This document shows, piece after piece, positions 1 through 64,000 of a stretch of 64,000 nucleotides of DNA. Numbering within the stretch: position 1 is the first letter of the stretch; the number at the start of each line of letters is the position of its first letter. The notes beneath the pieces were generated by a model, which was not told the origin of the DNA, made no database searches, and saw only the letters and a list, made by a program, of their open reading frames with translations. Source of the DNA: an uncultured delta proteobacterium (GTDB lineage Bacteria > Myxococcota > Myxococcia > Myxococcales > Myxococcaceae); NCBI GenBank assembly GCA_963796055.1, contig CAWCKH010000003.1, positions 608,001 through 672,000 on the forward strand, read 5' to 3'. A program made the position numbers and the translations under genes.

Positions 1-640
1 TGTAGGTCAGGTAGTAGGTGAGGAGCGCCGTCAGGTTCGCGGCGTTCATCGGGCAGGCCGAGAGGTTGATCAGGTTCTTCACCCCGGGGACCGCGTCGGC
101 GACCCCCAGCGCGCCGGTGGGGTTCGGTGACGCGGCCGGGAGCCCGCCGTAGGTGGCGCAGGTCCCGGCGGCGATGGTGGCCGCCGCCTTGCCGCAGACC
201 TCCCGGGCGATGTCCAGCGCCGAGCGCCCGCCGATGGTGCAGTACGCGCCGTCCGCGCCGGTGGGGATGCTCCCCTCCACCACCGCGATGAACTGACCGG
301 CGTTGTCCTTCACCACGCCCTTCAGCGCCTCCTCGGCCTGGAAACCCGCCGCGGCCATGATCGTCTCGTGGTAGTCCACGCTGAGGAGGTCGAGGACGAT
401 CTCCGCCACCGTCGGCGCGCTCGAGCGCAGGAACGACTCGGTGTTGCCGGCACAATCCTGGAACTCGAGCCACACCAGGATGGGCTTCTTGGCCTTGGTG
501 AGCGCGTTGGCGATCTGCGTCGCCGCGGAGGCAGGTAGACCGAACGTGCCCGCGACCCCGGCGCAGAACAAGAGCAACTCCCGGCGACTGACTCCGCGGC
601 GCCGGAGCTCTCGGGCCAGCCAGCCTTCGCGACTCCTCAT
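1..640 (-). CDS. [NiFe]-hydrogenase small subunit, group 1 type, Tat-exported (3' part outside window)
   Basis: Not in the ORF track; read by hand from ATG at 640 (SD GGAGG): MRSREGWLARELRRRGVSRRELLLFC (Tat motif)...VWLEFQDCAGNTESFLRS...DYHETIMAAAG...VEGSIP...YCTIGG...GTCATYGG...PNPTGA...NLSACP. Confidence 0.93.
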   Translation of the reverse strand, partial: MRSREGWLARELRRRGVSRRELLLFCAGVAGTFGLPASAATQIANALTKAKKPILVWLEFQDCAGNTESFLRSSAPTVAEIVLDLLSVDYHETIMAAAGFQAEEALKGVVKDNAGQFIAVVEGSIPTGADGAYCTIGGRSALDIAREVCGKAAATIAAGTCATYGGLPAASPNPTGALGVADAVPGVKNLINLSACPMNAANLTALLTYYLTY

Positions 641-710
641 GACAACCTCCGTCTCGGGCGTACGGCCAGCGCTCATCTCGAAGGCTCGACGCCGCGGCGC
701 CCGGGGGGCG

Positions 711-726
711 TGCAAGAGGCAAGCCT
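711..726 (-). promoter_or_regulatory. Candidate sigma-54 (-24/-12) promoter of the hydrogenase structural genes
   Basis: Minus strand reads AGGCTTGCCTCTTGCA (GG-N10-GC with TTGC), about 70 nt upstream of the ATG. Confidence 0.45.
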
Positions 727-1019
727 CGGCGGCCTCCGAGTACAGACGCCCGGCAGCGGGGCAGGACCTGCGTAGGTCTTCCGGAGTGGACGCAACCCTT
801 GCGTTCCGAACGATGCGCCCGTGCCGGACCTTCCCATCAGTTCCGATGATGTCGCGCCGCGCCGGTCCCGCGCGCACCGACGGACCGGTCCAGGGACCGC
901 TTCGGTTGGCGTACGATGCCGCGCTCGTGCGCCGTCCCCGTGACGTGGGTGTCCGCTCGACGCCGAGCAGGAACCTCTCCGGACCGAGACCCGTCGCCGT
1001 TGCCGGGCGGGGCGCGCGG

Positions 1020-1865
1020 TCACTCCGCTCCGGGAAAGCGCGGAGGCCGCCGGGCGAAGAAGGCGTCGATGCCCTCGGTGAACTCCGGCGAGTCCGCGCT
1101 CCGGATGAGCGCCTCCAGCTCCCGGTCGAGGTGCACGTCCAGCCGGTCCACTCCCAGGGCGTCGTTGAACAGCTGCTTGGCGGCGGCGAACGCTCCGGCG
1201 GGACCCGCAGCGACGCGCCGGGCCACGACCTCCACCTCGGTGTCGAACGCCGCGACGGGAAAGACGCCGTTCACCAGCCCCGCGCTCCTGGCCGCTGCCG
1301 CATCGAGCCGCGGGTTCAAGAGCACCATCTCTGCGGCGAAGCGCAGCCCCACCAGCCGGGGGACGAAGAAGGTCGAGCTCTCCGCGCCGCTCAGGCCGGT
1401 CTTGGCGTAGGCCCACTCGAAGGTGGCCCGCTCGGAGGCGAGGACCAGGTCGCAGGACATGGCCAACCCGAGCCCTCCCGCCGCGCAGGCGCCGTCCACC
1501 GCGGCGATGAACGGCTTCGGCGCGCGGCGGATCTCCGAGATGGTGGAGTGGAGGTACTCGAGGATCTGCTTGAAGATCTCCCCCGGGCCGAGCGGGACGG
1601 CCCGCGCGCCAGGCGTCAGGTAGGCCAGCTCGGCCGGGTCGCCGCCGGCGCGGATGTACTTGAGGTCCGCCCCGCTGCAGAAGATGCCGGGCGCCCCGCG
1701 CAGCACCACCACCCGGACCGCGGGGTCCCGCGCCAGCTGGAGGCCGGCCTTCCGGAGGTCACGCGCGGTCGAGACGTCGAGCGAGTTGAAGCGCTGCGGC
1801 CGGTCGATGGTGAGGGTTCCGACGCCACGGTCGACGGCGGTCCGGATGTGAGTCGGCGCGGCCAC
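1020..1865 (-). CDS. Enoyl-CoA hydratase/isomerase (crotonase) family protein, possibly HypX C-domain-like
   Basis: FCSGADL, PKPFIAAVDGACAAGGLGLAMSCD and EGIDAFFARRPPRF motifs; starts 6 nt after the hypE stop. Confidence 0.88.
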   Translation of the reverse strand: MAAPTHIRTAVDRGVGTLTIDRPQRFNSLDVSTARDLRKAGLQLARDPAVRVVVLRGAPGIFCSGADLKYIRAGGDPAELAYLTPGARAVPLGPGEIFKQILEYLHSTISEIRRAPKPFIAAVDGACAAGGLGLAMSCDLVLASERATFEWAYAKTGLSGAESSTFFVPRLVGLRFAAEMVLLNPRLDAAAARSAGLVNGVFPVAAFDTEVEVVARRVAAGPAGAFAAAKQLFNDALGVDRLDVHLDRELEALIRSADSPEFTEGIDAFFARRPPRFPGAE

Positions 1866-1871
1866 GGGCCC

Positions 1872-2906
1872 TCAGCAGATCCGCGGCATCGGCTCGCCCT
1901 CGGGCTCGGCGAGGAGCCGCCGTCCGAGGCCGGTGTCGAGCACGATGCGCCCCTTCTGCTCGGCGATGCAGGTGCCCACCACCGCGGCGCGCCGGCCCAG
2001 GGGGTGCCGGTCCAGGGCGGCCATCACCCGGTCCAGCGCCTCGGGGCGAACGCCGATCACCGCCTTGCCCTCGTTGGCCACGTGCAGCGGGTCGATGCCG
2101 AGGATCTCCGAGGCGGCGCGCACCTCGTCGGAGAGCGGCACCGCCTGCTCCTCGAGGAGGATGCCCACCCCGCTCTTCTCCGCCATCTCGTGGAGGGCGC
2201 TGGAGAGCCCTCCGCGCGTCGGGTCCTTCATCGCCACCACGCCGTCGCCGGCGGCCCGGAGCACCTCCCGGACCAGCCCGTTGAGCGGGGCGACATCGGA
2301 TTTCAGATTCCCCTGGAGCTCCAGCTTCTGCCGCGCGGCCAGCACCGCGAAGCCATGGTCCCCCATGGTGCCGGTCACCACGATGCGGTCTCCGGGGCGG
2401 AGCCCGTTGTCGCGCACCAGCCGGTCGGTGAGGGCCACGCCGGTGGTGTTGAGGACCAGGCCGTCCAGCTCGCCCCGGCCCATCACCTTGGTGTCGCCGG
2501 TGACGACCGGCGCCCCGGCCTCGCGGGAGGTGTCCCGCATCGAGGCATGGATGCGCTCCAGCTCGGCGATGGGAAAGCCGTCCTCGATCACCACCGCGCA
2601 GGTGAGCCCCAGGACCTCGGTGGCCCCCATCATCGACAGGTCGTTCACCGTTCCAGAGATGGACAGCCGTCCCACGTCCCCGCCGGGGAAGAAGCGCGGG
2701 GCGACGATGTGCGAGTCGGTGGTGAGCACCAGCCAGCCGTCCTTGAGCGGGAAGGCGGCGCCGTCGTCCATCTCCGCCAGGCCCACCGAGCCGGGAGGCT
2801 GCTCGGCCCCCTCGGCGAACAGCTGCTCGATGAGCGCGCGCATCGCCCGGCCGCCGGCGCCGTGCTTGAGGCTCACCGTCGTCCCCAGCGGAAGGGTCGG
2901 TCTCAC
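1872..2906 (-). CDS. hypE: Hydrogenase maturation carbamoyl dehydratase HypE
   Basis: HGAGG, DDGA, TTDSH, FFPGGDVG, GTVNDL, TGDTKV, KDPTRGG, ANEG and C-terminal PRIC; GTG overlaps the hypD TGA. Confidence 0.96.
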   Translation of the reverse strand: MRPTLPLGTTVSLKHGAGGRAMRALIEQLFAEGAEQPPGSVGLAEMDDGAAFPLKDGWLVLTTDSHIVAPRFFPGGDVGRLSISGTVNDLSMMGATEVLGLTCAVVIEDGFPIAELERIHASMRDTSREAGAPVVTGDTKVMGRGELDGLVLNTTGVALTDRLVRDNGLRPGDRIVVTGTMGDHGFAVLAARQKLELQGNLKSDVAPLNGLVREVLRAAGDGVVAMKDPTRGGLSSALHEMAEKSGVGILLEEQAVPLSDEVRAASEILGIDPLHVANEGKAVIGVRPEALDRVMAALDRHPLGRRAAVVGTCIAEQKGRIVLDTGLGRRLLAEPEGEPMPRIC

Positions 2907-4057
2907 GGCGCGCCTCCCACGGCCACCTGGCGGAGCTGCGGATGTCCGCCGTACTGGTGCCAGATGCGGCAGGTGCCCTCGCTGGACACCATGCAGGCGC
3001 CCACCGGCGTCTCCGGCTGGCACTCCTTGCCGAACAGCGGGCAGGCGGTGGGCGACTGCAGGCCGGACATGATCTCGCCGCAGATGCAGCGCTGGACCAG
3101 CGCCGGCGGGGCGAAGTCCCACAGCGCCTTGACGTCGATCTCGAAGCGGCGCCTGGCGTCGAGGTGCGCCCAGGAATCTTGAAGCCGGAGGTTGCCGTTG
3201 GGCACGTGGGCGATGCCCCGCCAGCGCCCGCCCAGGGGACGGAACACCTTCCACAGCTGCTCCTGCGCCGCGACGTTCCCCTCCCGCGTCACGCAGCGGG
3301 GGTAGAGGTTCTCCACCGTCGGGGTGCCGTCGCGGATCAGCTCCACCAGCCGCAGCAGGCCGGCGAGGATGTCCAGCGGCTCGAACCCCGCCACCACCAC
3401 CGGCAGCCGGTGCCGCTCGACGAACGGCTCGAACACCCCGGACCCGGTGATGGTCGCTGCGTGACCCGCGGCGAGGAACCCCTCCACCCGGCTGCCGGGC
3501 ATCTCGGCGACGATCTCCATCACCGGCGGGATGTACTTGTGGGCCGAGAGGACCGAAAAGTTCCTCGGTGGCCCGCGGAGGATCTCCGCCGCGGTGGCCA
3601 CGGCGGTGGTCTCGAACCCGGTGGCGAAGAACACCACCTCCTCCTCGGTCTGCCGGGCGAGCTCCACCGCCTGCGAGACCCCGTAGACGATGTCCACCTT
3701 CGCCCCGGCCGCCCGGGCATCGGCCAGCGAGCCCGCCGAGCCGGGCACCCGGAGCATGTCCCCGTAGGTGGCCACCCGCACGCCCTGGCGCGCCAGGGCC
3801 ACCCCCTCGTCCACCTCGGGCACGTCGGTGATGCACACCGGGCACCCGGGGCCCATGATCACGTCCAGCGCGGGCGGGAACGCCGCGCGCAGACCGAACC
3901 GGGCGATGGCCTGCTCGTGGCTGCCGCACACGTGCATCACCGAGACCGGCTCGCGGCCGATCTCCCGGGTCACCTTCTCGATGGCGGCCCCGAGCGCCCG
4001 GGCGGCCATGGGGTCGCGGAACTTGAGCTGGGCGGCGTCGGCGGCCGGGGTGCTCAC
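2903..4057 (-). CDS. hypD: Hydrogenase maturation protein HypD
   Basis: MHVCGSHE, GPGCPVC, GFETT, GFEPLD, CPLFGKEC and GACMVSSEGTC motifs. Confidence 0.97.
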   Translation of the reverse strand: MSTPAADAAQLKFRDPMAARALGAAIEKVTREIGREPVSVMHVCGSHEQAIARFGLRAAFPPALDVIMGPGCPVCITDVPEVDEGVALARQGVRVATYGDMLRVPGSAGSLADARAAGAKVDIVYGVSQAVELARQTEEEVVFFATGFETTAVATAAEILRGPPRNFSVLSAHKYIPPVMEIVAEMPGSRVEGFLAAGHAATITGSGVFEPFVERHRLPVVVAGFEPLDILAGLLRLVELIRDGTPTVENLYPRCVTREGNVAAQEQLWKVFRPLGGRWRGIAHVPNGNLRLQDSWAHLDARRRFEIDVKALWDFAPPALVQRCICGEIMSGLQSPTACPLFGKECQPETPVGACMVSSEGTCRIWHQYGGHPQLRQVAVGGAP

Positions 4058-4341
4058 GGCTTGCTCCGGTGGGCCGCGTCCAGCTCACCCCGGACGTCGG
4101 CGGCCATGAGGTCGCCGGGAGCCTCCTTCGCCAGGAGCTCGGAGTAGAGGGCCAGGGTGTCCTCGGCCTCGCTGGCCGGGATGCGGCGGATGGCGAACCC
4201 CACGTGGTTCAGCACGTAGTCGCCGGGAGCCACTGGCGCGTCCACCACGTCGAGCCGGACCTGCTTCCGCAGGCCCCAGAAGTCCACCGTGGCGACGAGC
4301 CCATCGACCTCCACCACCCGACCTGGCACTCCGAGGCACAT
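4054..4341 (-). CDS. hypC: Hydrogenase maturation chaperone HypC
   Basis: N-terminal MCLGVPG and GDYVLNHVGFAI. Confidence 0.96.
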   Translation of the reverse strand: MCLGVPGRVVEVDGLVATVDFWGLRKQVRLDVVDAPVAPGDYVLNHVGFAIRRIPASEAEDTLALYSELLAKEAPGDLMAADVRGELDAAHRSKP

Positions 4342-4353
4342 TGACGTCTCCTG

Positions 4354-6624
4354 TCATCCGCGGGTGGTCGCGTCGGCCACCATCACCTGGCCCAGCGCGA
4401 TGCCACCGTCTCCCGGCGGGACCTGCCGGTGCAGGTACACCGCGCAGTCCGGGTCCAGCGCTGCCTTCAGGCCCTCCGCGAGCCGGGCGTTCTGGAAGCA
4501 GCCCCCGGTCAGGACGACGGGGAAATCGCCCGCGCGGTCGCGCACCAGCCCGACCAGGGTCGCGGTGGCGTGCACCAGCGTGTCGTGGAACTTCGCCGCC
4601 AGCCGCGCGGCGGGCACGCCCCCCAGGTGCTCCTCGATGAGCGCCCGCACCATCGCCCGGAAATCGAGCTCCAGCACCGACCCGCGGGTGTCGATCCCGA
4701 ACGGGTACCGTCCGTGCCCCCCGGCGTCGGCCGCCAGGTTCCAGGCCAGCGCGACCTCGCCCTCGTAGCGTGCTCTGCCCTTTCCCAGGACCAGCGCTCC
4801 GAGCCCGTCGAACAGCCGTCCCATCCCGTGCGCCTTCGGCGCGTTGATGCCCAGGGTCAGCGCCTGGCGCACCAGCACCACGGCGTCCTCCGGGATGGCG
4901 GGAAAGTTCCACAGGCCGGGTGGGTCGCCGTCGTAGGCGTCGAGCAGGAGCGCCAGCCCGATGCGCCAGGGCTCGTGGATGGCGCGCTCACCGCCGGCCA
5001 GCGCGACCGGGCGCAAGGTCGCGCAGCGCTGGAAGGCGGTCGCCGAGGCGACCAGGATCTCCCCGCCCCAGGCGGTCCCGTCGGTGCCGTAGCCCGTCCC
5101 GTCGAACGCCACCCCGATGACCGGCCCGTCCAGGCGGTGCTCGGCCAGGGCACTGGCCACGTGCGCGTGGTGGTGCTGCACCGCGACCTTCACCGGCTCG
5201 GGCCGGTCCAGCGCGTACCGGGTGGAGGCGTAGTCGGGGTGCAGGTCGTAGGCGATGACCTCCGGCCGGCAGCCGAGGAAGCGCTGCATCCGGTCGATCG
5301 ACTCCTCGTAGGAGCGGTGGACCTCCAGCTGGTCCAGGTCACCCACGTGGGGACCCAGCACCGCCACGTCCCCGGCGGCGAGGCAGAACGTGTTCTTCAG
5401 CTGCGCGCCGCACGCCAGCACCGGCCGGGCCACCGGGCGGGCAAGCGGGATGGGCCGGGGCACGTACCCCCGCGAGCGCCGGAGCAGCACCGGTGCACCC
5501 GCCACCACCCGGGTGACCGAATCGTCGCAGCGGGTGACGATCGGCCGATCGTGGGTGAGGAAGAGGTCGGCGACGTCCCGGAGGCGGTTCAGCGCCTCGG
5601 GCTCCTCGAAGACGATGGGTTCGTCGGAGAGGTTGCCGGAGGTCATCACCAGCGGCCGCTCCACCTCGGCGAGCAGCAGATGGTGCAGCGGCGTGTAGGG
5701 CAGCATCAGGCCGAGGAGCGGGTTGTCGGGCGCGATCTCGGGCGCCACTGGCCGCCCCGAGCTCTTGCGCGCGACGAGCACGATGGGCCGCTCCACCGTC
5801 TCCAGTAACTTCGCCTCGGCCTGGGAGAAGCTGGCCAGCTTCCGGGCCTCGCGGAGGTCGCGCACCATCACCGCGAACGGCTTGGCATCGCGCCGCTTCC
5901 GCTCCCGGAGCAGCTGCACCGCCTCGGACGAGGTGGCGTCCACCGCCAGGTGGTATCCGCCGAGCCCCTTCACCGCGACCACGTTCCCCGCCCGGAGCGC
6001 CGAGGCGACCTCGCGGATCGGATCCGCCGAGGTCAGGTCCCTCCCCCTCGAGTCGAGCAGCCGCAGCCGCGGGCCGCAGCGCGGACAGGCGTTGGGCTGG
6101 GCATGGAACCGCCGGTCCCTGGGATCGTCGTACTCGCGCTGGCAGGCCTCGCACATCACGAAGGCCGCCATCGAGGTGACCCGGCGGTCGTACGGCGCGT
6201 CCCGGGCGATGGTGAAGCGCGGGCCGCAGTCGGTGCAGTTGGTGAACGGGTAGCGGTACCGCCGGTTGGAGGAATCGAAGATCTCCGCCACGCACGCCGG
6301 GCAGGTCGCCAGATCCGCGGGGATCGACACCCGGCGCCCGGTCCCCGGGAGGCTGGGGGCGATGACGAATCCCTCCGTCGGCCGGGGAGGAATCTCCTTC
6401 CACTGGAGCGAGCGGATCTCCGCCGCCGGCGGAGGGTCCGACTGCAGCGCCCGCACTAGGCCGTCGAGTGCCGAGGGCTCGCCGAATGCCTCCACCGTCA
6501 CCCCGCCCACGTCGTTGCGGACCTGCCCGGCGATCCCCAGCTGGGTGGCGATCCGGTACACCCACGGACGGAAGCCCACCCCCTGGACCGTGCCTACCAC
6601 CTCGATGCGTCTGCCCTGCTGCAT
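4354..6624 (-). CDS. hypF: Carbamoyltransferase HypF
   Basis: Acylphosphatase domain GTVQGVGFRP, zinc fingers CPAC/NCTDCGPRF/CEAC/CPRC, KGLGGYH, DLHPDY, QHHHAH, DGTGYG, PPGDGG. Confidence 0.97.
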   Translation of the reverse strand: MQQGRRIEVVGTVQGVGFRPWVYRIATQLGIAGQVRNDVGGVTVEAFGEPSALDGLVRALQSDPPPAAEIRSLQWKEIPPRPTEGFVIAPSLPGTGRRVSIPADLATCPACVAEIFDSSNRRYRYPFTNCTDCGPRFTIARDAPYDRRVTSMAAFVMCEACQREYDDPRDRRFHAQPNACPRCGPRLRLLDSRGRDLTSADPIREVASALRAGNVVAVKGLGGYHLAVDATSSEAVQLLRERKRRDAKPFAVMVRDLREARKLASFSQAEAKLLETVERPIVLVARKSSGRPVAPEIAPDNPLLGLMLPYTPLHHLLLAEVERPLVMTSGNLSDEPIVFEEPEALNRLRDVADLFLTHDRPIVTRCDDSVTRVVAGAPVLLRRSRGYVPRPIPLARPVARPVLACGAQLKNTFCLAAGDVAVLGPHVGDLDQLEVHRSYEESIDRMQRFLGCRPEVIAYDLHPDYASTRYALDRPEPVKVAVQHHHAHVASALAEHRLDGPVIGVAFDGTGYGTDGTAWGGEILVASATAFQRCATLRPVALAGGERAIHEPWRIGLALLLDAYDGDPPGLWNFPAIPEDAVVLVRQALTLGINAPKAHGMGRLFDGLGALVLGKGRARYEGEVALAWNLAADAGGHGRYPFGIDTRGSVLELDFRAMVRALIEEHLGGVPAARLAAKFHDTLVHATATLVGLVRDRAGDFPVVLTGGCFQNARLAEGLKAALDPDCAVYLHRQVPPGDGGIALGQVMVADATTRG

Positions 6625-6856
6625 GGCGGGCGGACCTCCGACTCCGAGCCGACGGTTCCGCTTCAGCAAGGGTCGAGCCACCGGCCCTCCCCGAGTCGAC
6701 GGCGTCTGGCAGGCGCATGCACTGCGCCTCGGGCCCGGGGACCACGCAATGACTGCGGAGCGCGACAGCGGGGACCCGTGCGGACGCGGACTTGGCTCGA
6801 AGGGGACACCCGGAGCCGCGAAGGATGCGTTCGCGTCCCCCCAGAGCGAGCCCCGC

Positions 6857-8077
6857 TCACTCGTAACGAAGCGCGTCGATGGGATCGAGCCGGCTCGCCT
6901 TGCGCGCCGGGTACAGCCCGAAGACCACGCCCACCGCGCCGCTGAAGACCACCGCGAGGATCATCACGTCCCAGCGGAAGGCCACCGGCCAGTGGAACGC
7001 GGCGGTCAGCCAGCGCGCGGTCACCACGCCGGCGCTGATGCCCAGCAGGCCGCCCGCCACCGAGAGCACCACCGCCTCGCTGAGGAACTGCCGGAGGATG
7101 TCCCTGCCGCGGGCCCCGACCGCGATGCGGGTGCCGATCTCCCGGGTCCGCTCGGTCACGCTCACCAGCATGATGTTCATGATGCCGATGCCGCCGACCA
7201 GCAGCGACACCGCGGCGACGATGGCCAGGAACAGCGTCACCGTCCGGCTGCTCTCTTCCCGGGCGCTGGCCACCTCCGCGAGGTTGCGGATCTGGAAGTC
7301 GTCCTCGCTCGGGCCGCCGATCCGATGGCGGTCCCGGAGCAGGTCCGCCACCTGCCCCTCGGCCGTGGCGGCATTGGTCGCGCTGATGAAGATGGTGCCC
7401 TGGAGGAACTTGCCCAGCCCGCCCTGGATCTTCGCCTGGAAGGTGCTCCGGGGGATGAAGACCACGTCGTCCGAGTCCTGGCCGGTGGGGGTCTGGCCCT
7501 TGCGCCCTGCCACCGCCACCACCTGGAAGGGGATGTTGCGGATGCGCACCGTCTGGCCGACGGGGTTCGAGTTGGGGCCGAAGAGCTTCTCGGCGACCGT
7601 CGCCCCGAGCACCACCACCTTGGTTCCGATGTCCACGTCGGAGTCGGTGAAGCGGGTGCCGAGGGCCATGGGCCAGCTGCGGATCTCGAAGTAGTCCGGC
7701 TCGGTGCCGGCCACCTGGGTGGTCCAGTTCTGCTCCTCGCTCAGCACCTGCGAGGAGCTGCGGAGGTACGGCACGGCGTAGCGGACGGTGGGCACCTCGG
7801 CGCGGACGGCCCGGAGGTCGTCCCAGGTCAAGGTCGGCTGCGAGCCGAACCCGCCCCGCGCGCCGCCGGTGACCGAGGAGCCCGGGAGCACGACCAGCAG
7901 ATTGGTGCCCATGGAGGCGAAGGCCTCCTCGACCGCCGAGCGCGCGCCCTCCCCGATGGCCACCGTGGCCACCACCGCCCCCACCCCGAAGATCATCCCC
8001 AGGGTGGTGAGGAAGGAGCGGAGCTTGTTCCGGAGCAGCGCCCGGATCGCCACCCGCAGCGTCTCCAGCTCGCTCAT
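6857..8077 (-). CDS. MacB-family ABC transporter permease
   Basis: NKLRSFLTTLG, GGIGIMNIMLVSVTERTREIG, PARKASRLDPIDALRYE. Confidence 0.93.
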   Translation of the reverse strand: MSELETLRVAIRALLRNKLRSFLTTLGMIFGVGAVVATVAIGEGARSAVEEAFASMGTNLLVVLPGSSVTGGARGGFGSQPTLTWDDLRAVRAEVPTVRYAVPYLRSSSQVLSEEQNWTTQVAGTEPDYFEIRSWPMALGTRFTDSDVDIGTKVVVLGATVAEKLFGPNSNPVGQTVRIRNIPFQVVAVAGRKGQTPTGQDSDDVVFIPRSTFQAKIQGGLGKFLQGTIFISATNAATAEGQVADLLRDRHRIGGPSEDDFQIRNLAEVASAREESSRTVTLFLAIVAAVSLLVGGIGIMNIMLVSVTERTREIGTRIAVGARGRDILRQFLSEAVVLSVAGGLLGISAGVVTARWLTAAFHWPVAFRWDVMILAVVFSGAVGVVFGLYPARKASRLDPIDALRYE

Positions 8078-8808
8078 CCCGCCTCCTCCTCCGGGAGAGC
8101 CGACGGGTCGGCGCGGGCAGGGGCCTGCCGCCGGTCGCTCGCGATGTGCCCGTCGCGAACCACCACCACCCGGCCGACGAAGGTGGCGATGTCCGGCTCG
8201 TGGGTGACCAGGACGATGGTGATGCCGCTGCGCCCCAGCTCCTGGAAGAGCGCCATCACCTCCAGGCTGGTCCGCGAGTCGAGGTTCCCGGTGGGCTCGT
8301 CGGCGAGGATGACCTTCGGCTGGCTGACCAGCGCCCGGGCAATGGCCACCCGCTGCTGCTGCCCGCCCGAGAGGCGGTTCGGAGTGTGGTCCAGCCGATC
8401 GCCCAGCCCCACCCGCTCCAGCGCCTCGGCCGCACGCCGCCGCCGCTCGGCCCGGCCGAGGCCCGCGTACAGGAGCGGCAGCTCGACGTTCTCGATGGCC
8501 GAGGTCCGGTTCAGGAGGTTGAAGCTCTGGAACACGAACCCCAGCATCCGGTTCCGGATCCGGGCCAGGGCGTCCCGGTCGAGCGGGGCCACGTCCCGGC
8601 TGTCGAGCAGGTAGCGCCCGGTGGTGGGCCGGTCGAGGCAGCCGAGGATGTTCATCAGGGTCGACTTTCCGCTGCCGGACGGCCCGCGGATGGCGATGAA
8701 CTCGCCGGTGGCGATCTCCAGGCTCACCCCGCGCAGCGCGCGCACCTCCACGTCCCCCATGCGGAAGACCTTGGTGACGTCCTGGACGGCGATCAGCGGA
8801 CTGGCCAT
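8074..8808 (-). CDS. ABC transporter ATP-binding protein (LolD/MacB type)
   Basis: Walker A GPSGSGKS, signature LSGGQQQR, ILADEPTGNLD, VTH. Confidence 0.95.
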   Translation of the reverse strand: MASPLIAVQDVTKVFRMGDVEVRALRGVSLEIATGEFIAIRGPSGSGKSTLMNILGCLDRPTTGRYLLDSRDVAPLDRDALARIRNRMLGFVFQSFNLLNRTSAIENVELPLLYAGLGRAERRRRAAEALERVGLGDRLDHTPNRLSGGQQQRVAIARALVSQPKVILADEPTGNLDSRTSLEVMALFQELGRSGITIVLVTHEPDIATFVGRVVVVRDGHIASDRRQAPARADPSALPEEEAG

Positions 8809-10089
8809 CTAGAACGGCCGCCGGACCGGTCCTCCGGGAGGAGCGGCCGGGGTGGGAGCGCGGCCGGTGCTCTCCACGCCGGTCACCACCGCGTCCCCCG
8901 CCTGGAGCGGGCCGGAGACGACCTCGGTGAAGGTCCCGTCCGAAACGCCCACCGTGACCTGCGCCGGGGCGGGTCGGCCGTCGCGCAGGACCCAGAGGCT
9001 GCGTCCGTTTCCTCCGCCGCCGGCCGCCTGGGCGGTGCCTCGGCCTCCGTCGCGTCCCGCCACTCTCTGCGGAGCGCCGCTGGTGCGCCCCAGCGCGGCG
9101 AGCATCTCCGGCGGCGGGCGAAAACGGAGCGCCGCGTTGGGCACCCGCAGCGCGTCCTGTCGATCAGCGTAGATCACCGTCACGTTGGCGGTCATCCCCG
9201 GCCGGAGCTTGAGGTCCGGGTTGTGCACGTCGATCACCGCGTCGTAGGTGACCACGTTCTGCTGCGTCTGCGGTGCGTTGCGGATCTGTCGAATCGTTCC
9301 CTTGAAGCGTTCGTCGGGGAAGGCGTCCACCACGAAGGTGGCGTCCATTCCCGGGGCGAGCTTGCCCACGTCGGCCTCGGCCACCGAGGTGTCCACCTGC
9401 ATCTGCTGGAGGTCGCCGGCCAGGGTGAAGATGGTGGGCGCCTGCAGGGAAGCGGCGACCGTCTGGCCCACGTCCACGCTCCGGGAGATGACCGTCCCGT
9501 CGACCGGGGAGGCAATCTTGGTGTAGGCGAGGTTCACCTCGCTCTGGGTGAGCTGCGCGCGGGCCTGCGCCAGCTGACCGCGCGCCGCGACCACCGACGC
9601 CTCGGCCCCCTGGAGGGTGGTCTCGGCGGTGTCGAGGTCTGCCTGGGCGACGAGGTTGCTGGCCCGCAGCGACTTGTCCCGATCGTAGGTTCGGCGGGCG
9701 GCGAGCACGCTGGCCTGGGCCTGCTTGAGCTGGCCCTCGGCGGCGAGCACGTTGGCCTTCGCCTGCGCGAGGTTGGCCTCGAAGAGTGCGGGGTCGATCT
9801 CGGCGATCAGCTGGCCCTTCTTCACCGTCGAGTTGTAGTCCGCATGCAGCTTGGCGATGCGCCCGCTGACCTGGCTACCGACCTGAACGGTGACCACCGC
9901 GGAGAGGATGCCGGTGGCGGTCACCCGCGCCACCACCGGGCCCTTCACCACCGCCGCGACCTGGTACTGCAGGGGCGAAGGCCGGTGCAGCACCCGCCAG
10001 GTGACGAGGCCAGCGACCACCAGGACGACGAGCGCGGCGACCCAGAGCCAGCGGCGGCGGCCGGGGTGGGACGCGTCGGGTTCGGGCAT
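8809..10089 (-). CDS. Efflux periplasmic adaptor subunit (MacA/HlyD family)
   Basis: N-terminal TM, VQVGSQVSG, coiled-coil hairpin, IASPVDG, GQTVAASLQAP, LRPGMTANV. Confidence 0.92.
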   Translation of the reverse strand: MPEPDASHPGRRRWLWVAALVVLVVAGLVTWRVLHRPSPLQYQVAAVVKGPVVARVTATGILSAVVTVQVGSQVSGRIAKLHADYNSTVKKGQLIAEIDPALFEANLAQAKANVLAAEGQLKQAQASVLAARRTYDRDKSLRASNLVAQADLDTAETTLQGAEASVVAARGQLAQARAQLTQSEVNLAYTKIASPVDGTVISRSVDVGQTVAASLQAPTIFTLAGDLQQMQVDTSVAEADVGKLAPGMDATFVVDAFPDERFKGTIRQIRNAPQTQQNVVTYDAVIDVHNPDLKLRPGMTANVTVIYADRQDALRVPNAALRFRPPPEMLAALGRTSGAPQRVAGRDGGRGTAQAAGGGGNGRSLWVLRDGRPAPAQVTVGVSDGTFTEVVSGPLQAGDAVVTGVESTGRAPTPAAPPGGPVRRPF

Positions 10090-10161
10090 GAGAAGATGCG
10101 TACACCGGTCCAGGCCCTAGGTTAAGTGGGCAGCGCTCGACCCCCCGCCCCAGGGGACGCC

Positions 10162-10722
10162 TCAGCGCTTCAGCATCGGCCTCCCCTCGTGGGTGACGAG
10201 GAGGTCGTGCATGTCGTTGGCGTGCTCCTCCTCCTGGGCCAGGACGCGCTCCAGGAGATGCCGGGTGGTGGGGTCCTTCTCGCCGAAGTAGCGGACGAGT
10301 TCGCGGTAGTGCTCGATGGCGATCCGCTCGGCCACCAGGTTCTCGCGGATCATGTCCACCAGGTTCTCGCCCTCGGTGTACTGCGATACCGCGCGGGAGG
10401 TGAGCCCCTCGGGGTTGAAGTTCGGCCGGCCGCCAAGCTGGTTGATGCGCTCGGCGATGAGGTCCATGTGCTCCTCCTCCTCGCGGGCGTGCTGGGCGAA
10501 CTCCTCCTTGACCGACTCGCTGGAGATGCCGGTGGCGGAGACGGCGTGCGACTTGTAGCGCAGAACGCAGACGATCTCGGTGGCCAGCGCCTCGTTGAGG
10601 AGGGCGATGGCGGTCTGGACGTCCCCTCCGTAGTTCTCGGTGACCGCCCCCATCTCCAGCTTCTCGCGGGCCCGCTTCCGGATCGCGGCGATGTCGGTGG
10701 CAAAGGTGCTCTTGTTGCCCAT
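10162..10722 (-). CDS. Ferritin-like/bacterioferritin-related di-iron protein
   Basis: LNEALATEIVCVLRY, EEEEH, RINQLGG, ENLVAERIAI, DPTTR, EEEHA; ATG with SD GGAGG. Confidence 0.88.
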   Translation of the reverse strand: MGNKSTFATDIAAIRKRAREKLEMGAVTENYGGDVQTAIALLNEALATEIVCVLRYKSHAVSATGISSESVKEEFAQHAREEEEHMDLIAERINQLGGRPNFNPEGLTSRAVSQYTEGENLVDMIRENLVAERIAIEHYRELVRYFGEKDPTTRHLLERVLAQEEEHANDMHDLLVTHEGRPMLKR

Positions 10723-10829
10723 GGTTGCGGACCTCCGAGCCTCGTCGGGTGTGCCGGGAGAATTCCGGCCTCCCGCATCGGGAGCCAAGGGACTTCTGGA
10801 GGATCGGCGTCTAGCGGACAGTCCGGGCG

Positions 10830-11855
10830 TCAGCCGGAGAGGATCCGACCGACGAGCCAGTAGCCGCCGAGCCCGGCGACGGCCACCGAGGCCCAGCGCA
10901 CCCCTGCCGGCCACATGCCGCCGACACCGCGCAGCCATCGCAGGACCGGCCAGGCGAGCGCGACGATGACCAGCTGCCCGATCTCGACCCCGAGGTTGAA
11001 GGTCAGCAGGCTCGGGGCGAGCAGGGAGCGCGGAAGCTCGAGGGCGCGCAGGGCGCCGGCGAATCCGAAGCCGTGCACCAGACCGAACCCGAAGGTGAGT
11101 CGCCACCGGTGAGCGATTGCAGACCTCACCCGCTCGCCCGACAGGGGGGCCCTGAGTGCGAGGAGGTTTTCCACCGCCACCGCGACGATGCTCAGGGCGA
11201 TCAGCGGCTCGACGAGCCGGGGCGGGGGCACGACCCATCCCAGGGTGGCCAGGGCCAGGGTCAGCGAGTGGGCGACGGTGAAGGCAGTGACGATGGCCAG
11301 CAGCTGCCGGAAGGTGCCTCCCAGCAGCAGCACCCCGATCAGGAACGCGATGTGGTCCGCCCCCTGGAAGATGTGCTCGGCACCGAGGCGGAGAAATCTC
11401 GCGGCGCCCGCCCAGGCTCCCGGCTGCGCTTCGACCTCGAGCACCGGCGCGCTCGCCCGCGCGGTCCGTTGCACGGTGCCCCCGGGGAGCCGGAGCAGCG
11501 CGACGTGCAGGTGGCCCTCGGGAAGCCGATCCAGGAACCCGAGCACCATCCGCAGCCGGCCGGGCGCACGGGGACACTCCCAGCGGGCGGTCACCGCCAC
11601 TCCATCGTCCTGGACCGGGGCGGCAGAGGAGGTGGCGAGCGTGCACGCGGCTCCGTCCACCGAGACCTGCACCGTGGCCGCGACGTCCTCGGGCCGGAGC
11701 ACGTCGAGCTCCACCCGGGCGAACTGGAGCGTCGCCTGCACTCGCCTCCCCTCGACCGTGACGTCACCGGTGGACAGGCGCAGCGCGTGGGCCCGGACGG
11801 CTCCGGGGACGAGCGCGCAGAGGGCGAGCAGGGCGAGGAGGCGCGGGCGGGGCAT
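10830..11855 (-). CDS. HupE/UreJ family protein (putative Ni/Co uptake)
   Basis: Signal peptide ending ARA-H, then LGAEHIFQGADHIAF, TAFTVAHSLTL, FGLVHGFGFA, FNLGVEIGQ. Confidence 0.9.
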   Translation of the reverse strand: MPRPRLLALLALCALVPGAVRAHALRLSTGDVTVEGRRVQATLQFARVELDVLRPEDVAATVQVSVDGAACTLATSSAAPVQDDGVAVTARWECPRAPGRLRMVLGFLDRLPEGHLHVALLRLPGGTVQRTARASAPVLEVEAQPGAWAGAARFLRLGAEHIFQGADHIAFLIGVLLLGGTFRQLLAIVTAFTVAHSLTLALATLGWVVPPPRLVEPLIALSIVAVAVENLLALRAPLSGERVRSAIAHRWRLTFGFGLVHGFGFAGALRALELPRSLLAPSLLTFNLGVEIGQLVIVALAWPVLRWLRGVGGMWPAGVRWASVAVAGLGGYWLVGRILSG

Positions 11856-11955
11856 CGGCTGGGCGCCACCCTAACGAGGGCAGACCGGTGCCCGCGCAGC
11901 GAATTTCACTTGAATCCGATTGCCGCCCGCGTCCGTACTTCGTCCGGTCCAGCCC

Positions 11956-12336
11956 ATGCGCCCTGCCCGACGCACCCCGGAGCAGCGAAGGAGCGAAGCC
12001 GCTCCGCTCGCGCTGGTGCTCGCCGGCTGGGCGCTGGCGGTGGCGCCCGTCGCCCACCCGCTGCTCGGGCACGGCACGCCGTTCCTCCATGACTCGGCCG
12101 ACGAGGGGTGGGTCCACCATGGGGACGGTCGCGGCGGTGACGGCGGGCCGGCGGTTCCGGCCGGGCACCACCACGCCCCCGGAGCCCCCGAGCACCTCCA
12201 GCTCCCGCTGCTGGCAGCCGCGCCGCCGCCCGTCTTCCAGACGGTTGTGCTCGCCGTACGGCCGCCGCCGCCGCGCGCGGAGCGCCCTCTCTCCCTCCCC
12301 CGCCGGTGGTCGCAGGAGCAGCCGCAGGCGCCGTGA
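11956..12336 (+). CDS. His-rich upstream ORF of the TonB receptor, candidate ribosome-arrest leader peptide
   Basis: Hydrophobic N-terminal segment, His-rich middle (H, HH, HHH), Pro-rich linker, C-terminus EQPQAP-stop; ends 62 nt before the receptor start. Confidence 0.6.
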   Translation: MRPARRTPEQRRSEAAPLALVLAGWALAVAPVAHPLLGHGTPFLHDSADEGWVHHGDGRGGDGGPAVPAGHHHAPGAPEHLQLPLLAAAPPPVFQTVVLAVRPPPPRAERPLSLPRRWSQEQPQAP

Positions 12337-12339
12337 GCC

Positions 12340-12357
12340 GCACGGGAGCTCCCGTGC
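12340..12357. promoter_or_regulatory. Perfect 18-bp palindrome/hairpin just after the uORF stop
   Basis: GCACGGGAGCTCCCGTGC. Confidence 0.6.
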
Positions 12358-12398
12358 CGCCCGTCGTCCGCTGACCGTTCCCGAACCCCCCAGGGGGA

Positions 12399-14594
12399 GT
12401 GATGCCCCGATCCGTCCGGACGGGCCAGGTGCTCGTCCTGTTGCTCGCGGGTGCGACCGCACGCGCCCAGCCCGCCACCGCTCCGCCGAGCGGGCCGTCG
12501 GAGACCACGGTGGCCCAGCTGACCCCCGATGCTCCCTCGGTGGACGCGAATGGGTCGCCGTACCAGACGACGGTCGAGGCCCGGGCCCCGACCTCCGCGG
12601 CCTCGGCGGAGACCATCCGCGACCGGGACCTCCGGCTTCGACCCTACGCGACCCCGGAGGACATCCTCCGCGTCGTGCCCGGCCTGGTCACCGCCCAGCA
12701 TCAGGGCGGGGGAAAGGCCGACCAGCTGTTCCTCCGCGGATTCGACGCAGACCACGGAACGGACGTCGCCCTCTCCCTCGACGGCATCCCCGTCAACCTT
12801 CCCTCGCACGGCCACGGCCAGGGCTACGCCGACCTGAACTTCCTCATCCCCGAGGTCGTCGACCGCGTGGAGGTGCTCAAGGGTCCCTACTTCGTCGAGT
12901 TCGGCGACTTCGCCACCGCCGGCGCGGTGAACCTCCGCACCCGTCGCAGCTTCGCCGAGAGCTCCGTCCAGGCGTCGTACGGATCGTTCCAGAGCTGGCG
13001 CGTCCTGGGCGTGGGGAGCACCGGGGCCACCGCGAACCCCACCTGGCTCGCCGCGGAGGTGTCGGGCACGCAGGGCCCGTTCCTCGTCGGCGAGGACCTG
13101 CGCCGGTACGCCCTCTTCCTCAAGTCGACCCTGCAGCTCTCGTCGAGCACCACCCTCGGCATCCTCGCCAGCGCGTACGGATCGCAGTGGCGTGCGAGCG
13201 GCCAGATTCCCGAACGGCTGCTGACCGTCTCCCAGTTCAACCCCGTTGCCCTGGACCCCTTCGGCTCGATCGACCCCAGCGAGGGCGGCCAGACCCAGCG
13301 GCAGATGATCGCGCTCACCGTCGAGAGCCACCCGTCGGACCGGAACGAGATCGCCCTCACCGCCTACGCGGTCCGTTACCGGCTCACGCTCTTCAGCGAC
13401 TTCACCTTCCAGCTCCACGACGAAACCAACTTCGACGAGATCGAGCAGACCGACGCGCGCCTCTACACCGGGCTGAACGCGATCTACCGGCGCCGCATCG
13501 AGCTCGGTGACGTCCGGATGGTCACCACGATCGGCGCCCAGGCCCGGCTGGACTCGACGACGGTGGGACTCTGGCACGTGAAGGAACGCGTCCGGCTCCC
13601 GACCTGCGCACCGGTGGTGCCGGGCGCCCCGCTCAATCCCTGTGCGCTCGACGACGTCGTCCAGTCCGACCTCGCCGCCTTCTTCCAGGAGGACGTGCGG
13701 TTCACGCCATGGCTGCGGGTGGTGCTCGGGGTGCGTGGAGACCTGTTCGAATGGAACGTCACCAACAACGGCCCGAACCCGAGCCCCGCCGAGAACCACG
13801 GCACGGGAGTCGTCCAGCGCGGCATCGTCAATCCCAAGCTGCAGACGGTCATCACTCCCCTCACCGGCTGGGACCTGTACCTCGACGCCGGAGGTGGCTT
13901 TCACAGCAACGACGCGCGGGCAGTGGTGGCGCAGAACGGCTCGGGGGCGCTTCCCCGTGCGTGGGGCGGCGAGGTGGGCACCCGCCTGTCGCTTCTCGAC
14001 CGGAGGCTCGACCTCGCCGCAGCGCTCTGGGCCATCCACCTCCAGTCCGAGCTGGTCTTCGTCGCCGACGAGGGGACCACCGAGGCGTCGGACCCCACCG
14101 ACCGCTATGGCCTCGACCTCGAAGCCCGCTTCCGCATCCTCGCCTGGATGTGGGCCGATCTCGACCTCACGCTCGCGCACGCCGCGTACACCCAGGACCA
14201 CGGCAACGCCCGGGCGGTGGCGCTGGCACCGACCTTCACCGCCCAGGCCGGCCTCAGCGTCGTCCACCCCGCGGGCATCCGTGGGCGGCTCGGCGCGCGC
14301 TGGGTCGGGAGCCGCCCGGCCACCGAGGACCCGAATGGCCTGCAGGCGCAAGGGTACTTCATCGTGGACCTCACGCTCGCCTACCGCTGGCGCTTCCTCG
14401 AGGTTGGCCTGGCCATCGAGAACGTGCTGAACACCGCCTGGCGCGAGGCCCAGTTCGCCAACAACTCGTACGTGGCTGGGCGAGACCCGGACCTCCGCGA
14501 TCCGGTCACCGGTGCACGGATCGGCCAGTTCGGCATCCACTTCGCGCCGGGGAACCCGATCAACGTCCGGGGCACGGTCGCGGTCTACTTCTGA
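12399..14594 (+). CDS. TonB-dependent receptor (probably for a metal)
   Basis: Signal peptide, TonB-box-like TTVEA, plug motifs VPGLVTAQHQGGGKADQLFLRGFDADHGTD, NLPSHGHGQGYADLN and KGPY...GAVN; beta-barrel ending in F. Confidence 0.94.
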   Translation: MMPRSVRTGQVLVLLLAGATARAQPATAPPSGPSETTVAQLTPDAPSVDANGSPYQTTVEARAPTSAASAETIRDRDLRLRPYATPEDILRVVPGLVTAQHQGGGKADQLFLRGFDADHGTDVALSLDGIPVNLPSHGHGQGYADLNFLIPEVVDRVEVLKGPYFVEFGDFATAGAVNLRTRRSFAESSVQASYGSFQSWRVLGVGSTGATANPTWLAAEVSGTQGPFLVGEDLRRYALFLKSTLQLSSSTTLGILASAYGSQWRASGQIPERLLTVSQFNPVALDPFGSIDPSEGGQTQRQMIALTVESHPSDRNEIALTAYAVRYRLTLFSDFTFQLHDETNFDEIEQTDARLYTGLNAIYRRRIELGDVRMVTTIGAQARLDSTTVGLWHVKERVRLPTCAPVVPGAPLNPCALDDVVQSDLAAFFQEDVRFTPWLRVVLGVRGDLFEWNVTNNGPNPSPAENHGTGVVQRGIVNPKLQTVITPLTGWDLYLDAGGGFHSNDARAVVAQNGSGALPRAWGGEVGTRLSLLDRRLDLAAALWAIHLQSELVFVADEGTTEASDPTDRYGLDLEARFRILAWMWADLDLTLAHAAYTQDHGNARAVALAPTFTAQAGLSVVHPAGIRGRLGARWVGSRPATEDPNGLQAQGYFIVDLTLAYRWRFLEVGLAIENVLNTAWREAQFANNSYVAGRDPDLRDPVTGARIGQFGIHFAPGNPINVRGTVAVYF

Positions 14595-15016
14595 TCCCCC
14601 GGGGGTTTTCGCTCGCGCAGCCGTCGCTCGCGCGCGGTGACCGCGGCAGCCGTCTCGCTCTGACCCTCGCTCCGGAGCTTCTTGAACTCGTCCTGGAAAT
14701 CCTTCAGCTCGTCCTCCGAGGCGTCCTCGAGCGCGGCGAAGGTGTTCCGCGCCTCGCGGGTGCTGCGGATGAGCTCGTCGAGCTTGAGGTGGAGCGCGGT
14801 GGCGTCGCGGTTCTGGGTGGCCTGGATGAGGAACACCATCAGGAAGGTCACCACCGTCGTCCCGGTGTTGATGACCAGCTGCCACGAGTCGCTGAAGTGG
14901 AACAGCGGGCCGGTCACCGCCCAGGCCACGACCACCAGCAGCGCCAGCGTGAAGGCGAGCGGCGTCCCCATCGCTCGGGACGCGCTGTTGGCGAAACGAC
15001 GGAAACCGTCCTCCAT
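14585..15016 (-). CDS. Low-affinity iron permease (Fet4-like) family protein
   Basis: FSDSWQLVINTGTTVVTFLMVFLIQATQNRD...LKLDELI. Confidence 0.9.
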   Translation of the reverse strand: MEDGFRRFANSASRAMGTPLAFTLALLVVVAWAVTGPLFHFSDSWQLVINTGTTVVTFLMVFLIQATQNRDATALHLKLDELIRSTREARNTFAALEDASEDELKDFQDEFKKLRSEGQSETAAAVTARERRLRERKPPGDQK

Positions 15017-15116
15017 CCACCCAGAAGGTAGGCACCGGTGCCGGCCCGCGGGAGCGCCCTTCCCTTCGGGAATGGGCTTGACCGGGGCGGCCGTGGCGAG
15101 AACGCTCGCGCCGCCC

Positions 15117-16595
15117 GTGAAGTGCCACCCCCTTGCGCCGCTGCTGGTCCTCCTGGTCTCCGCCAGCACCGCCGGCGCCCAGCCCGACGAGCGGCCCGGG
15201 GGTTCCCCGCCGGGGGTGGTCCGCATCCGCGAACGGGGGGTCCTCGAGCTCCGGGTTCCCCTCGCCGGGCGTCCACCCCAGACCCGCGCCCGCGAGGCGA
15301 CCGAAGCCCTGACCCACGTCCTCGAGCAACCCGGGCCAGACGTGGTCCACCTCGAGCCGGCCGAGCAGGGAGTGGCGCTGCGGGTGGGCACGACGCCGAT
15401 TCTCGAGCTGGCCGCGGACGACGCCCGAGAGGGTGGGGCCACCGACCTCACGCTCTACGCCGCCGTGGTGGGGCAGCGCATCGAGGCGGCGCTGAAGGCG
15501 GAGCGGCGACGGCTGGAGATCCAGGACACCGTGTTCTCAGTCTCGCTGGCGGTGTTCATCACCCTGCTCGCCTTCCTGGCGCTGCGGCTGGTCGGGAGGC
15601 TCGCCGCGCAGCTCCGCGCCGCGCTGGTGGCCGACCGCGAGCGGGTCCCGGCGCTCAGGGTGGGCAACGTGGAGGTGGCGAGCCAGCGGGTGGTGCGCGG
15701 GGCGCTGGGGCTCGGTCTGCTGGTCGGCGCCTGGATCGTCCAGATCCTCGTGCTCTACGTCTGGGTGCTCTTCGTCCTTTCGCTGTTCGCCCCCACCCGC
15801 GCGTACGGCGCCCGGCTCACCGGGTCGGTCCTCCGGCCGGCGGCGGCCATCCTCGGCCGGGCAGGTGGCGCGCTCCCGATGCTGGTGGTGGCGGCCCTGC
15901 TGGCGCTGGTGGTGGGGCTGGTGGTTCGCACCCTGCGGCTGTTCTTCGAGAGCATCGCCCGGGGCGAGACGCACGTCCGCTGGATCTCGGCGGATCTGGC
16001 GCGCCCGGTGGGCGTGCTGCTGCGCGGCGCGATCGTCGTGCTGGCGGTGCTGTTCGCCGCCCCGCTCATCACCGGCGGCGACACCGGTGCTCTCTCCCGG
16101 CTGGCGACGGCGGTGCTCCTGGCGCTGGCGCTGGGGGCCGTGCCCCTCCTGGCCTCGGTCGCGGTGGGGCTTCCCACGGTCTTCAGCCGGACGCTTCAGC
16201 CGGGACAGATGGTGGAGCTCGGGGGCCGCCGGGGCCGCGTCCGCGCGGTAACGCTCCTCGAGATTCACCTCGAGGACCCCCAGGGGGCGGAGCTGCACAT
16301 CCCGCATCTGGTGGCATTCCTCCACCCGAGACGCGCGCTGGGAGGAGTCTCGCGCCGGGCGCTCGAGGTGTGGGTGGACAGCGCAGAGGATCAGGCCCGG
16401 GTCGAGTCGGTGCTGCTCGAGGCCGCGGGCTCGCATGCCTCCGGGGCCCGGGCCGAGCTCCTCTCGCTGGACGGACGCGGAGCCCGGTGGCGGGTGTGGG
16501 GCATCCACCCCGACCTGGGCCAGCGGGTGGCCACCGCGCTGCGCGATGCGCGGGTGACGCTTGGGCAACCTGGGCCCGAGGCGCGCCGCCCATGA
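15117..16595 (+). CDS. MscS-family-like membrane protein with periplasmic N-terminal domain
   Basis: Signal peptide, about 5 TM helices, then SRTLQPGQMVELGGRRGRVRAVTLL...IPH (MscS beta domain). Start uncertain (15072 or 15117). Confidence 0.7.
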   Translation: MKCHPLAPLLVLLVSASTAGAQPDERPGGSPPGVVRIRERGVLELRVPLAGRPPQTRAREATEALTHVLEQPGPDVVHLEPAEQGVALRVGTTPILELAADDAREGGATDLTLYAAVVGQRIEAALKAERRRLEIQDTVFSVSLAVFITLLAFLALRLVGRLAAQLRAALVADRERVPALRVGNVEVASQRVVRGALGLGLLVGAWIVQILVLYVWVLFVLSLFAPTRAYGARLTGSVLRPAAAILGRAGGALPMLVVAALLALVVGLVVRTLRLFFESIARGETHVRWISADLARPVGVLLRGAIVVLAVLFAAPLITGGDTGALSRLATAVLLALALGAVPLLASVAVGLPTVFSRTLQPGQMVELGGRRGRVRAVTLLEIHLEDPQGAELHIPHLVAFLHPRRALGGVSRRALEVWVDSAEDQARVESVLLEAAGSHASGARAELLSLDGRGARWRVWGIHPDLGQRVATALRDARVTLGQPGPEARRP

Positions 16596-17833
16596 ACACG
16601 CTCTGGGCGCTGATGGGGCTCATCGCCGCCGCCTTCGTCGGCAGCGTCCTGGTGGGGCGCCGCAGGCAGACACGCCACGGGCTGGCCTCGGGGTCGGAGC
16701 CGGTCCTCGCCGGGTTCCTGCTCGGCCCGACGGTGCTTGGCCTCGTCACCCCCGGCCTCCTCGAGGTCTTCACCCCGCTGGCGCAGGTGGGGTTGGGCTG
16801 GCTCGCGCTGATCGTCGGGCTCGACTACGGGTGGGTGGACCGTCGACGGATCCCCATCATCCGGCGCGTCGGAGGGACGCTCGCCGGGCTCTTCACCATG
16901 GCGGCCATCACCGCGGCGACCTTCGCCGTGCTCCGGCGACTGCAGCCCACCGGGCCGTCATGGTGGCAGGACACCGCGAACTGGATTACCGCCGGGGGCA
17001 TCGGGGCGGCCTGCGCCGAGACGACCCGCCACGCGGTGCGCTGGGTGGCCGACCGACTGAAGGCGAGCGGCGAGGTGACCGACGTGCTGCTCGACGTCGC
17101 CGACGCGGACGACTTCGGGCCCCTGCTCGCTTGCGGTGCGCTGTTCACACTGCAGCCGCCAGCCGGGCTCCGATGGGCGGCCCACCCGGGTGTGCTCTGG
17201 GCAGGGCAGATCGGTCTCGGAGTGGCCATCGGCCTCCTCACGGCGCTGCTGGTCTCGCGGGAGTTCCGCTCCCGGTCACTGTGGGGGCTGCTCTTTGGAA
17301 CCTCGATGGTTGCCATCGGACTCGCCGTCCGGGCCGACCTGGCGGTGTTGACGGTGGGGTTCTGCATGGGCCTCGGGCTGAGCGCGGTGTCCCGCCACCG
17401 CCAGGCCATCCGGGCGGTGGTCCTCCCGGTCGAGGGCCCCCTCCGCTTGCCGGCGCTTCTCCTGGCCGGCGCCCACATCGACATCCGCGACGTTCCGCTG
17501 CTGCCATGGGTGGTGCCCACGGCACTGGGCGCGCGTGTCCTGGCCAAGACCCTGGTCGCGGGGATGGCCGCGGTGCTCTGCCCTCCACTTCGACGCGCTG
17601 GACCTCCCCTCGTCCCGGGGCTTCTGGCCTGTGGCCCCACCGCGATGAGCATCGGGCTGGCCTTCGCCCTGCGCTTTCCCGGCCCGGTCGGCGAGACGGT
17701 GCTGGTGTCGGCCGCCGCGGCAACGGTGCTGGGTGAGCTGGTCGCCCCCCTGGGCCTCAGGTCGGCCCTGCGCCGTGCCGGCGAGGCCACGGTCCAGACC
17801 GGCTCGCAGCCTGCACTCGAGGTGCCGGCATGA
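16592..17833 (+). CDS. Kef/CPA2-like cation:proton antiporter membrane protein
   Basis: Many TM helices, GFLLGPTVLG, DD in a central helix; ATGA overlaps with both neighbours. Confidence 0.7.
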   Translation: MNTLWALMGLIAAAFVGSVLVGRRRQTRHGLASGSEPVLAGFLLGPTVLGLVTPGLLEVFTPLAQVGLGWLALIVGLDYGWVDRRRIPIIRRVGGTLAGLFTMAAITAATFAVLRRLQPTGPSWWQDTANWITAGGIGAACAETTRHAVRWVADRLKASGEVTDVLLDVADADDFGPLLACGALFTLQPPAGLRWAAHPGVLWAGQIGLGVAIGLLTALLVSREFRSRSLWGLLFGTSMVAIGLAVRADLAVLTVGFCMGLGLSAVSRHRQAIRAVVLPVEGPLRLPALLLAGAHIDIRDVPLLPWVVPTALGARVLAKTLVAGMAAVLCPPLRRAGPPLVPGLLACGPTAMSIGLAFALRFPGPVGETVLVSAAAATVLGELVAPLGLRSALRRAGEATVQTGSQPALEVPA

Positions 17834-19185
17834 GCACCACCGGCGAGCAACGGCGCACGGCAAATCGCGCGGTGGAGCTCCTCCTGCTCGGGGTGCTGGT
17901 CGGGCTGATGCTCCTCGCCTCGCATGCGACCCCCGAGGGCGGCGGAAGTCGCGCACTGGCCGCGCTGGGGTTCCTCCTGCTCGCCGGGACGGTGGTGGCC
18001 AACGTGCTCGAGCCATTGGGGATCCCGCACCTCACGGCGTATCTGCTCACCGGGATGGTGGCGGGCCCGCATGCTCTCCATCTGGTGGACCACCAGGCGG
18101 TGACGGAGCTGTCGGGGATCAACGCGCTCGCCCTCTCGCTCATCTGTCTCACCGGTGGGGCAGAGCTGCGAGCGAAGCTGCTCCGGGCCAGCGCGCGTTC
18201 GATGGCCTGGGCGCTGCTCTTCCAGGCCGGGTTGGTGGTGGCGGTGACCGGCGGGGTGTTTCTCGCGCTCAAGCCATTGTTTCCCTTCCTCCGCCCCCTG
18301 CCGCTCGGTCCAGCGGTGGGGGTGGCCCTGGTCTGGGGGGTGCTCTCGCTCACCAGGAGCACCGCGGCCACCGTCGGCGTGCTGGCCCAGACGGGCGCCC
18401 GGGGACCGTTCACCAGCTTCAGCCTGGGCCTGGTGGTCAGCTCCGACGTCATGGTGGTGGTACTGCTCGGGGTCGTCCTGACCTTCGCCCGCCCGCTGAT
18501 CGACCCCACCGAGCCCCTCTCGCTGGGTGCGCTTCGCGACGTGGGCAGGGAAGTGCTGAGCAGCGTGGCGGTGGGCTCGACCCTGGGGCTGATCCTCGCC
18601 GCGTATCTCCGCTTCGTGGGCCGGCAGCTGGTCCTGCTCTTCATCGCTCTCGGTCTGGTGATGACGCAGGTTCTCGACTACCTCCGCTTCGACTGGCTGT
18701 TGATCTTCATCACCGCAGGCTTCGTGGTGCAGAACCTCTCCGCGCAGGGCGACCGCTTTCTCCAGGCATTGAAGCGGATGGGAGAGATCGTCTACGTGAT
18801 CTTCTTTGCCATCGCCGGAGCGCACCTCGATCTGCCGCTCCTCGGCCGACTCTGGCCGATGGCCCTGGCGCTGGCGCTCACCCGAGTGGGAGCGATCTGG
18901 GCCGCGTCGCGCATTGCCACCCGGGTGGCCGGGGATCCGCCGCAGTTCCGGCGCTGGTCCTGGTGTCCCCTGGTCTCCCAGGCGGGCCTGGCGCTCGGGC
19001 TGTTCGCGCGGGTCCAGGGCGAGTTCCCGGCCTTCGGCACTGCGTTCGCCGCGATGGGGGTGGCGACGGTGGCGGTGAACGAGATGGTCGGCCCGGTGCT
19101 GTTCAAGACCGCCCTGGACCGGACGGGCGAGACCGCGCGTCAGGCGGAACCGGACGAGCAGACCGAGGCCGCGGCGACGTCCTGA
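17830..19185 (+). CDS. Cation:proton antiporter (CPA2 family)
   Basis: GIPHLTAYLLTGMVAGP, GGAEL, SSD, FFAIAGAHLDL, SQAGLALG, NEMVGP. Confidence 0.85.
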   Translation: MSTTGEQRRTANRAVELLLLGVLVGLMLLASHATPEGGGSRALAALGFLLLAGTVVANVLEPLGIPHLTAYLLTGMVAGPHALHLVDHQAVTELSGINALALSLICLTGGAELRAKLLRASARSMAWALLFQAGLVVAVTGGVFLALKPLFPFLRPLPLGPAVGVALVWGVLSLTRSTAATVGVLAQTGARGPFTSFSLGLVVSSDVMVVVLLGVVLTFARPLIDPTEPLSLGALRDVGREVLSSVAVGSTLGLILAAYLRFVGRQLVLLFIALGLVMTQVLDYLRFDWLLIFITAGFVVQNLSAQGDRFLQALKRMGEIVYVIFFAIAGAHLDLPLLGRLWPMALALALTRVGAIWAASRIATRVAGDPPQFRRWSWCPLVSQAGLALGLFARVQGEFPAFGTAFAAMGVATVAVNEMVGPVLFKTALDRTGETARQAEPDEQTEAAATS

Positions 19186-19798
19186 TCGGCGACGTCCCGG
19201 TGCGGTAGGTCCGACCCTCGCGACCCACTTCGCCCCACGGCAGACGGAGCCCGCGGTCGAGCGCGGCCAGAGTCGGACGGCCCAGGTGAGCGAAGACCAG
19301 GCGGCGCACTCCATGCCGCGCGGCGGAGGCACACACCTCGGCGACCGTCGCGTGCCCGCCCACGCGGCCGGCGAACCAGATGCGCCGGCTCCAGGCCGCA
19401 GCCTCGGCGAACACCAGCGGCGCGCCCCGGGCCCACCGGGGGAAGACGAGGAACTCGGGTGCCCAGACGGCCCGGGCCGCTCCGAGGCGGATGTCGTACC
19501 CGAAGGTTGGGTGCGCGGTGTGCCGCACCGCCCGGGGCTGGATCGAGAGGCCGTCCCGGACGAAGGCACGGACAGCCGGCTCGCATCCCCGCGAGCGCGC
19601 CAGCCGCCGGATGCCGCTCATCAGCTCGCCCCGGGCATCGGTCACCAGCCAGGCGTCGATCCGTCCCGCGGGCTCGGAGCCCGGGCCGCCGTCGATCATC
19701 ACCCGCATCCGCCGGGCGCGGACCAGCACGCCCGCCGGGGCGAAGCGGGGCGAGTTCATCGCCCCCACCCCGAGCAGCGTGCAGCGGAGCGGCGCCAC
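19103..19798 (-). CDS. Hypothetical protein with a degenerate metallo-beta-lactamase-like fold
   Basis: TLLGVGA...VMIDGG...VRHTAHPTFGY...GGH...LVFAHLG; canonical HxHxDH absent; 3' end overlaps the convergent gene. Confidence 0.55.
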   Translation of the reverse strand: MAPLRCTLLGVGAMNSPRFAPAGVLVRARRMRVMIDGGPGSEPAGRIDAWLVTDARGELMSGIRRLARSRGCEPAVRAFVRDGLSIQPRAVRHTAHPTFGYDIRLGAARAVWAPEFLVFPRWARGAPLVFAEAAAWSRRIWFAGRVGGHATVAEVCASAARHGVRRLVFAHLGRPTLAALDRGLRLPWGEVGREGRTYRTGTSPIRTSPRPRSARPVPPDARSRPSGPGRS

Positions 19799-19815
19799 TT
19801 CCCGCGAGCCTGGAC

Positions 19816-20211
19816 TCAGCGGGGCGTGAAGAAGTCGCGTGCCGCGGCGAGGAAGTCGGTGTCGGTCACGATGGCCATCAGGTGCCCATCCGTCCCCAGC
19901 ACCGGGAGCGAGCTGAACTGGTGCTCGAGCAGCAGCTCGATGGCTTCGTGGACCGGGGTGTCGGGGGTGACGGTCACCGGATGGCGGCTCATGGTCTCGC
20001 CCACCCGGACCTGCTTCTTTCCCCGCGCCAGCGCCAGGAGCACGTCCCCGGCGGAGAGAATCCCCACCAGGTTCTGCTTCGAGTCCACCACCGGGACATG
20101 CCGGATCGCGCCGAGCTTCATCTGGGCGTCGGCCACCCCGATGGTGTCGCTGTCGTGCACGACGATGAGCGCGGTGGACATGAGGTCTCCGACCTTTGCG
20201 ACGCGGGACAT
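19816..20211 (-). CDS. CBS domain pair protein
   Basis: KVGDLMS, IRHVPVVD, LVGILS, VGETMS, SLPVL, IVTDTDFL. Confidence 0.9.
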   Translation of the reverse strand: MSRVAKVGDLMSTALIVVHDSDTIGVADAQMKLGAIRHVPVVDSKQNLVGILSAGDVLLALARGKKQVRVGETMSRHPVTVTPDTPVHEAIELLLEHQFSSLPVLGTDGHLMAIVTDTDFLAAARDFFTPR

Positions 20212-20342
20212 CGAGCACCTCCGGCTGGGCAGCACTCTACTCCCGCGGGTGAAGAGAGGGACACGGTCGCTCGAGCGACGCCGCAGCCCCCGCTGGCTGC
20301 ACCGCGGACGCCGCAAATCCTGCGCCGCCCTAGCCTGGACCG

Positions 20343-21995
20343 ATGCTCGCTCCGCTCCTGACCGTGTCCGCGCTCACCCTGGCCGCCAGTCCAGACCCGC
20401 TGGCCAGCATCCGCGCCGAGTCCCGGGCCCTGGTGCTCATCCAGCAGACACTCCAGTGGTACACCGCGACCGTCGGCGAGACGAGCATCCAGGCCGAGAC
20501 CTACCTGGGTCACGACCGGCTCTTCTCCAGGGAGTCGATCGCCCGGGTGCGGAAGGCGGCGCAGGCGCCCGGCATCTCCGCCGACGAGCGGCGGGCGCGC
20601 GAGTTCCTCCAGGCCTACCTCGCCGGCGAGTACCTCTCCCAGTCGACCGCCGTCTTCGACGATCGCGCCCAGAACGCCGAGCTCCAAGCCACGGTCCGCC
20701 TCCCCTGGATGAAGGACCCGGTGCCCTACAAGCAGCTGGACCTCCTGATCGCGGACGAGAAGGACGGCGGCCGCCGGGCGGAGATCGACAGGGCACGGGC
20801 CGAGATCTGGAGGACGGTGCTCAACCCCATCCTCGCGGAGAAGGAGGCCACCGCGCAGCGGCTGGCACGAGCGCTCGGCTACCGCTCGTACGTGGAGCTC
20901 TCCGAGGAGGGCCGGAGGGTCCAGCTCCGTCCGTTCATGGTGGAAGGCAAGCGCTTCCTCGACGCCACCGACGGGCTCTTTCGCCAGCTGCTGGAGGAGG
21001 TGACCCCGCGCGAGCTGGGCATCCCCGCCTCGCAGCTTCGACGCAGCGACTTCGGCCGCCTCTTCAAGGGTCCGCGGCTCGAGCGCTTCTTCCCCGCGGA
21101 CATCGCGGTGCCGTCGTTCACCGCCTTCCTCGGTGGGATGGGCCTCGACTTCAAGACCGTGGCCGGCACCGAGGTCCGGGTGGACGACGCGCTTCACCCG
21201 CTCAAGGAGCCGCGCGCCGCCTGCTGGGGCATCCGGGTGCCCGAGGACGTACGGATCAACGTCAAGCCCCTCCCCGGTCTGGACAGCCTGGGAGTCTTCT
21301 TCCACGAGGGCGGCCACGCGGTGATGTTCGCCAACACCACCACCAAGGTCTGGGAGTTCCAGCAGCTCGGGCCCCTGGCCTTCACCGAGGGGCTGGGTGA
21401 GGTCTTCCGGTACTCCTGGGCGGACCCGGTCTGGCTGAAGCGCTACCGCAGCTTCGTGCAGGCCCACAACGCGCAGGCCAACCGGAGCGAGCCGCTGATG
21501 AGCGACCAGGACATCCGCGATCTCGCGCGGCTCCAGCTGCTCTACCAGCTCTACTACCTGCGCCGGTATGCATACGCGAAGCTGGTTTACGAGTCGGTGC
21601 TGCACGGCGGCTCGCCGGCGCTCTGGAAGGGGCTCTACGATCGGCCCACGGGCGACCCGATGGCGGTGTACCGCGACGTCTTCTCCACCGCTTACGCCGT
21701 GCCGCTGGACGAGAACGACGCGCTGCGCTTCCGCACCGACGTCGACGACACCTTCTACTCGGCGGACTACGCCCGGGCGTTCGCGCTCGCCCACCTCATC
21801 CACGAGGGAATGCGGAGCCGGTTCGGAGCGGACTGGTACGGCAATCCGGAGGCCGGGCGCCTCATCCGGACGCTGGTGGCAGAGGGCAACAAGCCGCAAC
21901 CCGAGGAGGTGGCGAAGGTCTTCGGCGTCCCCTTCGACCTCCGGCCCGCAGAGGCCCGGATCCGCCGGCTGGCCGCCGAGACCTCGGCCCACTGA
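20343..21995 (+). CDS. Exported zinc metallopeptidase (gluzincin, M3/M2-like)
   Basis: Signal peptide; HEGGH motif with a downstream Glu (FTEG). Confidence 0.7.
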   Translation: MLAPLLTVSALTLAASPDPLASIRAESRALVLIQQTLQWYTATVGETSIQAETYLGHDRLFSRESIARVRKAAQAPGISADERRAREFLQAYLAGEYLSQSTAVFDDRAQNAELQATVRLPWMKDPVPYKQLDLLIADEKDGGRRAEIDRARAEIWRTVLNPILAEKEATAQRLARALGYRSYVELSEEGRRVQLRPFMVEGKRFLDATDGLFRQLLEEVTPRELGIPASQLRRSDFGRLFKGPRLERFFPADIAVPSFTAFLGGMGLDFKTVAGTEVRVDDALHPLKEPRAACWGIRVPEDVRINVKPLPGLDSLGVFFHEGGHAVMFANTTTKVWEFQQLGPLAFTEGLGEVFRYSWADPVWLKRYRSFVQAHNAQANRSEPLMSDQDIRDLARLQLLYQLYYLRRYAYAKLVYESVLHGGSPALWKGLYDRPTGDPMAVYRDVFSTAYAVPLDENDALRFRTDVDDTFYSADYARAFALAHLIHEGMRSRFGADWYGNPEAGRLIRTLVAEGNKPQPEEVAKVFGVPFDLRPAEARIRRLAAETSAH

Positions 21996-22108
21996 CGGCG
22001 GCCCCGGCGCAACGCTCTTGCCGGTGCACGGGCGGGATGTCATCGGTTCGTCACCTGGACGGAGGACACCTGACCCATCTCGCCGTCAGGACCCGGAGCC
22101 TTCCCTGC

Positions 22109-23896
22109 ATGACCCGCCTCGCCGCTGGCCTGCTGTTCCTCCTCTGCCTCACCGGGAGCGCCCGAGCAGGGGCCATCTACCCCATCGATCGGGCGGCCGT
22201 GCTCGCCGGCAGCCGCTTCGATCTCAAGGTCGAGTTCGACCAGGTCGTTCCCGTGGAGAAGATCCAGGTGACGGTGGGCGGCCGCCCCGCCGAGGAGGTC
22301 TTCGGGCGTCCGGGGCTGTGGCTCGAGCGCGAGGACGGCAAGCCGGTCACCTCCTGGGTGCTCCAGGGGGCCTCGCTTCCCAGGGCCGGTCCGGTGGAGG
22401 TGGTGGCCTCGGGCGGCGGACAGACCCTCCGGGTGCGGTGGGAGGTCTACGCGACGGGTCCGCGCAAGGCGAAGAACGTCATCCTCTTCATCGGCGACGG
22501 ACTCTCCCCGGCGCACCGGACCGCGGCGCGGCTCCTCGCCCGAGGGATGAGCCAGGGCAAGTTCAAGGGCGTCCTCTCCTTCGACGAATTCCCGCACACC
22601 GGTCTGGTGGGCACCAGCGGGCTGGACTCGATCATCACCGACTCGGCGAACTCGATGAGCGCCTACACCACCGGGCACAAGAGCGCCCTGAACGCCATGG
22701 GTGTCTACGCCTCGCGGGCGGAGAACGACTTCGAGCACCCCCGGGTGGAGAACCTGGTCGAGCTGGTCAAGCGGCGGACTCGCATGGGCGTGGGGGTGGT
22801 GACCGACGCCGAGGTCGAGGACGCCACGCCGGCGGCGATGGTGGCGCATACCCGGCGCCGTGCACGGAAAGCGGAGATCGCCCCGATGTTCCTCGACGCG
22901 GGGGTGGACGTGCTCCTCGGGGGAGGACGGGCGTACTTCCTCCCCGCGGGGACGCCGGGAAGCAGGCGCCACGACGGGCTGGACCCGCTGGCCCGCCACC
23001 GCGACGCGGGGTACCCGCTGGTCACCACCGCGCGCGAGCTCGGTGCCGCCGCGTCCCGCCCGGACACCCGGAAGCTGCTCGGGCTCTTCCATCCCGAGAA
23101 CATGGACGGGGTGCTGGACCGGAAGTACCTCAAGAAAGGGACCGTTCCGGAGTACCCGGACCAGCCGGACCTGACCGAGATGACGCGGTCGGCGATCGAC
23201 GTGCTCTCGCGCAACCCGGACGGCTTCGTGCTGATGGTGGAGGCGGGGCTGATCGACAAGTACAGCCACAAGCTCGACTGGGAGCGGGCAACGTGGGACA
23301 CGATCATGCTCTCCAACGCGGTGCAGGTGGCCCGCGACTTCGCCGCCCGACGGAACGACACACTGATCCTCGTGACCGCCGACCACACCCATGGGCTGTG
23401 CATCGTGGGATCGGTGGACGATTCGGCCTCCGGGCCTCCCCGGGAGCGCATCCGCACCTACGCCGAGGCGGGTTTCCCGAACTACCCGGCCCCCGACGCC
23501 GATGGCTACCCGCCCCGGCCCGACGTGAGCCGCCGGCTGGCGGTGTTCTTCTCCGACACGCCGGACGTGTACGAGGGCCGCGAGCCCTCCTTGAACGGTC
23601 CTCGCGAGCCGACCGTGCCCGCCCCGGACAAGAAGGGCTTCGTGCCGAACCCTGCGGAGAAGAGCGCGCAGGCACCGCTCGCCGAGGGCAACCTTCCCCG
23701 CACCGCCGAGGGCGGCGTGCACACCATGGACGACGTGGTGATCGACGCGTTCGGGCCGGGCTCGGAGCGGGTGCACGGATTCATGGACAACACCGAGGTC
23801 TTCCGGGTGATGGCCGAGGCGCTGGGGCTCGGCCGTGCTGGCCCGCCGGCGACGGCCCGGGCATCGGCCGGCGCAGCAGCGGGGGCGGCCCACTGA
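22109..23896 (+). CDS. Alkaline phosphatase (PhoA family) with extra N-terminal domain
   Basis: KNVILFIGDG, TDSA (catalytic Ser), DATPAA, MVEAGLIDKYSH, VTADHTH, VHT. Confidence 0.92.
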   Translation: MTRLAAGLLFLLCLTGSARAGAIYPIDRAAVLAGSRFDLKVEFDQVVPVEKIQVTVGGRPAEEVFGRPGLWLEREDGKPVTSWVLQGASLPRAGPVEVVASGGGQTLRVRWEVYATGPRKAKNVILFIGDGLSPAHRTAARLLARGMSQGKFKGVLSFDEFPHTGLVGTSGLDSIITDSANSMSAYTTGHKSALNAMGVYASRAENDFEHPRVENLVELVKRRTRMGVGVVTDAEVEDATPAAMVAHTRRRARKAEIAPMFLDAGVDVLLGGGRAYFLPAGTPGSRRHDGLDPLARHRDAGYPLVTTARELGAAASRPDTRKLLGLFHPENMDGVLDRKYLKKGTVPEYPDQPDLTEMTRSAIDVLSRNPDGFVLMVEAGLIDKYSHKLDWERATWDTIMLSNAVQVARDFAARRNDTLILVTADHTHGLCIVGSVDDSASGPPRERIRTYAEAGFPNYPAPDADGYPPRPDVSRRLAVFFSDTPDVYEGREPSLNGPREPTVPAPDKKGFVPNPAEKSAQAPLAEGNLPRTAEGGVHTMDDVVIDAFGPGSERVHGFMDNTEVFRVMAEALGLGRAGPPATARASAGAAAGAAH

Positions 23897-23955
23897 GGGT
23901 CTTTCCGGTGTGACTTTCGAGCGCCGGGCGCTGGGCTGTCGTATAGCTTCGCGGA

Positions 23956-24582
23956 TTGGGTTCTCACCCGTCGCACGACCACCACCAGCACCTCTCCCAC
24001 GTCCCGGCGTCCCGGGTGGCACTCGCCGCGGGCATCACCGTGCTCGCCGGCGGGGTCGAGCTCCTGTTCTCGAAGACCAGCGGGAGCCTGTTCCTCCTCG
24101 CGGACGCGGTGCACCTGCTCGCCCACCTGGGCATTTTCCTCGTGCTGCTGATTCCTCCCGGCCGGCTGCATGGGGCGAGCGAGGACCTGGGCGCGGTCGT
24201 CGTCCTGGTGATGGTGGTGGCGATCGCCGGCTGGCTGGTGTGGATCAGCGTGAGGCACTTGATCGCTCCGCCGGAAGCGCTGCCGAATCCGGCGGCGATG
24301 CTGGTCTCCGTCCTCGGGCTCGCCGCAAACACCTGCTCGGCGCTGCTCTTCCAGAAGCCGGCGGCCACGCACTTCTCCTTCCGCGCAGCGCTGGCCCACG
24401 AGCTGTCCGACGGCGCGATGACCCTCGCCGGGCTCGTCGGCGCCGGGTGCATCTCGCTGTTCGGCTGGCACTGGGTGGACCCGACGCTCAGCCTGGTCAT
24501 CGGCAGCTGGCTGGGGCTCTGGGCGGCGCGCCTGCTGGTCCGGAGGGCGCTGCGGGGCCCCGAGGTCTTCTTCGACCACTGA
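23956..24582 (+). CDS. Cation diffusion facilitator (CDF), transmembrane domain only
   Basis: His-rich N-terminus, SGSLFLLADAVHLLAH, AALAHELSD, WVDP; TTG start. Confidence 0.78.
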   Translation: MGSHPSHDHHQHLSHVPASRVALAAGITVLAGGVELLFSKTSGSLFLLADAVHLLAHLGIFLVLLIPPGRLHGASEDLGAVVVLVMVVAIAGWLVWISVRHLIAPPEALPNPAAMLVSVLGLAANTCSALLFQKPAATHFSFRAALAHELSDGAMTLAGLVGAGCISLFGWHWVDPTLSLVIGSWLGLWAARLLVRRALRGPEVFFDH

Positions 24583-24738
24583 ACAGGTGGTGCTTCGGGA
24601 ACCCAACAAAACCAGGTCGTTGTGAGCTCACGCAATGGGGCTGCTTCGAGATTGATTTTGCGAGGCGTTCTCAAGTAAATGGGCAACGAATCCACCCTCC
24701 GGTGTCCTCCCCCTGGACGACCACGGTGGAGGACGAAG

Positions 24739-25233
24739 ATGCAGATTCAAGGCTCACCGCTGTTGCCCGACCTGACCCGGCTGATCACCAAGGCCCGCCG
24801 CACGCTGTACGTCGTCGCCGCGCGGGAGCTGGGAACCCGTGGTGAGGAGATCTCCGCCTGGATCGTCGCCGCCCGCCTGATGGAGCGGCGTGCGGCGAGT
24901 CAGAAGGACCTCGCGGAGATCACCGGTCAGCATCCGGCGGGGATCTCCCGCCTCCTCGACGAGATGGACCGGCGGGGCCTCACCGCCCGCGCGCTCGACC
25001 CGCTCGACCAGCGCCGGCGCCTGGTCACCCTGACCGCCGCCGGGCGCCGCTGGCACCGCAAGCTGGAGCCCCTGGTGCTGCGGGCGAGCGAGAACGTCCT
25101 GGGAATCCTGACCCTCACCGAGCAGCATCAGCTCCGCGGACTGCTGCGCCGGATCGGCGAGCCACAGCTGGTGCAGGGCCCGGGAACCGGTGACTCGGCG
25201 GCGGGCCCGCGGCGTCGCCGCGCTCAACGCTGA
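24739..25233 (+). CDS. MarR family transcriptional regulator
   Basis: SQKDLAE...ISRLLDEM..RGL..R..DPLDQRRRLVTLTAAG; SD GGAGG. Confidence 0.9.
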   Translation: MQIQGSPLLPDLTRLITKARRTLYVVAARELGTRGEEISAWIVAARLMERRAASQKDLAEITGQHPAGISRLLDEMDRRGLTARALDPLDQRRRLVTLTAAGRRWHRKLEPLVLRASENVLGILTLTEQHQLRGLLRRIGEPQLVQGPGTGDSAAGPRRRRAQR

Positions 25234-25439
25234 TCCGGCTTGCCGGGACGGTGGCGGGCAACGAACCACGAGAGGTAGGCCCCGAGCAGCACCGCGACCG
25301 ACAGCCCAGTCACCCCGAGTGCTTGCCAGTCCCCCCGCGCGGGCCCCTCCGGCCGGGACAGCCCGAAGATCGAGACCCCGATGCACACCACCAGCGCGGA
25401 GGTGATGACCACGCGGTGGACGGTGGAGAGCCGGACCAA
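25224..25439 (-). CDS. Small two-TM membrane protein, last gene of the oxidase operon
   Basis: TTG start with SD GAGGAG 14 nt after the cytochrome stop; two hydrophobic helices. Confidence 0.55.
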   Translation of the reverse strand: MVRLSTVHRVVITSALVVCIGVSIFGLSRPEGPARGDWQALGVTGLSVAVLLGAYLSWFVARHRPGKPDQR

Positions 25440-25453
25440 GCGCCTCTCCTCGC

Positions 25454-26395
25454 CTATTGTGGACCCTTGGGGGGAGGAGCGGAGCTCGCCAGCCGCGCCT
25501 TGAACGCCAGGGCCTGCTCGGTGTCTCGCATCCGGATGAGCGATCGGACGTAGTAGGCGAGAGCCCAGATGTCCCGGCTCTTGTCTGGGAGGACCTGGGG
25601 GTCCCACGCCGGCATCGCCGCGCCGGTCACGCCGGCGACGAGGATCCGGTACAGGTCGTTGAGCTCGGTGCCGGGCTGGATGGAACGGACCGGGTTGAGG
25701 AGGAAGTCCGGGGGGAGCAGCTTGACGGTCTTTCCGTCGGGGGCGGTGTAGTCGCTGTCCTTCAGCTCCGGCAGGTACATGTCGGGGCGGAAGTCGGTGG
25801 TGGGGTGGCCGCTCAGCTGTTGCGAGGCGGCGCTGATCTCCTCCGGCGTGGCGTAGGCGGGGTGGCAATTCAGGCACTGGGTGTAACCGTGGTAGAGGAG
25901 CTTCCCCCGGGCGATCGCCGCGGCCTCGTTGCCTGGCCCCCACGGGTCCGGAGCCGGTACCACCGGCTCCCCCACCGCATCGTCGTCCTTCCAGGCATCG
26001 GACAGCGTCTTGATGTACTGGATGATGGCGTGCAGCTCCCGGTCGGGGACCTCCCATCCCAGCATCGCCGTTCCGTGCAGGTTGCTCCGGACGATGCGGA
26101 CCAGGTCCTCGTCGCGGGGGAGCTTCTGCTCGAGCACGCCGGCGAACTTGAACTCCCCTTGCGTGAAGTTCCGCGGCGGGGGCCGCAGCCCGGGGGCGGA
26201 GGGGCCGTCGCCCTTCCCCTGCTCACCGTGGCAGGCACGGCAGTACTGGAGGTATGCGGTCCGGCCGTCGTTCAAGGTCGAGGCGGGGACCATCTTCCCC
26301 GCCAGCTTCATCGGCGCCTTGAACGGCCGGGTGTTCTCCTTGCTGCTACAGGCGGCGAGCAACAGCGCCAGAGCGCCCGCGGTCAGACCTCGCAT
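25454..26395 (-). CDS. Diheme c-type cytochrome lipoprotein
   Basis: Lipobox LLAAC; CRACH and CLNCH; Met ligands in GTAM and AAMP. Confidence 0.9.
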   Translation of the reverse strand: MRGLTAGALALLLAACSSKENTRPFKAPMKLAGKMVPASTLNDGRTAYLQYCRACHGEQGKGDGPSAPGLRPPPRNFTQGEFKFAGVLEQKLPRDEDLVRIVRSNLHGTAMLGWEVPDRELHAIIQYIKTLSDAWKDDDAVGEPVVPAPDPWGPGNEAAAIARGKLLYHGYTQCLNCHPAYATPEEISAASQQLSGHPTTDFRPDMYLPELKDSDYTAPDGKTVKLLPPDFLLNPVRSIQPGTELNDLYRILVAGVTGAAMPAWDPQVLPDKSRDIWALAYYVRSLIRMRDTEQALAFKARLASSAPPPKGPQ

Positions 26396-26398
26396 CGG

Positions 26399-27001
26399 TC
26401 AGCCTCCGCCCCAGCCGGCGAAGATCGCCGGGAAGAGGATGAGCCACACCCCGCCCACGAAGTGCCAGTACTGGGTCCAGAGGCGGAGCTTCAGATGACG
26501 CCCCGGCTGGATCGCTCCCCTGACCGCGGCCACCAGCACCGCAGCGAGCCCGCCGAGCCCCACCGCCGCGTGCAGCGCGTGGAAGCCGCAGAGCCCGTAG
26601 ACCGCGCCCCCGAACGCTCCGGCGTCCCAGCGTACCCCGGCATCGGCCATCCGGAGGAAGAGCAGCACCTGGCTGACGAGAAAGCCGACCCCGAGGAGCA
26701 GTGCCGCGACCAGCGCCCCGCGCATCGGCCCGAGCCGTCCCCTGCGGACGGCCCGGAGGGCGAGCTCCAGTCCGAGGCTCGCGCCGACGAGCAGGACGGT
26801 GTTCCCCACCGCCCAGCGCACCGGGAGCGGGCCCACCTCCTCGGGTGGCCACATCGGGCTTCGCCAGCGCACCACCCCGAGAGCAAAGAACAACCCGGCG
26901 AACATCATCGCCCAGCTCCCGAGGAAGAGGAGCATTCCCACCCGGGCGGTGGCCTCGTCGCGGGCGTGGGGCGAGCGGTAGGGGAGGACGCCGGAGGTCA
27001 T
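26399..27001 (-). CDS. Cytochrome c oxidase subunit III-like (copy 2)
   Basis: GMLLFLGS, NTVLL..S, GFHALH, YWHFV. Confidence 0.85.
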   Translation of the reverse strand: MTSGVLPYRSPHARDEATARVGMLLFLGSWAMMFAGLFFALGVVRWRSPMWPPEEVGPLPVRWAVGNTVLLVGASLGLELALRAVRRGRLGPMRGALVAALLLGVGFLVSQVLLFLRMADAGVRWDAGAFGGAVYGLCGFHALHAAVGLGGLAAVLVAAVRGAIQPGRHLKLRLWTQYWHFVGGVWLILFPAIFAGWGGG

Positions 27002-27008
27002 CGCTGGC

Positions 27009-28805
27009 TCACCCGCGCGCCGGCGACGCCGCAGGAACATCGCGCTCGTCCGGGAGCACCTCCGCCTGGCCGATCCAGTCGCGGCCCAGGCGCTTCCGCA
27101 CCTCGGGGCTGCTGAGCTCGTGTGGTCCGCGGCGGACGATGGGGAGGTGGTCGAAGTTGTGGATCGGCGGCGGCGAGGGGACGGACCACTCGAGCGTCCC
27201 CACCTGCCAGGGGTTGGCCTCGGCCTTCGGACCGCGGAACATCGAGTGGAGGAAGTTCCAGATGAACGCCAGCTGCCCGAAGAAGAGGGCGAACGCGGCG
27301 TAGCTGGTCCAGCGGTTCAGCGCCCGGAGCGGCTGCAGGTACTGGTAGACGAACGGGTCGTAGAGCCGCCGGTGCTGTCCCGAGTAACCGGCGAGGAGCT
27401 GTCCGCCGAACACCAGCGTCAGGCCGACCACGGTGAACCAGAAGTGCACCTTCCCCCAGCGCTCGTTGGTCAAACGCCCGAACATCTTGGGGTACCAGAA
27501 GTAGATGGCCGCGAAGCTGGCCATGACCGAGGCAGCGGCCATGGTGAAGTGGAAGTGGCCGACCACGAACATCGTGTCGTGCAGGTAGAAGTCGGGGGCC
27601 ACCGCCCCCAGATACAGGCCGGTCAGTCCTCCGAAACCGAAGACGAAGACCATCCCCAGGGCGAAGAGCATGGGGGTGGTGAGGCGGATCGAGCCCTTCC
27701 AGATGGTCCGCAGCCAGTTGAGGAACAGCAGCTCTGCCGGGAAGCTGATGATCAGGGTCAGCACCATGAAGGTCTGGCCGAGCAGCGGGTTGAGCCCGGT
27801 CATGAACATGTGATGTCCGTAGACCACCGCGCTGAGCGCGGTGACCGCCACCATCGCCAGGACCGACCCGCGGTACCAGTTCGCGGGCCGGCGGGCGAAG
27901 AACGCGACCAGGTCACCGACCACGCCCCAGGCAGGGAGGATGAGGATGTAGACCTCGGGGTGGCCGAAGATCCAGAACAGATGCTGGAAGAGGATGGGGT
28001 CTCCCCCGCCCTGGGTCGCCGCGCCTGCCAGGTAGAACTGGGTGCCGAGCATCCGGTCCAGCAGGAGCAGGAGCGCCGCCGAGCCCAGCACCGGAACGAA
28101 GAGCACGTTGAGCACCGCGGTCAGGAACAGTCCCCAGACGGTGAGCGGCATCCGGAAGTAGGTCATCCCCGGGGCCCGGAGCCGGATGGTGGTGGTGATG
28201 TAGTTGATGCCTCCCATGATGCTGGAGACGCCGGTGACGAAGATCGCCAGCACCATCAGGGTCTGACCGGAGCCCGGCGTGCCCACGTTGGTGGAGAGTG
28301 GGGCGTACGTCGTCCACCCCGCCCCCGCGGCGCCCAGGTCACCGAAGAACGAGCCCACCACCAGGCACAGCGCGAGGGCGAACACCCAGAAGCTGAGCGC
28401 GTTCAGCCAGGGGAAGGCCATGTCCCGCGCGCCGATCATCAGGGGGATGCAGTAGTTCCCGAACGCGCCGATCAGGATCGGGGTGATGGCGAAGAAGATC
28501 ATGATCAGCCCATGCATGGTGAACACCTGCATGTACTGGCCGGGGCCGATGGCCCCACCGGAGTCGCGGAGGAAGATCTGCCCCAGCACCGGCACCGGCC
28601 GCCCGGGGAAGGCCCACTGCCAGCGGATGAGCATGGCCAGCGTGCCGCCCACCAGGAAGAAGATCAGCCCCGCCCACAGGTACTGCTTGGCGATCACCTT
28701 GTGATCGAGCGACCAGATGTAATTGCGAAAGAAGGTGTTCGGCGGATGGTGAATGGGCTGGAGCGCCTCGGCCAATTCCAGGTTCACCTGCTCCTCGGCG
28801 ATCAT
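27009..28805 (-). CDS. coxA: Heme-copper oxidase subunit I (A-type, GHPEVY)
   Basis: SLDHK, FTMHG, DMAFP, GWTTY, FGHPEVY, GHHMF, LHDT, GHFH, HRRL; ATGA overlap with subunit II. Confidence 0.95.
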   Translation of the reverse strand: MIAEEQVNLELAEALQPIHHPPNTFFRNYIWSLDHKVIAKQYLWAGLIFFLVGGTLAMLIRWQWAFPGRPVPVLGQIFLRDSGGAIGPGQYMQVFTMHGLIMIFFAITPILIGAFGNYCIPLMIGARDMAFPWLNALSFWVFALALCLVVGSFFGDLGAAGAGWTTYAPLSTNVGTPGSGQTLMVLAIFVTGVSSIMGGINYITTTIRLRAPGMTYFRMPLTVWGLFLTAVLNVLFVPVLGSAALLLLLDRMLGTQFYLAGAATQGGGDPILFQHLFWIFGHPEVYILILPAWGVVGDLVAFFARRPANWYRGSVLAMVAVTALSAVVYGHHMFMTGLNPLLGQTFMVLTLIISFPAELLFLNWLRTIWKGSIRLTTPMLFALGMVFVFGFGGLTGLYLGAVAPDFYLHDTMFVVGHFHFTMAAASVMASFAAIYFWYPKMFGRLTNERWGKVHFWFTVVGLTLVFGGQLLAGYSGQHRRLYDPFVYQYLQPLRALNRWTSYAAFALFFGQLAFIWNFLHSMFRGPKAEANPWQVGTLEWSVPSPPPIHNFDHLPIVRRGPHELSSPEVRKRLGRDWIGQAEVLPDERDVPAASPARG

Positions 28806-29587
28806 TTCATCCTCGTGTGCTCTGCCCAGTCCCAGCCCCAGTGGGCCTCGGTGTCCTGGGGGTCGTATCCCTGCTGCGAGTTGGCGGAGGCGGCGGCCAG
28901 CCACTGTCGAAAACGAGCGGGCTCGACCACGTGCAGCATGCCCTGCATCTTGTAGTGGTTGGCGCCGCAGTGCTGGGCGCAGCCGATCTCGTAGTTCCCC
29001 AGCACCGCGGGGGTGAACCACATCCGGTTGATGGTCCCGGGCACCGCGTCGACCTTCATCCGCATGTTGGGGATGTTGAAGCTGTGGATCACGTCGATGG
29101 ACGCCACCTGAAACAGGCCCGGGGCGTCCTTCGGGAGGTACACCTCGTTCAGGGTGATGACGTCGTCCGGGGTGTTGAACTTGCCGTCCGGTCCGGCGTA
29201 GCGCACCTGCCAGGCCCACTGGTGGGCGTTGATCTCCACCCGCACCGCATCGTTCTGCTCCTCCGCCCAGTCGAAGTTCCAGTAGACGCGGTTGACCGCG
29301 ATCAGGGTCCGGACCAGGAGATCGCCGTCCACCACCACGAAGATCAGCCCTGCCACCCCCACGGTCCACAACCAGGAGCTCGGGCGCGCCCCGTGGTCGA
29401 ACTTCGCGGCATGGGTGGGGCCATGCTTGAGGATGGCCCAGCCCATCCAGCCGATCATGATCACGAAGATCAACGCCACGAAGAGCGAGGTGACGTTGAT
29501 CATCTCGTCGATCCGCCAGCCCTCCTTCGAGGCATCGAAGGGCAACCCGATCCCCAGCGGGCCGGCGGCGAGCAGGATCCGGCTCAC
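28802..29587 (-). CDS. coxB: Cytochrome c oxidase subunit II (CuA)
   Basis: Two TM helices, HQWAW..RY, DVIHSF, KVDAVPG, CAQHCGANHYKM. Confidence 0.93.
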   Translation of the reverse strand: MSRILLAAGPLGIGLPFDASKEGWRIDEMINVTSLFVALIFVIMIGWMGWAILKHGPTHAAKFDHGARPSSWLWTVGVAGLIFVVVDGDLLVRTLIAVNRVYWNFDWAEEQNDAVRVEINAHQWAWQVRYAGPDGKFNTPDDVITLNEVYLPKDAPGLFQVASIDVIHSFNIPNMRMKVDAVPGTINRMWFTPAVLGNYEIGCAQHCGANHYKMQGMLHVVEPARFRQWLAAASANSQQGYDPQDTEAHWGWDWAEHTRMK

Positions 29588-29748
29588 GGCTGCCCTCCTC
29601 CGGAGACCCGCCGGATCCCGAGGATGACCGCTCCGGCCACCAGGAACGGCGTGCCCAGCAGCGCGGGAAGGAGCACCAGCACCCCGGGGGAGGCGGAGTT
29701 GGCGGCGCAGGCCGGACAGGCAAGGAGCACCAGGTTCAAGAGGCTCAT
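29584..29748 (-). CDS. 54-aa CxxC membrane peptide, not in the ORF track
   Basis: MSLLNLVLLACPACAANSASPGVLVLLPALLGTPFLVAGAVILGIRRVSGGGQP; 4-nt start/stop overlaps with both neighbours. Confidence 0.7.
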   Translation of the reverse strand: MSLLNLVLLACPACAANSASPGVLVLLPALLGTPFLVAGAVILGIRRVSGGGQP

Positions 29749-30053
29749 CGGAAATGCCTCCAGGCGGCCTCGGCGATCAGCACCAGCCCGTACATCGCGG
29801 CGATGATCCCGGGCGCTGCCGCCATGCGCCGGAGGGCGATCGTCTCCCGGGAGAGGTGCATGGTGTAGAGCGCGAAGTAGACCGCCTGGGCAAGGGCGAG
29901 GAGGAGCAGCAATACCACCGTCCAGCGGGCGTGGCTGGGCACGAGGGCCACCGCCACCTCGAGCACGGTCAGGGCCACCATCACCCCCAGCATCACCAGG
30001 TACTCGCGGGTTCGGTGCTGGCTCGTCGTGGCAGCACCCGCGGTGCTGCTCAT
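29745..30053 (-). CDS. Cytochrome c oxidase subunit IV-like
   Basis: Y..ALTVLEV...YFALYTMHL..E; three TM helices. Confidence 0.8.
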   Translation of the reverse strand: MSSTAGAATTSQHRTREYLVMLGVMVALTVLEVAVALVPSHARWTVVLLLLLALAQAVYFALYTMHLSRETIALRRMAAAPGIIAAMYGLVLIAEAAWRHFR

Positions 30054-30691
30054 CACGGCACCCCGGTGGGGATGAGGTAGACCAGGACGAAGACCAGGTT
30101 CCAGACCAGGTCCACGAAGTGCCAGAACAGCGCCACCAGCTCGACCTCTCCGGCCCGCGCCACGCCCCGGGCGGTGCGTCCGAGCACCGCCAGAAGGTAG
30201 ATCACCCCGGCGGTGACGTGCAGCCCGTGGAAGCCGGTGATCACGTAGAAGGTGCTGGCGTAGGCCGACCGCCCGAACACCAGGCCCTCCTTCATCAGCC
30301 CGGGATGGAGGATCCCGATCCACTCGGCGTACTGGCCGGTGAGGAAGAGCACGCCGCCCAGCGCGGTGATCCCCAGCCAGAGCACGGCCCGGCGACGATT
30401 CTCCTGCAGGGCTGCGTCGTGGGCGACGATCACGCTGATGCTGGAGGCGATGAGCACCAGGGTCAGCAGCGAGGTGAAGGGGATGTTGAGCCCCGGCTCG
30501 CCGGGGTGCCGCCACACCGCACTTCCTGCCCGGAGGATGCCGTAGGCCAGCAGCAGTCCGAAGAAGGAGAGAAAGTCGGAGAGCAGGAAGACCCACATCG
30601 CCAGCTTGGCCGGGTTGGCCCTGCCGAACTGGGCGTCGGGCGGCCAGCTGGCGGTGATCTGCGGGTGGACGTGGGCGTGGGCGGTGGTCAT
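30053..30691 (-). CDS. coxC: Cytochrome c oxidase subunit III (copy 1)
   Basis: KLAMWVFLLSD, TFYVITGFHGLHV, LFWHFVDLVW. Confidence 0.9.
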   Translation of the reverse strand: MTTAHAHVHPQITASWPPDAQFGRANPAKLAMWVFLLSDFLSFFGLLLAYGILRAGSAVWRHPGEPGLNIPFTSLLTLVLIASSISVIVAHDAALQENRRRAVLWLGITALGGVLFLTGQYAEWIGILHPGLMKEGLVFGRSAYASTFYVITGFHGLHVTAGVIYLLAVLGRTARGVARAGEVELVALFWHFVDLVWNLVFVLVYLIPTGVP

Positions 30692-30704
30692 CGACTCCCT
30701 GGGT

Positions 30705-31478
30705 TCAGTCCTTCTGACGGAGCGTGTGGAGGAAATGCACCAGGTCCCAGGCCTCCTGCGGCTTGAGACTGTCGGCGAAGGACGGCATCGGCGTGCCGTT
30801 CACCCCGGTCATGAAGGTCCGGTAGAGGTCGATGTCGGTGTTCCCGCACTTCCGGGCGTCGCTGCTGGTGAAGTCGAACGGGGTGATGTGGTGACCCCAG
30901 TCGTCCATCAGCGTGGGGACCGAGAGACCGTTGCCCTTGCCCTCGGGGCCGTGGCACTTCGCGCACTGCATGTTGGCCCACACCACCGCGCCGCGCTTCC
31001 GGGACTCCTCGCTGTCCGAAGGCTCCGCTGGGATGGTGATGGGCTGTCCCGGCGCCTCTTCCTTCCACTTGGGAGAGAAGGTCTTGATGTACTCGATGAC
31101 CCCGCGGAGGTCGTAGTCGCCGAGCACCTCCCAGGTCGGCATGTACGTGTGGTAGATGCCGACCCGCTCGGTCCGCATCAGGTCCTCGTCGGTGGGCAGC
31201 GTGCCGCTGGGAGTCGAGCGGCACTTGAAGATCCCCGAGGTGAAGTCCCGCGGCATCGGGTCCAGCCACTGCGCAGAGTAGCCCAGGCCGTCGCCCTGGG
31301 CACCGTGGCAGCTGATGCAGAACCGCTCGTAGATCGGCTTGCCGCGGTTGACCAGGCCCTGGTCGATGGGGACCGGCGGTCGGTCGGCCCCGCCGCCCTG
31401 ATCGGCGGCGGGGAGCAGGGTCAGCGCAGCGAGAGAGCCGGTGAAGAGGAGGAGAGATCGGAGCGAGCGCATGGTCAT
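30705..31478 (-). CDS. Periplasmic diheme c-type cytochrome
   Basis: Signal peptide; CISCH and CAKCH; PRDFTSGIFK, TYMP and GTPMP. Confidence 0.92.
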   Translation of the reverse strand: MTMRSLRSLLLFTGSLAALTLLPAADQGGGADRPPVPIDQGLVNRGKPIYERFCISCHGAQGDGLGYSAQWLDPMPRDFTSGIFKCRSTPSGTLPTDEDLMRTERVGIYHTYMPTWEVLGDYDLRGVIEYIKTFSPKWKEEAPGQPITIPAEPSDSEESRKRGAVVWANMQCAKCHGPEGKGNGLSVPTLMDDWGHHITPFDFTSSDARKCGNTDIDLYRTFMTGVNGTPMPSFADSLKPQEAWDLVHFLHTLRQKD

Positions 31479-31489
31479 GTTCCTCCGGC

Positions 31490-32824
31490 TCAGAAGGCGA
31501 AGTCGATCCCGGCGAGCACAGTGGTGCCCTTCGGCTTCCTGCTGTTGGCGGTGTCGTCGTTGACCGTGTTGGTCACCTGGCTTCCTTCCAGCACCAGGGC
31601 GACGTCGGCCCGGTTCCCGAACTCGAGCGTCCAGCGGACTCCGAGGGTCAAGGCGGTCAGGTCACCTTCGCTCTCAGGGATGGTGTCCGTCCCCGCCTGA
31701 GTCGTCGTGATCCGCTCCCAGCGAGCGTAGACGATCCAGTTGAAGTTCGGGACGTAGCTCAGCTCCACGAACCCGCCGATCCACTGGGCGGAACGGACCC
31801 CGTCGGTGATCAGCGCCTGGTCCTCGTTCCCGGCCATGAACACCCCGGTGAGGTCGAGCGGATTGACGTTGCTCAGGAAGAGAAGGTGCAGGTCCGCGCC
31901 GTACTTCTGGTACGGCTGGTTGGAGTACGCGGTCCCGTTCACCGGAACGGCCTCCCCGGTCGCGGGATCGGTCTGGGTCAGCGCCTGCGTCGGATGCCAC
32001 CCGACCGCCCCGAAGACCCCGCCTTTCACCTCGGGGAGGATCGAGTTGTTCAGGAGCAGCTTCCCCGAGATGCGGCCCCAGACCACCGGCGAGCTGACCC
32101 AGTTCTTGGAGAAGATCGCTCCGTTCTCGTTGAGGACCGAGACCGAGTATCGAAGCGCGTTCAGCTCGGTATGGCCGTAGACCTCCACCCCCACCTGGTT
32201 CTCTCCGGGCTCGAAGGTCACGGCGCTGCCCTGGGGATGGAAGTGGTAGATGTTGTAGCCTTGGGTGAGGCTGATGATGCGGTGCTCATCCACCGGGAGA
32301 TCCGGGGCGTGCTTTCCCACCCGGACGTTGAGGAACGGCGTCCCGAACAGGCGGTGGAACCCGACGAAGGCGGATTCGAGGTCTCCGTCCGCCGGCTCGG
32401 TCCCGAACGAGGCACTCCCCAGCCCGGGAGTGTAGACCACCAGGAAGCTGATCTGCTTCCCGAGCGTGCCGGCAGTGAGGATGTCCAGGCCGGCGAAACC
32501 CAACGTGCCGTTCTTGGTGGTGGTGGTCCCGGGCGGCTGATCGACCGGGACCCCCTCCTGCTCGGCGTACTGGTAGCCCACGGTGGTGCGGAAGGCGATC
32601 GGCCAGTACGTGCCGGGCTGCTCCTTGGGTTCGTCCTTCCCACGGAGCATCTGGTAGCCGTTGTCGCGGAACAGCTCGCCGAAGTCGTTCAGCTTGGGCC
32701 AGGCCTCGTGGCACGTGCTGCAGGCCACGTTGTACTTCCGGGCGAACGCCGGGATGGCGTTGGCTTTCCCGGGAAGCAGCGCTGCCAGTGCGGCAGCGGC
32801 GACGACGAGGACGCGCAGCTTCAT
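31490..32824 (-). CDS. Cyc2-like monoheme cytochrome-porin fusion (outer membrane)
   Basis: Signal peptide, then AIPAFARKYNVACSTCHEAWPKLNDFGELFRDNGY (PxFAR-CxxCH-PxL-G-F-GY pattern), beta-strand-rich body, C-terminal DFAF. Confidence 0.8.
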   Translation of the reverse strand: MKLRVLVVAAAALAALLPGKANAIPAFARKYNVACSTCHEAWPKLNDFGELFRDNGYQMLRGKDEPKEQPGTYWPIAFRTTVGYQYAEQEGVPVDQPPGTTTTKNGTLGFAGLDILTAGTLGKQISFLVVYTPGLGSASFGTEPADGDLESAFVGFHRLFGTPFLNVRVGKHAPDLPVDEHRIISLTQGYNIYHFHPQGSAVTFEPGENQVGVEVYGHTELNALRYSVSVLNENGAIFSKNWVSSPVVWGRISGKLLLNNSILPEVKGGVFGAVGWHPTQALTQTDPATGEAVPVNGTAYSNQPYQKYGADLHLLFLSNVNPLDLTGVFMAGNEDQALITDGVRSAQWIGGFVELSYVPNFNWIVYARWERITTTQAGTDTIPESEGDLTALTLGVRWTLEFGNRADVALVLEGSQVTNTVNDDTANSRKPKGTTVLAGIDFAF

Positions 32825-32865
32825 GCCACCCTCCTCCCGCGAGCCACCCAGGGAACCCGGGCGGC

Positions 32866-32996
32866 AAGATTGCGCGCGCAACTAAAAAGGCAGTCCGCGA
32901 GAAATTCCAAACAAGCGATTCTCACGCCACGGTGCGTCGTGTGAAGCAGAAGCGATGGGCGCGGGCCTGGAATCGCCACTTCATTGCTCGGTCAAT
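32866..32996. promoter_or_regulatory. Two ATTG-N6-CAA(T/C) boxes upstream of the cytochrome-porin gene
   Basis: AAGATTG-cgcgcg-CAAC (32866-32882) and TTCATTG-ctcggt-CAAT (32980-32996) in an AT-richer intergenic region. Confidence 0.45.
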
Positions 32997-33032
32997 CTTT
33001 GAACAGAAGTCCCCCCGGAACGCCGCCAAGAG

Positions 33033-33560
33033 TCAGCGACCGTTCACCACCTGGGTGATGGCGGGCAGCAGCTCCCGGCCGGGCGGCTCGGCGAGTGCAG
33101 GCAGCGCGCGGACCCGGCCGCCGGGGTCGATCAGCACGGCACGCTCGCCGCGGCGGAGCTCCCGCTGCTCGGGGCTTCGTCCCAGCAACGCGACCAGGGG
33201 TGCGGCGCGGGCTTCGTCGTCCAGCACCAGCACCGTCGGCGCGAGCGGAGGCGCCGCATCCCCCGACCCCAGTCGAACCCACTCCAGATCGAAGCCCGGC
33301 CGGACGGAGCGGAGATGGCGGGAGAGCGTTCGCAGCGCCTCCGAGCTGCTGGCAACGCAGCCGGGGCAGGTCGTGTCGGCGAACACGACCAGCCGCCCCC
33401 TCCCGGTGGCCGGGACCCGATCGATGACCGGCAGGGGAGTGGGTGGACGGCGGAGCAACCCCGAGAGAAGGGGGCCCCCGGCGAGGAGCGCCATCGCCGT
33501 CCACCAGAATGCCGGGCGCGCCACCCAGCGCTCGAGGAAGCCGGTCGCGGCGGCGCTCAC
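33033..33560 (-). CDS. Membrane-anchored thioredoxin/SCO-like protein (CxxC)
   Basis: N-terminal TM, PLPVI, VVFADTTCPGC, VLIDPGGRVR; GTGA overlap with the upstream gene. Confidence 0.6.
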   Translation of the reverse strand: MSAAATGFLERWVARPAFWWTAMALLAGGPLLSGLLRRPPTPLPVIDRVPATGRGRLVVFADTTCPGCVASSSEALRTLSRHLRSVRPGFDLEWVRLGSGDAAPPLAPTVLVLDDEARAAPLVALLGRSPEQRELRRGERAVLIDPGGRVRALPALAEPPGRELLPAITQVVNGR

Positions 33561-34258
33561 TTCTTGATCTTTGCGTCGTAGGTAGCCTTCCCCCCGGCGG
33601 GGATGGTGACCGTGCCGAGCTTGGTCCCGGCGACCTCCTGGAAGGTGCCGATCTGGTAGGTCCCGGGCGGGACGTCCTTGATCTCGTACTTGCCCTCCGC
33701 ATCGGTCACCGCCGCGTAGGGGTTCTCGGCCACGAAGAGCGCCCCGCGCATGAAGTTGTGGATGTCGCACTTGAGGGACTGGCCGCCCGCCTTGTTCATC
33801 TTCTTCCCCACCACCATCCCCTGCTTGGGCTCGGCGATGTTCAGGATGGTCCGGCCCTCCTGGTAGGAGTGGATGTTGTGGAGGATGGGGTCGCTGTTCT
33901 TCACCTCGAGCTCGGAGTTGCGAGCGATGATCTGCACGTGAGGCTCGTACCGGCAGCCTTTCTGATCGAGCGTCGGCTTCGGGGGGAGGTCCATCTTCTT
34001 TCCGCTCTTGATGTCCACCAGGTAGACCACCGCCTCCTTCACCCCCCCAGTGGGCGAGACCACCAGCTCGTCCAGCTCGCGTGAGGTGCCGCAGGTCCCC
34101 GGGTCCTGGGTGATGGTCACCTTCTCCGGCTTGGGCGGGGTGCCGTCGTAGGTGATGCGCCCGCTGATCGTGCCCCCGTTGGTGACCGGCCCCTCGGTGT
34201 ACTGCGCGCGGGCGAGGGTGGTGACGGTGAGGACGGCGACCAGGAGTGTCTTTCGCAT
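33557..34258 (-). CDS. Periplasmic cupredoxin-like protein with carboxypeptidase-regulatory-like beta domain
   Basis: Signal peptide; LDQKGCRYEPHV, NSDPILHNIH, CDIHNFM (His plus C-x2-H-x2-M), TDAEGKYEIKDVPPGTY. Confidence 0.75.
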   Translation of the reverse strand: MRKTLLVAVLTVTTLARAQYTEGPVTNGGTISGRITYDGTPPKPEKVTITQDPGTCGTSRELDELVVSPTGGVKEAVVYLVDIKSGKKMDLPPKPTLDQKGCRYEPHVQIIARNSELEVKNSDPILHNIHSYQEGRTILNIAEPKQGMVVGKKMNKAGGQSLKCDIHNFMRGALFVAENPYAAVTDAEGKYEIKDVPPGTYQIGTFQEVAGTKLGTVTIPAGGKATYDAKIKK

Positions 34259-34329
34259 GAGCGGCTCCAGTTCCGTTGGTGGAGGACGAGAGAGACGTTC
34301 CGGCCGCCAGCTGGTGGATGTCAACGAAG

Positions 34330-34353
34330 GATTCATTGAATCTGCAATGAATC
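34330..34353. promoter_or_regulatory. Perfect inverted repeat, candidate operator
   Basis: GATTCATTG-aatctg-CAATGAATC about 70 nt upstream of the cupredoxin gene. Confidence 0.65.
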
Positions 34354-34503
34354 AAGCAAGCCCCGAGCTCGAGACCCGGCCAGGCCATGACTCCACGCGG
34401 CAATTCTTTGCCCGGCCGCCTGGTTGCAGTGTCCGCGGGTCAGGACTGCTCACGCAAGCGATCAGATTCCGCCCTCGGCGGCGCCCTGAGTCCTCGGGCA
34501 GTG

Positions 34504-34590
34504 TGCTCGGGGAGGGGGTCGAACCCTCACAGCCCTGATCGGGCTCGCGGATTTTAAGTCCGCTGCGTCTACCGGTTCCGCCACCCGAGC
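34504..34590 (-). tRNA. tRNA-Leu (anticodon TAA)
   Basis: GCTCGGG/CCCGAGC acceptor stem, D-loop GG, anticodon arm GCGGA-CTTAAAA-TCCGC, long variable arm, GGTTCGA T-loop; CCA not encoded. Confidence 0.95.
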
Positions 34591-34766
34591 GCGGGGGATG
34601 CACACTAGGGGGTGTCCCCGGAAGAGGAAACGGCTGATCTGGCGCCGCCGACGGTCGGCGTCGCACCGGGCGGTACCGCCTGCGAGGGACTGCTCCACGC
34701 GGCCCCTCAGCCTAGAGGGCTATGGTGCGGCCCGGGGGAGGCCCGGTCGCACTCCGGAGGAGCGCC

Positions 34767-35354
34767 ATGCCATCAGTTCGTGTCGAGCCACACTCTCTTT
34801 CCACCTCTTTGGCGATCCTCGCCGTCGTCTTCGCGGGCTGCGCGACCACCAGCTCTTCGAAGGTCTCTACGTCCAGTGGTCCCGAGCAGCGCTTCAGCAT
34901 GACCGGCGGCGGAAGGGAGACCACCGCCCTCATCACCAAGGACGGCGCCCAGGGCCCGCAGATCGACCTCGGGCGCTACGACAACGGGAGCACCCTCCGG
35001 GGCAAGGTGCTCAACCAGTCCTTCCAGCTCTCGGTCGACGAGGCGAAGGGGACTGCCACCGGCCAGTGGGGGCCGGGACCGATCAGCGTGAACGTCACGG
35101 ACGAAGGCGACCAGCTGAAGGCCACGGGCCTCATCGCCGGACGGCCGTCGAACTTCACCGTCTCCCACGAGCGGATCACCGGGACCATCGGGCTCTGCGC
35201 ATACGATCTCGCGAGGTCCGGGGATGCCTACGGGGGCTCTCGCTCCTGCGCCGGAGGCGTCAGCCCGGTCACGGTGCGGTTTCCGACCACCATCCTGGAG
35301 TGGAAGCCGATCAACATCGCCATCCTGATGGCGCTGCTGATGTCCACGCCGTAA
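34767..35354 (+). CDS. Hypothetical lipoprotein
   Basis: SD GGAGG; lipobox VFAGC; beta-rich body with two Cys. Confidence 0.65.
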   Translation: MPSVRVEPHSLSTSLAILAVVFAGCATTSSSKVSTSSGPEQRFSMTGGGRETTALITKDGAQGPQIDLGRYDNGSTLRGKVLNQSFQLSVDEAKGTATGQWGPGPISVNVTDEGDQLKATGLIAGRPSNFTVSHERITGTIGLCAYDLARSGDAYGGSRSCAGGVSPVTVRFPTTILEWKPINIAILMALLMSTP

Positions 35355-35366
35355 TCCGAGGCCGCG

Positions 35367-35740
35367 CTATCCGAAGTGGTAGCCGATCCGGAAGTTGATC
35401 ACCGGCAACGGCACCGAGGCGCCGAAGTGGATGATGTCGCGGGCGTCCTGCTCGGCGTCGGGCGGAACCCCGGGCGGAATCACCAGCGTGTCCTCCACTG
35501 CCAGCCCAGGCGCGGGGTGATGACCCAGCTCTCGACCCGGGCGAGCGCCGTCGCTCCGAAGGGAGTGCCTGCCTGGAGCGCGCTCACGTCGCCATCGATG
35601 ACTTGCTGTCCGAACCCTACCCCGAGGAAGAAGACGCCGCGCATGGGGTAGATCCGGAGGGCCACCTCCCATGCCTCGAACTTGTTGAGGTTGGCGTCGG
35701 TCGCGCATACCCCTCGACGTTGACGAGCCTGGGGATGTCC
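35367..35740 (-). pseudogene. Decayed outer-membrane beta-barrel-like gene remnant
   Basis: Protein-like fragments in three frames (IPRLVNVEGYAR / WEVALRIYPMRGVFFLGVGFG...ITPRLGWQW / VPLPVINFRIGYHFG-stop); no intact start. Confidence 0.5.
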
Positions 35741-35836
35741 CACCTCGGCGATCTCACCTGGTCGGGCGGGGGGCACACAAGGAAGTCGCACCGGGGTCCC
35801 ACGTGACCAGGGCCGGTGCTAAAGACCTTTCCCCCC

Positions 35837-37468
35837 ATGCTGGAAACCGTCACCAAGGGCTTCCGGGCGGCCAAGAATCGGCTCGCCGGGAAGCAGGAGA
35901 TTTCACCCGAGCTCGTCGACGAGTCGCTGCGCGACATCCGCGTCTCGCTCCTCGAGGCCGACGTCGCCTTCGACGTGGTGAAGTCGTTCGTCGCCCGGGT
36001 GCGCGAGAAGGCGGTGGGCGCCACCGTCCAGACCACCATCACCGACAAGCACGGCCGGAAGCAGAAGGTCTCCGCAGCCGACCACTTCATCAAGGTCTGC
36101 CACGACGAGCTCGAGGCCCTGATGGGCCCGGTGGACACCTCGCTCAAGTTCAAGCCCAAGGGCGGTGTCACCACGATGATGCTGGTCGGGCTGCAGGGCT
36201 CGGGAAAGACCACCACCGTCGGGAAGCTGGCGAGCTACCTCCAGAAGAAGGGCAGGAAGCCGCTGCTGGTCGCCGCCGACATCTACCGGCCGGCGGCGGT
36301 GGACCAGCTCGAGGTCCTCGGAGACCGCCTCGGTGTGCCGGTCTTCTTCCAGCCGGACACCCTCCCCCCGGACCTGGCGGTGAAGGGGGTGGAGGCGGCA
36401 CGGGCGCAGAAGTGCGACGTGGTGCTGGTGGACACCGCCGGCCGGCTGGCCATCGACGAGCAGCTGATGAACGAGCTGAACCTCATCAAGGCCGCGGTCC
36501 AGCCGGACGATATTCTCCTCGTCTGCGACGCGATGATTGGCCAGGACGCGGTGCGGACCGCGGCCGAGTTCGACCGCCGTCTGGCGCTCGACGGGTTCAT
36601 CCTCACCAAGCTGGACGGTGACGCCCGCGGCGGCGCGGCGCTGTCGATCAAGGAGGTCACCGGCAAGCCCATCAAGTTCCTGGGCATGGGCGAGTCGCTG
36701 GACAGGCTCGAGGAGTTCCGGCCCGACGGGCTCGCCAGCCGCATCCTCGGGTTCGGCGACATCGTGGGCCTGATGCAGGACTTCGAGCAGGTGGTCGACG
36801 AGAAGAAGGCCGAGGAGGACGCCAAGAAGCTCCTCTCGGGCAACTTCTCGATGAAGGACTTCGTGGAGCAGATCCGCACCGTGCGGAAGATGGGCCCGCT
36901 GAAGGACCTGCTGGAGAAGTTCCCCATCTTCGGGGAGATGACCGAGCAGCTGAACCCGGACGAGAAGGAGCTGACCAAGATCGAGGCGATGTACGACTCG
37001 ATGACCGAGAAGGAGCGCCTCCGCCCCACGCTCATCGACGACAGCCGGATGGGGCGCATCGCCCGCGGCTCCGGCCGGAAGAAGCAGGAGGTCCACGAGC
37101 TGCTCGGGAAGTACCAGATGATGCAGCAGGTGATGGGAGCGGTAGGCCAGAACCCCGGGCTCCTCGGCCGCATCCCCGGCTTCAAGCAGCTGGGCCAGCT
37201 GTCGAAGATGAAGAACATGGACCTGTCCCAGGTCTTCGGCAAGGACGCGAAGATGATGGAACAGGCGCTCGGCGGCGGCCCGATGCCGATGCAGATGCCT
37301 CAGATCTCGCCGGGCTACACCCCGCCGATGGGCTCGGGGGCGATGGCCCGGGCGCGGTTGATGGGCTACTCGGACGCGCCGATGGGCAAGCAGGTGGACC
37401 GCGACGCGCTCAAGGACAAGCGGAAACGCGAGCGCCAGGCGCGGAAGAAGAACCGCAAGCGGCGCTGA
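35837..37468 (+). CDS. ffh: Signal recognition particle protein Ffh
   Basis: LLEADV, GLQGSGKTTT, DIYRPAA, DTAGR, TKLDGDARGGAALS, Met-rich M domain with RIARGSG. Confidence 0.97.
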   Translation: MLETVTKGFRAAKNRLAGKQEISPELVDESLRDIRVSLLEADVAFDVVKSFVARVREKAVGATVQTTITDKHGRKQKVSAADHFIKVCHDELEALMGPVDTSLKFKPKGGVTTMMLVGLQGSGKTTTVGKLASYLQKKGRKPLLVAADIYRPAAVDQLEVLGDRLGVPVFFQPDTLPPDLAVKGVEAARAQKCDVVLVDTAGRLAIDEQLMNELNLIKAAVQPDDILLVCDAMIGQDAVRTAAEFDRRLALDGFILTKLDGDARGGAALSIKEVTGKPIKFLGMGESLDRLEEFRPDGLASRILGFGDIVGLMQDFEQVVDEKKAEEDAKKLLSGNFSMKDFVEQIRTVRKMGPLKDLLEKFPIFGEMTEQLNPDEKELTKIEAMYDSMTEKERLRPTLIDDSRMGRIARGSGRKKQEVHELLGKYQMMQQVMGAVGQNPGLLGRIPGFKQLGQLSKMKNMDLSQVFGKDAKMMEQALGGGPMPMQMPQISPGYTPPMGSGAMARARLMGYSDAPMGKQVDRDALKDKRKRERQARKKNRKRR

Positions 37469-37478
37469 CCCGGGGTCG

Positions 37479-37886
37479 TCACGGCCTGACCGATGCCGCG
37501 TACCGCAGGTCGAGGGCCGGTGCGGCCTGGACCGGGCCGAGCGTCCCCAGGTGCGCCTCTCGGCAGCGGGCGACCTTGACGCCGCCGTAGACCGCCGCCG
37601 CGGTCTCCACCGCCGCCAGCGCGATCAGCGCCGCGCCCGCCCCCTGCGCCGCGCCCGAGTAATCCAGGCAGCCCCACGAGGCCGAGGAACAGCCGGGCTT
37701 CCCCTCGGCCAGTGCCGCGACGCCAAGGCCGGCCAGCCCGGCCGCGAGGACCCCGTCGATCACCGGCACGGCGACCGAGGTGGTGCACTCGCCTCCGCCG
37801 GGCAGGTCGGGTGCAGGCCCGCGAACCGCCCACAACGAGCAGCCAGGACAGAGGAGCAACAGCGAGAGCACGAGAGAGCGACGCAT
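37479..37886 (-). CDS. Hypothetical Cys-rich membrane lipoprotein
   Basis: MRRSLVLSLLLLCPGCS, CTTS..PVID, two TM helices; SD GGAG. Confidence 0.6.
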   Translation of the reverse strand: MRRSLVLSLLLLCPGCSLWAVRGPAPDLPGGGECTTSVAVPVIDGVLAAGLAGLGVAALAEGKPGCSSASWGCLDYSGAAQGAGAALIALAAVETAAAVYGGVKVARCREAHLGTLGPVQAAPALDLRYAASVRP

Positions 37887-38026
37887 GGGAGCGCTCCTTT
37901 CGGCTCGCCCCATGAAGCACCGGACGTGCCGTGCTCTCTTCCTGGGGAGGGCAACGAGACCTCCGGCTTCGCTGTGCAGGAGCCTGCACGCCGGCGTGCA
38001 GCCGCGGCGCCGATCCCGGCCCGGTG

Positions 38027-39142
38027 CTACTCGGCCTCGCCGGGCGGATCCTCGCCCCGCGGGACGACCAGGCCGCGCGACAGACGCCGCAGCACCCGGA
38101 GCTTCTGCCGCTGCTTGTACCGGGCGTGAGCGTTCTCGCCCTGCTCGTTCAGCTCGGCGGTCCGTACGTCGAGCATCTGGAACTCGACCAGGGTGAAACC
38201 GATGCGCCCCTTCCGCTCGCGGCGGTCCAGCTCCGGGGGCGGCAGCCACTCGTCGAGCCGGAGCGGAACGTCCACCACGAAGTTCAGCACCCGGTAGCCG
38301 CTGCCGCTGAACTCGTTGCCGCCCGCTCCCTCGCGGTCCTCGAAGTCCGGGTCGAGGTGCAGCTCGTGGGCGTGGTTGCGGAAGTGCGGGAACTCGTGCA
38401 GCAGCGACTTGAACGGCAGCAGCGTGTTCTCGGTCTGCCCGGGGACGAGGAAGTTGAAGGGGAACAGCCGCTGGGTCAGGAAGTAGAGGACCGGAAGGAT
38501 GTCCGCCCGGGTGGGAGTGACGATGCGGAAGCGGGTCTTGTCGTAGACCTGCGCCGCCACGTTCTCCTTCTTCGCCAGCAGCTTGGTGATGAGCGACTCA
38601 CGGCTCTTCACCGACGGGCTGTAGTCGAGGATGGGCAGCCCCTTCTCCCGTGCCTCGGCCAGCACCCCGTTCACCTTCGCGGTCGCCATCCGCGACAGGT
38701 CGGCCTCGGACACCGCGAGGCGGAACAGGAGATCGCGCCCCTCGATGTGCTGCACCACGTGCATGCACTTGAGGACGATGCAGGCGATCCGCCGGAACCG
38801 GTGCGGCTCCTTCACCCCGGAGGCGAAGAGGAAGAGGTCGTGGATCTCCGCCGGGCGCGCCACCACGTCCGCCACCCGGTAGGAGAAGGTGCGGCGCAGG
38901 TACTCGACGGCGTCGGACAGCACCAGCCGCGCCCAGGCCTCGTCCTCGGGGTGCGTCAGGTCCAGCCCGCACAGCCGCAGGAAGCGGTCCACCTCGTCCC
39001 GGTTCCGGAAGTGCAGCCGGCGCCAGTCGATGACCGACCCGCCCCGGAGGATGAGGCGCACCCGCTCCAGCTCCTTGAGGCCCATCTCGGCCACGGAGCG
39101 GACGGGGAGGTCGGGGAGCTTCGGCTCGATGGGGAGGCGCAT
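38027..39142 (-). CDS. TIGR04552-type protein with RelA/SpoT-like nucleotidyltransferase domain
   Basis: GGSVIDW, SVKSRESLITKLLAK, YDKTRFRIV, NEFSGSGYRVLNF, EFQ, HARYK. Confidence 0.8.
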   Translation of the reverse strand: MRLPIEPKLPDLPVRSVAEMGLKELERVRLILRGGSVIDWRRLHFRNRDEVDRFLRLCGLDLTHPEDEAWARLVLSDAVEYLRRTFSYRVADVVARPAEIHDLFLFASGVKEPHRFRRIACIVLKCMHVVQHIEGRDLLFRLAVSEADLSRMATAKVNGVLAEAREKGLPILDYSPSVKSRESLITKLLAKKENVAAQVYDKTRFRIVTPTRADILPVLYFLTQRLFPFNFLVPGQTENTLLPFKSLLHEFPHFRNHAHELHLDPDFEDREGAGGNEFSGSGYRVLNFVVDVPLRLDEWLPPPELDRRERKGRIGFTLVEFQMLDVRTAELNEQGENAHARYKQRQKLRVLRRLSRGLVVPRGEDPPGEAE

Positions 39143-39165
39143 GGGGAGCGCGGCGCCTTAACAGC

Positions 39166-40945
39166 CTAGAACGTGAAGGGGAAGTCCACCGGCTCGCCCG
39201 GCTGGTACTTGTGCTTGGGGAAGTTCCAGGACTTCACCAAACCGGTGAGACAGGTGGCCATGTAGGAGGACCGGAACTGGTCGGTGACCGCGTTGACCGA
39301 GGTGGTCTTGCCAGAAGTCTGGATGACCCAGTGCATCACCAGCGTGCCGTGCAGGTTCGGGTCTCGCGCCTTCTGCTCGTTCACGCAGCGCACGATGGAT
39401 GGCTTGTTCGCCAGCACCACCGACATGATGTCGCCCTTGGGCAGCCGGTCGGGGACCTCGGTGCTGCTCGAGGCGCCAGGCGCGGGGGGAACGTAGGCGG
39501 TCTTCCTGCCGTTGCTGTGGCTCTCGGTCGGGCTTCGAGCCGCCGCCCGTGCCGAACACCTCGTCGAACAGGTCGTCGGCCTTGCTCTTGCCGTTGCCCG
39601 AGCTCTTCGGAGGCGGGTCGGCCGAGGCGACCTGCTCCTCACCGCCGCCGGACCCCTTGCTTCCGCCCGTGTGGCGGGTGCCCCGGGTTCCTCGCCGGGT
39701 CCCGCTGCCCTCGCTCGGCGGGACGGCCGGTGTGACCTTCGCCACTGGCGGCGTCACCGACGGCGTGACGGTCGGCGTGGTGGTCGCTCCCGCGGGCGCC
39801 TGTGCCTGGGCTGCCTTCGGCGCTTCTGGCGGCGGTGTCACCTTGGCCGGCTCGGGCGGCGCTGGCGGGACCTGACGGACGGCAAGCTCCGCGGCCTTCT
39901 GACGCTGCAGGAGGTACCAGCCGCCTCCACCCACCGCGGCCAGCACCACCGCCACCGCCACCCCGATTCCGATCAGGAGGCTCTTGTTGCCCTGGGACTT
40001 CATCGGCCGCGTGGCGTACGGGTACGCGGGGGTGAAGGTCGGCGGCCGCTCGACGGCGGTGACCGGCGTGGGCGCCTCGGTACGCGCCGGGCGACCGTTC
40101 ACGCTGGCCGCGGGCACCTCGCCGGTCGGCGGCGGCAGCTCGAGCAGCCCGCGCGGCGCGGCCATCGGCTCGGGAGCCGGCGGCGGGGCGTCGGACTTGC
40201 TCAGCGCCTCGATCTCGTCCTTCACCAGGCTGGCCAGGGCGGCCGACGCCGACGGCTTCCACCCACCGGCGTCCGGGACCGGGGTGGGCACCTCGGCCCG
40301 CACCGTGCGCATCACCCCGCCGGCGCTGAACGCCGACTCGACCGGGACCGGAACGACCGGCATCGGCCCGGACGGCGAGGAGGCCGGCGAGAACACCGGG
40401 CGCTGTGGATGGGGGGCGAGCCACGCTGCCAGCTCGGAGACCTCGGAGAGCGCCACCCAGTCCTCGAAGCCCTGGCGCCAGGTGAGGCTGTCGGGGCCGA
40501 TCTCCCCGCGCTCCCAGTGATCCTTGATCGCCTCGGGGGTCAGCGGCCCGGTCTGCTTCTCGTCGATGGCGACGTACCAGTCGTGCGCGCGGGGCGGACC
40601 GTCGCTGACCGGCGGCAGGTTCGCCTCCACCGGCGGTGGCTCCTCTTCCTGGGCCGCAGGCGGCTCGTCCTTGCGCTCCCCGAGCGCGCTCTCGAACGCG
40701 GCGCCAATCTCCTCGTCGTCCACGTCGCTGAAGATCGAGTTCTCGCCGGTGGGCGCCTCGGGTCCAGGGGGCGGGGGCCCGGACTCCTCGAGACCCCGGA
40801 GCGCGGCGTCGGTCTCGGCGTCCTGGGGGCGGCGGACCACGATGACGTTGCTGCACTTCTTGCAACGGACCTTCACCCCGTTCACCCCGACCTTGTCGTC
40901 GGAGATCATGTACTGGGCGCGGCAGCTGTCGCAGACGAAGCGCAT
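39166..40945 (-). CDS. gltJ: Gliding motility protein GltJ/AgmX (zinc ribbon, GYF-like, TM, TonB-C), frameshifted near 39531
   Basis: MRFVCDSC...VKVRCKKC; WYVAIDEKQTGP; TM; the C-terminal TonB-like domain (CVNEQK...FPKH...FPFTF) lies in another frame. Confidence 0.85.
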
Positions 40946-41029
40946 GGAACTCCGGGGGGTTGCCCAGCCAACGAGCGTAGAGGTCGCCCCCCGGCCGGGT
41001 CAAGGAACGCCCGAGGAGACGGAGCAGAT

Positions 41030-44000
41030 CTACTTCCGCGTGGGCACCTCGACGTTGGTCCCCACCGCCAGTCGCAGCGCGGCGAGGTCCTCCGACACCG
41101 CGAAGGTCATCAGCTCGCGGATCTTCACCTTGCCCGCGACGCGGTAGCTCGAGCCGGTTTCACCCTGGACGAGCTTCTTCACCGCCTCGAGGTCTCCCGC
41201 GGTGAATAGCGCACAGCGGACCCCGGTCAGCTCTGCCCCCTCCAGGTATTCCCGGACCGGGTCCGATTCATTCCGCCGGAGCACCTCCGGGACCAGCCGG
41301 GCCAGCGCCGCGCGGAAGGGCTCGGTCATCACCGACTCGAGCGCATTCCGCTCGGCCTCGATGGCCGGAGCCGGAGCGGTCCAGCGCATCTGGAACCCGG
41401 CGAGCAGCACCGCGCCCTGGAACACCGCCGCCAGCCGCTCGGGGGCGAAGCGCGAGGCGAAGATGAGCTCGGGCCGGAGCAGCGCCAGCATGCGCCCGAG
41501 CTGGGCGTGGGTGTCCTTCGCCTGGGGATCGCCGAAGAACTTTCCGCCGACCTTCAGGCACACCGGCTGGGAGTGGATGATCTCCACCCCGAGGAGCGGG
41601 TCGGGGGCGGGCTCCATCGAGCGCTTGGCGAGCTTGTCGCGGGTGGCCACCAGGAACGGCGAGAAGAGCTCCACCGCCTCCAGCCCCAGCAGCCGCGCCA
41701 CCGCGCGGTAGTGGTGGATCTGGTACTCCTGGGCGGTCGCCACGTCGATCCGGTGCTTCTTGGGGATCAGCTGCGCCTGGGCGAGGGGGACCGCGGAGAG
41801 CTGACCCGCGCCCTGGAAGAGCAGGCCCATCAGCTCGGCGAACGGGGTCCGCGCCTTCGGGTGGAGCAGGTGCTGGGCCCAGAGCCGATCGTTGAGCGTG
41901 GCCCGCGGGGTCTCGCGCTTCTTCGCGTACGGCCCGAGCTTGCCGATGATCTCCTTCTCCGCCGGACCGGGGTCCCCGAGCAACCCCGCGACCACCTGGG
42001 CAGCGAGCCACGCACCGTCGTAGTCCTTCCGGCGCGCGGCGAGCTCGGCGAGCTGGCTCGCGATCTTCTTCGGATTCTGGGTGTGGGCCAGCGCCCGCCG
42101 CAGCGCCTGCACCGCGGGCTCCTCGTTCCCGGACGACTGGAGGAGGAGGTCGGCGTAGGTCTCCTGGACAGTGGCGTCGTCGGGGAGTCCCGCCGCGGCC
42201 ACCTTGTATGCCATCAGCGCGCTCTCCGGCTGCTTCAAGACTTGAAGGTAGAGGTCTCCCAGGGTCCGCCACAGCGCCATCCGCGCCGACTCGGTCTCGT
42301 CGGTCTTCGGCAGCCGCTGGATCATCCGGGCGTAGTTCTCCTCCAGCTGCTTCCACTCCTTCGCCGCCCCGAGCATCGCCTCGATGCTGCTGAAGGCCTC
42401 GATGAACAGCGGATCCAGGTCGAGGGCCGCGTTGAAGGCCTCCACCGCCCGGCCCGTGTCACGCAGCTCGTCGCGGAGGCTCTCGCCCAGCGCGAACCAC
42501 ACCCGCTTGGCGCGCTGCGCGTCGGCCTGCAGCTCGGGTTGCCCGAGCATGACTTCCAGTATTTCGGCGGCCTTCCCCGGCTGGCGGGTTTCCCGGAAGA
42601 GCACGTAGAGCGCGTCCATCACCTCCAGCGACTGCGGGCGGATCCGAAGGGCCTGGCCGTAGGCGTCGATGGCGGTGTGCAGGTCCTTGAGCCGGTCGCG
42701 GGCGATCTGCCCCAGCTCCAGCGCGGCCTCGGCCTTCGGGTCGCCGTCGAGGATGTTGACCAGCGCCTGCCGGTACTCGGCCGAGCGGTCCCAGCGCCCT
42801 GCCCCGTCCGCGAGCTGGATCAGCGAGCGGAGGCTCGGCTCGTGGCCGGGATCGATGGCCAGCGCCTTCTCGAAGTGGTTCTGCGCCCGGTCGTACTGCT
42901 TGAGCGCGATGTGCACCTCGCCGATCTGCCAGTACAGCTCGACGATCTCCAGATCGGTCAGGTCCTCGCGGTGGTGGATGAGGATGGTCTGGAAGACTTT
43001 CAGCGCCAGGTCGTGCCGGCCGGACTGGACCAGGAGGTTCCCGTAGCCCTCGAGCGCGGGGAGGTAGGTGGCGTCGAGCTGGTAGGCCTCCTCGTACGCG
43101 GCCAGCGCCCGGTCTCGGCGTCCCAGCTTCTCCTGCACGTACCCCATCCGGTAGACCTGCCGGCACAGGTCCCTCTCCAGGGCCTCGTCCTGCTCGCTGG
43201 CGAGCCGGCCCTTGAGGTTGCGGATGACCACGTCGAGCATCTTCTCCGCCGGCTCCCAGCGCTCGCGGGCGAGGTAGAGGTCGGACAGCGGCAGCGCGGC
43301 CTCGGCCTGCTCGGGGTCGAGCTTGATCGCCTCCTCGTACCACTGCATCGCCGAGTCGGCGTCCTCGCGGCGCTCGCTGTGGTAGCGCCCCACGGCGAGG
43401 TAGGCCAGGGACTTGGCCGAGGCCTCGCTGGTGGCCTGGGCCTCGGCGACCAGGATCTGCTCGTAGCTTTCCCAGTCCTGCTCGTTCTCGGCGATGCCGC
43501 GGAGCGCTTGCAGCGAGGGCAGGTACTCGGGATCGATGCGCAGGGCCTCGGAGTAGCAGGCCTTGGCCGAGGACACGTCCTGCAGCATGTCCTCGTTGAT
43601 CTTCCCCATCCGGTGCAGCACCTCGACCGCGCGGGGGTCGCGCCCCAGCGCCTCGGCTTCCTGGTGCAGCATCTCCAGGGCGAAGGGCCAGTTGCCGCTC
43701 CGCTCGTAGACCATGCCCAGGGCGTGGAGCGCCGGGGTGTGGCCGGGGTGGACGCCCAGCGCGGCCTGGAACGCGTCCGCGGCCTTGTCGGTCTGGTGCA
43801 GGTGGGAGCGAAGCACCTCTCCGGCCTCCACCATGATGTCGGCCTGCTCCTGGGAGTCGATGGCGAGCTGGATGTGCCGCTCCAGCACTCCCACCAGGTC
43901 CTCCCAGCGGCCCTGCGCCCGCCGCAGCCGCTCCAGCGCCTTGATCGCCTGGAGATTGGTGGGATCGAGCGCGAGCACACCCTCGATGCAGGCGTCGGCG

Positions 44001-47000
44001 TTGGCCGCGTTCTGGTAGCGGTCCTCCCAGATGGCCGCGGAGTGGAAGAGGATCTTCACCTTCTCCCGGTAGTCCTCGGTCAGCTCCAGCTGCCGCTCGT
44101 AGATGGTCAGCATGTCCGCCGGCCGGTCCAGCCGGGTGTAGAGGCGCTCCAGCGCCGAGAGAGCCTCTGCGTTCCTCGGGTCGAGCCCCAGGGCCTCGCG
44201 GTACGCCTCGACCGCGGCCTCCTCGTCTCCGATCTCCCGTTCCTGGACGCCGGCCATTTCCACCTGCATCCGCGCCCGCTCCTCGGAGCTGGGCAGCAGA
44301 TCCCGGGTCCGGGCGAGCGTGGCGGCGAGGTCGCCCCACATGTGCTGGTCGCGGTAGAGCCTGGCCAGCTCGCCGAGCGTCTCCACGTCGGGCTCGAGCT
44401 CCAGCGCGCGGATGAGGGCGTTGGCCGCCTCTTCCGGATCCTTCAGCCGCTCGAGCTGGATGCGGGAGATCTCCCGGAAGAGGGTCTTCCGGGCCTCGAG
44501 CGACGGGGCGGCCTCAATCTTCTGCTCCAGCGAGACGATGAGCTCGCGGTCCCGTCCGCGGCGCCCGAACATCTGGGCCATCGCGTCGAGCGCGGAGGAG
44601 TTGGTGGGATCGAACTCGAGGATCTTCCGGAGCGCGGCCTCGGCCTCGCCGGGGTCGTCCAGGTTCCGGTCCTGCACCCGGGCCAGGACCAGGTAGAGCC
44701 GCTCCGCGAGCGGGCCACGGGGAAGATCGTCCGCCACCTGCTCGTAGACCGCGGCCAGCTCCTCGTACGAGCCGGTCTCCTGCGCCAGCCGCTCCACGTC
44801 CTCACGGAGCGAGTCGTCCGAGGCGGCGAGCTGCAGCGCCCGACAGAGGGCGAGGAAGGCGCCGTCCTTCTGCCCCAGCTTGTGCTCCCGGATACGGCCC
44901 AGCTCGCGCAGCGCCTTGATCTTGTCCTCGTCGGTGACGAGGTTCGGCAGGTAGCGGTCCACCGCCTGGGCGTAGGCGCGCCAGTCGCCGGCGTCGGAGT
45001 AGAGCGACAGCACCCGCTCGTGGGCACCCCGGTTCGCCGGGTCGAACTCCAGCACCCGCTCCAGGATGGGCGCCGCCAGCTCGGCCTTGCCGGCCTGGCC
45101 AATCCACAGCTCGGCGATCTCGAACAGCGCGGCGATGACCCCCTCCTTCTCCTCCAGCCGTTGCCAGACCTCGGCCTTCAGCTCCAGGGTGCGGACCGCG
45201 TCGCCGAAGGCGCGGAGCCCGAGGAAGAGCTTCCCCACCGCCTCGAGGTCCTGGACGATGTGCGGCTCGATCTCCAGCGAGCGCCGGGCAGCATCCAGCG
45301 CTTCCTCGCGCCGGCCCATCTCGCCCAGCACCTCTGCCAGCCGGATGCGGAGCCCCTTGACCCCCTCGGGGCTCTCTTGCAGCGGGATGAGCCGCCGCAG
45401 CACCGCGACCAGCTCCTCGCGCCGCCCGAGCTGCTCGTCGATGTCGCGCAGCGTCTCCAGCGCGTTCCGGTTGCGCGCATCCCGCTCCAGCGCCGTGCGC
45501 AGCGGGGCGATGGCCTCCTCGGCCCGTCCGAGCTGCCGGTAGAGCACCACGCCCAGCTTCTCGTTCAGGCGCACCAGCTCCCGGGGCTCGGCGACCTGGG
45601 GAATCTTCCCCGCCATCAGCGCCCTGAGATCTTCCCACCGGCCAGCCTTCTCCAGCGCCTGCTCCAGCGCGCCGAACGCCTGGTCCGACCTGGGGTTCTT
45701 CTTGAACAGCTCGCTGTACAGCTCGATGGAGGCCTCGAGGTCGGCCAGCCCCTCCGCGGAGACCTTCACCATCTTGGCCAGGATGCGCTCGCGTTCCGGG
45801 CCGGAGGTCAGGTCACGCTGGATGCGCAGAACGTTGAACAGCCGGTCCGGTGTCCCGCTGCGCTCGTAGATGGACTCCAGCAGCCGGGCGGCGGGGAGGT
45901 GCGTCCGGTCGATGGCCAGTAGCCGCTCGAAGGCGTCGGCGGCGCGGGGCTCGTCCTCCAGCTCGTCCTGGGCCACCTGGCCGAGGCGGAAGAGGATCTG
46001 CACCCGCTCGTTGCCGTCGGGGGTGAGCGTCTCCAGCTCGTCCAGGCTCTGGACCAGCCGGTCGCTCCGGCCCGCCTGACCATAGAGCCGGGCCAGCGCG
46101 GTGAGCGCGGGGAGGGCGGTGGCGGCGTCGAGCTCCCTGGCACGCTCCAGGACCTCGATCGCCCGGGCCGGGTTGGAGAGGTGCTGCTCGTAGAGGCCGC
46201 CCAGCTCCAGCAGCACCGCCGCGGCGTCCTTGGTCTCGGCGATGCGGGGAAGCTCCTCCTCGTAGAGCTGGGCCAGCGCCTCGTGGGTCCTCCCCGCATC
46301 GGCGGCCTTGCCCACCCGGCTCCGGAGAGTGGGGTCGTTGGGATCCTCCTGGAAGGCGCGGGAGAGCGCACCGAAGAGCCCGGCCGGGTCGTGGGCCGCC
46401 TCGCTCAGGCCCGCCAGCTCCACCAGGAGCTGCTTGCGCTCGAACGGGTCGGCCGAGGCGCCGACGCGAAGCTCGAGGAGCTGCGCCAGCTTCCCCTGCT
46501 CTGCCGTGGTCCGGTAGGCGCCGAGCAGCACGTCGACCAGCGGCTTGTTCTGGGGCTCGCGCTGCGCCCAGGCCTCGAGCTGCGCCAGCGCGCCGGCGTG
46601 CTTCGGCTGGGCGGCGAGGACCTGCCCGTACAGCTCGAGGGCGCCGTACTTATCGAGGAGCCGCGTCTCGCGGACGATGGCCAGACGGGTCCGGAGGTCG
46701 AGGTCGAGGTCCCCGCCGGGCAGCGCGAGCCGCCGGCCGATGACGTCCGCCAGCTCGGGCCAGCGCTCCTGCTTCTCGCAGAGCGCGTCGAGCTTCTCCA
46801 GCGCCTGGGCGTCGTCGGGCTTCAGCTCCAGCAGCCGCCGGAGCGTGGCCATGGCACCGACCGTGTCGTGGAGGGCGCCGTCTTGCAGCCCGGCGATCTG
46901 GAAGAGCAGCGCGGCGCGGACCGCCGGCTCCTCGGTGATCGACAGCTGGCGCCGGTAGATCTCCAGCAGCTCGGGGGCGCGGCCGGCGGACTGGTAGAGC

Positions 47001-50000
47001 CGCACCAGGCTCTCCATCGCCTCGACCTCGGAGGGCACCACCTCCAGCACCCGGCGCCAGGCGTCGATCGCCTCGGCGCGATGCCCCAGCTTCTCCTGGG
47101 CCCTGCCCAGCGCGCGGAGGATGGCCACCTGCGCGGTGTCCTCCGAGGCGCGGGGGAGGATCTCCTCCAGGAGCGAGGCCAGCTCCTCGCCGCCGTGGGT
47201 GGCCCGCTCGGAGAGGGTGACCGTCAGGGTCAGCGAGGCCTCCTCGTCGGGCAGCTCGCGCAGCGCCCGGCTGGCCGAGACGAAGGCCAGGTCGGCGTTC
47301 TGCATCGGTCCGGCGTAGAGCTTGGCGACCTTGCGCAGCAGCGCGGCGCGCTCCTCGGCCACCGGCTCGGTCGAGGCACGGGACTCGAGCATCTGCACCA
47401 GCCGCAGGTGGTCGCCGCCGGAGGTGAAGATGGGCTCCAGGGCTTCGGCGGCCTCGCCGCGGAGCGGGCTGTCCGAGCGGGCCATCTCCTCCAGCGCCCC
47501 GATGGCCCCGGCGTGACCCTGCTTCCTCCGGAGCACGTCCTCGAAGATGTCCAGGCCGCCCCGCGGGTCCCGGAGCCGCGCCAGGCGTAGCCGTCCGAGG
47601 CGGACCATGAGGTCGTACATCTCCTCGTGGCGACCACTGGAGTCGGCGAGCTGGATCTCCCGCACGATGAGCGAGGCCAGCTCGGGCCAGCGCTCGCTCT
47701 CGGTGAGCACCTTGCCCAGGAACTTGATCGCGTCCTCGTCGTCCGACTTGCGGGCGAGGACCTCTCCGTAGCACTGGGCCGCCAGCTGCTTGTCGGACAA
47801 GGTCTCCTCGGCCAGCGTGCCCAGCCGGAAGAGCAGATCGATCTGCTTCGGCGGCGACGGTTCGGCCATCACCATCCGCTTCATCACCGAGGCCAGCTCG
47901 CGCGCTTCGCCGGACCGAGTGTGGATTCGGGCCAGCGCCTCGAGCACCGACATGTTCCTCGGCTCGCGCCGGGCCAGCTCCTCGTAGGCGCGGATGGCCA
48001 GATCCACCCGGTCGAGCCGCTCGGACCAGAGCACCGCCAGCCGCCGCCAGAGCTCGGTGGAGGTGGCGTTGGTGACGCCGCGCTCCAGCTGGTCCTGGTA
48101 AGCCGCGGCCAGCTCCTCGAAGGAGCCGGTCTCGGCGGCGAGCCGCTCCAGCTGCTCGCGGGCCTCCGGGCTCTCGGGCATCTCGCCGAAGGCGCGCACC
48201 CGGGCGGCGAAGGCCAGGTCCTTCTGTCCCAGCGTCTCGCGGAGATTGGAGATCTCCTCCAGCAGCGGGAGCCGGTCCTGGGGCGAGGCCCCGGCGAGGC
48301 GGATCTCCAGGACCTCCACCAGGTGGCGGACGTCGTTCAGGCTCCGGTAGACGGGCTCCAGCAGGCGGGCGGCGTCGGGACGGACCTCGGGGAGCTCCAT
48401 CAGACGCTCCAGCCCGGCGACGGCGCTGGAGTCGGTGGAGGCGACCGCGAGGAGCCGGGCATAGCCCTCGACCGCGGCGGGGAGGGCCTTCTCCCGCTCC
48501 AGGAGCTGGGCGCGCGACAACAGATAAGCCTTCTGCGCCTCGCCGGTGGTCCAGGCGGCGAGCTGGGCCAGGACATCCGCCTGCTCCTCGAAGCGCTTGC
48601 CGCGGGCGTAGAGGCGATCCAGTGCCTCCAGCCCGTCGGCTCCCCGGCGCAGCGCCAGGGCCTCCTTGTAGGCGTCGATGGCCCGGGCGTCGTCGGAAGC
48701 AGCCTCCAGCGCCTCACCGGCCTTGAGCAGCAGCGCCCTTCGCTCGTGGGGGTCGGAGGCGAGCTGGGCCTTGCGCAGGGTGACGTCCGAGAGCTGCTTG
48801 GCATTCTTGGTCTGCTCGAAGAGCTTCCCCAGCGCGTCGAGCGCCTGGCGGTCCTGCGGCGCCTCGACCAGCAGCGCCTGCCAGTCCTTGATCGACTCCT
48901 CGCTCTGGGCCAGGTGCTCGCGCAGCTCGGCGGCGCGGCGTAGCCAGGACACCTTGTCCGGGTCCGGCCCGCGGGTCTCGGCGGCCACCTTCTCGTAGAC
49001 GGCAGCCAGCTCCTCGTAGCTGCCGCTCACCCTGGCCAGGCGCTCGAGATCGGCCCTGGCTGCGGCGCGATCCACATTCTGGGCGAACGCCTGGCCCGCG
49101 GAGACGAAGGCCCGCTGCGGCTGGCCCATGTCCCTTTCCTGGATCGAGCGGACCTCCTGGGTCAGGCGGATCTTCTCGTCGCTGAGCGCGTCGCCCATCC
49201 GCGCTTCCCGGATGGCGACGCGGCGCGCGTGCTGCCCCGAGCGGGCGAGAATCGGGTCCAGCGTGTCGAGGGCGCTCCGGCTGTCCGGCTCGTGCGAGCG
49301 GGCCCACGCCTCGAGGAGGTCGAGGGTGGGGGTGTGCCCCGGGTCCTCGGAGAGCACCTGCCCCAGGAGCTGCAGCGCGCCGCCGAAGTCCTGGAGCTTC
49401 TCCCGCCGGAGCTGGGCGAGGCGGAAGGTGGCCTCACGCCCCTGCGGGCTCTGCCCCTCCTGAGCACGACGGAGCTCGAGCGCGAAGGCCAGGTTCTCGA
49501 ACTTCCCGAGCGCGGTGTACAGCCGGTCGAGCGCAGAGACGGCCTCGCGGTTCAGCGGGTCGGCCTCGGAGACCCGGCGCCAGGCAGCGGCGGCACCTTC
49601 GCGGTCCTCCAGCTTCCCTTCCCGCAGCAGCGCCATCTCGCGCCAGAGCGCTAGCCGCTCGGCAGGGTCCGGCACCACCGTGGCCAGGGTGTCCAGCACC
49701 GAGACCAGCCGACGCCAGTCGTCGGTGGCGCGGAGCAGCCGTTGCAGTGCCCGGAGCGCATCGACGTTGCCGGCCTCGATCACCAGCACCGACTCGAGCT
49801 GGGCGATGGCCCCCCGGCGATCGTCGAGCTTCTTCTCCTGCACGTCGGCCAGCTCGCGGTGGAGCGCAACCCGCGCCGGCGAGTCGAGGTCCACGCGGCC
49901 CACCAGCTCCTTGAGCACGTTGGCGAAGCCGTCCATCGCGTCGGCGTCCTCGGCGGCCCGGCGCGCAGCGGTGCGGAGGTTGGGGTCGGCAGGGGACAGG

Positions 50001-50314
50001 CGCAGGGCGCGGGAGAGCGCAGCGAAGGCCAGCTCGGGCTGACGCAGGTGGTGGAGGTGGACGTGCGCGGCCTGCTGCAGCGCGAGCACCCGCTCCAGCT
50101 GGTCCTGGGTCATCTCGGCGACGAGGTCGAGCGCGGCGACGAGCTTGCGGTGCTCCTTCACCGCCTCGTAGGCGGGGATGAGGGCACGCGCGGCCTCGGC
50201 GCGCACCGAGTCGTCCTTCAGCAGCGCTTCCAGCGCCGCGAGCGCCTCGGCGTCATTCGGCTTCTTGTGCAGGACGGCGGAGTACGCCTTGACGGAATCG
50301 GCACCGGTCCCCAA
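41030..50314 (-). CDS. gltI: Giant TPR protein GltI/AgmK-like (3094 aa)
   Basis: Continuous TPR-like repeats; directly upstream of gltJ; TTG start with SD GGGAGG. Confidence 0.82.
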   Translation of the reverse strand: MGTGADSVKAYSAVLHKKPNDAEALAALEALLKDDSVRAEAARALIPAYEAVKEHRKLVAALDLVAEMTQDQLERVLALQQAAHVHLHHLRQPELAFAALSRALRLSPADPNLRTAARRAAEDADAMDGFANVLKELVGRVDLDSPARVALHRELADVQEKKLDDRRGAIAQLESVLVIEAGNVDALRALQRLLRATDDWRRLVSVLDTLATVVPDPAERLALWREMALLREGKLEDREGAAAAWRRVSEADPLNREAVSALDRLYTALGKFENLAFALELRRAQEGQSPQGREATFRLAQLRREKLQDFGGALQLLGQVLSEDPGHTPTLDLLEAWARSHEPDSRSALDTLDPILARSGQHARRVAIREARMGDALSDEKIRLTQEVRSIQERDMGQPQRAFVSAGQAFAQNVDRAAARADLERLARVSGSYEELAAVYEKVAAETRGPDPDKVSWLRRAAELREHLAQSEESIKDWQALLVEAPQDRQALDALGKLFEQTKNAKQLSDVTLRKAQLASDPHERRALLLKAGEALEAASDDARAIDAYKEALALRRGADGLEALDRLYARGKRFEEQADVLAQLAAWTTGEAQKAYLLSRAQLLEREKALPAAVEGYARLLAVASTDSSAVAGLERLMELPEVRPDAARLLEPVYRSLNDVRHLVEVLEIRLAGASPQDRLPLLEEISNLRETLGQKDLAFAARVRAFGEMPESPEAREQLERLAAETGSFEELAAAYQDQLERGVTNATSTELWRRLAVLWSERLDRVDLAIRAYEELARREPRNMSVLEALARIHTRSGEARELASVMKRMVMAEPSPPKQIDLLFRLGTLAEETLSDKQLAAQCYGEVLARKSDDEDAIKFLGKVLTESERWPELASLIVREIQLADSSGRHEEMYDLMVRLGRLRLARLRDPRGGLDIFEDVLRRKQGHAGAIGALEEMARSDSPLRGEAAEALEPIFTSGGDHLRLVQMLESRASTEPVAEERAALLRKVAKLYAGPMQNADLAFVSASRALRELPDEEASLTLTVTLSERATHGGEELASLLEEILPRASEDTAQVAILRALGRAQEKLGHRAEAIDAWRRVLEVVPSEVEAMESLVRLYQSAGRAPELLEIYRRQLSITEEPAVRAALLFQIAGLQDGALHDTVGAMATLRRLLELKPDDAQALEKLDALCEKQERWPELADVIGRRLALPGGDLDLDLRTRLAIVRETRLLDKYGALELYGQVLAAQPKHAGALAQLEAWAQREPQNKPLVDVLLGAYRTTAEQGKLAQLLELRVGASADPFERKQLLVELAGLSEAAHDPAGLFGALSRAFQEDPNDPTLRSRVGKAADAGRTHEALAQLYEEELPRIAETKDAAAVLLELGGLYEQHLSNPARAIEVLERARELDAATALPALTALARLYGQAGRSDRLVQSLDELETLTPDGNERVQILFRLGQVAQDELEDEPRAADAFERLLAIDRTHLPAARLLESIYERSGTPDRLFNVLRIQRDLTSGPERERILAKMVKVSAEGLADLEASIELYSELFKKNPRSDQAFGALEQALEKAGRWEDLRALMAGKIPQVAEPRELVRLNEKLGVVLYRQLGRAEEAIAPLRTALERDARNRNALETLRDIDEQLGRREELVAVLRRLIPLQESPEGVKGLRIRLAEVLGEMGRREEALDAARRSLEIEPHIVQDLEAVGKLFLGLRAFGDAVRTLELKAEVWQRLEEKEGVIAALFEIAELWIGQAGKAELAAPILERVLEFDPANRGAHERVLSLYSDAGDWRAYAQAVDRYLPNLVTDEDKIKALRELGRIREHKLGQKDGAFLALCRALQLAASDDSLREDVERLAQETGSYEELAAVYEQVADDLPRGPLAERLYLVLARVQDRNLDDPGEAEAALRKILEFDPTNSSALDAMAQMFGRRGRDRELIVSLEQKIEAAPSLEARKTLFREISRIQLERLKDPEEAANALIRALELEPDVETLGELARLYRDQHMWGDLAATLARTRDLLPSSEERARMQVEMAGVQEREIGDEEAAVEAYREALGLDPRNAEALSALERLYTRLDRPADMLTIYERQLELTEDYREKVKILFHSAAIWEDRYQNAANADACIEGVLALDPTNLQAIKALERLRRAQGRWEDLVGVLERHIQLAIDSQEQADIMVEAGEVLRSHLHQTDKAADAFQAALGVHPGHTPALHALGMVYERSGNWPFALEMLHQEAEALGRDPRAVEVLHRMGKINEDMLQDVSSAKACYSEALRIDPEYLPSLQALRGIAENEQDWESYEQILVAEAQATSEASAKSLAYLAVGRYHSERREDADSAMQWYEEAIKLDPEQAEAALPLSDLYLARERWEPAEKMLDVVIRNLKGRLASEQDEALERDLCRQVYRMGYVQEKLGRRDRALAAYEEAYQLDATYLPALEGYGNLLVQSGRHDLALKVFQTILIHHREDLTDLEIVELYWQIGEVHIALKQYDRAQNHFEKALAIDPGHEPSLRSLIQLADGAGRWDRSAEYRQALVNILDGDPKAEAALELGQIARDRLKDLHTAIDAYGQALRIRPQSLEVMDALYVLFRETRQPGKAAEILEVMLGQPELQADAQRAKRVWFALGESLRDELRDTGRAVEAFNAALDLDPLFIEAFSSIEAMLGAAKEWKQLEENYARMIQRLPKTDETESARMALWRTLGDLYLQVLKQPESALMAYKVAAAGLPDDATVQETYADLLLQSSGNEEPAVQALRRALAHTQNPKKIASQLAELAARRKDYDGAWLAAQVVAGLLGDPGPAEKEIIGKLGPYAKKRETPRATLNDRLWAQHLLHPKARTPFAELMGLLFQGAGQLSAVPLAQAQLIPKKHRIDVATAQEYQIHHYRAVARLLGLEAVELFSPFLVATRDKLAKRSMEPAPDPLLGVEIIHSQPVCLKVGGKFFGDPQAKDTHAQLGRMLALLRPELIFASRFAPERLAAVFQGAVLLAGFQMRWTAPAPAIEAERNALESVMTEPFRAALARLVPEVLRRNESDPVREYLEGAELTGVRCALFTAGDLEAVKKLVQGETGSSYRVAGKVKIRELMTFAVSEDLAALRLAVGTNVEVPTRK

Positions 50315-50480
50315 AACGCGCGGCCTCCCAGCCAGGTCTTTCTCGGACGGTTACCGGAGGGATGCCACAGGACCCCGCGCCCGCTCCGGCCCAGCCGCGG
50401 AAGCGTACCAAAATCGCAGGGTTCCGGGCCCTTCTGGAGAGGTGGGGCGGTGTGCGCCCGTGGTTCCGCGGGTGCGTGGC

Positions 50481-51161
50481 TCAGCGGCGATCGGCGAGCC
50501 CGGCCAGAACGCCGGCGACGACGCGGTCGCAGCGGGGCGCCTCGAACGGGTACAGCTCGGTGAGCGTCGCCCCGGTTCGCTCCTCGAGGGTGGCGCGGAG
50601 CACTGCCTTGGCACGGGAGAGGCGCTGCTTGACGTTGTCGGTGGTGAGGTCGAGCGCCTCGGCGACCTCGGACGTCGAGAGCTGCTGGACCTCCCGGAGG
50701 ACGAACACCGACCGGTGCGACTCCGGCAGACCGTCGACCAGCTGCTCGAGCAGGTGGTTCAGCTGGGCGCGGGCGAGGCGCTCCTCCGGAGTGGCGTCGG
50801 GTGCGTGCATGGAGGCCTCCCCGTCGATCGCCTCGGGGGCAGCCCGGGGCCAGCGCCGGTCCCGACGGAGCTGCTGGAGCGCCTCGTTGATGCCGATCCG
50901 GAGCAGCCAGGTGGAAAAGCGAGCGCCGCCGGCGAATTGCTGCAACCGGGTGAAGGCCAAGAGATAGGCCTGCTGCATCAGCTCCTCGACCTCGTCCTCG
51001 TCGCGGACCAGGGAGCGGATGGCGCGGTAGAGACGGGCATTGTTGCGCCGCATCAACAGCTCGAACCCGTGGAGGTCGCCCGCGAGAGCCTTTTCGACCA
51101 GCACCTCGTCGGAGGTGCCCGGGTCCAGGGTCGGGGGTGGGAGCGGTACGGTGGTGGACAT
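50481..51161 (-). CDS. ECF sigma factor with C-terminal Cys-containing extension
   Basis: Region 2 FSTWLLRIGINEAL, region 4 LSTSEVAEALDLTTDNVKQRLSRA, tail YPFEAPRCDRVV. Confidence 0.92.
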   Translation of the reverse strand: MSTTVPLPPPTLDPGTSDEVLVEKALAGDLHGFELLMRRNNARLYRAIRSLVRDEDEVEELMQQAYLLAFTRLQQFAGGARFSTWLLRIGINEALQQLRRDRRWPRAAPEAIDGEASMHAPDATPEERLARAQLNHLLEQLVDGLPESHRSVFVLREVQQLSTSEVAEALDLTTDNVKQRLSRAKAVLRATLEERTGATLTELYPFEAPRCDRVVAGVLAGLADRR

Positions 51162-51176
51162 CGCGTCGACCCAAGA

Positions 51177-51203
51177 GATGCACGGGACGTCACCGGGTGA
51201 CAA
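51177..51203 (-). promoter_or_regulatory. Candidate ECF promoter for the sigma gene itself
   Basis: TTGTCACC-N15-CATC, ending 15 nt before the ATG. Confidence 0.6.
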
Positions 51204-51230
51204 CGCACACCGGGTGAGGGCGGCCCCCGC

Positions 51231-51257
51231 TTGTCACCTCCGTCCCGCTCCACCATC
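51231..51257 (+). promoter_or_regulatory. Candidate ECF promoter for the divergent two-gene operon
   Basis: TTGTCACC-N15-CATC, same architecture as the minus-strand copy. Confidence 0.6.
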
Positions 51258-51303
51258 CATGTGCCGGCGGCAAACGTCCCGCCCCTGACAGGAGAGACAT
51301 GGC

Positions 51304-51651
51304 ATGACCATCGCTCTGGTGCTGTTCGCCCTCGCTGCGCTGGGCGGGATCTACATGGCGATGGTGCGCTTCAGGGGCGCCGAGCGACCTCCCACCGCCA
51401 TCGCGCTGGTGCACGGGGCCGCCGCCGCCGCCGGCCTGATCGCGTTGATCGTGGCGGTGATGAACGTGCCGAATCCGGGACCGCCGCGGACCGCCTTGGT
51501 GGTGTTCATCGTCGCGGCCCTGGGCGGCTTCTTCCTCTTCGCCCAGCACATGCAAAAGAAGGCCCTGCCGATCCCGGTGGTGGTGATCCACGCCCTCGTC
51601 GCGGTGACGGGGTTCGTGATCCTGCTGGTCGCGGCGATGCAGGCGGCATGA
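51304..51651 (+). CDS. Four-TM membrane protein with two intramembrane His
   Basis: Internal duplication (AALGG...P...VHG / AALGG...P...IHA); SD AGGAG. Confidence 0.75.
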   Translation: MTIALVLFALAALGGIYMAMVRFRGAERPPTAIALVHGAAAAAGLIALIVAVMNVPNPGPPRTALVVFIVAALGGFFLFAQHMQKKALPIPVVVIHALVAVTGFVILLVAAMQAA

Positions 51652-52097
51652 ACCGGGGGCTGCGCATTGGTGGACATCCCCTGCATGCGGCGCTGAGCGA
51701 CTTTCCGATGGTTCTGCTCCTCCTCTGGGTGGCAATGGACGGGATGGCGCTGGTGCTCGGCTCTCCAGTTCTCTGGATGCTCGGGCGCTGGGCGCTGATC
51801 GGCGGCACGGCGGCGGCAGTGCTCGCCGCGTCCGTCGGGTTCATGGACTACCTGGCGCTCGGAGAGTCGGTCCCCCGCGTGCTCCGGACGGCCACGGCGC
51901 ATCTGGCGGTGATGCTCTCGGTGACCTGCGTCGCGGCGGTGGATCTCGTCTATCGCGGTCCCGTGCTGCCGACGGGCGTGGGGCGGGTCCTCCACGTCGC
52001 GGCGCTGGTCCTCGTCGCCGGCGGGCTCGGGGCTGGCGGGTGGCTCGGGGGGCATCTGGTGTTCCACCACGGCGTGGGCGTCGAGGACCGGGGGTGA
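51648..52097 (+). CDS. DUF2231-like membrane protein
   Basis: GHPLHAALSDFP, GFMDY, ATAH, GGWLGGHLVFHHGVGV; ATGA overlap. Confidence 0.8.
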   Translation: MNRGLRIGGHPLHAALSDFPMVLLLLWVAMDGMALVLGSPVLWMLGRWALIGGTAAAVLAASVGFMDYLALGESVPRVLRTATAHLAVMLSVTCVAAVDLVYRGPVLPTGVGRVLHVAALVLVAGGLGAGGWLGGHLVFHHGVGVEDRG

Positions 52098-52441
52098 GTC
52101 CCCGAGCCGAGAGGGGCGTGCTCGTGACGGTTCACGTCGACCGCTCGACGACCACCGACGCACCGGCGAGGCCCACTTCCGGGTTGCCCATGGCGGAGTC
52201 GGGGGCTCTGGACGTCGCCGCACCGGGCGAGAGGGGCCTGACCTCGACCACGGGCCGTGGCAGGTTGTCGCGGTGCCGCCAAGGATCTCGTCTCGTGGAC
52301 TGGCGCAAACCCGCAAGGACTGGAAAGCCCGCTCGAGGGTCCGTTCCAGAACGTGACGTGGAACCTCACGTCCCGAAACAATCTGTGGACCGCCGAAGGG
52401 GGTCGGGCGTGCTCGGGTCATCTCGCACGTGGAAGCGTCCG

Positions 52442-52476
52442 TTCGGGGATGTCAAACGGCATTCAACATCCCCGAA
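52442..52476. other. Strong inverted repeat in a non-coding stretch
   Basis: TTCGGGGATGT-N13-ACATCCCCGAA. Confidence 0.55.
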
Positions 52477-52695
52477 ACGCATCTGACGTTCCCTGGGCGG
52501 AAGAACGCGGAGCACGGGGGGGCTCGCGCCCCCCCCACCCGACTGACAGATCGTTTCGGGATGCTATGTGCAACTCCACGTTCCGATCCGGACCCGCTGC
52601 GCATAGCCAGAGCACGCGGACCGCGCAGGCCGGTCGAGGAGAGTCCGCCCGCCCGGACCCTGGTGGGATCCGCGTTTCCTCAGGGCAGTCAGGCC

Positions 52696-54125
52696 TCAAC
52701 GGAGCACGAGCACACCCTCGACGAGCTCCCAGGTCGTCCGGGTGCACCGGGCCGCGAGCCCATCGTCGTGTGTCACGAGGATCAGCGCACCCGGGTACGC
52801 AGCCAGGGCCGCGCCGAGGCGCTCCACGGTCGGAAGATCCAGGTGGTTCGTCGGCTCGTCGAGCACCACCGCCCGCGGACGTCGGGCCAGCCCCTCGGCG
52901 AGCAACAGCTTCCGGACCTCTCCGGCCGACGGCGCCGCAGAGGCGAGGAGCCGATCCGGATCCGTCCCCAGAGCAGCGACCAGCGAGAGGGTCCGCCCCC
53001 GGGCATCGGCCGGGAGCGCGCGCACCCGGTCCAGGATCGACGCTCCATCGCTGGCATCCACCTCCTGGTCGTCTTTCCTGCCCCGTTCGGCCCGGCGAGC
53101 CGGATCCGGTCCTCGCGTCGGAGGACGACGTGCAGATCCCGAGCTAGACCGCGTCCGCCTGCGCCAAGCTCCGGCGCGTCCAGCGGGAGCACGATCGGAC
53201 GCGGGGAAAGGCTGTGACCGAGGAAGACCGAGCGACCCAGCTCCACGGCGACGGGCGCATCGGGCACGACCCCCGCGGCACGCTCCGCCGCCGTCCGCAG
53301 CCGCCGGACGTCCCTTCCGAGCCGCGCCTCGGTCCACGAGCGCAATGTCTGTGCACCCATGCTCCGGGCGTCTCGATCCTTCGGATCTCGCCCGCGACCG
53401 CTGAGCGCACGCTCGGCCGCCGCTCGGCTGGAGCGCGCCTCGGCCAGCGCCCGCCTGGCCTGGCGTTCCCGGGACCGTGCCGCCTCGCGGACGACGCTCG
53501 CCCGCACCTGCTCGGCGTCCCAGATCTCCCTCGCTTCCCCGTAGTGCCCGGGGATCAACGTGAGCTGCCCATGATGGAGCCGCGCCGTGCAGGTGGTGAG
53601 CGCCTCGAGGAGTGCCCGGTCGTGCGAGACCAGGAGGCCAGCGCCGCGGAAGCGCTCCAGCGCGACGAGCACCAGCGCGCGGCCGGCCGCGTCGAGATGG
53701 TTGGTCGGCTCGTCGAGCAGCAGCACCCGTGGCTCCCGGGCCAGCGCCGCGGCGACCTGCCATCGCCGTCGCTCGCCCGGTGAAAGGCTGCTCCACCGCT
53801 CGAGGTCCGCCGCCTCCAGCGCCAGCTCGCCCAGGAGCTGCCAGGCCGGACCATCGTCCCGCGCTGCCAGCGTGCGCCCGTCCTCGCCGGGGACCTCCAC
53901 GTCTTGCCGGCACAGGACGACCTCCGCTCCGTCAGGCTCGGTGCGGATCCGCCCCTGCCGTGGCCGGAGCTCGCCGGCGACGAGCCGGAGCAAGGTGGTC
54001 TTCCCTGCCCCGTTCTCACCGACCAGCCCGGTCCATCCCTGGGGGAACACCGCGCTCACCCCGTCCAGCAAGGGGAAGGCGTCATGGTGGGCGAACGTCA
54101 CCCGTTCGAGTCGAATGCTGGGCAC
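52696..54125 (-). pseudogene. ABC-F family ATPase disrupted by a frameshifting deletion
   Basis: NBD1 GENGAGKTT/LSPGE/LLLDEPTNHLD; NBD2 GPNGAGKTT is followed directly, in another frame, by QE...DEPTNHLD...VTHD; junction near 53068. Confidence 0.8.
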
Positions 54126-54279
54126 AGCGCGCTCCTGGATCGAGGACACCACCTGCCCCGGGCACGTTCGCGCTCGGCAGGGCGTGGGTTCGGACTCAGG
54201 AGCGCGTGATCATCGGACGCCGCGGGGACGGCGCGGGCAGCGCTTGCCAAGGCCGGGCCCGGACCTGAGCATCCGAGCG

Positions 54280-56481
54280 ATGCCCAGCGCAAGGACGCGC
54301 CTCGCTCTGTCGATCCTCGTCACCGCCGCCGCGGCGCACGCCGCCGAGCCTCCACTCGCGCTCACCCTGGAGCGGATCGTCTCCCGGCGCCCTGCCCTCT
54401 CCGGCACCGCGCCGGCGGCGCCCACCTGGTCGCCCGACGGGAAGCTCCTCGCCTTCCTCTGGAACGACAAGGCCATGCCCGAGCGGCAGGTCTGGGTCGT
54501 GGAACGGGACGGCACCCGGCCGCGCCGGCTGACCGAGGAACGCACCCGGGGCGGCGTCTCCGAGCTGGCCTGGCTTCCCGGTGGGCGGCTGCTCTACCTC
54601 GAGGGCGGTGAGCTGCGGCGCATCCCCGCCACCGGCGGCACGCCCGAGCTGCTCGCTCCCGCCGCGGGTGAGCGGAGCAGCCTCTCGGTCTCTCCCGATG
54701 GGCGGACCGCCGCCTGGCTCGAGGACGGAGACCTCTGGCTGCTCACCCTGGCCGGCGGCAAGCCCATCCGGGCGACGCAGGTGGCGGTGAAGCCCATCGG
54801 CAAGGGCGGCGGGGTCTACCACCGGCCCGACGTCGAGCTCGGCCGTGCCGCATGGGACGAGGCGCTCGCGCCGGCCTGGTCGCAGGACGGGAGATTCCTC
54901 GCGGTGCAGCTCGTCGACCGCCGCGGAGTCCACGCCTTCCCCATCCCCGACTACCTCGCTGGCGAGGCGACGCTGGACCACGTCCGCCGGGGCGCACCCG
55001 GCGAGGTGAACGACAGCCGGTCCGTGGCGCTGGTCGAGGTTCCGACCGGTCGGCTCCGTCTGCTGTCGCTCCCCGAGCCGACCCGCTGGCATCTCGTCAC
55101 CCTGGCCTTCTCTCCCCGGGGACAGCTGCTGGTGGACCGCGAGACGGACGACGCGATCGACCGCGCGCTGCACCTGGTGGACCCGGCCACCGGCGGGCTC
55201 ACCGAGGTGTGGACCGACCAACGGCCGTCGCGCATCTACAACCGTGTCGCCTCGGCCTGGCACCCGGACGGACGGCGCATCCTCCTCACCGGCGACCTGG
55301 ACGACTGGTACCGGCTGTACCTCCTCACCCCTGGCTCGAGAGAGCTGCGGCCACTCACCACCGGACCGCACGACGTGCTGGGCCCGGCCATCGCACCGGC
55401 CGGGGCGAGCGTCATCTACTACCCATCGAATGATCCGGGCCCTGAGCAGCGGCAGGTGTGGCGCATCCCCGCAGGCGGCGGGACGCCGATCCGGGTCAGT
55501 CCCCTGCCGGGCAGAAACGTCGCCTTCGTCTCACCGGACGGCGGCGCGGTGGCATTCCTGCACAGCGACGATGGCGCGCCCACCGAGCTGTACATCGGCC
55601 CGCGTCGCATCACCCGCTCGCCGCCGCCGGAGTTCGACCGCGTGCGCTGGGGCCGCGTCCAGTACCGCACCTTCCCGGGCACCACCGCCGGCGTCCCGCT
55701 GCACGTGCGCATCGTCACCCCGGCGGACCTGGACCCGAAGCGCAGGTACCCGGTGCTCTTCGGCCCGGTCTATAGCAACACCGTCCGCAACCAGTGGGAT
55801 GCGCACTTCGGAGGCCTGATGCAGCTGCTGGTCGAGCACGGCTACGTGCTGGTTCAGGTCGACTCACGGGGGAGCACCGGGTACGGCCGCGCCTTCCGCG
55901 AGAAGTTCCTCTTCGAGTGGGGACGCTCCGACCTCGACGACTACCAGGACGCGGTGGCCGGGATGAAGACGCTGCCGTTCGTCGATCCGGGGCGCATCGG
56001 CATCTTCGGGAGCAGCTACGGAGGGCTCTTGACCATCTTCGCGCTCTTGAAGAAGCCGGGGCTGTTCCAGGCCGGGGTGGCGGGCGCACCGGCGACCGAC
56101 CCGCGCTACTTCGGGAGCGACGACGTGGCCATCACCCGGACCCCGGCCACCCACCCCGAGGTGTTCGAACGGGGGCGCGCCATGGCCTACGCGGCCAGCC
56201 TCCAGGACCCGCTGCTCATCATCCACGGCATGGCGGACGACGTGGTCCCGTTCCAGACCTCGGTGATGCTCGCCGAGGCGATGGTGAAGGCGCACAAGCG
56301 CTTCGAGTTCGCCTTCACCCCCACCGCGACGCACGCCTGGGCCGCCCGCGAGGACGACGCGCTCTACCTCTACGGACGGCTGGTGGACTTCTTCGAGCGG
56401 TGGATTCCGCCCGGCCCGCGCGACGCCGTGACGCCCCGGACGGACGGAGGCAGTCCGCCGGCGGCACCCGGCGCGCGTTGA
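54280..56481 (+). CDS. S9 family peptidase (DPP IV-like), exported
   Basis: Signal peptide, WSPDG propeller repeats, GSSYGG nucleophile, DDVV, ATH. Confidence 0.92.
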   Translation: MPSARTRLALSILVTAAAAHAAEPPLALTLERIVSRRPALSGTAPAAPTWSPDGKLLAFLWNDKAMPERQVWVVERDGTRPRRLTEERTRGGVSELAWLPGGRLLYLEGGELRRIPATGGTPELLAPAAGERSSLSVSPDGRTAAWLEDGDLWLLTLAGGKPIRATQVAVKPIGKGGGVYHRPDVELGRAAWDEALAPAWSQDGRFLAVQLVDRRGVHAFPIPDYLAGEATLDHVRRGAPGEVNDSRSVALVEVPTGRLRLLSLPEPTRWHLVTLAFSPRGQLLVDRETDDAIDRALHLVDPATGGLTEVWTDQRPSRIYNRVASAWHPDGRRILLTGDLDDWYRLYLLTPGSRELRPLTTGPHDVLGPAIAPAGASVIYYPSNDPGPEQRQVWRIPAGGGTPIRVSPLPGRNVAFVSPDGGAVAFLHSDDGAPTELYIGPRRITRSPPPEFDRVRWGRVQYRTFPGTTAGVPLHVRIVTPADLDPKRRYPVLFGPVYSNTVRNQWDAHFGGLMQLLVEHGYVLVQVDSRGSTGYGRAFREKFLFEWGRSDLDDYQDAVAGMKTLPFVDPGRIGIFGSSYGGLLTIFALLKKPGLFQAGVAGAPATDPRYFGSDDVAITRTPATHPEVFERGRAMAYAASLQDPLLIIHGMADDVVPFQTSVMLAEAMVKAHKRFEFAFTPTATHAWAAREDDALYLYGRLVDFFERWIPPGPRDAVTPRTDGGSPPAAPGAR

Positions 56482-56526
56482 GCGAGCTCCATCACCAGGG
56501 GTGATGCCGCCTGAGTTGACCGGCGC

Positions 56527-56724
56527 TCAGCGCTTCCGGAGCCGCTTCCTCTTCGCCGCCGTCCGGCGCGAGGCGCGGAGGTGCGCGGCGACCCGCGGCA
56601 CGCAGGCGATGACCGCGGTGCAGATCATCGCGGTGATCGCGGCGAGGGCGGCCGAGCGCTGCAGGTGGAGGATGCGCGACACCGAGAGCGTCGCCAGGAC
56701 CAGGGTCGAGGTGAATGCGAGCAA
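56527..56724 (-). CDS. Possible small two-TM protein with basic tail
   Basis: TTG start without clear SD; hydrophobic then Arg/Lys-rich. Confidence 0.25.
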   Translation of the reverse strand: MLAFTSTLVLATLSVSRILHLQRSAALAAITAMICTAVIACVPRVAAHLRASRRTAAKRKRLRKR

Positions 56725-56803
56725 GGGGGCCCGGAATCTACCAGGGGCCGCCCGACCCCGCGCTCGTCCCGCGGGACAAGGGGCAGGCGACCCCGGGACA
56801 ACG

Positions 56804-58753
56804 TCAGACGTGTTCCGACGCCGTGGTTCCCTCGCCCGCCGAGTCGCCCGCGGGCTGCAGGTGCTCGGTCGCGCTCCCCACACCCTCGTGGTCAGGTGGC
56901 TCGGGCATCGGCTCCGGCGGCGGTGCGGGTGGGAGCGCCTCGAGCCGGTCCGCCTCGGCATCCTCCCCGGCACGTCGGAACAGCCGGATGGCCTCGTTCC
57001 GGTTGCCGAGCTCCTCCGCCAGCCGCGCGCCCTTCCCGAACTGACCGGCCTTCTCCAGCAGCGGGAACGCCTTGTCCTTCCTGCCCGCGGCCTCCCAGGC
57101 CTCGGCAGCGTCGGCCGGACGCTCGAGCAGCTCGAGCCAGCGCGCCCGGGCCATCGACTTGGACTCCTCGGTCGCCCGCTGCAGCTCGCGCTCGCCCAGC
57201 GCCTTGGCCTCGGCGTTCAGCCCCAGCTGCTGCATGAAGCGGAAGCCCTTCGGCGGGGGCAAGGGCTCGAGCAGCTTCGCCGCCTGCTCGCGCCGGCGCG
57301 CCTGCACCAGAAGCAGCGCCGCGCCGAGGCGGTCGCCCCGCTCTACCAGCCGGTCCACCTCCAGCGTCCGCACCCGGTCCACCGACGCCACGTCCCGCGC
57401 GCGCTCGTAGGCCTTCCGGGCGGCGCTCAGCTTCCCGGACCGTTCCCAGGCGAGGCCCGCCTGGTCGAACTGCCGGGCCCGCTCGTAGAGCTTTGCCACC
57501 TCGTCGAAGTGGCCGGACTTCACGTGCAACTCCATCAGCAGCTCCCAGCCCTCTGCCTTCTCGAGGATCGTCTGGGCCTCGCCGGGCGGAAGCTGAGTCG
57601 CCAGCCGCCGGCCGGCGTCCATGTCCTTGGCGGCGAGCGCCGCCCGGAGCGCCGAGCGCAGGTCCCCCCCGGACTCGAAGAGCCGGGCCGCGTCGGCGAA
57701 GGAGCCGTGCTTGTCGTGCAGGCGCGCCGCGTCGCGGGTCCGCCCGCGCGACTCGAGGAAGTCCGCCTGCCCCTTCCAGTCCCCGGCCAGCTCGGGCGGG
57801 ATCTCCAGGGGCGCCCCGCGAGCCGTCCCTGGCACCCGCTCCACGCGGGGCGCCCGCTCGGGCCGTCCGGGCCGCTCTCGCCGCTCGCCGCGCTCGGGCC
57901 GCTCGCGGCCACCCCGGCGTCCGGCGCCGCCACGCTCGGCCGGCGCCGTCTCGGAGGCCGCCGGTCCCGGAGGGGCGCGCAGCTCGTCCGCGCTGGGCCG
58001 TCGGCCTGCCGCGGCGAAAGCGGTGTCCGCCCGCTCCTGCTCGCCGACCGCCGCCCAGGCCAGCCCCACCCGGAACAGCACCTCGCCATGGGCCCGCGCC
58101 GGGGTCATCGTCGCCGGTGCCGAAGGGCGCGGAGTGGCCTCGGCGGTGCCGCTGGCCTCTGCCGGTGGCACCGGAATCGCCTCCGCGCCGGTGTCCGGAG
58201 AGGCGGACGTGGCCACCGAGGCCGCCTCCGCCGTCGCGGCCTCGGTGGGCGGGGAGCCCTCGCTGCCGCCGGGAGACTCGGCCAGTTGCTCCGGAGGAAC
58301 GTCCGGCGGCGCCGCCTGCTCGCTCTCGCCCGGAACGTCCGCCGGGCCGGCGCTCGCGTCCGGCGCCGCGAGCGACTCCGGACCGGGCGCCGCGGGCCCG
58401 GGCTGGCGTGCCACCCGGGAGAGGGTGGTGATGAGCCGCCCCCGGGTGTCCATGTCCAGATCTTGAAGCGAGCGGGCACGCGCCTGCCGGAGCGCCTTCA
58501 CCACCGCATCGAGCGGCTGGAGCTCGGCTGCGAAGTCGCCCCTGGCCAGCGCCTTCTCCAGCGCCGAGAGCTCGGGCACGACGCGCCCGCCCGTGCCCCC
58601 GAGGCCGCCCTCGCGACGCCGATCGCCCCGGTCGCGGCCGCCACGGCCGCCGGGTCCACCGCGGTCACCCCGACCGCCGCCCCGTCCTGCCGGTCCCTCG
58701 CCGCGGCGCCCCTGCCCCGGGCGCCCAGGTCCCTGTCCACTGTCCACTGCCAC
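56804..58753 (-). CDS. Helical-repeat (TPR-like) protein with RGG-rich N-terminus, in the glt cluster
   Basis: Starts 11 nt after the gltH stop; AARLFES/AKLYERA/AEAWEAA repeats; low-complexity linkers. Confidence 0.75.
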   Translation of the reverse strand: MAVDSGQGPGRPGQGRRGEGPAGRGGGRGDRGGPGGRGGRDRGDRRREGGLGGTGGRVVPELSALEKALARGDFAAELQPLDAVVKALRQARARSLQDLDMDTRGRLITTLSRVARQPGPAAPGPESLAAPDASAGPADVPGESEQAAPPDVPPEQLAESPGGSEGSPPTEAATAEAASVATSASPDTGAEAIPVPPAEASGTAEATPRPSAPATMTPARAHGEVLFRVGLAWAAVGEQERADTAFAAAGRRPSADELRAPPGPAASETAPAERGGAGRRGGRERPERGERRERPGRPERAPRVERVPGTARGAPLEIPPELAGDWKGQADFLESRGRTRDAARLHDKHGSFADAARLFESGGDLRSALRAALAAKDMDAGRRLATQLPPGEAQTILEKAEGWELLMELHVKSGHFDEVAKLYERARQFDQAGLAWERSGKLSAARKAYERARDVASVDRVRTLEVDRLVERGDRLGAALLLVQARRREQAAKLLEPLPPPKGFRFMQQLGLNAEAKALGERELQRATEESKSMARARWLELLERPADAAEAWEAAGRKDKAFPLLEKAGQFGKGARLAEELGNRNEAIRLFRRAGEDAEADRLEALPPAPPPEPMPEPPDHEGVGSATEHLQPAGDSAGEGTTASEHV

Positions 58754-58764
58754 GGCTGCCCTCG

Positions 58765-59412
58765 CTAGAAGGCGTAGCGCAGGTTCGGCGTGATGGCGAA
58801 GCCGAACGTCTTGGGCTTCAACAGGTACGAACCCACGATTTCCACGCCCACCGAAAAGTGTCGAAGGCGCGTGTAGTACTGCAACCCGGGTCCGCCGAAC
58901 ACAAGAATGCTTCCGTAGCTGTCGGTTGGGTCGGAGGCGAACAGGGCGTTGGGCTTGAGCAGCGCGAGGCCCCCTCCTGCCTTGAGGTACAGCCAGGTTC
59001 GCTGGACGGCCTGGCTGTCGGCGAACCCGAGGAAGTTCCACTGCACCGCCAGCCCGGTGGCGATGCTCGAGAAGTCACCGGAGGCGGTCCCGCCGGAGCT
59101 CCCGACGTAGTCCGAGTTGGCGGAGTAGGTGTTCCCGGCGAAGAACACGCCCAGCGACACGACCTTGCCGATGTCGTAGCCAATCTCCAGCCGCAGGGTG
59201 GCCCCGGAGCTGAAGGGCTTGTTTCCACCGCTCGGCGCCGGCGCGGCGGTGAGGAACGCCGGGCCGATGTCGAGACCGAAGTAGACCCCGCGGGTGATCT
59301 CGTCCACCGGCGGCTCGGTCGAGGCGAGGATCGGCGCCGCGGCCTGTGCCCGGAGCGGGCCGGCCCACAGCGAGGTGAGGACCACCACCATCCCCAGGAG
59401 GGAGCGGTTCAT
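58765..59412 (-). CDS. gltH: Gliding motility outer-membrane beta-barrel GltH-like
   Basis: Signal peptide, EITRG, YYTRLRHFSVG, C-terminal LRYAF; position after gltG. Confidence 0.75.
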   Translation of the reverse strand: MNRSLLGMVVVLTSLWAGPLRAQAAAPILASTEPPVDEITRGVYFGLDIGPAFLTAAPAPSGGNKPFSSGATLRLEIGYDIGKVVSLGVFFAGNTYSANSDYVGSSGGTASGDFSSIATGLAVQWNFLGFADSQAVQRTWLYLKAGGGLALLKPNALFASDPTDSYGSILVFGGPGLQYYTRLRHFSVGVEIVGSYLLKPKTFGFAITPNLRYAF

Positions 59413-59419
59413 GTAGGCG

Positions 59420-61403
59420 TCATTCCCCTGCTTGCTTGAACACGAACGGGTAGGTCACCACCGCCACGCCGCCGCCCTTGGGCTTGGGGAAGATCCAGGT
59501 CAACACGCGGCCGGCGATGCACCGGTCGAGCTCGGGCGTGTTGGTGGTGGAGCTCATCACGTTGGACGAGGCCACCGTCCCCGCCTCGGTGATGATCCAC
59601 CGGACCGACACCTTGCCGGTGAGCTTCGGATTCTTGGTGAGCGCGTTGTCGTAGCAGTACTTGAGCTGGTCGTGGTGGCTCCGCACGACGCGCCGGATGA
59701 GCTCCGGGTCCATCGAGCCGGTCACTTCGGGGTCGGACTGGGTGATGGAGATGTCCGCGCTGGACTTCTTCCCCATCCCGATCCCGGTCCCGTACTTGCC
59801 CTCGCCCCCTGCCACACCGCGCGTGCCCACCGCGCCGATGCCGATGGTGTTGCCCGTGCCGCCGCCGCCCCCGCCGCTGCCCTTCAGGCCCATGCCCAGC
59901 ACGCCGCCGGCGTCACCGACGGTCGAGCCGGTCATGTGGCCCATCGCCGCCTGGAGGCTGCCGCCGAGTCCCGCCCGGCCGAACAAGGTGGCGATGCCCG
60001 CGTTACCCTTCCCGCCGAAGATCCGCTGGGCGATGAGCCGCGCCTGGTCCTTGCTGTTGGGGTCGATGGCCTTCGGGGAGGCCTTGGCATCGCGGTTGGG
60101 CGCGTTCTTCCTGCCCATCTGCCCTTCGGTGCCCTGGAAGGCCGCCGGCGCCTCGCCCTTCTCCTTGGCCTTGTTCAGCTGCTCGATGAAGGGGTTCTTC
60201 TGCATCTCCGGCGGCTTCACCAGCAGCTTGGTGAGCACCGCGGTGTTGCCCGAGAGCTCGTCGGTGAACTCATCGCCCGAGGCCGCCCGGGTGATGGCCG
60301 CCACCACCAGGAGCCCGGCGAAGAAGAACACCAGGAGAAAGATGTTGAGCGCGGTCCAGTCGAGGCTCTCGGTGAGAGGCACCGCCACCCGCTGCGGGAC
60401 CGGCTGGAAGCAGAGATCCACCACCACCCCGCCCACGTCCACCAGCGCGACGTCGTCCGGCTCCAGGGCGATGGTGTAGGCGTCGTCCTCGCGCGTGGCC
60501 ATCCCCGACTCGATGGCCTGCAGCAAGGTGACGATCCGACCCTTGCGCTCCAGCTCGCCGGTCATCTGGCCGGTGATGCGGAGGGTGAAGCCACCGGCGC
60601 CGTCGGCGCTCACCAGCACGAACGATGGCGCGCCCAGCCGCTGGTCGCCGAGGGTGAAGTCCACTCCCGCGGCGCTGCCGATCTTGAACTCACCCTTGTG
60701 CTTCGGGCCCAGCAGCTGCTCGGCGAGGATTCTGATCGCCCCAGCGGAAGCGGAGCTCGAGTCCCAGCGGGCCCGCGCCCTTGCGGCGCAGCGGGCGCTC
60801 CCGGCCATCGAGGCGCGGCCAGGTCTCCTCGGGCGCGGTGGGACGCGGAGCGACCGGGGCCCGCGCGACGACCGGCGCGGGAGCGGGAGCAGCCGGAACG
60901 GGAGGGCGGACGGCAGGGGCCGCCGCGGGCACGGGCGTTGCCGCCGGAGTCACGATGGCCCGCGCGACGCTCGCCACGGGGACGGAGCGGGCCGCCTCCG
61001 AGAGCACGACAGCCGGCGACAGGCCGTTCCCGTTGGTGTGCACCGGAGCCGGGGCCGGAAGCTGGGCGGCAGCGGAGGCAAGCGCGGCCGCGGCCTTCGC
61101 CGTGGCCCCGTCCTCCACCTTGATCAGCGTGTTCCCGACCCGGATCTCGTCGCCGAAAGAAAGGACGCCCTTGTTCACCCGGCGGCCGTTGACCCAGGTG
61201 CCCTCCACGCTGCCCATGTCGATGATCGACAGCTTGCCGTCGGGGGCGACCTCGATGACCGAGTGGATGCGGCTGACCTTGTCGTCGTCGAGGCAGAGGT
61301 GCGCGGAGGCGAGCCGACCGATCTTGATGATGTCTCGGTCGTAGTCCTTCGCCGCGACCATCGCGTCGCCCTTGAAGACCTTGAGTGTGAGGGGCACGGC
61401 CAC
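59420..61403 (-). CDS. gltG: Gliding motility protein GltG (FHA, TM, Gly-rich, TonB-C), frameshifted near 60730
   Basis: FHA IKIGRLASAH...VSRIHS...GTWVNG; C-terminal YCY...FPKPKGGGVAVVTYPFVFK; removing one A from GATCAGAATC rejoins the two ORFs. Confidence 0.88.
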
Positions 61404-61431
61404 GGTTGTCGTCGCTCTCTCTCTCGAAACG

Positions 61432-61695
61432 CTACAACTCGTCCACCGACTGCATCACCTTGTCGCGGTACTCCTCGCGGATCCGGATGAGGTTGGAGTG
61501 CGGCACCTTCTTCAGTGCCTCGACGTACTCGCCGTCGGGCCGGCTGAGGTCACCCTCGATGGTGTCCTCCTCGAAGCTGAACTCGCTGCGCTTCTGCGCC
61601 TTCGCCGCAGCGGCCTCTGCCGAGCTGGCCGCCGACTTGTCCTGCGCGGCCGCGATCCACGGCACGAGAGCCACGATCAACATCCACACTCGCAT
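61432..61695 (-). CDS. gltF: Gliding motility protein GltF-like
   Basis: Signal peptide; FEEDTIEGDLSRPDGEYV...HSNLIRIRE...KVMQSVDEL. Confidence 0.85.
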   Translation of the reverse strand: MRVWMLIVALVPWIAAAQDKSAASSAEAAAAKAQKRSEFSFEEDTIEGDLSRPDGEYVEALKKVPHSNLIRIREEYRDKVMQSVDEL

Positions 61696-61820
61696 GACGC
61701 GTCCAACCCCCGAAGTTCTCCCCGACCCGGGAGATCCGCCTGGTTTCAATCTACATCGAATGGCGGAGGCCACACCAAACCCCGACTTCCCTGCGTCCCC
61801 CTCCGACGGACCACACACGC

Positions 61821-63137
61821 CTACAGCTTCTCCGGTACGTCCTTTCCGGTGTCCCCTGCCGTGCCTTTCGCCGGCGTCCCCTTCGCCGCCCGGTCCTCGG
61901 CGTCCTTGAGCCGTTGCTGCTGGAGCTTCTGCGCCTGGTCCAGGGTCTTGGCCTGCTGATCCTGCGCGCGGGCCTGCGACTTCGCCGCCACCAGGGCCTC
62001 GGCCTCGCGCCGCAGCGCGAGCACCGAAGCGTCGTTGGGGAGCGCCGACTCGCCCCCGGAGAGCGCGACATACTGCTTGTAGAGCTCGAGCGATTTCTCG
62101 GGCGCGTCCTTGTAGCGCTGCATCACGATGCCCCGGTTCAGGTAGATGGCAGCCAGCCGGGGCTGCAGCCTCTCCGCCGCCTCGTACTCGGCAAGCGCCT
62201 TGTCTGGCTGCCCGAGCCCCCGGTACGCCACACCCAGGTCGAGGTGGACCTCGGCGGTCCCGCCCCCGTCGGCCACTGCCCGGGAGAGGTGCTTCTCGGC
62301 CGCGGCGAAGTCCTCGTCCCGCAGCGCGAGCCGGGCCAGCGCCAATCGCGCCGGGACGAACCCCGGGCTCCCCTCCAGCGCCTTCTGGTACTGGGCCGCC
62401 GCCTTGTCCGCCGAGCCCTTGGCCAGCTGGGTGTCGCCGATGGCCAGGTACAGGTCCGGGTCGGTGGTGGAGATCTTCAGCGCCCGCACCCCGACCAGCT
62501 CGGCCATGGCGAACTGCTTCCGGTCGAGGTTGCTCCTGAGCAGAGTCTTGTAGGCGTCGAGGTTCTTGGGATCGCGGATGAGCGCCTGGCGGGACAGCTC
62601 CTGCGCCCGGTCGTGGTCGCTGGACAGCCGGTAGAGCTCGGCCAGCTGGGCGCGGCTCTCGGAGTCGTCGGGGAAGGCCCGGGCGACGTCGTTCCACTGG
62701 GCGATGGCCGAGGCCAGGTCGCCCTGGGCGCGGGTGAGCCGAGCCAGCCCCTCGGCAGCGGGCTTGAGCGAGGACTTCTTCTGCAGCGCCGAGCGGTAGA
62801 GCGCGTACGCCTGCTCACGCTTGCCCTGGCGCTCGGCGAGGACCCCCAGGTTGTAGTCGGCCTCGGCGAAGGTCGGGTCGGCCTGGCGGACCGCCTCGAA
62901 CCGCCGCTCTAGCGCCGCGTCGTCACGGGACCCGGACTTGGCCTGCGCCTCGGCGGCCTTGGTGGCGTCCTCGAAGAGCAGCAGCGCCCGGGAGTTCGGG
63001 GCGCCGGCGGCGGGCGCGCTGACCGGAGCGGCAGCCGCCTTCTCCGCCGGAGCCGAGGTGGCGCAGGCGGTGGCGAGGAGCGCGGCAGTGGTGGTGGCGA
63101 GGAGTCGGCGTGCGGACATGACGGGCGTGGAGATCAC
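61821..63137 (-). CDS. gltE: TPR lipoprotein GltE/AglT
   Basis: Lipobox LATAC, TPR repeats (YNLGVLAE), coiled-coil tail; between gltD and gltF. Confidence 0.85.
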   Translation of the reverse strand: MISTPVMSARRLLATTTAALLATACATSAPAEKAAAAPVSAPAAGAPNSRALLLFEDATKAAEAQAKSGSRDDAALERRFEAVRQADPTFAEADYNLGVLAERQGKREQAYALYRSALQKKSSLKPAAEGLARLTRAQGDLASAIAQWNDVARAFPDDSESRAQLAELYRLSSDHDRAQELSRQALIRDPKNLDAYKTLLRSNLDRKQFAMAELVGVRALKISTTDPDLYLAIGDTQLAKGSADKAAAQYQKALEGSPGFVPARLALARLALRDEDFAAAEKHLSRAVADGGGTAEVHLDLGVAYRGLGQPDKALAEYEAAERLQPRLAAIYLNRGIVMQRYKDAPEKSLELYKQYVALSGGESALPNDASVLALRREAEALVAAKSQARAQDQQAKTLDQAQKLQQQRLKDAEDRAAKGTPAKGTAGDTGKDVPEKL

Positions 63138-64000
63138 TGGCGAAGGTCCTCCGGCTCGGCGTCGGCGGCCGGCTTCTTCGGCTGGCTGGCGCTCGCCGGC
63201 ACGACCTCGGGCGCGCGGGCGTCCGCCGGCCGGTGGCCGGGGCGGAGGTCGCTCGCGTCGTCCTGTCGGCCGCTGCCCGAGGCCGCCTGCGGCTCACGGG
63301 TCACCACCGGACGGCCAGGCGGCAGCCCGGCGCTGGTTCCCTTGAGCACCACCCCGGGCATGGGCGGCTGCACCTGGGTGAGGAGCTGGGGTGGAGGCGG
63401 CTGCACGCCGCGATCCTGCCGCGGGTTGGACACCTCCTCGAGGAGCGGCGGGTACTGCGCCGGGCGGTAGGTGGTGCGCAGGACTTGCAGACTCTTGGTG
63501 GCGCAATCGCTGCGGATGCCGAGCTCGCGGCTCTTGGCCACCGCGGCGGCGAAGTGGTCCGCGGCCTTCTCCCGGATGGGCTGGGCCTGCTGCTCGAGCT
63601 GGTTCTTCAGCTCCTCCTGGGCCTCGGGGGGCAGCGAGCGGAGCATCGGGGCGTTGGCCACCGCGTCCGCCATGTTCTCGTAGGCCAGACCGATCTTCCG
63701 CAGCGAGCAGATGGCGGGCTCGGGAGCACCCAAGGCGACGGTGTTGGTGTACAGCCGGTTGATCTCGTCCAGCGACTTGCCCTTCTCCTTGATGCTGTCG
63801 CGGAAGCCCTTCACCGGGTCGCCGCCCTTGCCCCAGTGGAGCTTCTGCCGGGCGTAGTACTGGAACTGCTCCTCGTTCTTGGCGTAGGTCGCCCGGGCCA
63901 CCGCCTCCTTGGCCGCCGGCTCCAGGGCGTCCTTCTGACGCCGGTAGAGCTTGTCGTAGTAGTCGAGGATCGTCTTCTGCCGCCGGGCGACCGCGCGGGG
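63134..64000 (-). CDS. gltD: GltD/AgmU TPR protein, C-terminal part (5' outside window)
   Basis: PAICSLRKIGLAY, QAQPIREKA, KSRELG, ends EPEDLRQ; overlaps the gltE start. Confidence 0.78.
   Translation of the reverse strand, partial: PRAVARRQKTILDYYDKLYRRQKDALEPAAKEAVARATYAKNEEQFQYYARQKLHWGKGGDPVKGFRDSIKEKGKSLDEINRLYTNTVALGAPEPAICSLRKIGLAYENMADAVANAPMLRSLPPEAQEELKNQLEQQAQPIREKAADHFAAAVAKSRELGIRSDCATKSLQVLRTTYRPAQYPPLLEEVSNPRQDRGVQPPPPQLLTQVQPPMPGVVLKGTSAGLPPGRPVVTREPQAASGSGRQDDASDLRPGHRPADARAPEVVPASASQPKKPAADAEPEDLRQ

Follow-up and report, generated by a model that had tools for sequence, protein, structure and literature searches.

A stand-alone crotonase linked to hypE resembles the HypX C-terminal domain and is a candidate source of the [NiFe]-hydrogenase CO ligand

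Why does a crotonase gene lie directly behind hypE in a myxobacterial hydrogenase maturation operon, and what might its product do there? The gene (1020..1865, minus strand) is found in the 64,000-nucleotide stretch of a Myxococcaceae genome analyzed here (the window) and encodes a protein of 281 residues with a GTG start, containing the peptide AYAKTGLSGAESSTF. A match to Pfam ECH_1 (151 bits, cut-off 27) assigns it to the crotonase superfamily, with the corresponding fold and oxyanion-hole motifs. Its GC3 of 0.94 is as in the hyp genes, versus 0.60 for an overlapping shadow frame. The four upstream genes, all on the minus strand, exceed their NCBIfam cut-offs: hypF (4354..6624, start approximate; TIGR00143, 739 bits, cut-off 466.1), hypC (4054..4341; TIGR00074, 76.9 bits, cut-off 48), hypD (2903..4057; TIGR00075, 391 bits, cut-off 192.8) and hypE (1872..2906; TIGR02124, 375 bits, cut-off 251.6). 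The hypE stop codon ends at 1872, leaving 6 nt to the crotonase. The original prediction described the crotonase as the last gene of a hypF-C-D-E series behind a 6-nt gap; both points stand for the hyp genes, with the refinement that a membrane-bound group 1 [NiFe]-hydrogenase operon follows on the same strand, its ATG at 640, about 380 nt past the crotonase.

The 5' part of the hydrogenase small subunit gene occupies 1..640 (minus strand), as identified from ORFs and from genome tblastn with C. necator HoxK/G/Z/M, and the operon goes on beyond the window with the large subunit, cytochrome b and protease genes. A promoter and terminator scan of 600-2000 found none, and no terminator-like site between the crotonase and the hydrogenase operon. 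The small subunit (window 1-640 together with G000:C3:604500-608640, G000 being the source genome) has C-x-G-N at the proximal cluster, and the L1 motif of the large subunit also occurs in 35 of the 80 crotonase loci described below. This hydrogenase may resemble group 1f. Several ORFs upstream of hypF were named by eye, all but the ferritin-like one noted on the minus strand: a MacAB-like ABC exporter directly upstream (6857-10089), a ferritin-like ORF upstream of the exporter (about 10162-10700), a HupE/UreJ-like membrane ORF (10830-11855) and a TonB-dependent receptor-like ORF (12399-14594). The last two (10830-14594) may bring nickel to the nearby hydrogenase.

To see how widely this arrangement occurs, we scanned species genomes and obtained 183 crotonase relatives, of which the best 80 (63-95% identity) were fetched; these come from Myxococcota, Acidobacteriota, Rokubacteria/Methylomirabilota and Binatota. 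A protein search gave at least 120 relatives at 69-100% identity, many of them automatically named PaaG by JGI. Among the best 80 of the 183, hypE lies upstream in 79 loci, the eightieth having only 13 nt of upstream DNA. The crotonase is directly behind hypE (within 131 nt) in 60 of the 80, with one gene between them in 18 and a transposase-like ORF in one; hypA and hypB share the locus in 57. Even sampling of the Myxococcota gave 251 genomes; of these, 15 have the crotonase, 104 hypD and 4 HypX. Each of the 15 crotonase genes is no more than about 2.2 kb from hypD, the 147 hypD-less genomes yielded none, and crotonase and HypX were never found in one genome. The C. necator HypX query, which did detect HypX in the Myxococcota and Acidobacteriota genome sets, found no fused HypX in the first 50 of the 80 crotonase genomes. 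Homologs beside hypE in genomes where no HypX was found, the arrangement that the original prediction proposed to look for, are thus the usual case. Such genome counts are tallies rather than tests, because kin are not independent and many genomes are incomplete. Nevertheless, gene context makes it close to certain that the crotonase is a dedicated Hyp accessory protein. A plasmid search had no match at E 1e-40, the ESM Atlas returned generic crotonase cluster names only, and a cluster look-up of 7 relatives yielded no informative names.

Several features of these loci were recorded alongside. In 37 loci (L020:8850-9533 and 36 others), the crotonase is followed by a His-containing membrane protein with a weak DsbD_2 match, possibly a nickel transporter. 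One genome has the crotonase between two hypD copies (G232:C1:1939951-1944097). HypD proteins of crotonase-bearing operons, including that of the window (2903-4057), belong to a lower-scoring TIGR00075 group (E about 1e-110 to 1e-122, compared with 1e-127 to 1e-155 for other HypD proteins). In family f2, hypD occurs in 33 of 33 genomes and nearly always belongs to the lower-scoring group, but only 2 of them carry the crotonase.

We then compared the active site with those of HypX and of PaaG-like proteins. The catalytic pair of classical enoyl-CoA hydratases, Glu144/Glu164 (rat numbering), is absent as originally stated: at the positions where two canonical crotonases encoded in the same genome carry Glu, we find Gly133 and Tyr153. 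The motif given for HypX in the original prediction, HYKxMGxLYGSEYWTY, matches the C. necator HypX sequence. Codons 153-162 (1380..1409, minus strand) encode Tyr153...Gly160-Ala161-Glu162, and BLAST places Tyr153 on Tyr439 and Glu162 on Glu449 of C. necator HypX (28% identity over 202 residues, with a one-residue gap); the Aquifex equivalents are Tyr416 and Glu426. The Tyr-Glu spacing is 9 in the crotonase family versus 10 in HypX. All 80 loci (best 80 of 183 relatives) and 120 of the 120 homologs listed contain the motif Y-x3-[GSA]-L-x-G-[AT]-E.

As a control set, we used a profile search of 1.84 billion representatives; among the 150 matches listed, 116 of 250-300 residues were kept, comprising 7 members of the crotonase family and 109 PaaG-like neighbors. 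An NCBIfam scan of 36 of the 150 proteins gave none above a cut-off among the matches listed. Tyr occupies position 153 in 82 of the 109 neighbors and is therefore not diagnostic for likeness to HypX; we rejected it as a HypX hallmark. The signal thus rests on Glu162, Gly160, Ala129 and a lost Asp. Glu at 162 occurs in none of the 109 neighbors. Position 161, which corresponds to Asp136 of PaaG, is Asp in 101 of them; in the D136N structure 6sla the residue opposite Ala161 is number 136, and each of 18 family rows compared has Ala there. The P-D-G of PaaG has become G-A-E, and the catalytic Asp136 is therefore lost. Gly160 and Ala129 (1479..1481, minus strand) are common to the family and six HypX C-domains (the latter as Ala415 in C. 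necator) and occur in 6% and 2% of the neighbors, respectively, 107 of the 109 having Gly in place of Ala129. Ile71 and Ile101 are also shared with the six HypX C-domains and are rare in PaaG-like neighbors. The HypX-like Tyr/Glu pair originally proposed thus aligns in both residues, with Glu162 distinctive and Tyr153 commonplace. By a 23-residue offset from C. necator Ala415, Ala129 probably corresponds to Ala392 of Aquifex HypX. As described in PMC6802093, Aquifex Ala392 lies near the cysteamine of the folded CoA, Tyr416 and Glu426 adjoin the CoA thiol, and a HypX-minus phenotype results when R. eutropha HypX is mutated at Tyr439 or Glu449.

In overall sequence, the protein is closer to crotonases of PaaG-like and further types (matches among PDB sequences from E 9e-34) than to HypX. 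A quick phylogenetic tree of 55 rows placed the family and the HypX C-domains on one side (SH-aLRT 99.8). A more careful 26-row tree on a reduced set (6 family members, 3 HypX, 13 neighbors and 4 paralogs of the window's genome, most long paralogs being omitted) set both apart from the rest with support of 100/97 and nested HypX within the family; without the motif columns, the grouping received 97/86. The grouping was not recovered in a quick tree of 34 rows lacking the motif; a tree constrained to contain it had the higher score and passed the AU test (p-AU 0.82). In the careful trees, then, the family's affinity is to the HypX C-domain and not to the PaaG-like neighbors, in line with the original prediction. 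The HypX stem is very long (3.8-4.7 changes per column) and the HypX sampling narrow; common ancestry is therefore likely but not settled, and it is possible that the HypX-like residues of the family arose by convergence from a PaaG-like ancestor. A confident AlphaFold model of the crotonase (pLDDT 90.8) was compared with 48,161 representatives in a wide fold search. HypX (6j0p_A) ranked third (Z 30.8, RMSD 3.1 over 259 aligned residues, 21% identity), tied with several others, behind 4lk5 (33.6). This match speaks for the fold and not the function, and partly reflects the C-terminal helix packing in the monomer model. In a Foldseek search, HypX was absent among the matches listed.

Further evidence comes from the gene that separates hypE and the crotonase in 18 of the 80 loci, all from Acidobacteriota. 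It encodes a Formyl_trans_N protein that is PurN-like (72 bits versus the PurN cut-off of 150; best PDB matches to PurN); in the Acidobacteriota locus L046, for instance, it spans 7270-7998 and precedes the crotonase. The Asn-x-His and Asp are kept, and His125 and Asp169 are invariant in 63 sequences. We also fetched 80 metagenome loci of the partner. Counting those with enough flank, the gene immediately before it is hypE in 66 of 67, and the gene immediately behind it is the crotonase in 62 of 63. We found the crotonase in 9 of 221 Acidobacteriota genomes, the partner family in 9 and both in 8, adjoining in 7; HypX is present in one of the 221, with no overlap with crotonase or partner. The idea that the partner is a detached HypX N-domain was rejected, with an hhalign probability of 23.5% and no HypX among 34 PDB matches.

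Formyltransferase loci with other arrangements were also observed. Four Acidobacteriota genomes (L097-L100) have the order hypC-hypD-formyltransferase-crotonase-hypE. The arrangement hypF-formyltransferase-hypB, without the crotonase in the locus (L109:2629-6313 and L095), is the sole such exception among formyltransferase loci; genome G378 had no crotonase match at 1e-70. A second paralog of the partner lies directly behind a hypC-like gene in four of four extra loci (L084:5889-7017, L085:5573-6711, L086:5325-6362, L087:5173-6164), and some of its copies deviate in the His or Asp motif. Its neighbors, named by eye, are pyruvate:ferredoxin oxidoreductase-like, GNAT/acyl-CoA ligase fusion-like, radical SAM-like and nitroreductase-like.

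Taken together, residue identity, tree position and the pairing with a formyltransferase suggest that the crotonase is probably a formyl-CoA decarbonylase that makes the CO ligand of the hydrogenase. Formyl-CoA would be bound in the crotonase fold, where Tyr153 and Glu162, directly or via water, would act as base in converting it to CO and CoA. The CO would be passed to the Fe carried by the HypC-HypD scaffold, whose genes lie a short way upstream, and its supply would allow hydrogenase maturation under oxygen. The reaction itself, the transfer of CO to HypCD and the dependence on oxygen are inferred. This function is supported by the fixed position in the hyp operon, the HypX-type residues, the loss of the hydratase and PaaG acids, the negative search for HypX in the same genomes, the PurN-like partner in a subset of operons, and three heme-copper oxidase motifs in the source genome. 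The original proposal of a stand-alone protein like the HypX C-domain has likewise gained from the hyp linkage, the absence of HypX, the careful trees and the separate formyltransferase in 18 of 80 loci. Counted against decarbonylation are the higher overall similarity to PaaG-like proteins, the frequency of Tyr153 among neighbors, the very long HypX branch (4.5-4.7 changes per column), the quick 34-row tree, the spacing of 9 rather than 10, the 60 of 80 genomes without a partner, and the merely third rank of the HypX structure in the wide fold search. It also counts against it that CoA is a bound prosthetic group of HypX and that formyl-CoA is channeled, according to the sections of two articles drawn on here (PMC6802093, PMC12134894).

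The protein could be a true Hyp accessory with another chemistry: it might release CO from a different acyl-CoA (for instance oxalyl- or glyoxylyl-CoA), hydrolyze or remove CoA esters, or bind HypCD non-catalytically. In its favor, crotonase folds host many reactions, five residues invariant in the family (Leu80, Tyr82, Leu83, Tyr104 and Glu150) are absent from HypX, the crotonase carries an insertion relative to PaaG, and the formyltransferase family is missing from 60 of 80 genomes. However, its near-obligate neighborhood with the formyltransferase (62 of 63) points to a formyl group, and the positions at which it agrees with HypX lie close to the CoA thiol. We regard a different chemistry as unlikely, if worth keeping in mind.

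If the crotonase does decarbonylate formyl-CoA, where would this substrate come from? In Acidobacteriota with the partner, it would most likely be made from 10-formyl-THF by the partner formyltransferase. The partner family is present in 20 of the 80 crotonase genomes (15 of 50 and 5 of 30), in two as a paralog elsewhere only, and no member was found in the other 60. Most crotonase copies are therefore without an evident substrate supply, and in the source genome and most others formyl-CoA would have to come from outside the operon. The original observation that the window has no formyltransferase gene holds, and it extends to the whole source genome for the partner family, of which no member was found. 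This genome is 98.5% complete, and a search of it for HypX was negative. It has three Formyl_trans_N genes, resembling PurN, PurU and Fmt (Fmt by elimination); formate-THF ligase was not found in it. The hypA and hypB genes are on another contig (G000:C4:1213566-1214917), about 13 kb from a second [NiFe]-hydrogenase cluster of the bidirectional, NAD(P)-linked type (G000:C4:1227001-1232257).

A ThDP enzyme of this genome (G000:C4:3198921-3200555) falls below all NCBIfam cut-offs and has its best PDB matches among 2-hydroxyacyl-CoA lyases/synthases, with some likeness to oxalyl-CoA decarboxylase as well. 2-Hydroxyacyl-CoA lyases and oxalyl-CoA decarboxylases give formyl-CoA, and this enzyme is a candidate donor, on sequence likeness, in the source genome. 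Its counterparts occur in 22 of 35 partner-less versus 1 of 15 partner-bearing genomes, a distribution that follows taxonomy, and the restriction to 22 of the 35 counts against the decarbonylase function. None was found in partner-less Acidobacteriota or Polyangiales-type genomes, leaving 13 partner-less genomes unexplained; we therefore rejected this enzyme as the general source of formyl-CoA. Further candidate donors in the source genome are a family III CoA-transferase, of which there are two, both below the formyl-CoA transferase cut-off, and a side activity of PurU or PurN.

The lack of a partner in so many genomes might also mean that the family works only together with the formyltransferase, and that partner-less copies, including that of the window, are leftovers of an operon. 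Along the crotonase phylogeny (FastTree) the partner is gained or lost at least 6 times, and one locus has a transposase-like ORF between hypE and crotonase (L023:6205-7473) where its close relative, sister locus L026, has the formyltransferase. Against such decay, whole partner-less clades (15 rows of Myxococcaceae type and 23 of Polyangiales type) have retained undisrupted reading frames together with the invariant motif, and their crotonases are as conserved as HypE, as in the partner-less lineage L008 (78% identity for the crotonase versus 73% for HypE). This makes a leftover quite improbable. Least credible is an ordinary PaaG-like isomerase or hydratase of fatty-acid or aromatic catabolism that lies beside hypE by chance, which gene context largely refutes: the best NCBIfam matches are to oxepin_alt and PaaG and many homologs bear the JGI name PaaG, but the scores are far under the curated cut-offs (165 versus 300 for oxepin_alt, the best, and 143 versus 345.15 for PaaG, TIGR02280), the catalytic Asp136 is replaced by Ala, linkage to hyp genes holds for 79 of 80 loci and spans several phyla, and no copy turned up in the 147 hypD-less genomes.

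We return to formyl-CoA decarbonylation as the probable function. A broader evolutionary scenario can be put forward only tentatively. The family may be a free-standing, possibly ancestral module behind the HypX C-domain that paired independently with two formyltransferases, once in the HypX fusion and once with the separate PurN-like gene of Acidobacteriota. In about three quarters of the genomes, the source genome included, CO might then derive from a free pool of formyl-CoA without a dedicated formyl-THF step. If so, this would be a third route to the hydrogenase CO ligand, and it would make directly testable the proposal of formyl-CoA as the precursor in HypX-less maturation, which appears in the sections drawn on here of a 2025 review that calls the CO source there unresolved (PMC12134894). 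The same sections cover only fused HypX (PMC12134894). In the literature covered, with subscription papers and supplements outside the scope, we found no description of a stand-alone or two-gene HypX-like form. The family offers a candidate enzyme that is small and has a single domain; it is present in Myxococcota, Acidobacteriota, Rokubacteria/Methylomirabilota and Binatota, where it is now automatically named PaaG, and it points to a formyl-CoA supply yet to be found. A stand-alone crotonase would let decarbonylation be studied separately from formyl transfer, and could be a compact part for aerobic hydrogenase expression.

How does the family compare with known systems? Like HypX in pHG1, the crotonase follows hypE (79 of 80 family loci), and it has in common with HypX the crotonase fold, the Tyr/Glu pair, Gly160 and Ala129. 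Unlike HypX/HoxX (C. necator pHG1; Aquifex aeolicus 6J0P), it is a stand-alone protein of 281 residues rather than a fusion of 560-600 residues. It has no N-terminal formyltransferase domain; the partner, where present, is separate and weakly similar to HypX-N. A search for fusions gave 8 long matches, and the six inspected were frameshift read-throughs of neighboring hyp genes and were rejected as fused crotonase forms (lengths of 493-529 residues were outside those searched). With the fusion absent, we propose that the family works like HypX but is not HypX. The highest overall similarity is to PaaG (TIGR02280) and the alternative type of oxepin-CoA hydrolase (NF046063), which have the same fold and an aromatic residue at the Glu164 position; unlike PaaG, the crotonase is encoded in a hyp operon and not among paa genes. 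The partner resembles PurN and PurU in its Formyl_trans_N domain with the conserved Asn-x-His and Asp, and differs from them in an extra conserved C-terminal motif and in being always within hyp operons, the housekeeping-type matches being separate in the same genomes. Formyltransferase and crotonase behind hypE together reproduce, as two genes, the domain content and position of HypX in pHG1.

Follow-up and report, generated by a model that had tools for sequence, protein, structure and literature searches.

Twelve co-oriented genes occupy positions 25224 to 34258 on the minus strand of the window, the whole stretch of 64,000 nucleotides that was analysed. In order, they encode a cupredoxin, a membrane-anchored CxxC protein, a Cyc2-family cytochrome-porin, a soluble diheme cytochrome c, oxidase subunits III and IV, a hydrophobic CxxC peptide, oxidase subunits II and I, a second subunit III, a diheme cytochrome c lipoprotein and a small membrane protein, which are the parts named in the original prediction. 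The description of these genes as mostly joined by overlaps or short gaps was borne out: the intervals from the cupredoxin gene to the last gene are -4, 208, 11, 13, -1, -4, -4, -4, -32, 3 and 14 nt, and GC3 ranges from 0.87 to 0.94 in all twelve genes. The export signals in the cluster comprise Sec signal peptides, one lipobox and one membrane anchor. The placement of the host among the myxobacteria agrees with a GltJ match and with the named relatives.

The only long gap, an intergenic region of 208 nt (32825..33032, minus strand), lies 5′ of the Cyc2-like gene and contains a promoter-like site at 32945-32918, found by a consensus scan, and a conserved TTGCGCGCGCAA palindrome; alignment showed that blocks of this region are invariant in five same-genus genomes. 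In one same-genus genome the cupredoxin/CxxC gene pair is inverted. The conserved promoter-like block and the inverted pair suggest that there are probably two transcription units, one comprising the genes for the cupredoxin and the CxxC protein and the other running from the Cyc2 gene through the gene for the 71-aa membrane protein. The putative control region upstream of the whole cluster (34259..34502, minus strand), which is bounded by a tRNA-Leu gene (34503-34590), carries an invariant -35-like TCGTTGACA and an AT-rich inverted repeat in the alignment of five same-genus genomes.

The cytochrome-porin

The gene at 31490..32824 (minus strand) encodes a 444-aa fused monoheme cytochrome-porin, which was assigned to the Cyc2 family by its motif, AF2 barrel, Foldseek matches and homologues. 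For comparison, the Cyc2 consensus and criteria were taken from Keffer 2021 (PMC8406198). A signal peptide, AXPXFAR[K][Y], CXXCH and PXL are all present in the sequence, with a spacing of five residues from FAR to the first Cys and with P-x-L beginning at the fourth residue after His, so that the PxFAR-CxxCH-PxL motif is exactly as first described and matches the published consensus. As the protein has only two Cys residues, it can contain only one CXXCH. Its length of 444 aa compares with a threshold of 365 for Cyc2. The motif is invariant in 35 homologues and was found at 80/80 loci of named relatives, and hhalign of the cytochrome domain with a Ralstonia Cyc2-type ORF gave a probability of 98% (E 2.1e-13).

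The expectation of a beta-barrel with an N-terminal haem domain was upheld for the barrel: the AF2 model (pLDDT 78, pTM 0.78) has 16 strand elements, and its Foldseek matches, with E values ranging down to 2e-12, are porins, with PorB at the top and including OprP (2o4v, E 1e-11) and OprO (4rjw, E 2.8e-11). The latter two are the 16-strand porin entries that Keffer 2021 (PMC8406198) names for Cyc2PV-1. The N-terminal haem domain was modelled at low confidence (pLDDT <50, residues 15-45). The C-terminus is a DFAF/Y beta-signal. Judged by its sequence and predicted fold, the 444-aa protein agrees with every published sequence and fold criterion for Cyc2.

Electron carriers and terminal oxidase

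The first gene (33557..34258, minus strand) encodes a periplasmic cupredoxin of 233 aa with a Sec signal. An alternative start at 34336 was rejected, as the start at 34258 gives a signal peptide and is conserved in relatives. The copper ligands H127, C164, H167 and M170 are invariant in 28 aligned homologues, and the loop (C164-x2-H167-x2-M170) is of the amicyanin type, as the original prediction had it. Profile searches against the PDB retrieved the blue copper protein 5fc9 (E 7.3e-6) and amicyanin 1sf3 (E 1e-4). The AF2 model (pLDDT 91.1) matched amicyanin, plastocyanin and 5fc9 in Foldseek, each with E about 1e-5; AcoP ranked 44-45, behind amicyanin and plastocyanin, and rusticyanin was not among the top matches listed. 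No Pfam cupredoxin model reached its cut-off on the 233-aa protein (PF13473, E 0.22). The cupredoxin domain forms an insertion within a CarboxypepD_reg-like beta-sandwich, for which the Pfam match (CarboxypepD_reg, E 7.6e-5) does not reach the cut-off. The protein thus shares the His, Cys, His and Met ligands, the C-x2-H-x2-M spacing and the cupredoxin fold with amicyanin and other small cupredoxins (1aac, 5fc9, plastocyanin) but differs from them in lying within a second beta-sandwich and in a sequence identity of only 17-22%. Ligands and model together predict a genuine cupredoxin fold with type-1 copper ligands.

The adjoining gene (33033..33560, minus strand; GC3 0.87) encodes a membrane-anchored protein of 175 aa with a CPGC motif. 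Its neighbours in the ESM Atlas include SCO1-SenC clusters (0.89-0.91), a lead towards a thioredoxin/SCO-type fold. The earlier label 'SCO-like' was not sustained, since the protein has no Pfam or NCBIfam match even at E<=10 and carries CPGC in place of the CxxxC of SCO. Homologues occur at 5/80 named loci and 9/20 Myxococcota loci. The hydrophobic CxxC peptide of 54 aa (29584..29748, minus strand; GC3 0.87) is encoded with 4-nt overlaps at both ends and has homologues at 4/80 named and 8/20 Myxococcota loci, and the two-helix membrane protein of 71 aa (25224..25439, minus strand; GC3 0.89) is 80-88% conserved in all four same-genus loci that span its position. Neither of these two has a family match in Pfam or NCBIfam at E<=10.

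Both diheme cytochromes c, the one periplasmic and the other a lipoprotein, were found as predicted. The soluble periplasmic protein of 257 aa (30705..31478, minus strand) matches PF00034 in two stretches (E 6.3e-21), and the lipoprotein of 313 aa (25454..26395, minus strand), with the lipobox LAAC in its sequence, matches PF13442 in two stretches (E 2.7e-13). A c4/Cyc1-type identity was rejected, the homologues being chain B of PDB entry 6H5L, a 'conserved hypothetical cytochrome protein' of Kuenenia stuttgartiensis. In profile searches the 257-aa protein matched 6h5l_B over its full length (E 2.4e-51) and the lipoprotein matched it with the N-terminal half (E 5.5e-26). Entry 6H5L is the K. 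stuttgartiensis HAO, and its chain B is a diheme cytochrome that partners an HAO-like enzyme. Redox partner and organism are different here, and the homology would indicate only a soluble electron-transfer diheme cytochrome. The first domain of both diheme proteins also bears a weak likeness to cytochrome 579 of Leptospirillum (NF033864; E values of 1.6e-10 and 4.5e-10, both falling far short of the cut-off).

Each of the predicted oxidase subunits was confirmed by a Pfam match, all on the minus strand: subunit I (27009..28805; PF00115, E 2.1e-134), which is of the A-type with a GHPEVY motif; subunit II (28802..29587; PF00116, E 8.8e-14), with a complete CuA site and without a fused cytochrome c domain; the two copies of subunit III (30053..30691 and 26399..27040; PF00510, E 8.3e-18 and 2.7e-15); and a prokaryotic-type subunit IV (29745..30053; PF03626, E 6.5e-10; TIGR02229, E 2.3e-6, below the cut-off). 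The best PDB matches of CoxI are aa3 oxidases (6adq_F, E 3e-120; 1ar1_A, E 7.8e-118), and alignment of CoxII to 4w9z showed that the CuA ligands His, Cys, Cys, His and Met are kept. By these motifs, the cluster oxidase is assigned as an A-type haem-copper oxidase with an intact CuA site, to which the diheme lipoprotein would likely be the membrane-tethered electron donor. The genome contains three COX1-family genes and has two other haem-copper oxidases beside that of the cluster; the cluster CoxI is a separate paralogue with only 37% identity to the other A-type CoxI.

Conservation and probable role of the module

Linkage was counted at 80 loci of named relatives and, separately, at 20 loci from 19 Myxococcota genomes. 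The named loci come mostly from Acidobacteriota, together with Nitrospira, Gemmatimonadota, Steroidobacterales and similar groups; the nearest are from Acidobacteriota, Steroidobacterales and Nitrospira, the Myxococcota copies form one clade, and no named relative bears the label of an FeOB genus named in the cited literature. The diheme gene directly follows Cyc2 at 67/80 named loci, a homologue of the cupredoxin is present within 10 kb at 67/80, and CoxI is found within the same distance at 45/80. The absence of CoxI from that span at the other 35/80 suggests that the Cyc2-diheme pair also works without this oxidase. Across Myxococcota, where persistence of the gene order had been proposed as a check, the module is kept (diheme 20/20, CoxI 15/20). 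The Cyc2-diheme-cupredoxin-cox module is therefore conserved over several phyla.

The likeness to the Fe(II)-induced rus operon claimed in the original prediction was substantiated by the shared parts (a Cyc2-type cytochrome-porin, a diheme cytochrome c, a cupredoxin and an aa3-type oxidase in one cluster) and by the order Cyc2-diheme-cupredoxin-CoxII-CoxI-CoxIII at 27/80 named loci, identical to the order printed for rus, cyc2-cyc1-cup-coxBAC. However, in the cluster described here the cupredoxin gene lies upstream beside the CxxC protein gene, CoxIII-CoxIV precede CoxII, and there are extra genes for a second CoxIII, a second diheme cytochrome (the lipoprotein) and two small membrane proteins. 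Neither diheme protein is of the c4 type, rusticyanin is absent, the cupredoxin being amicyanin-like and set in a CarboxypepD_reg sandwich, and no ctaA/ctaB genes for haem A synthesis were seen within the cluster by Pfam. The hosts differ too, that of the rus operon being an acidophilic autotroph and that of the present cluster a soil Myxococcota genome. With Cyc2PV-1 of Mariprofundus ferrooxydans and other Cluster 1 Cyc2, the cytochrome-porin shares the defining motif, single haem, similar length and OprO/OprP-like 16-strand porin, but its nearest named relatives are not Zetaproteobacteria or Gallionellaceae, and the likeness is one of motif and fold. Compared by description, it also resembles Cyt572/Cyt579 of Leptospirillum (Cluster 3): Li 2023 traces Cyt572 to a dense network cluster made up of homologues from Acidobacteria and Nitrospira and reports PorB as the best match of its model; taxonomic neighbourhood and top fold match are the same here, and the weak Cyt579-like first domain of both diheme proteins is a further likeness. 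Leptospirillum differs in having a cbb3 oxidase and unclustered genes (Li 2023).

These comparisons favour, with a probability of about 0.55, a cluster whose porin, two diheme cytochromes, cupredoxin and A-type oxidase take electrons from an outside reductant, for which dissolved Fe(II) is the most probable candidate, and deliver them to O2. Fe(II) would be oxidised at the haem within the barrel. The soluble diheme cytochrome, the cupredoxin or both would receive the electron and hand it to the diheme lipoprotein tethered at the inner membrane, from which it would reach CuA of subunit II; O2 reduction by the cluster oxidase would generate proton-motive force. Points against this reading are the lack of RuBisCO in the genome, periplasmic carriers unlike those of the rus operon, the 35/80 loci with no CoxI in the 10-kb span, the absence of FeOB genera among the named relatives and the low-confidence model of the haem domain. 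Of the complete outer-membrane-to-O2 wire originally proposed, the component identities and linkage stood; the c4/Cyc1 likeness of the diheme proteins and the SCO label did not.

The same wire might draw on another small reductant able to reach the outer membrane: humic or quinone compounds in reduced form, Mn(II), Cu(I), or a sulfur or nitrogen species in a reduced state. The carriers do differ from those of known iron oxidisers, the soluble diheme being a full-length homologue of the 6H5L partner cytochrome, and the module is carried by soil heterotrophs that are not known to oxidise iron; Keffer 2021 (PMC8406198) regards Cyc2 function as least certain outside Cluster 1 and allows additional functions. 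We nevertheless consider another donor rather unlikely, given the exact motif match, the relatives' copying of the rus gene order and the fact that every family member with an assay in the cited literature (A. ferrooxidans Cyc2, Cyt572, Cyc2PV-1 and Ca. Mariimomonas Cyc2) oxidises Fe(II). Unlikely also, and slightly more so, is an ordinary alternative aa3-type oxidase that has its own periplasmic carriers and is fed by the quinol:cytochrome c oxidoreductase of the cell, with the haem-porin in a side role (Fe(II)/ROS protection, haem/metal handling or solute uptake). The other oxidases of a probably organotrophic host would suit it, as would a cupredoxin/CxxC pair that may be transcribed separately and the Myxococcota-specific second CoxIII, CoxIV and CxxC proteins, which resemble oxidase assembly or accessory parts. 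Against it, Pfam found no bc1 or ACIII genes within the cluster, and the Cyc2 and diheme genes adjoin at 67/80 loci and form, together with the cupredoxin, a trio that recurs in different phyla whether or not the oxidase accompanies it. This pattern suits a dedicated relay from outer membrane to periplasm better than it does an accessory of the oxidase.

Outward flow, in which under O2 shortage the porin-cytochrome exports electrons from the periplasm to Fe(III) or some other acceptor outside the cell, is highly improbable: a monoheme relay is reversible in principle, but what the porin gene is linked to is an O2 reductase rather than a quinol dehydrogenase or a multihaem conduit, and no case of a Cyc2 reductase was found in the cited literature. 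What speaks for it is a boreal-lake MAG survey that records proteins for extracellular electron transfer, Cyc2 among them, in Myxococcota and refers to experiments on such transfer in Anaeromyxobacteraceae. The novelty first attached to the locus was overstated: surveys already list Cyc2 in Myxococcota MAGs, and the module is commoner in Acidobacteriota. No published description of this myxobacterial operon itself was found in the literature.

Under the preferred reading of electron flow from outside Fe(II) to O2, the module would serve as an accessory litho-heterotrophic energy source or as an Fe(II)-detoxifying sink, not as the basis of autotrophy. RuBisCO was not found in the genome, which together with the two other haem-copper oxidases points to such an accessory role; the host's metabolism looks like facultative litho-heterotrophy.

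The twelve-gene cluster and its porin-cytochrome

The cluster is a single run of twelve minus-strand genes (window 25224-34258) with a third-position G+C (GC3) of 0.87-0.94. The G+C content of the window as a whole is 70%, which accounts for its crowded ORF lists. Genes adjoin by overlaps of 1-32 nt or gaps of 3-14 nt, the sole exception being 208 nt between genes 2 and 3. GC3 and the junction lengths bear out the original observation of twelve co-oriented, closely packed genes. No Pfam or NCBIfam family was found above threshold for the cupredoxin candidate, the CxxC protein, the 444-aa CxxCH protein, the 54-aa peptide or the 71-aa membrane protein, and at E<=10 the two databases gave zero matches for the Cyc2-like CxxCH protein, the CxxC protein and the 54-aa peptide.

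In the accessible parts of Keffer et al. (2021; PMC8406198), Cyc2 is defined by a signal peptide, a single CXXCH, the motif AXPXFAR[Q/K][T/Y] with five residues separating FAR from the first Cys, a PXL motif four residues past CXXCH, a minimum length of 365 aa and a 16-strand porin like OprO/OprP. The 444-aa protein of the cluster (window 31490-32824, minus strand), encoded by a single gene copy in the genome, was compared with this definition. Reading of the sequence by eye showed a hydrophobic N-terminus with A-N-A immediately ahead of the motif, as in a signal peptide, followed by an exact match to AXPXFAR[Q/K][T/Y] and by P43-K-L45. C35 and C38, which precede H39, are the sole cysteines of the protein and are invariant in the narrower alignment of homologues (A1), indicating that one haem is bound. 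Across 35 homologues the motif is invariant and the C-terminal end is a DFAF/Y beta-signal. The AlphaFold2 model (pLDDT 78, pTM 0.78) contains 16 strand elements over residues 76-443, and its N-terminus is helical and poorly defined, which is expected because haem is absent from the model. Foldseek matched the model to the 16-strand porins PorB (3a2s, E 1.9e-12), OprP (2o4v, E 1e-11) and OprO (4rjw, E 2.8e-11), and also to Omp38. The structure prediction called for earlier thus returned a barrel with an ill-defined N-terminal haem domain, and the proposal that this protein is a Cyc2-type PxFAR-CxxCH-PxL outer-membrane cytochrome-porin agrees with all six features of sequence and predicted fold.

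The family is large. Matching cluster representatives numbered 2264 at E<=0.001, 414 at E<=1e-10 and 67 at E<=1e-30, and all named members among the matches listed are annotated 'hypothetical protein'. The names found among 20 distant representatives were likewise hypothetical proteins, from Nitrospiria, Gemmatimonadaceae, Myxococcales, Nitrospirae and Pseudomonadota MAGs. ESM Atlas neighbours were 'hypothetical protein' clusters of Aminicenantota, Nitrospirota and Acidobacteriota, plus one cluster with Porin_O_P on 20% of its members. Sequence searches of the PDB gave no meaningful match, either with the single sequence or with a profile of the wider alignment (A2).

A plasmid search with the porin returned three weak N-terminal matches (two Ralstonia, one Methylocystis). 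The link of the porin to a named Cyc2-type protein is a 446-aa ORF of Ralstonia solanacearum, the only one obtained, which the family profile matched at a probability of 98% (E 2.1e-13), the match being confined to the 54-column cytochrome domain. Ralstonia is among the Cyc2-holding genera in the accessible parts of Keffer et al. (2021). The ORF lies unannotated, with the full motif, at 2432-3772 of locus L134, fetched from the CFBP2957 megaplasmid NZ_CP115953.1, and is followed at 3670-4431 by a diheme cytochrome c ORF where the PLSDB table has no feature. The Methylocystis match, in the stretch 3827-7597 of locus L135 from the Methylocystis sp. MJC1 plasmid NZ_CP107559.1, is a 552-aa 'hypothetical protein' with a Cyc2-type cytochrome domain (hhalign probability 98%); three c-type cytochrome genes follow it and an IS66 transposase lies beside it.

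According to the accessible parts of Li et al. (2023; PMC10654088), the origin of Leptospirillum Cyt572 lies in a densely connected network cluster made up of homologues from Acidobacteria and Nitrospira, and PorB is the best match of its model. The window porin has the same surrounding taxa and the same PorB fold match, a resemblance that offers only a lead towards Cyc2 Cluster 3.

Electron carriers and terminal oxidase

Pfam and NCBIfam identified two diheme c-type cytochromes in the cluster. The soluble one (window 30705-31478, minus strand) is homologous over its whole length to PDB 6H5L chain B (E 2.4e-51), which we take to be the diheme redox partner of K. stuttgartiensis HAO, and the first half of the lipoprotein also matches this chain (E 5.5e-26). 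Both also show a weak, sub-threshold likeness to Leptospirillum cytochrome 579. A preprint gives 6H5L as a K. stuttgartiensis HAO entry. No cytochrome c4 or Cyc1 chain was among the 25 PDB matches of the soluble protein at E<=0.01. Where the rus operon of Acidithiobacillus has a c4-type diheme Cyc1, the best solved relative of the soluble window protein is 6h5l_B, and the lack of a c4-type match for either protein makes both diheme cytochromes analogues of Cyc1, not orthologues.

The product of the first gene (window 33557-34258, minus strand) is a secreted protein of 233 aa. H127, N128, H130, C164, H167 and M170 are invariant among 28 homologues (alignment A3). The family profile matched, in the PDB, the blue copper protein 5fc9 (E 7.3e-6), a NirK cupredoxin domain and amicyanin (E 1e-4), and the predicted structure (pLDDT 91.1, pTM 0.87) matched the folds of amicyanin, plastocyanin, pseudoazurin and CuA domains at E of about 1e-5, with 5fc9 also at the top. 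The domain is embedded in a CarboxypepD_reg-like sandwich; CarboxypepD_reg is the sole Pfam match, and the idea of a CarboxypepD_reg protein only was ruled out by the cupredoxins found in the profile and fold searches. The set H127, C164, H167 and M170 (His, Cys, His, Met) on a predicted cupredoxin fold is that of a putative type-1 copper site, and the alignment, the PDB profile and the fold search together sustain the earlier assignment of a cupredoxin with an amicyanin loop. In contrast to the rus operon, the window protein is not of the rusticyanin/AcoP type: A. ferrooxidans AcoP appeared only at ranks 44-45 and rusticyanin was absent among the matches listed.

The second gene (window 33033-33560, minus strand) encodes a CxxC protein with a membrane anchor and a CPGC motif. 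Its original label 'SCO-like' was not upheld: the protein has CPGC instead of the CxxxC of SCO1/SenC, no PF02630 match and no family match at E<=10. Its language-model neighbours include SCO1/SenC-type clusters (0.89-0.91), which leaves such a relationship as a lead only.

The oxidase genes, all on the minus strand, encode subunit I (window 27009-28805; PF00115, E 2.1e-134), subunit II (28802-29587; PF00116, E 8.8e-14), two copies of subunit III (30053-30691 and 26399-27040; PF00510) and a prokaryotic subunit IV (29745-30053; PF03626). The best PDB relatives of subunit I are aa3 oxidases, namely mycobacterial 6adq (E 3e-120) and Paracoccus 1ar1 (E 7.8e-118). Comparison of subunit II with CuA domains showed that the His, Cys, Cys, His and Met ligands are all in place and that no cytochrome c is fused to it. 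GHPEVY in subunit I together with these CuA ligands identifies an A-type haem-copper oxidase, so that the window resembles the rus operon in holding an in-cluster aa3-type cytochrome c oxidase with CuA. The complete CuA ligands and the lack of a fused cytochrome c indicate that the enzyme is a cytochrome c (or cupredoxin) oxidase and not a quinol oxidase.

The cluster does not encode the only aa3 oxidase of the cell, a possibility ruled out by three COX1-family genes in the genome. A second A-type oxidase cluster (CoxII-CoxI-CoxIII) lies at 1927163-1930207 of contig C4 of this genome (G000) and a third, more distant COX1-family gene at 1031-2317 of the same contig. The CoxI of the twelve-gene cluster shares only 37% identity with the genome's other A-type subunit I, which makes the cluster oxidase a dedicated paralogue.

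Conservation of the module and the proposed electron path

A scan of species-representative genomes gave 552 relatives, and the best 80 were analysed with 10-kb flanks and record titles. They comprise Myxococcales or 'delta proteobacterium' MAGs at 46-77% identity, many Acidobacteriota (Terriglobales, Ca. Acidoferrum/Acidiferrales, Thermoanaerobaculia, Vicinamibacteria) and a few Nitrospira, Nitrosospira, Steroidobacterales, Gemmatimonadaceae, Eisenbacteria, Limnocylindria, Dongiaceae and Verrucomicrobiia; none of the iron-oxidising genera of the cited Cyc2 literature was among the labels of these 80. All 80 loci contain P.FAR-x5-CxxCH. The full motif including PXL occurs at the same spacing in 74 of the relatives, and the Nitrospira/Nitrosospira group has PXL one residue later.

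Searching of the 80 loci by tblastn with the twelve window proteins showed a homologue of the soluble diheme cytochrome in 73 loci, directly after the porin gene in 67, and a cupredoxin homologue also in 67. CoxII, CoxI and CoxIII were found in 46, 45 and 44 loci, respectively. Of the 66 cupredoxin-homologous ORFs recovered, 60 carry the C-x2-H-x2-M loop; the other six, at a distance of about 9-10 kb from the porin gene, seem to be paralogues. The rus gene order, porin-diheme-cupredoxin-CoxII-CoxI-CoxIII on one strand, was seen in 27 loci but is absent from the window, where the cupredoxin gene is upstream and CoxIII and CoxIV come ahead of CoxII; this Myxococcota order, with CoxIII ahead of CoxII, occurs in seven loci.

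Among 401 sampled Myxococcota genomes, 97 gave a match at E<=1e-5, many of them over the N-terminal motif only. Matches were found in 5 of 8 further genomes of the genus to which the window belongs and in 7 of 7 of one sister genus, and in none of the sampled Myxococcota genera with 9-Mb genomes. In 20 Myxococcota loci from 19 genomes, several of which overlap with the 80-locus set, the diheme gene adjoins the porin gene in every case and CoxI is within reach in 15, so the search for the same synteny across Myxococcota that had been proposed showed a conserved module. The identical twelve-gene set is present in all four same-genus loci that span the region. In a FastTree phylogeny of 77 porin sequences, all 12 Myxococcota-type rows form one clade (SH-like support 100) nested in a group with Thermoanaerobaculia- and Vicinamibacteria-type Acidobacteriota and Steroidobacterales, and at least eight label changes are needed for the Acidobacteriota rows; as an outgroup is absent, nothing is claimed about the direction of transfer.

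The best-supported reading is that the cluster encodes an electron chain from the outer membrane to O2, its parts, their locations and their linkage being observed and the steps proposed. In such a chain, the porin haem would oxidise Fe(II) and hand the electrons to the soluble diheme cytochrome, the cupredoxin or both; from there they would reach CuA by way of the membrane-tethered diheme cytochrome, and O2 would be reduced by the A-type oxidase with conservation of energy. For the electron wire originally proposed, the Cyc2-type porin, the haem-copper oxidase and the gene linkage stood, and the SCO label fell away. The twelve-gene observation is thereby borne out, and its interpretation in part. 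No RuBisCO large subunit was found in the genome (5.53 Mb, 7 contigs, 98.5% complete), and this together with the other oxidases suggests that the module would serve as a supplement to organotrophic growth or as a means of removing Fe(II).

Against this chain stand readings that use the same parts differently. Electrons might be drawn from an extracellular donor other than Fe(II); the cluster would then give the first evidence, within the portion of the literature surveyed, for Cyc2-type porins serving other extracellular reductants. Electrons might instead flow outward, or the genes might specify an ordinary alternative oxidase with the porin in a side role, a reading to be set beside the further oxidase genes of the host on the one hand and the frequent linkage of porin, diheme cytochrome and cupredoxin genes on the other. 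Because carriers and a terminal oxidase are encoded beside the porin, donor specificity and electron path could be tested with one operon, and the cluster, whose Cyc2 does not look like a Cluster 1 protein, is well suited to testing the Cyc2 family where it is least certain.

Returning to the chain from Fe(II) to O2, its main interest lies in its breadth among soil heterotrophs, its function being a prediction. We tentatively propose, with a probability of roughly one in three, that a rus-like module of Cyc2 porin, diheme cytochrome, cupredoxin and aa3 oxidase, common to several phyla, lets abundant and supposedly organotrophic soil bacteria (a small-genome Myxococcota genus and, above all, many Acidobacteriota) use dissolved Fe(II) facultatively in respiration with O2 where the pH is not extreme, and that much aerobic soil iron oxidation is then carried out by heterotrophs uncounted as iron oxidisers. 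Should the module function as its parts suggest, iron oxidation by microbes would extend beyond specialist autotrophs (Gallionellaceae, Zetaproteobacteria, acidophiles) and be an accessory energy source of common soil heterotrophs, and the attribution of Fe, C and P cycling at oxic-anoxic soil interfaces would change. In the accessible parts of the literature, rus-type operons are published for Acidithiobacillus, Acidiferrobacter and Acidihalobacter, and Cyc2 genes of Myxococcota or 'Deltaproteobacteria' are already in a Cyc2 tree, a hot-spring MAG table and a boreal-lake survey; a published description of this operon in Myxococcota or Acidobacteriota was not found there, and supplementary trees and tables may contain the sequences.

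Control regions and genomic setting

The control region of the cupredoxin gene is squeezed between its start and a tRNA-Leu gene (anticodon TAA; window 34503-34590, minus strand) directly upstream of the cluster. Alignment of this region from five same-genus genomes (A4) showed an invariant TCGTTGACA block and a common AT-rich inverted repeat, in the window GATTCATTG-n6-CAATGAATC, which lies just upstream of TCGTTGACA at about 34325-34350 (minus strand) in a genome of 70% G+C and may be bound by an activator or a repressor of the cupredoxin unit. The 208-nt gap ahead of the porin gene, aligned from five same-genus genomes (A5), contains, within a promoter-like site at about 32918-32945 (minus strand), a -10-like box, in the window CGTGAGAAT, whose CGTGA and following AA are invariant, and a perfect TTGCGCGCGCAA palindrome (about 32868-32883, minus strand), which in one of the five genomes deviates at one base and which may be an operator or a 5'-UTR hairpin. 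In one same-genus locus (L116, G237:C16:8500-20821) the cupredoxin and CxxC genes are inverted as a pair and divergent to the Cyc2-cox unit, making it likely that the cluster has two promoters. Of the 20 sequencing runs listed for the 9.1-kb cluster stretch none was RNA; they were DNA runs from metagenomes of soil, rhizosphere or plants, in which word shares did not exceed 0.39.

According to Pfam and NCBIfam, the flanks encode a MarR-type regulator, a CDF transporter, an alkaline phosphatase, Ffh and a GltJ-like gliding protein. The last of these matched at E 9e-123, slightly under the cut-off, and on this match the DNA was assigned to Myxococcota. The MarR-family gene (window 24679-25233, plus strand) is convergent with the cluster and shares 10 nt with its last gene. 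Adjoining the GltJ-like gene is an ORF of 3094 aa (window 41030-50314, minus strand) with a strong coding signal (GC3 0.95).
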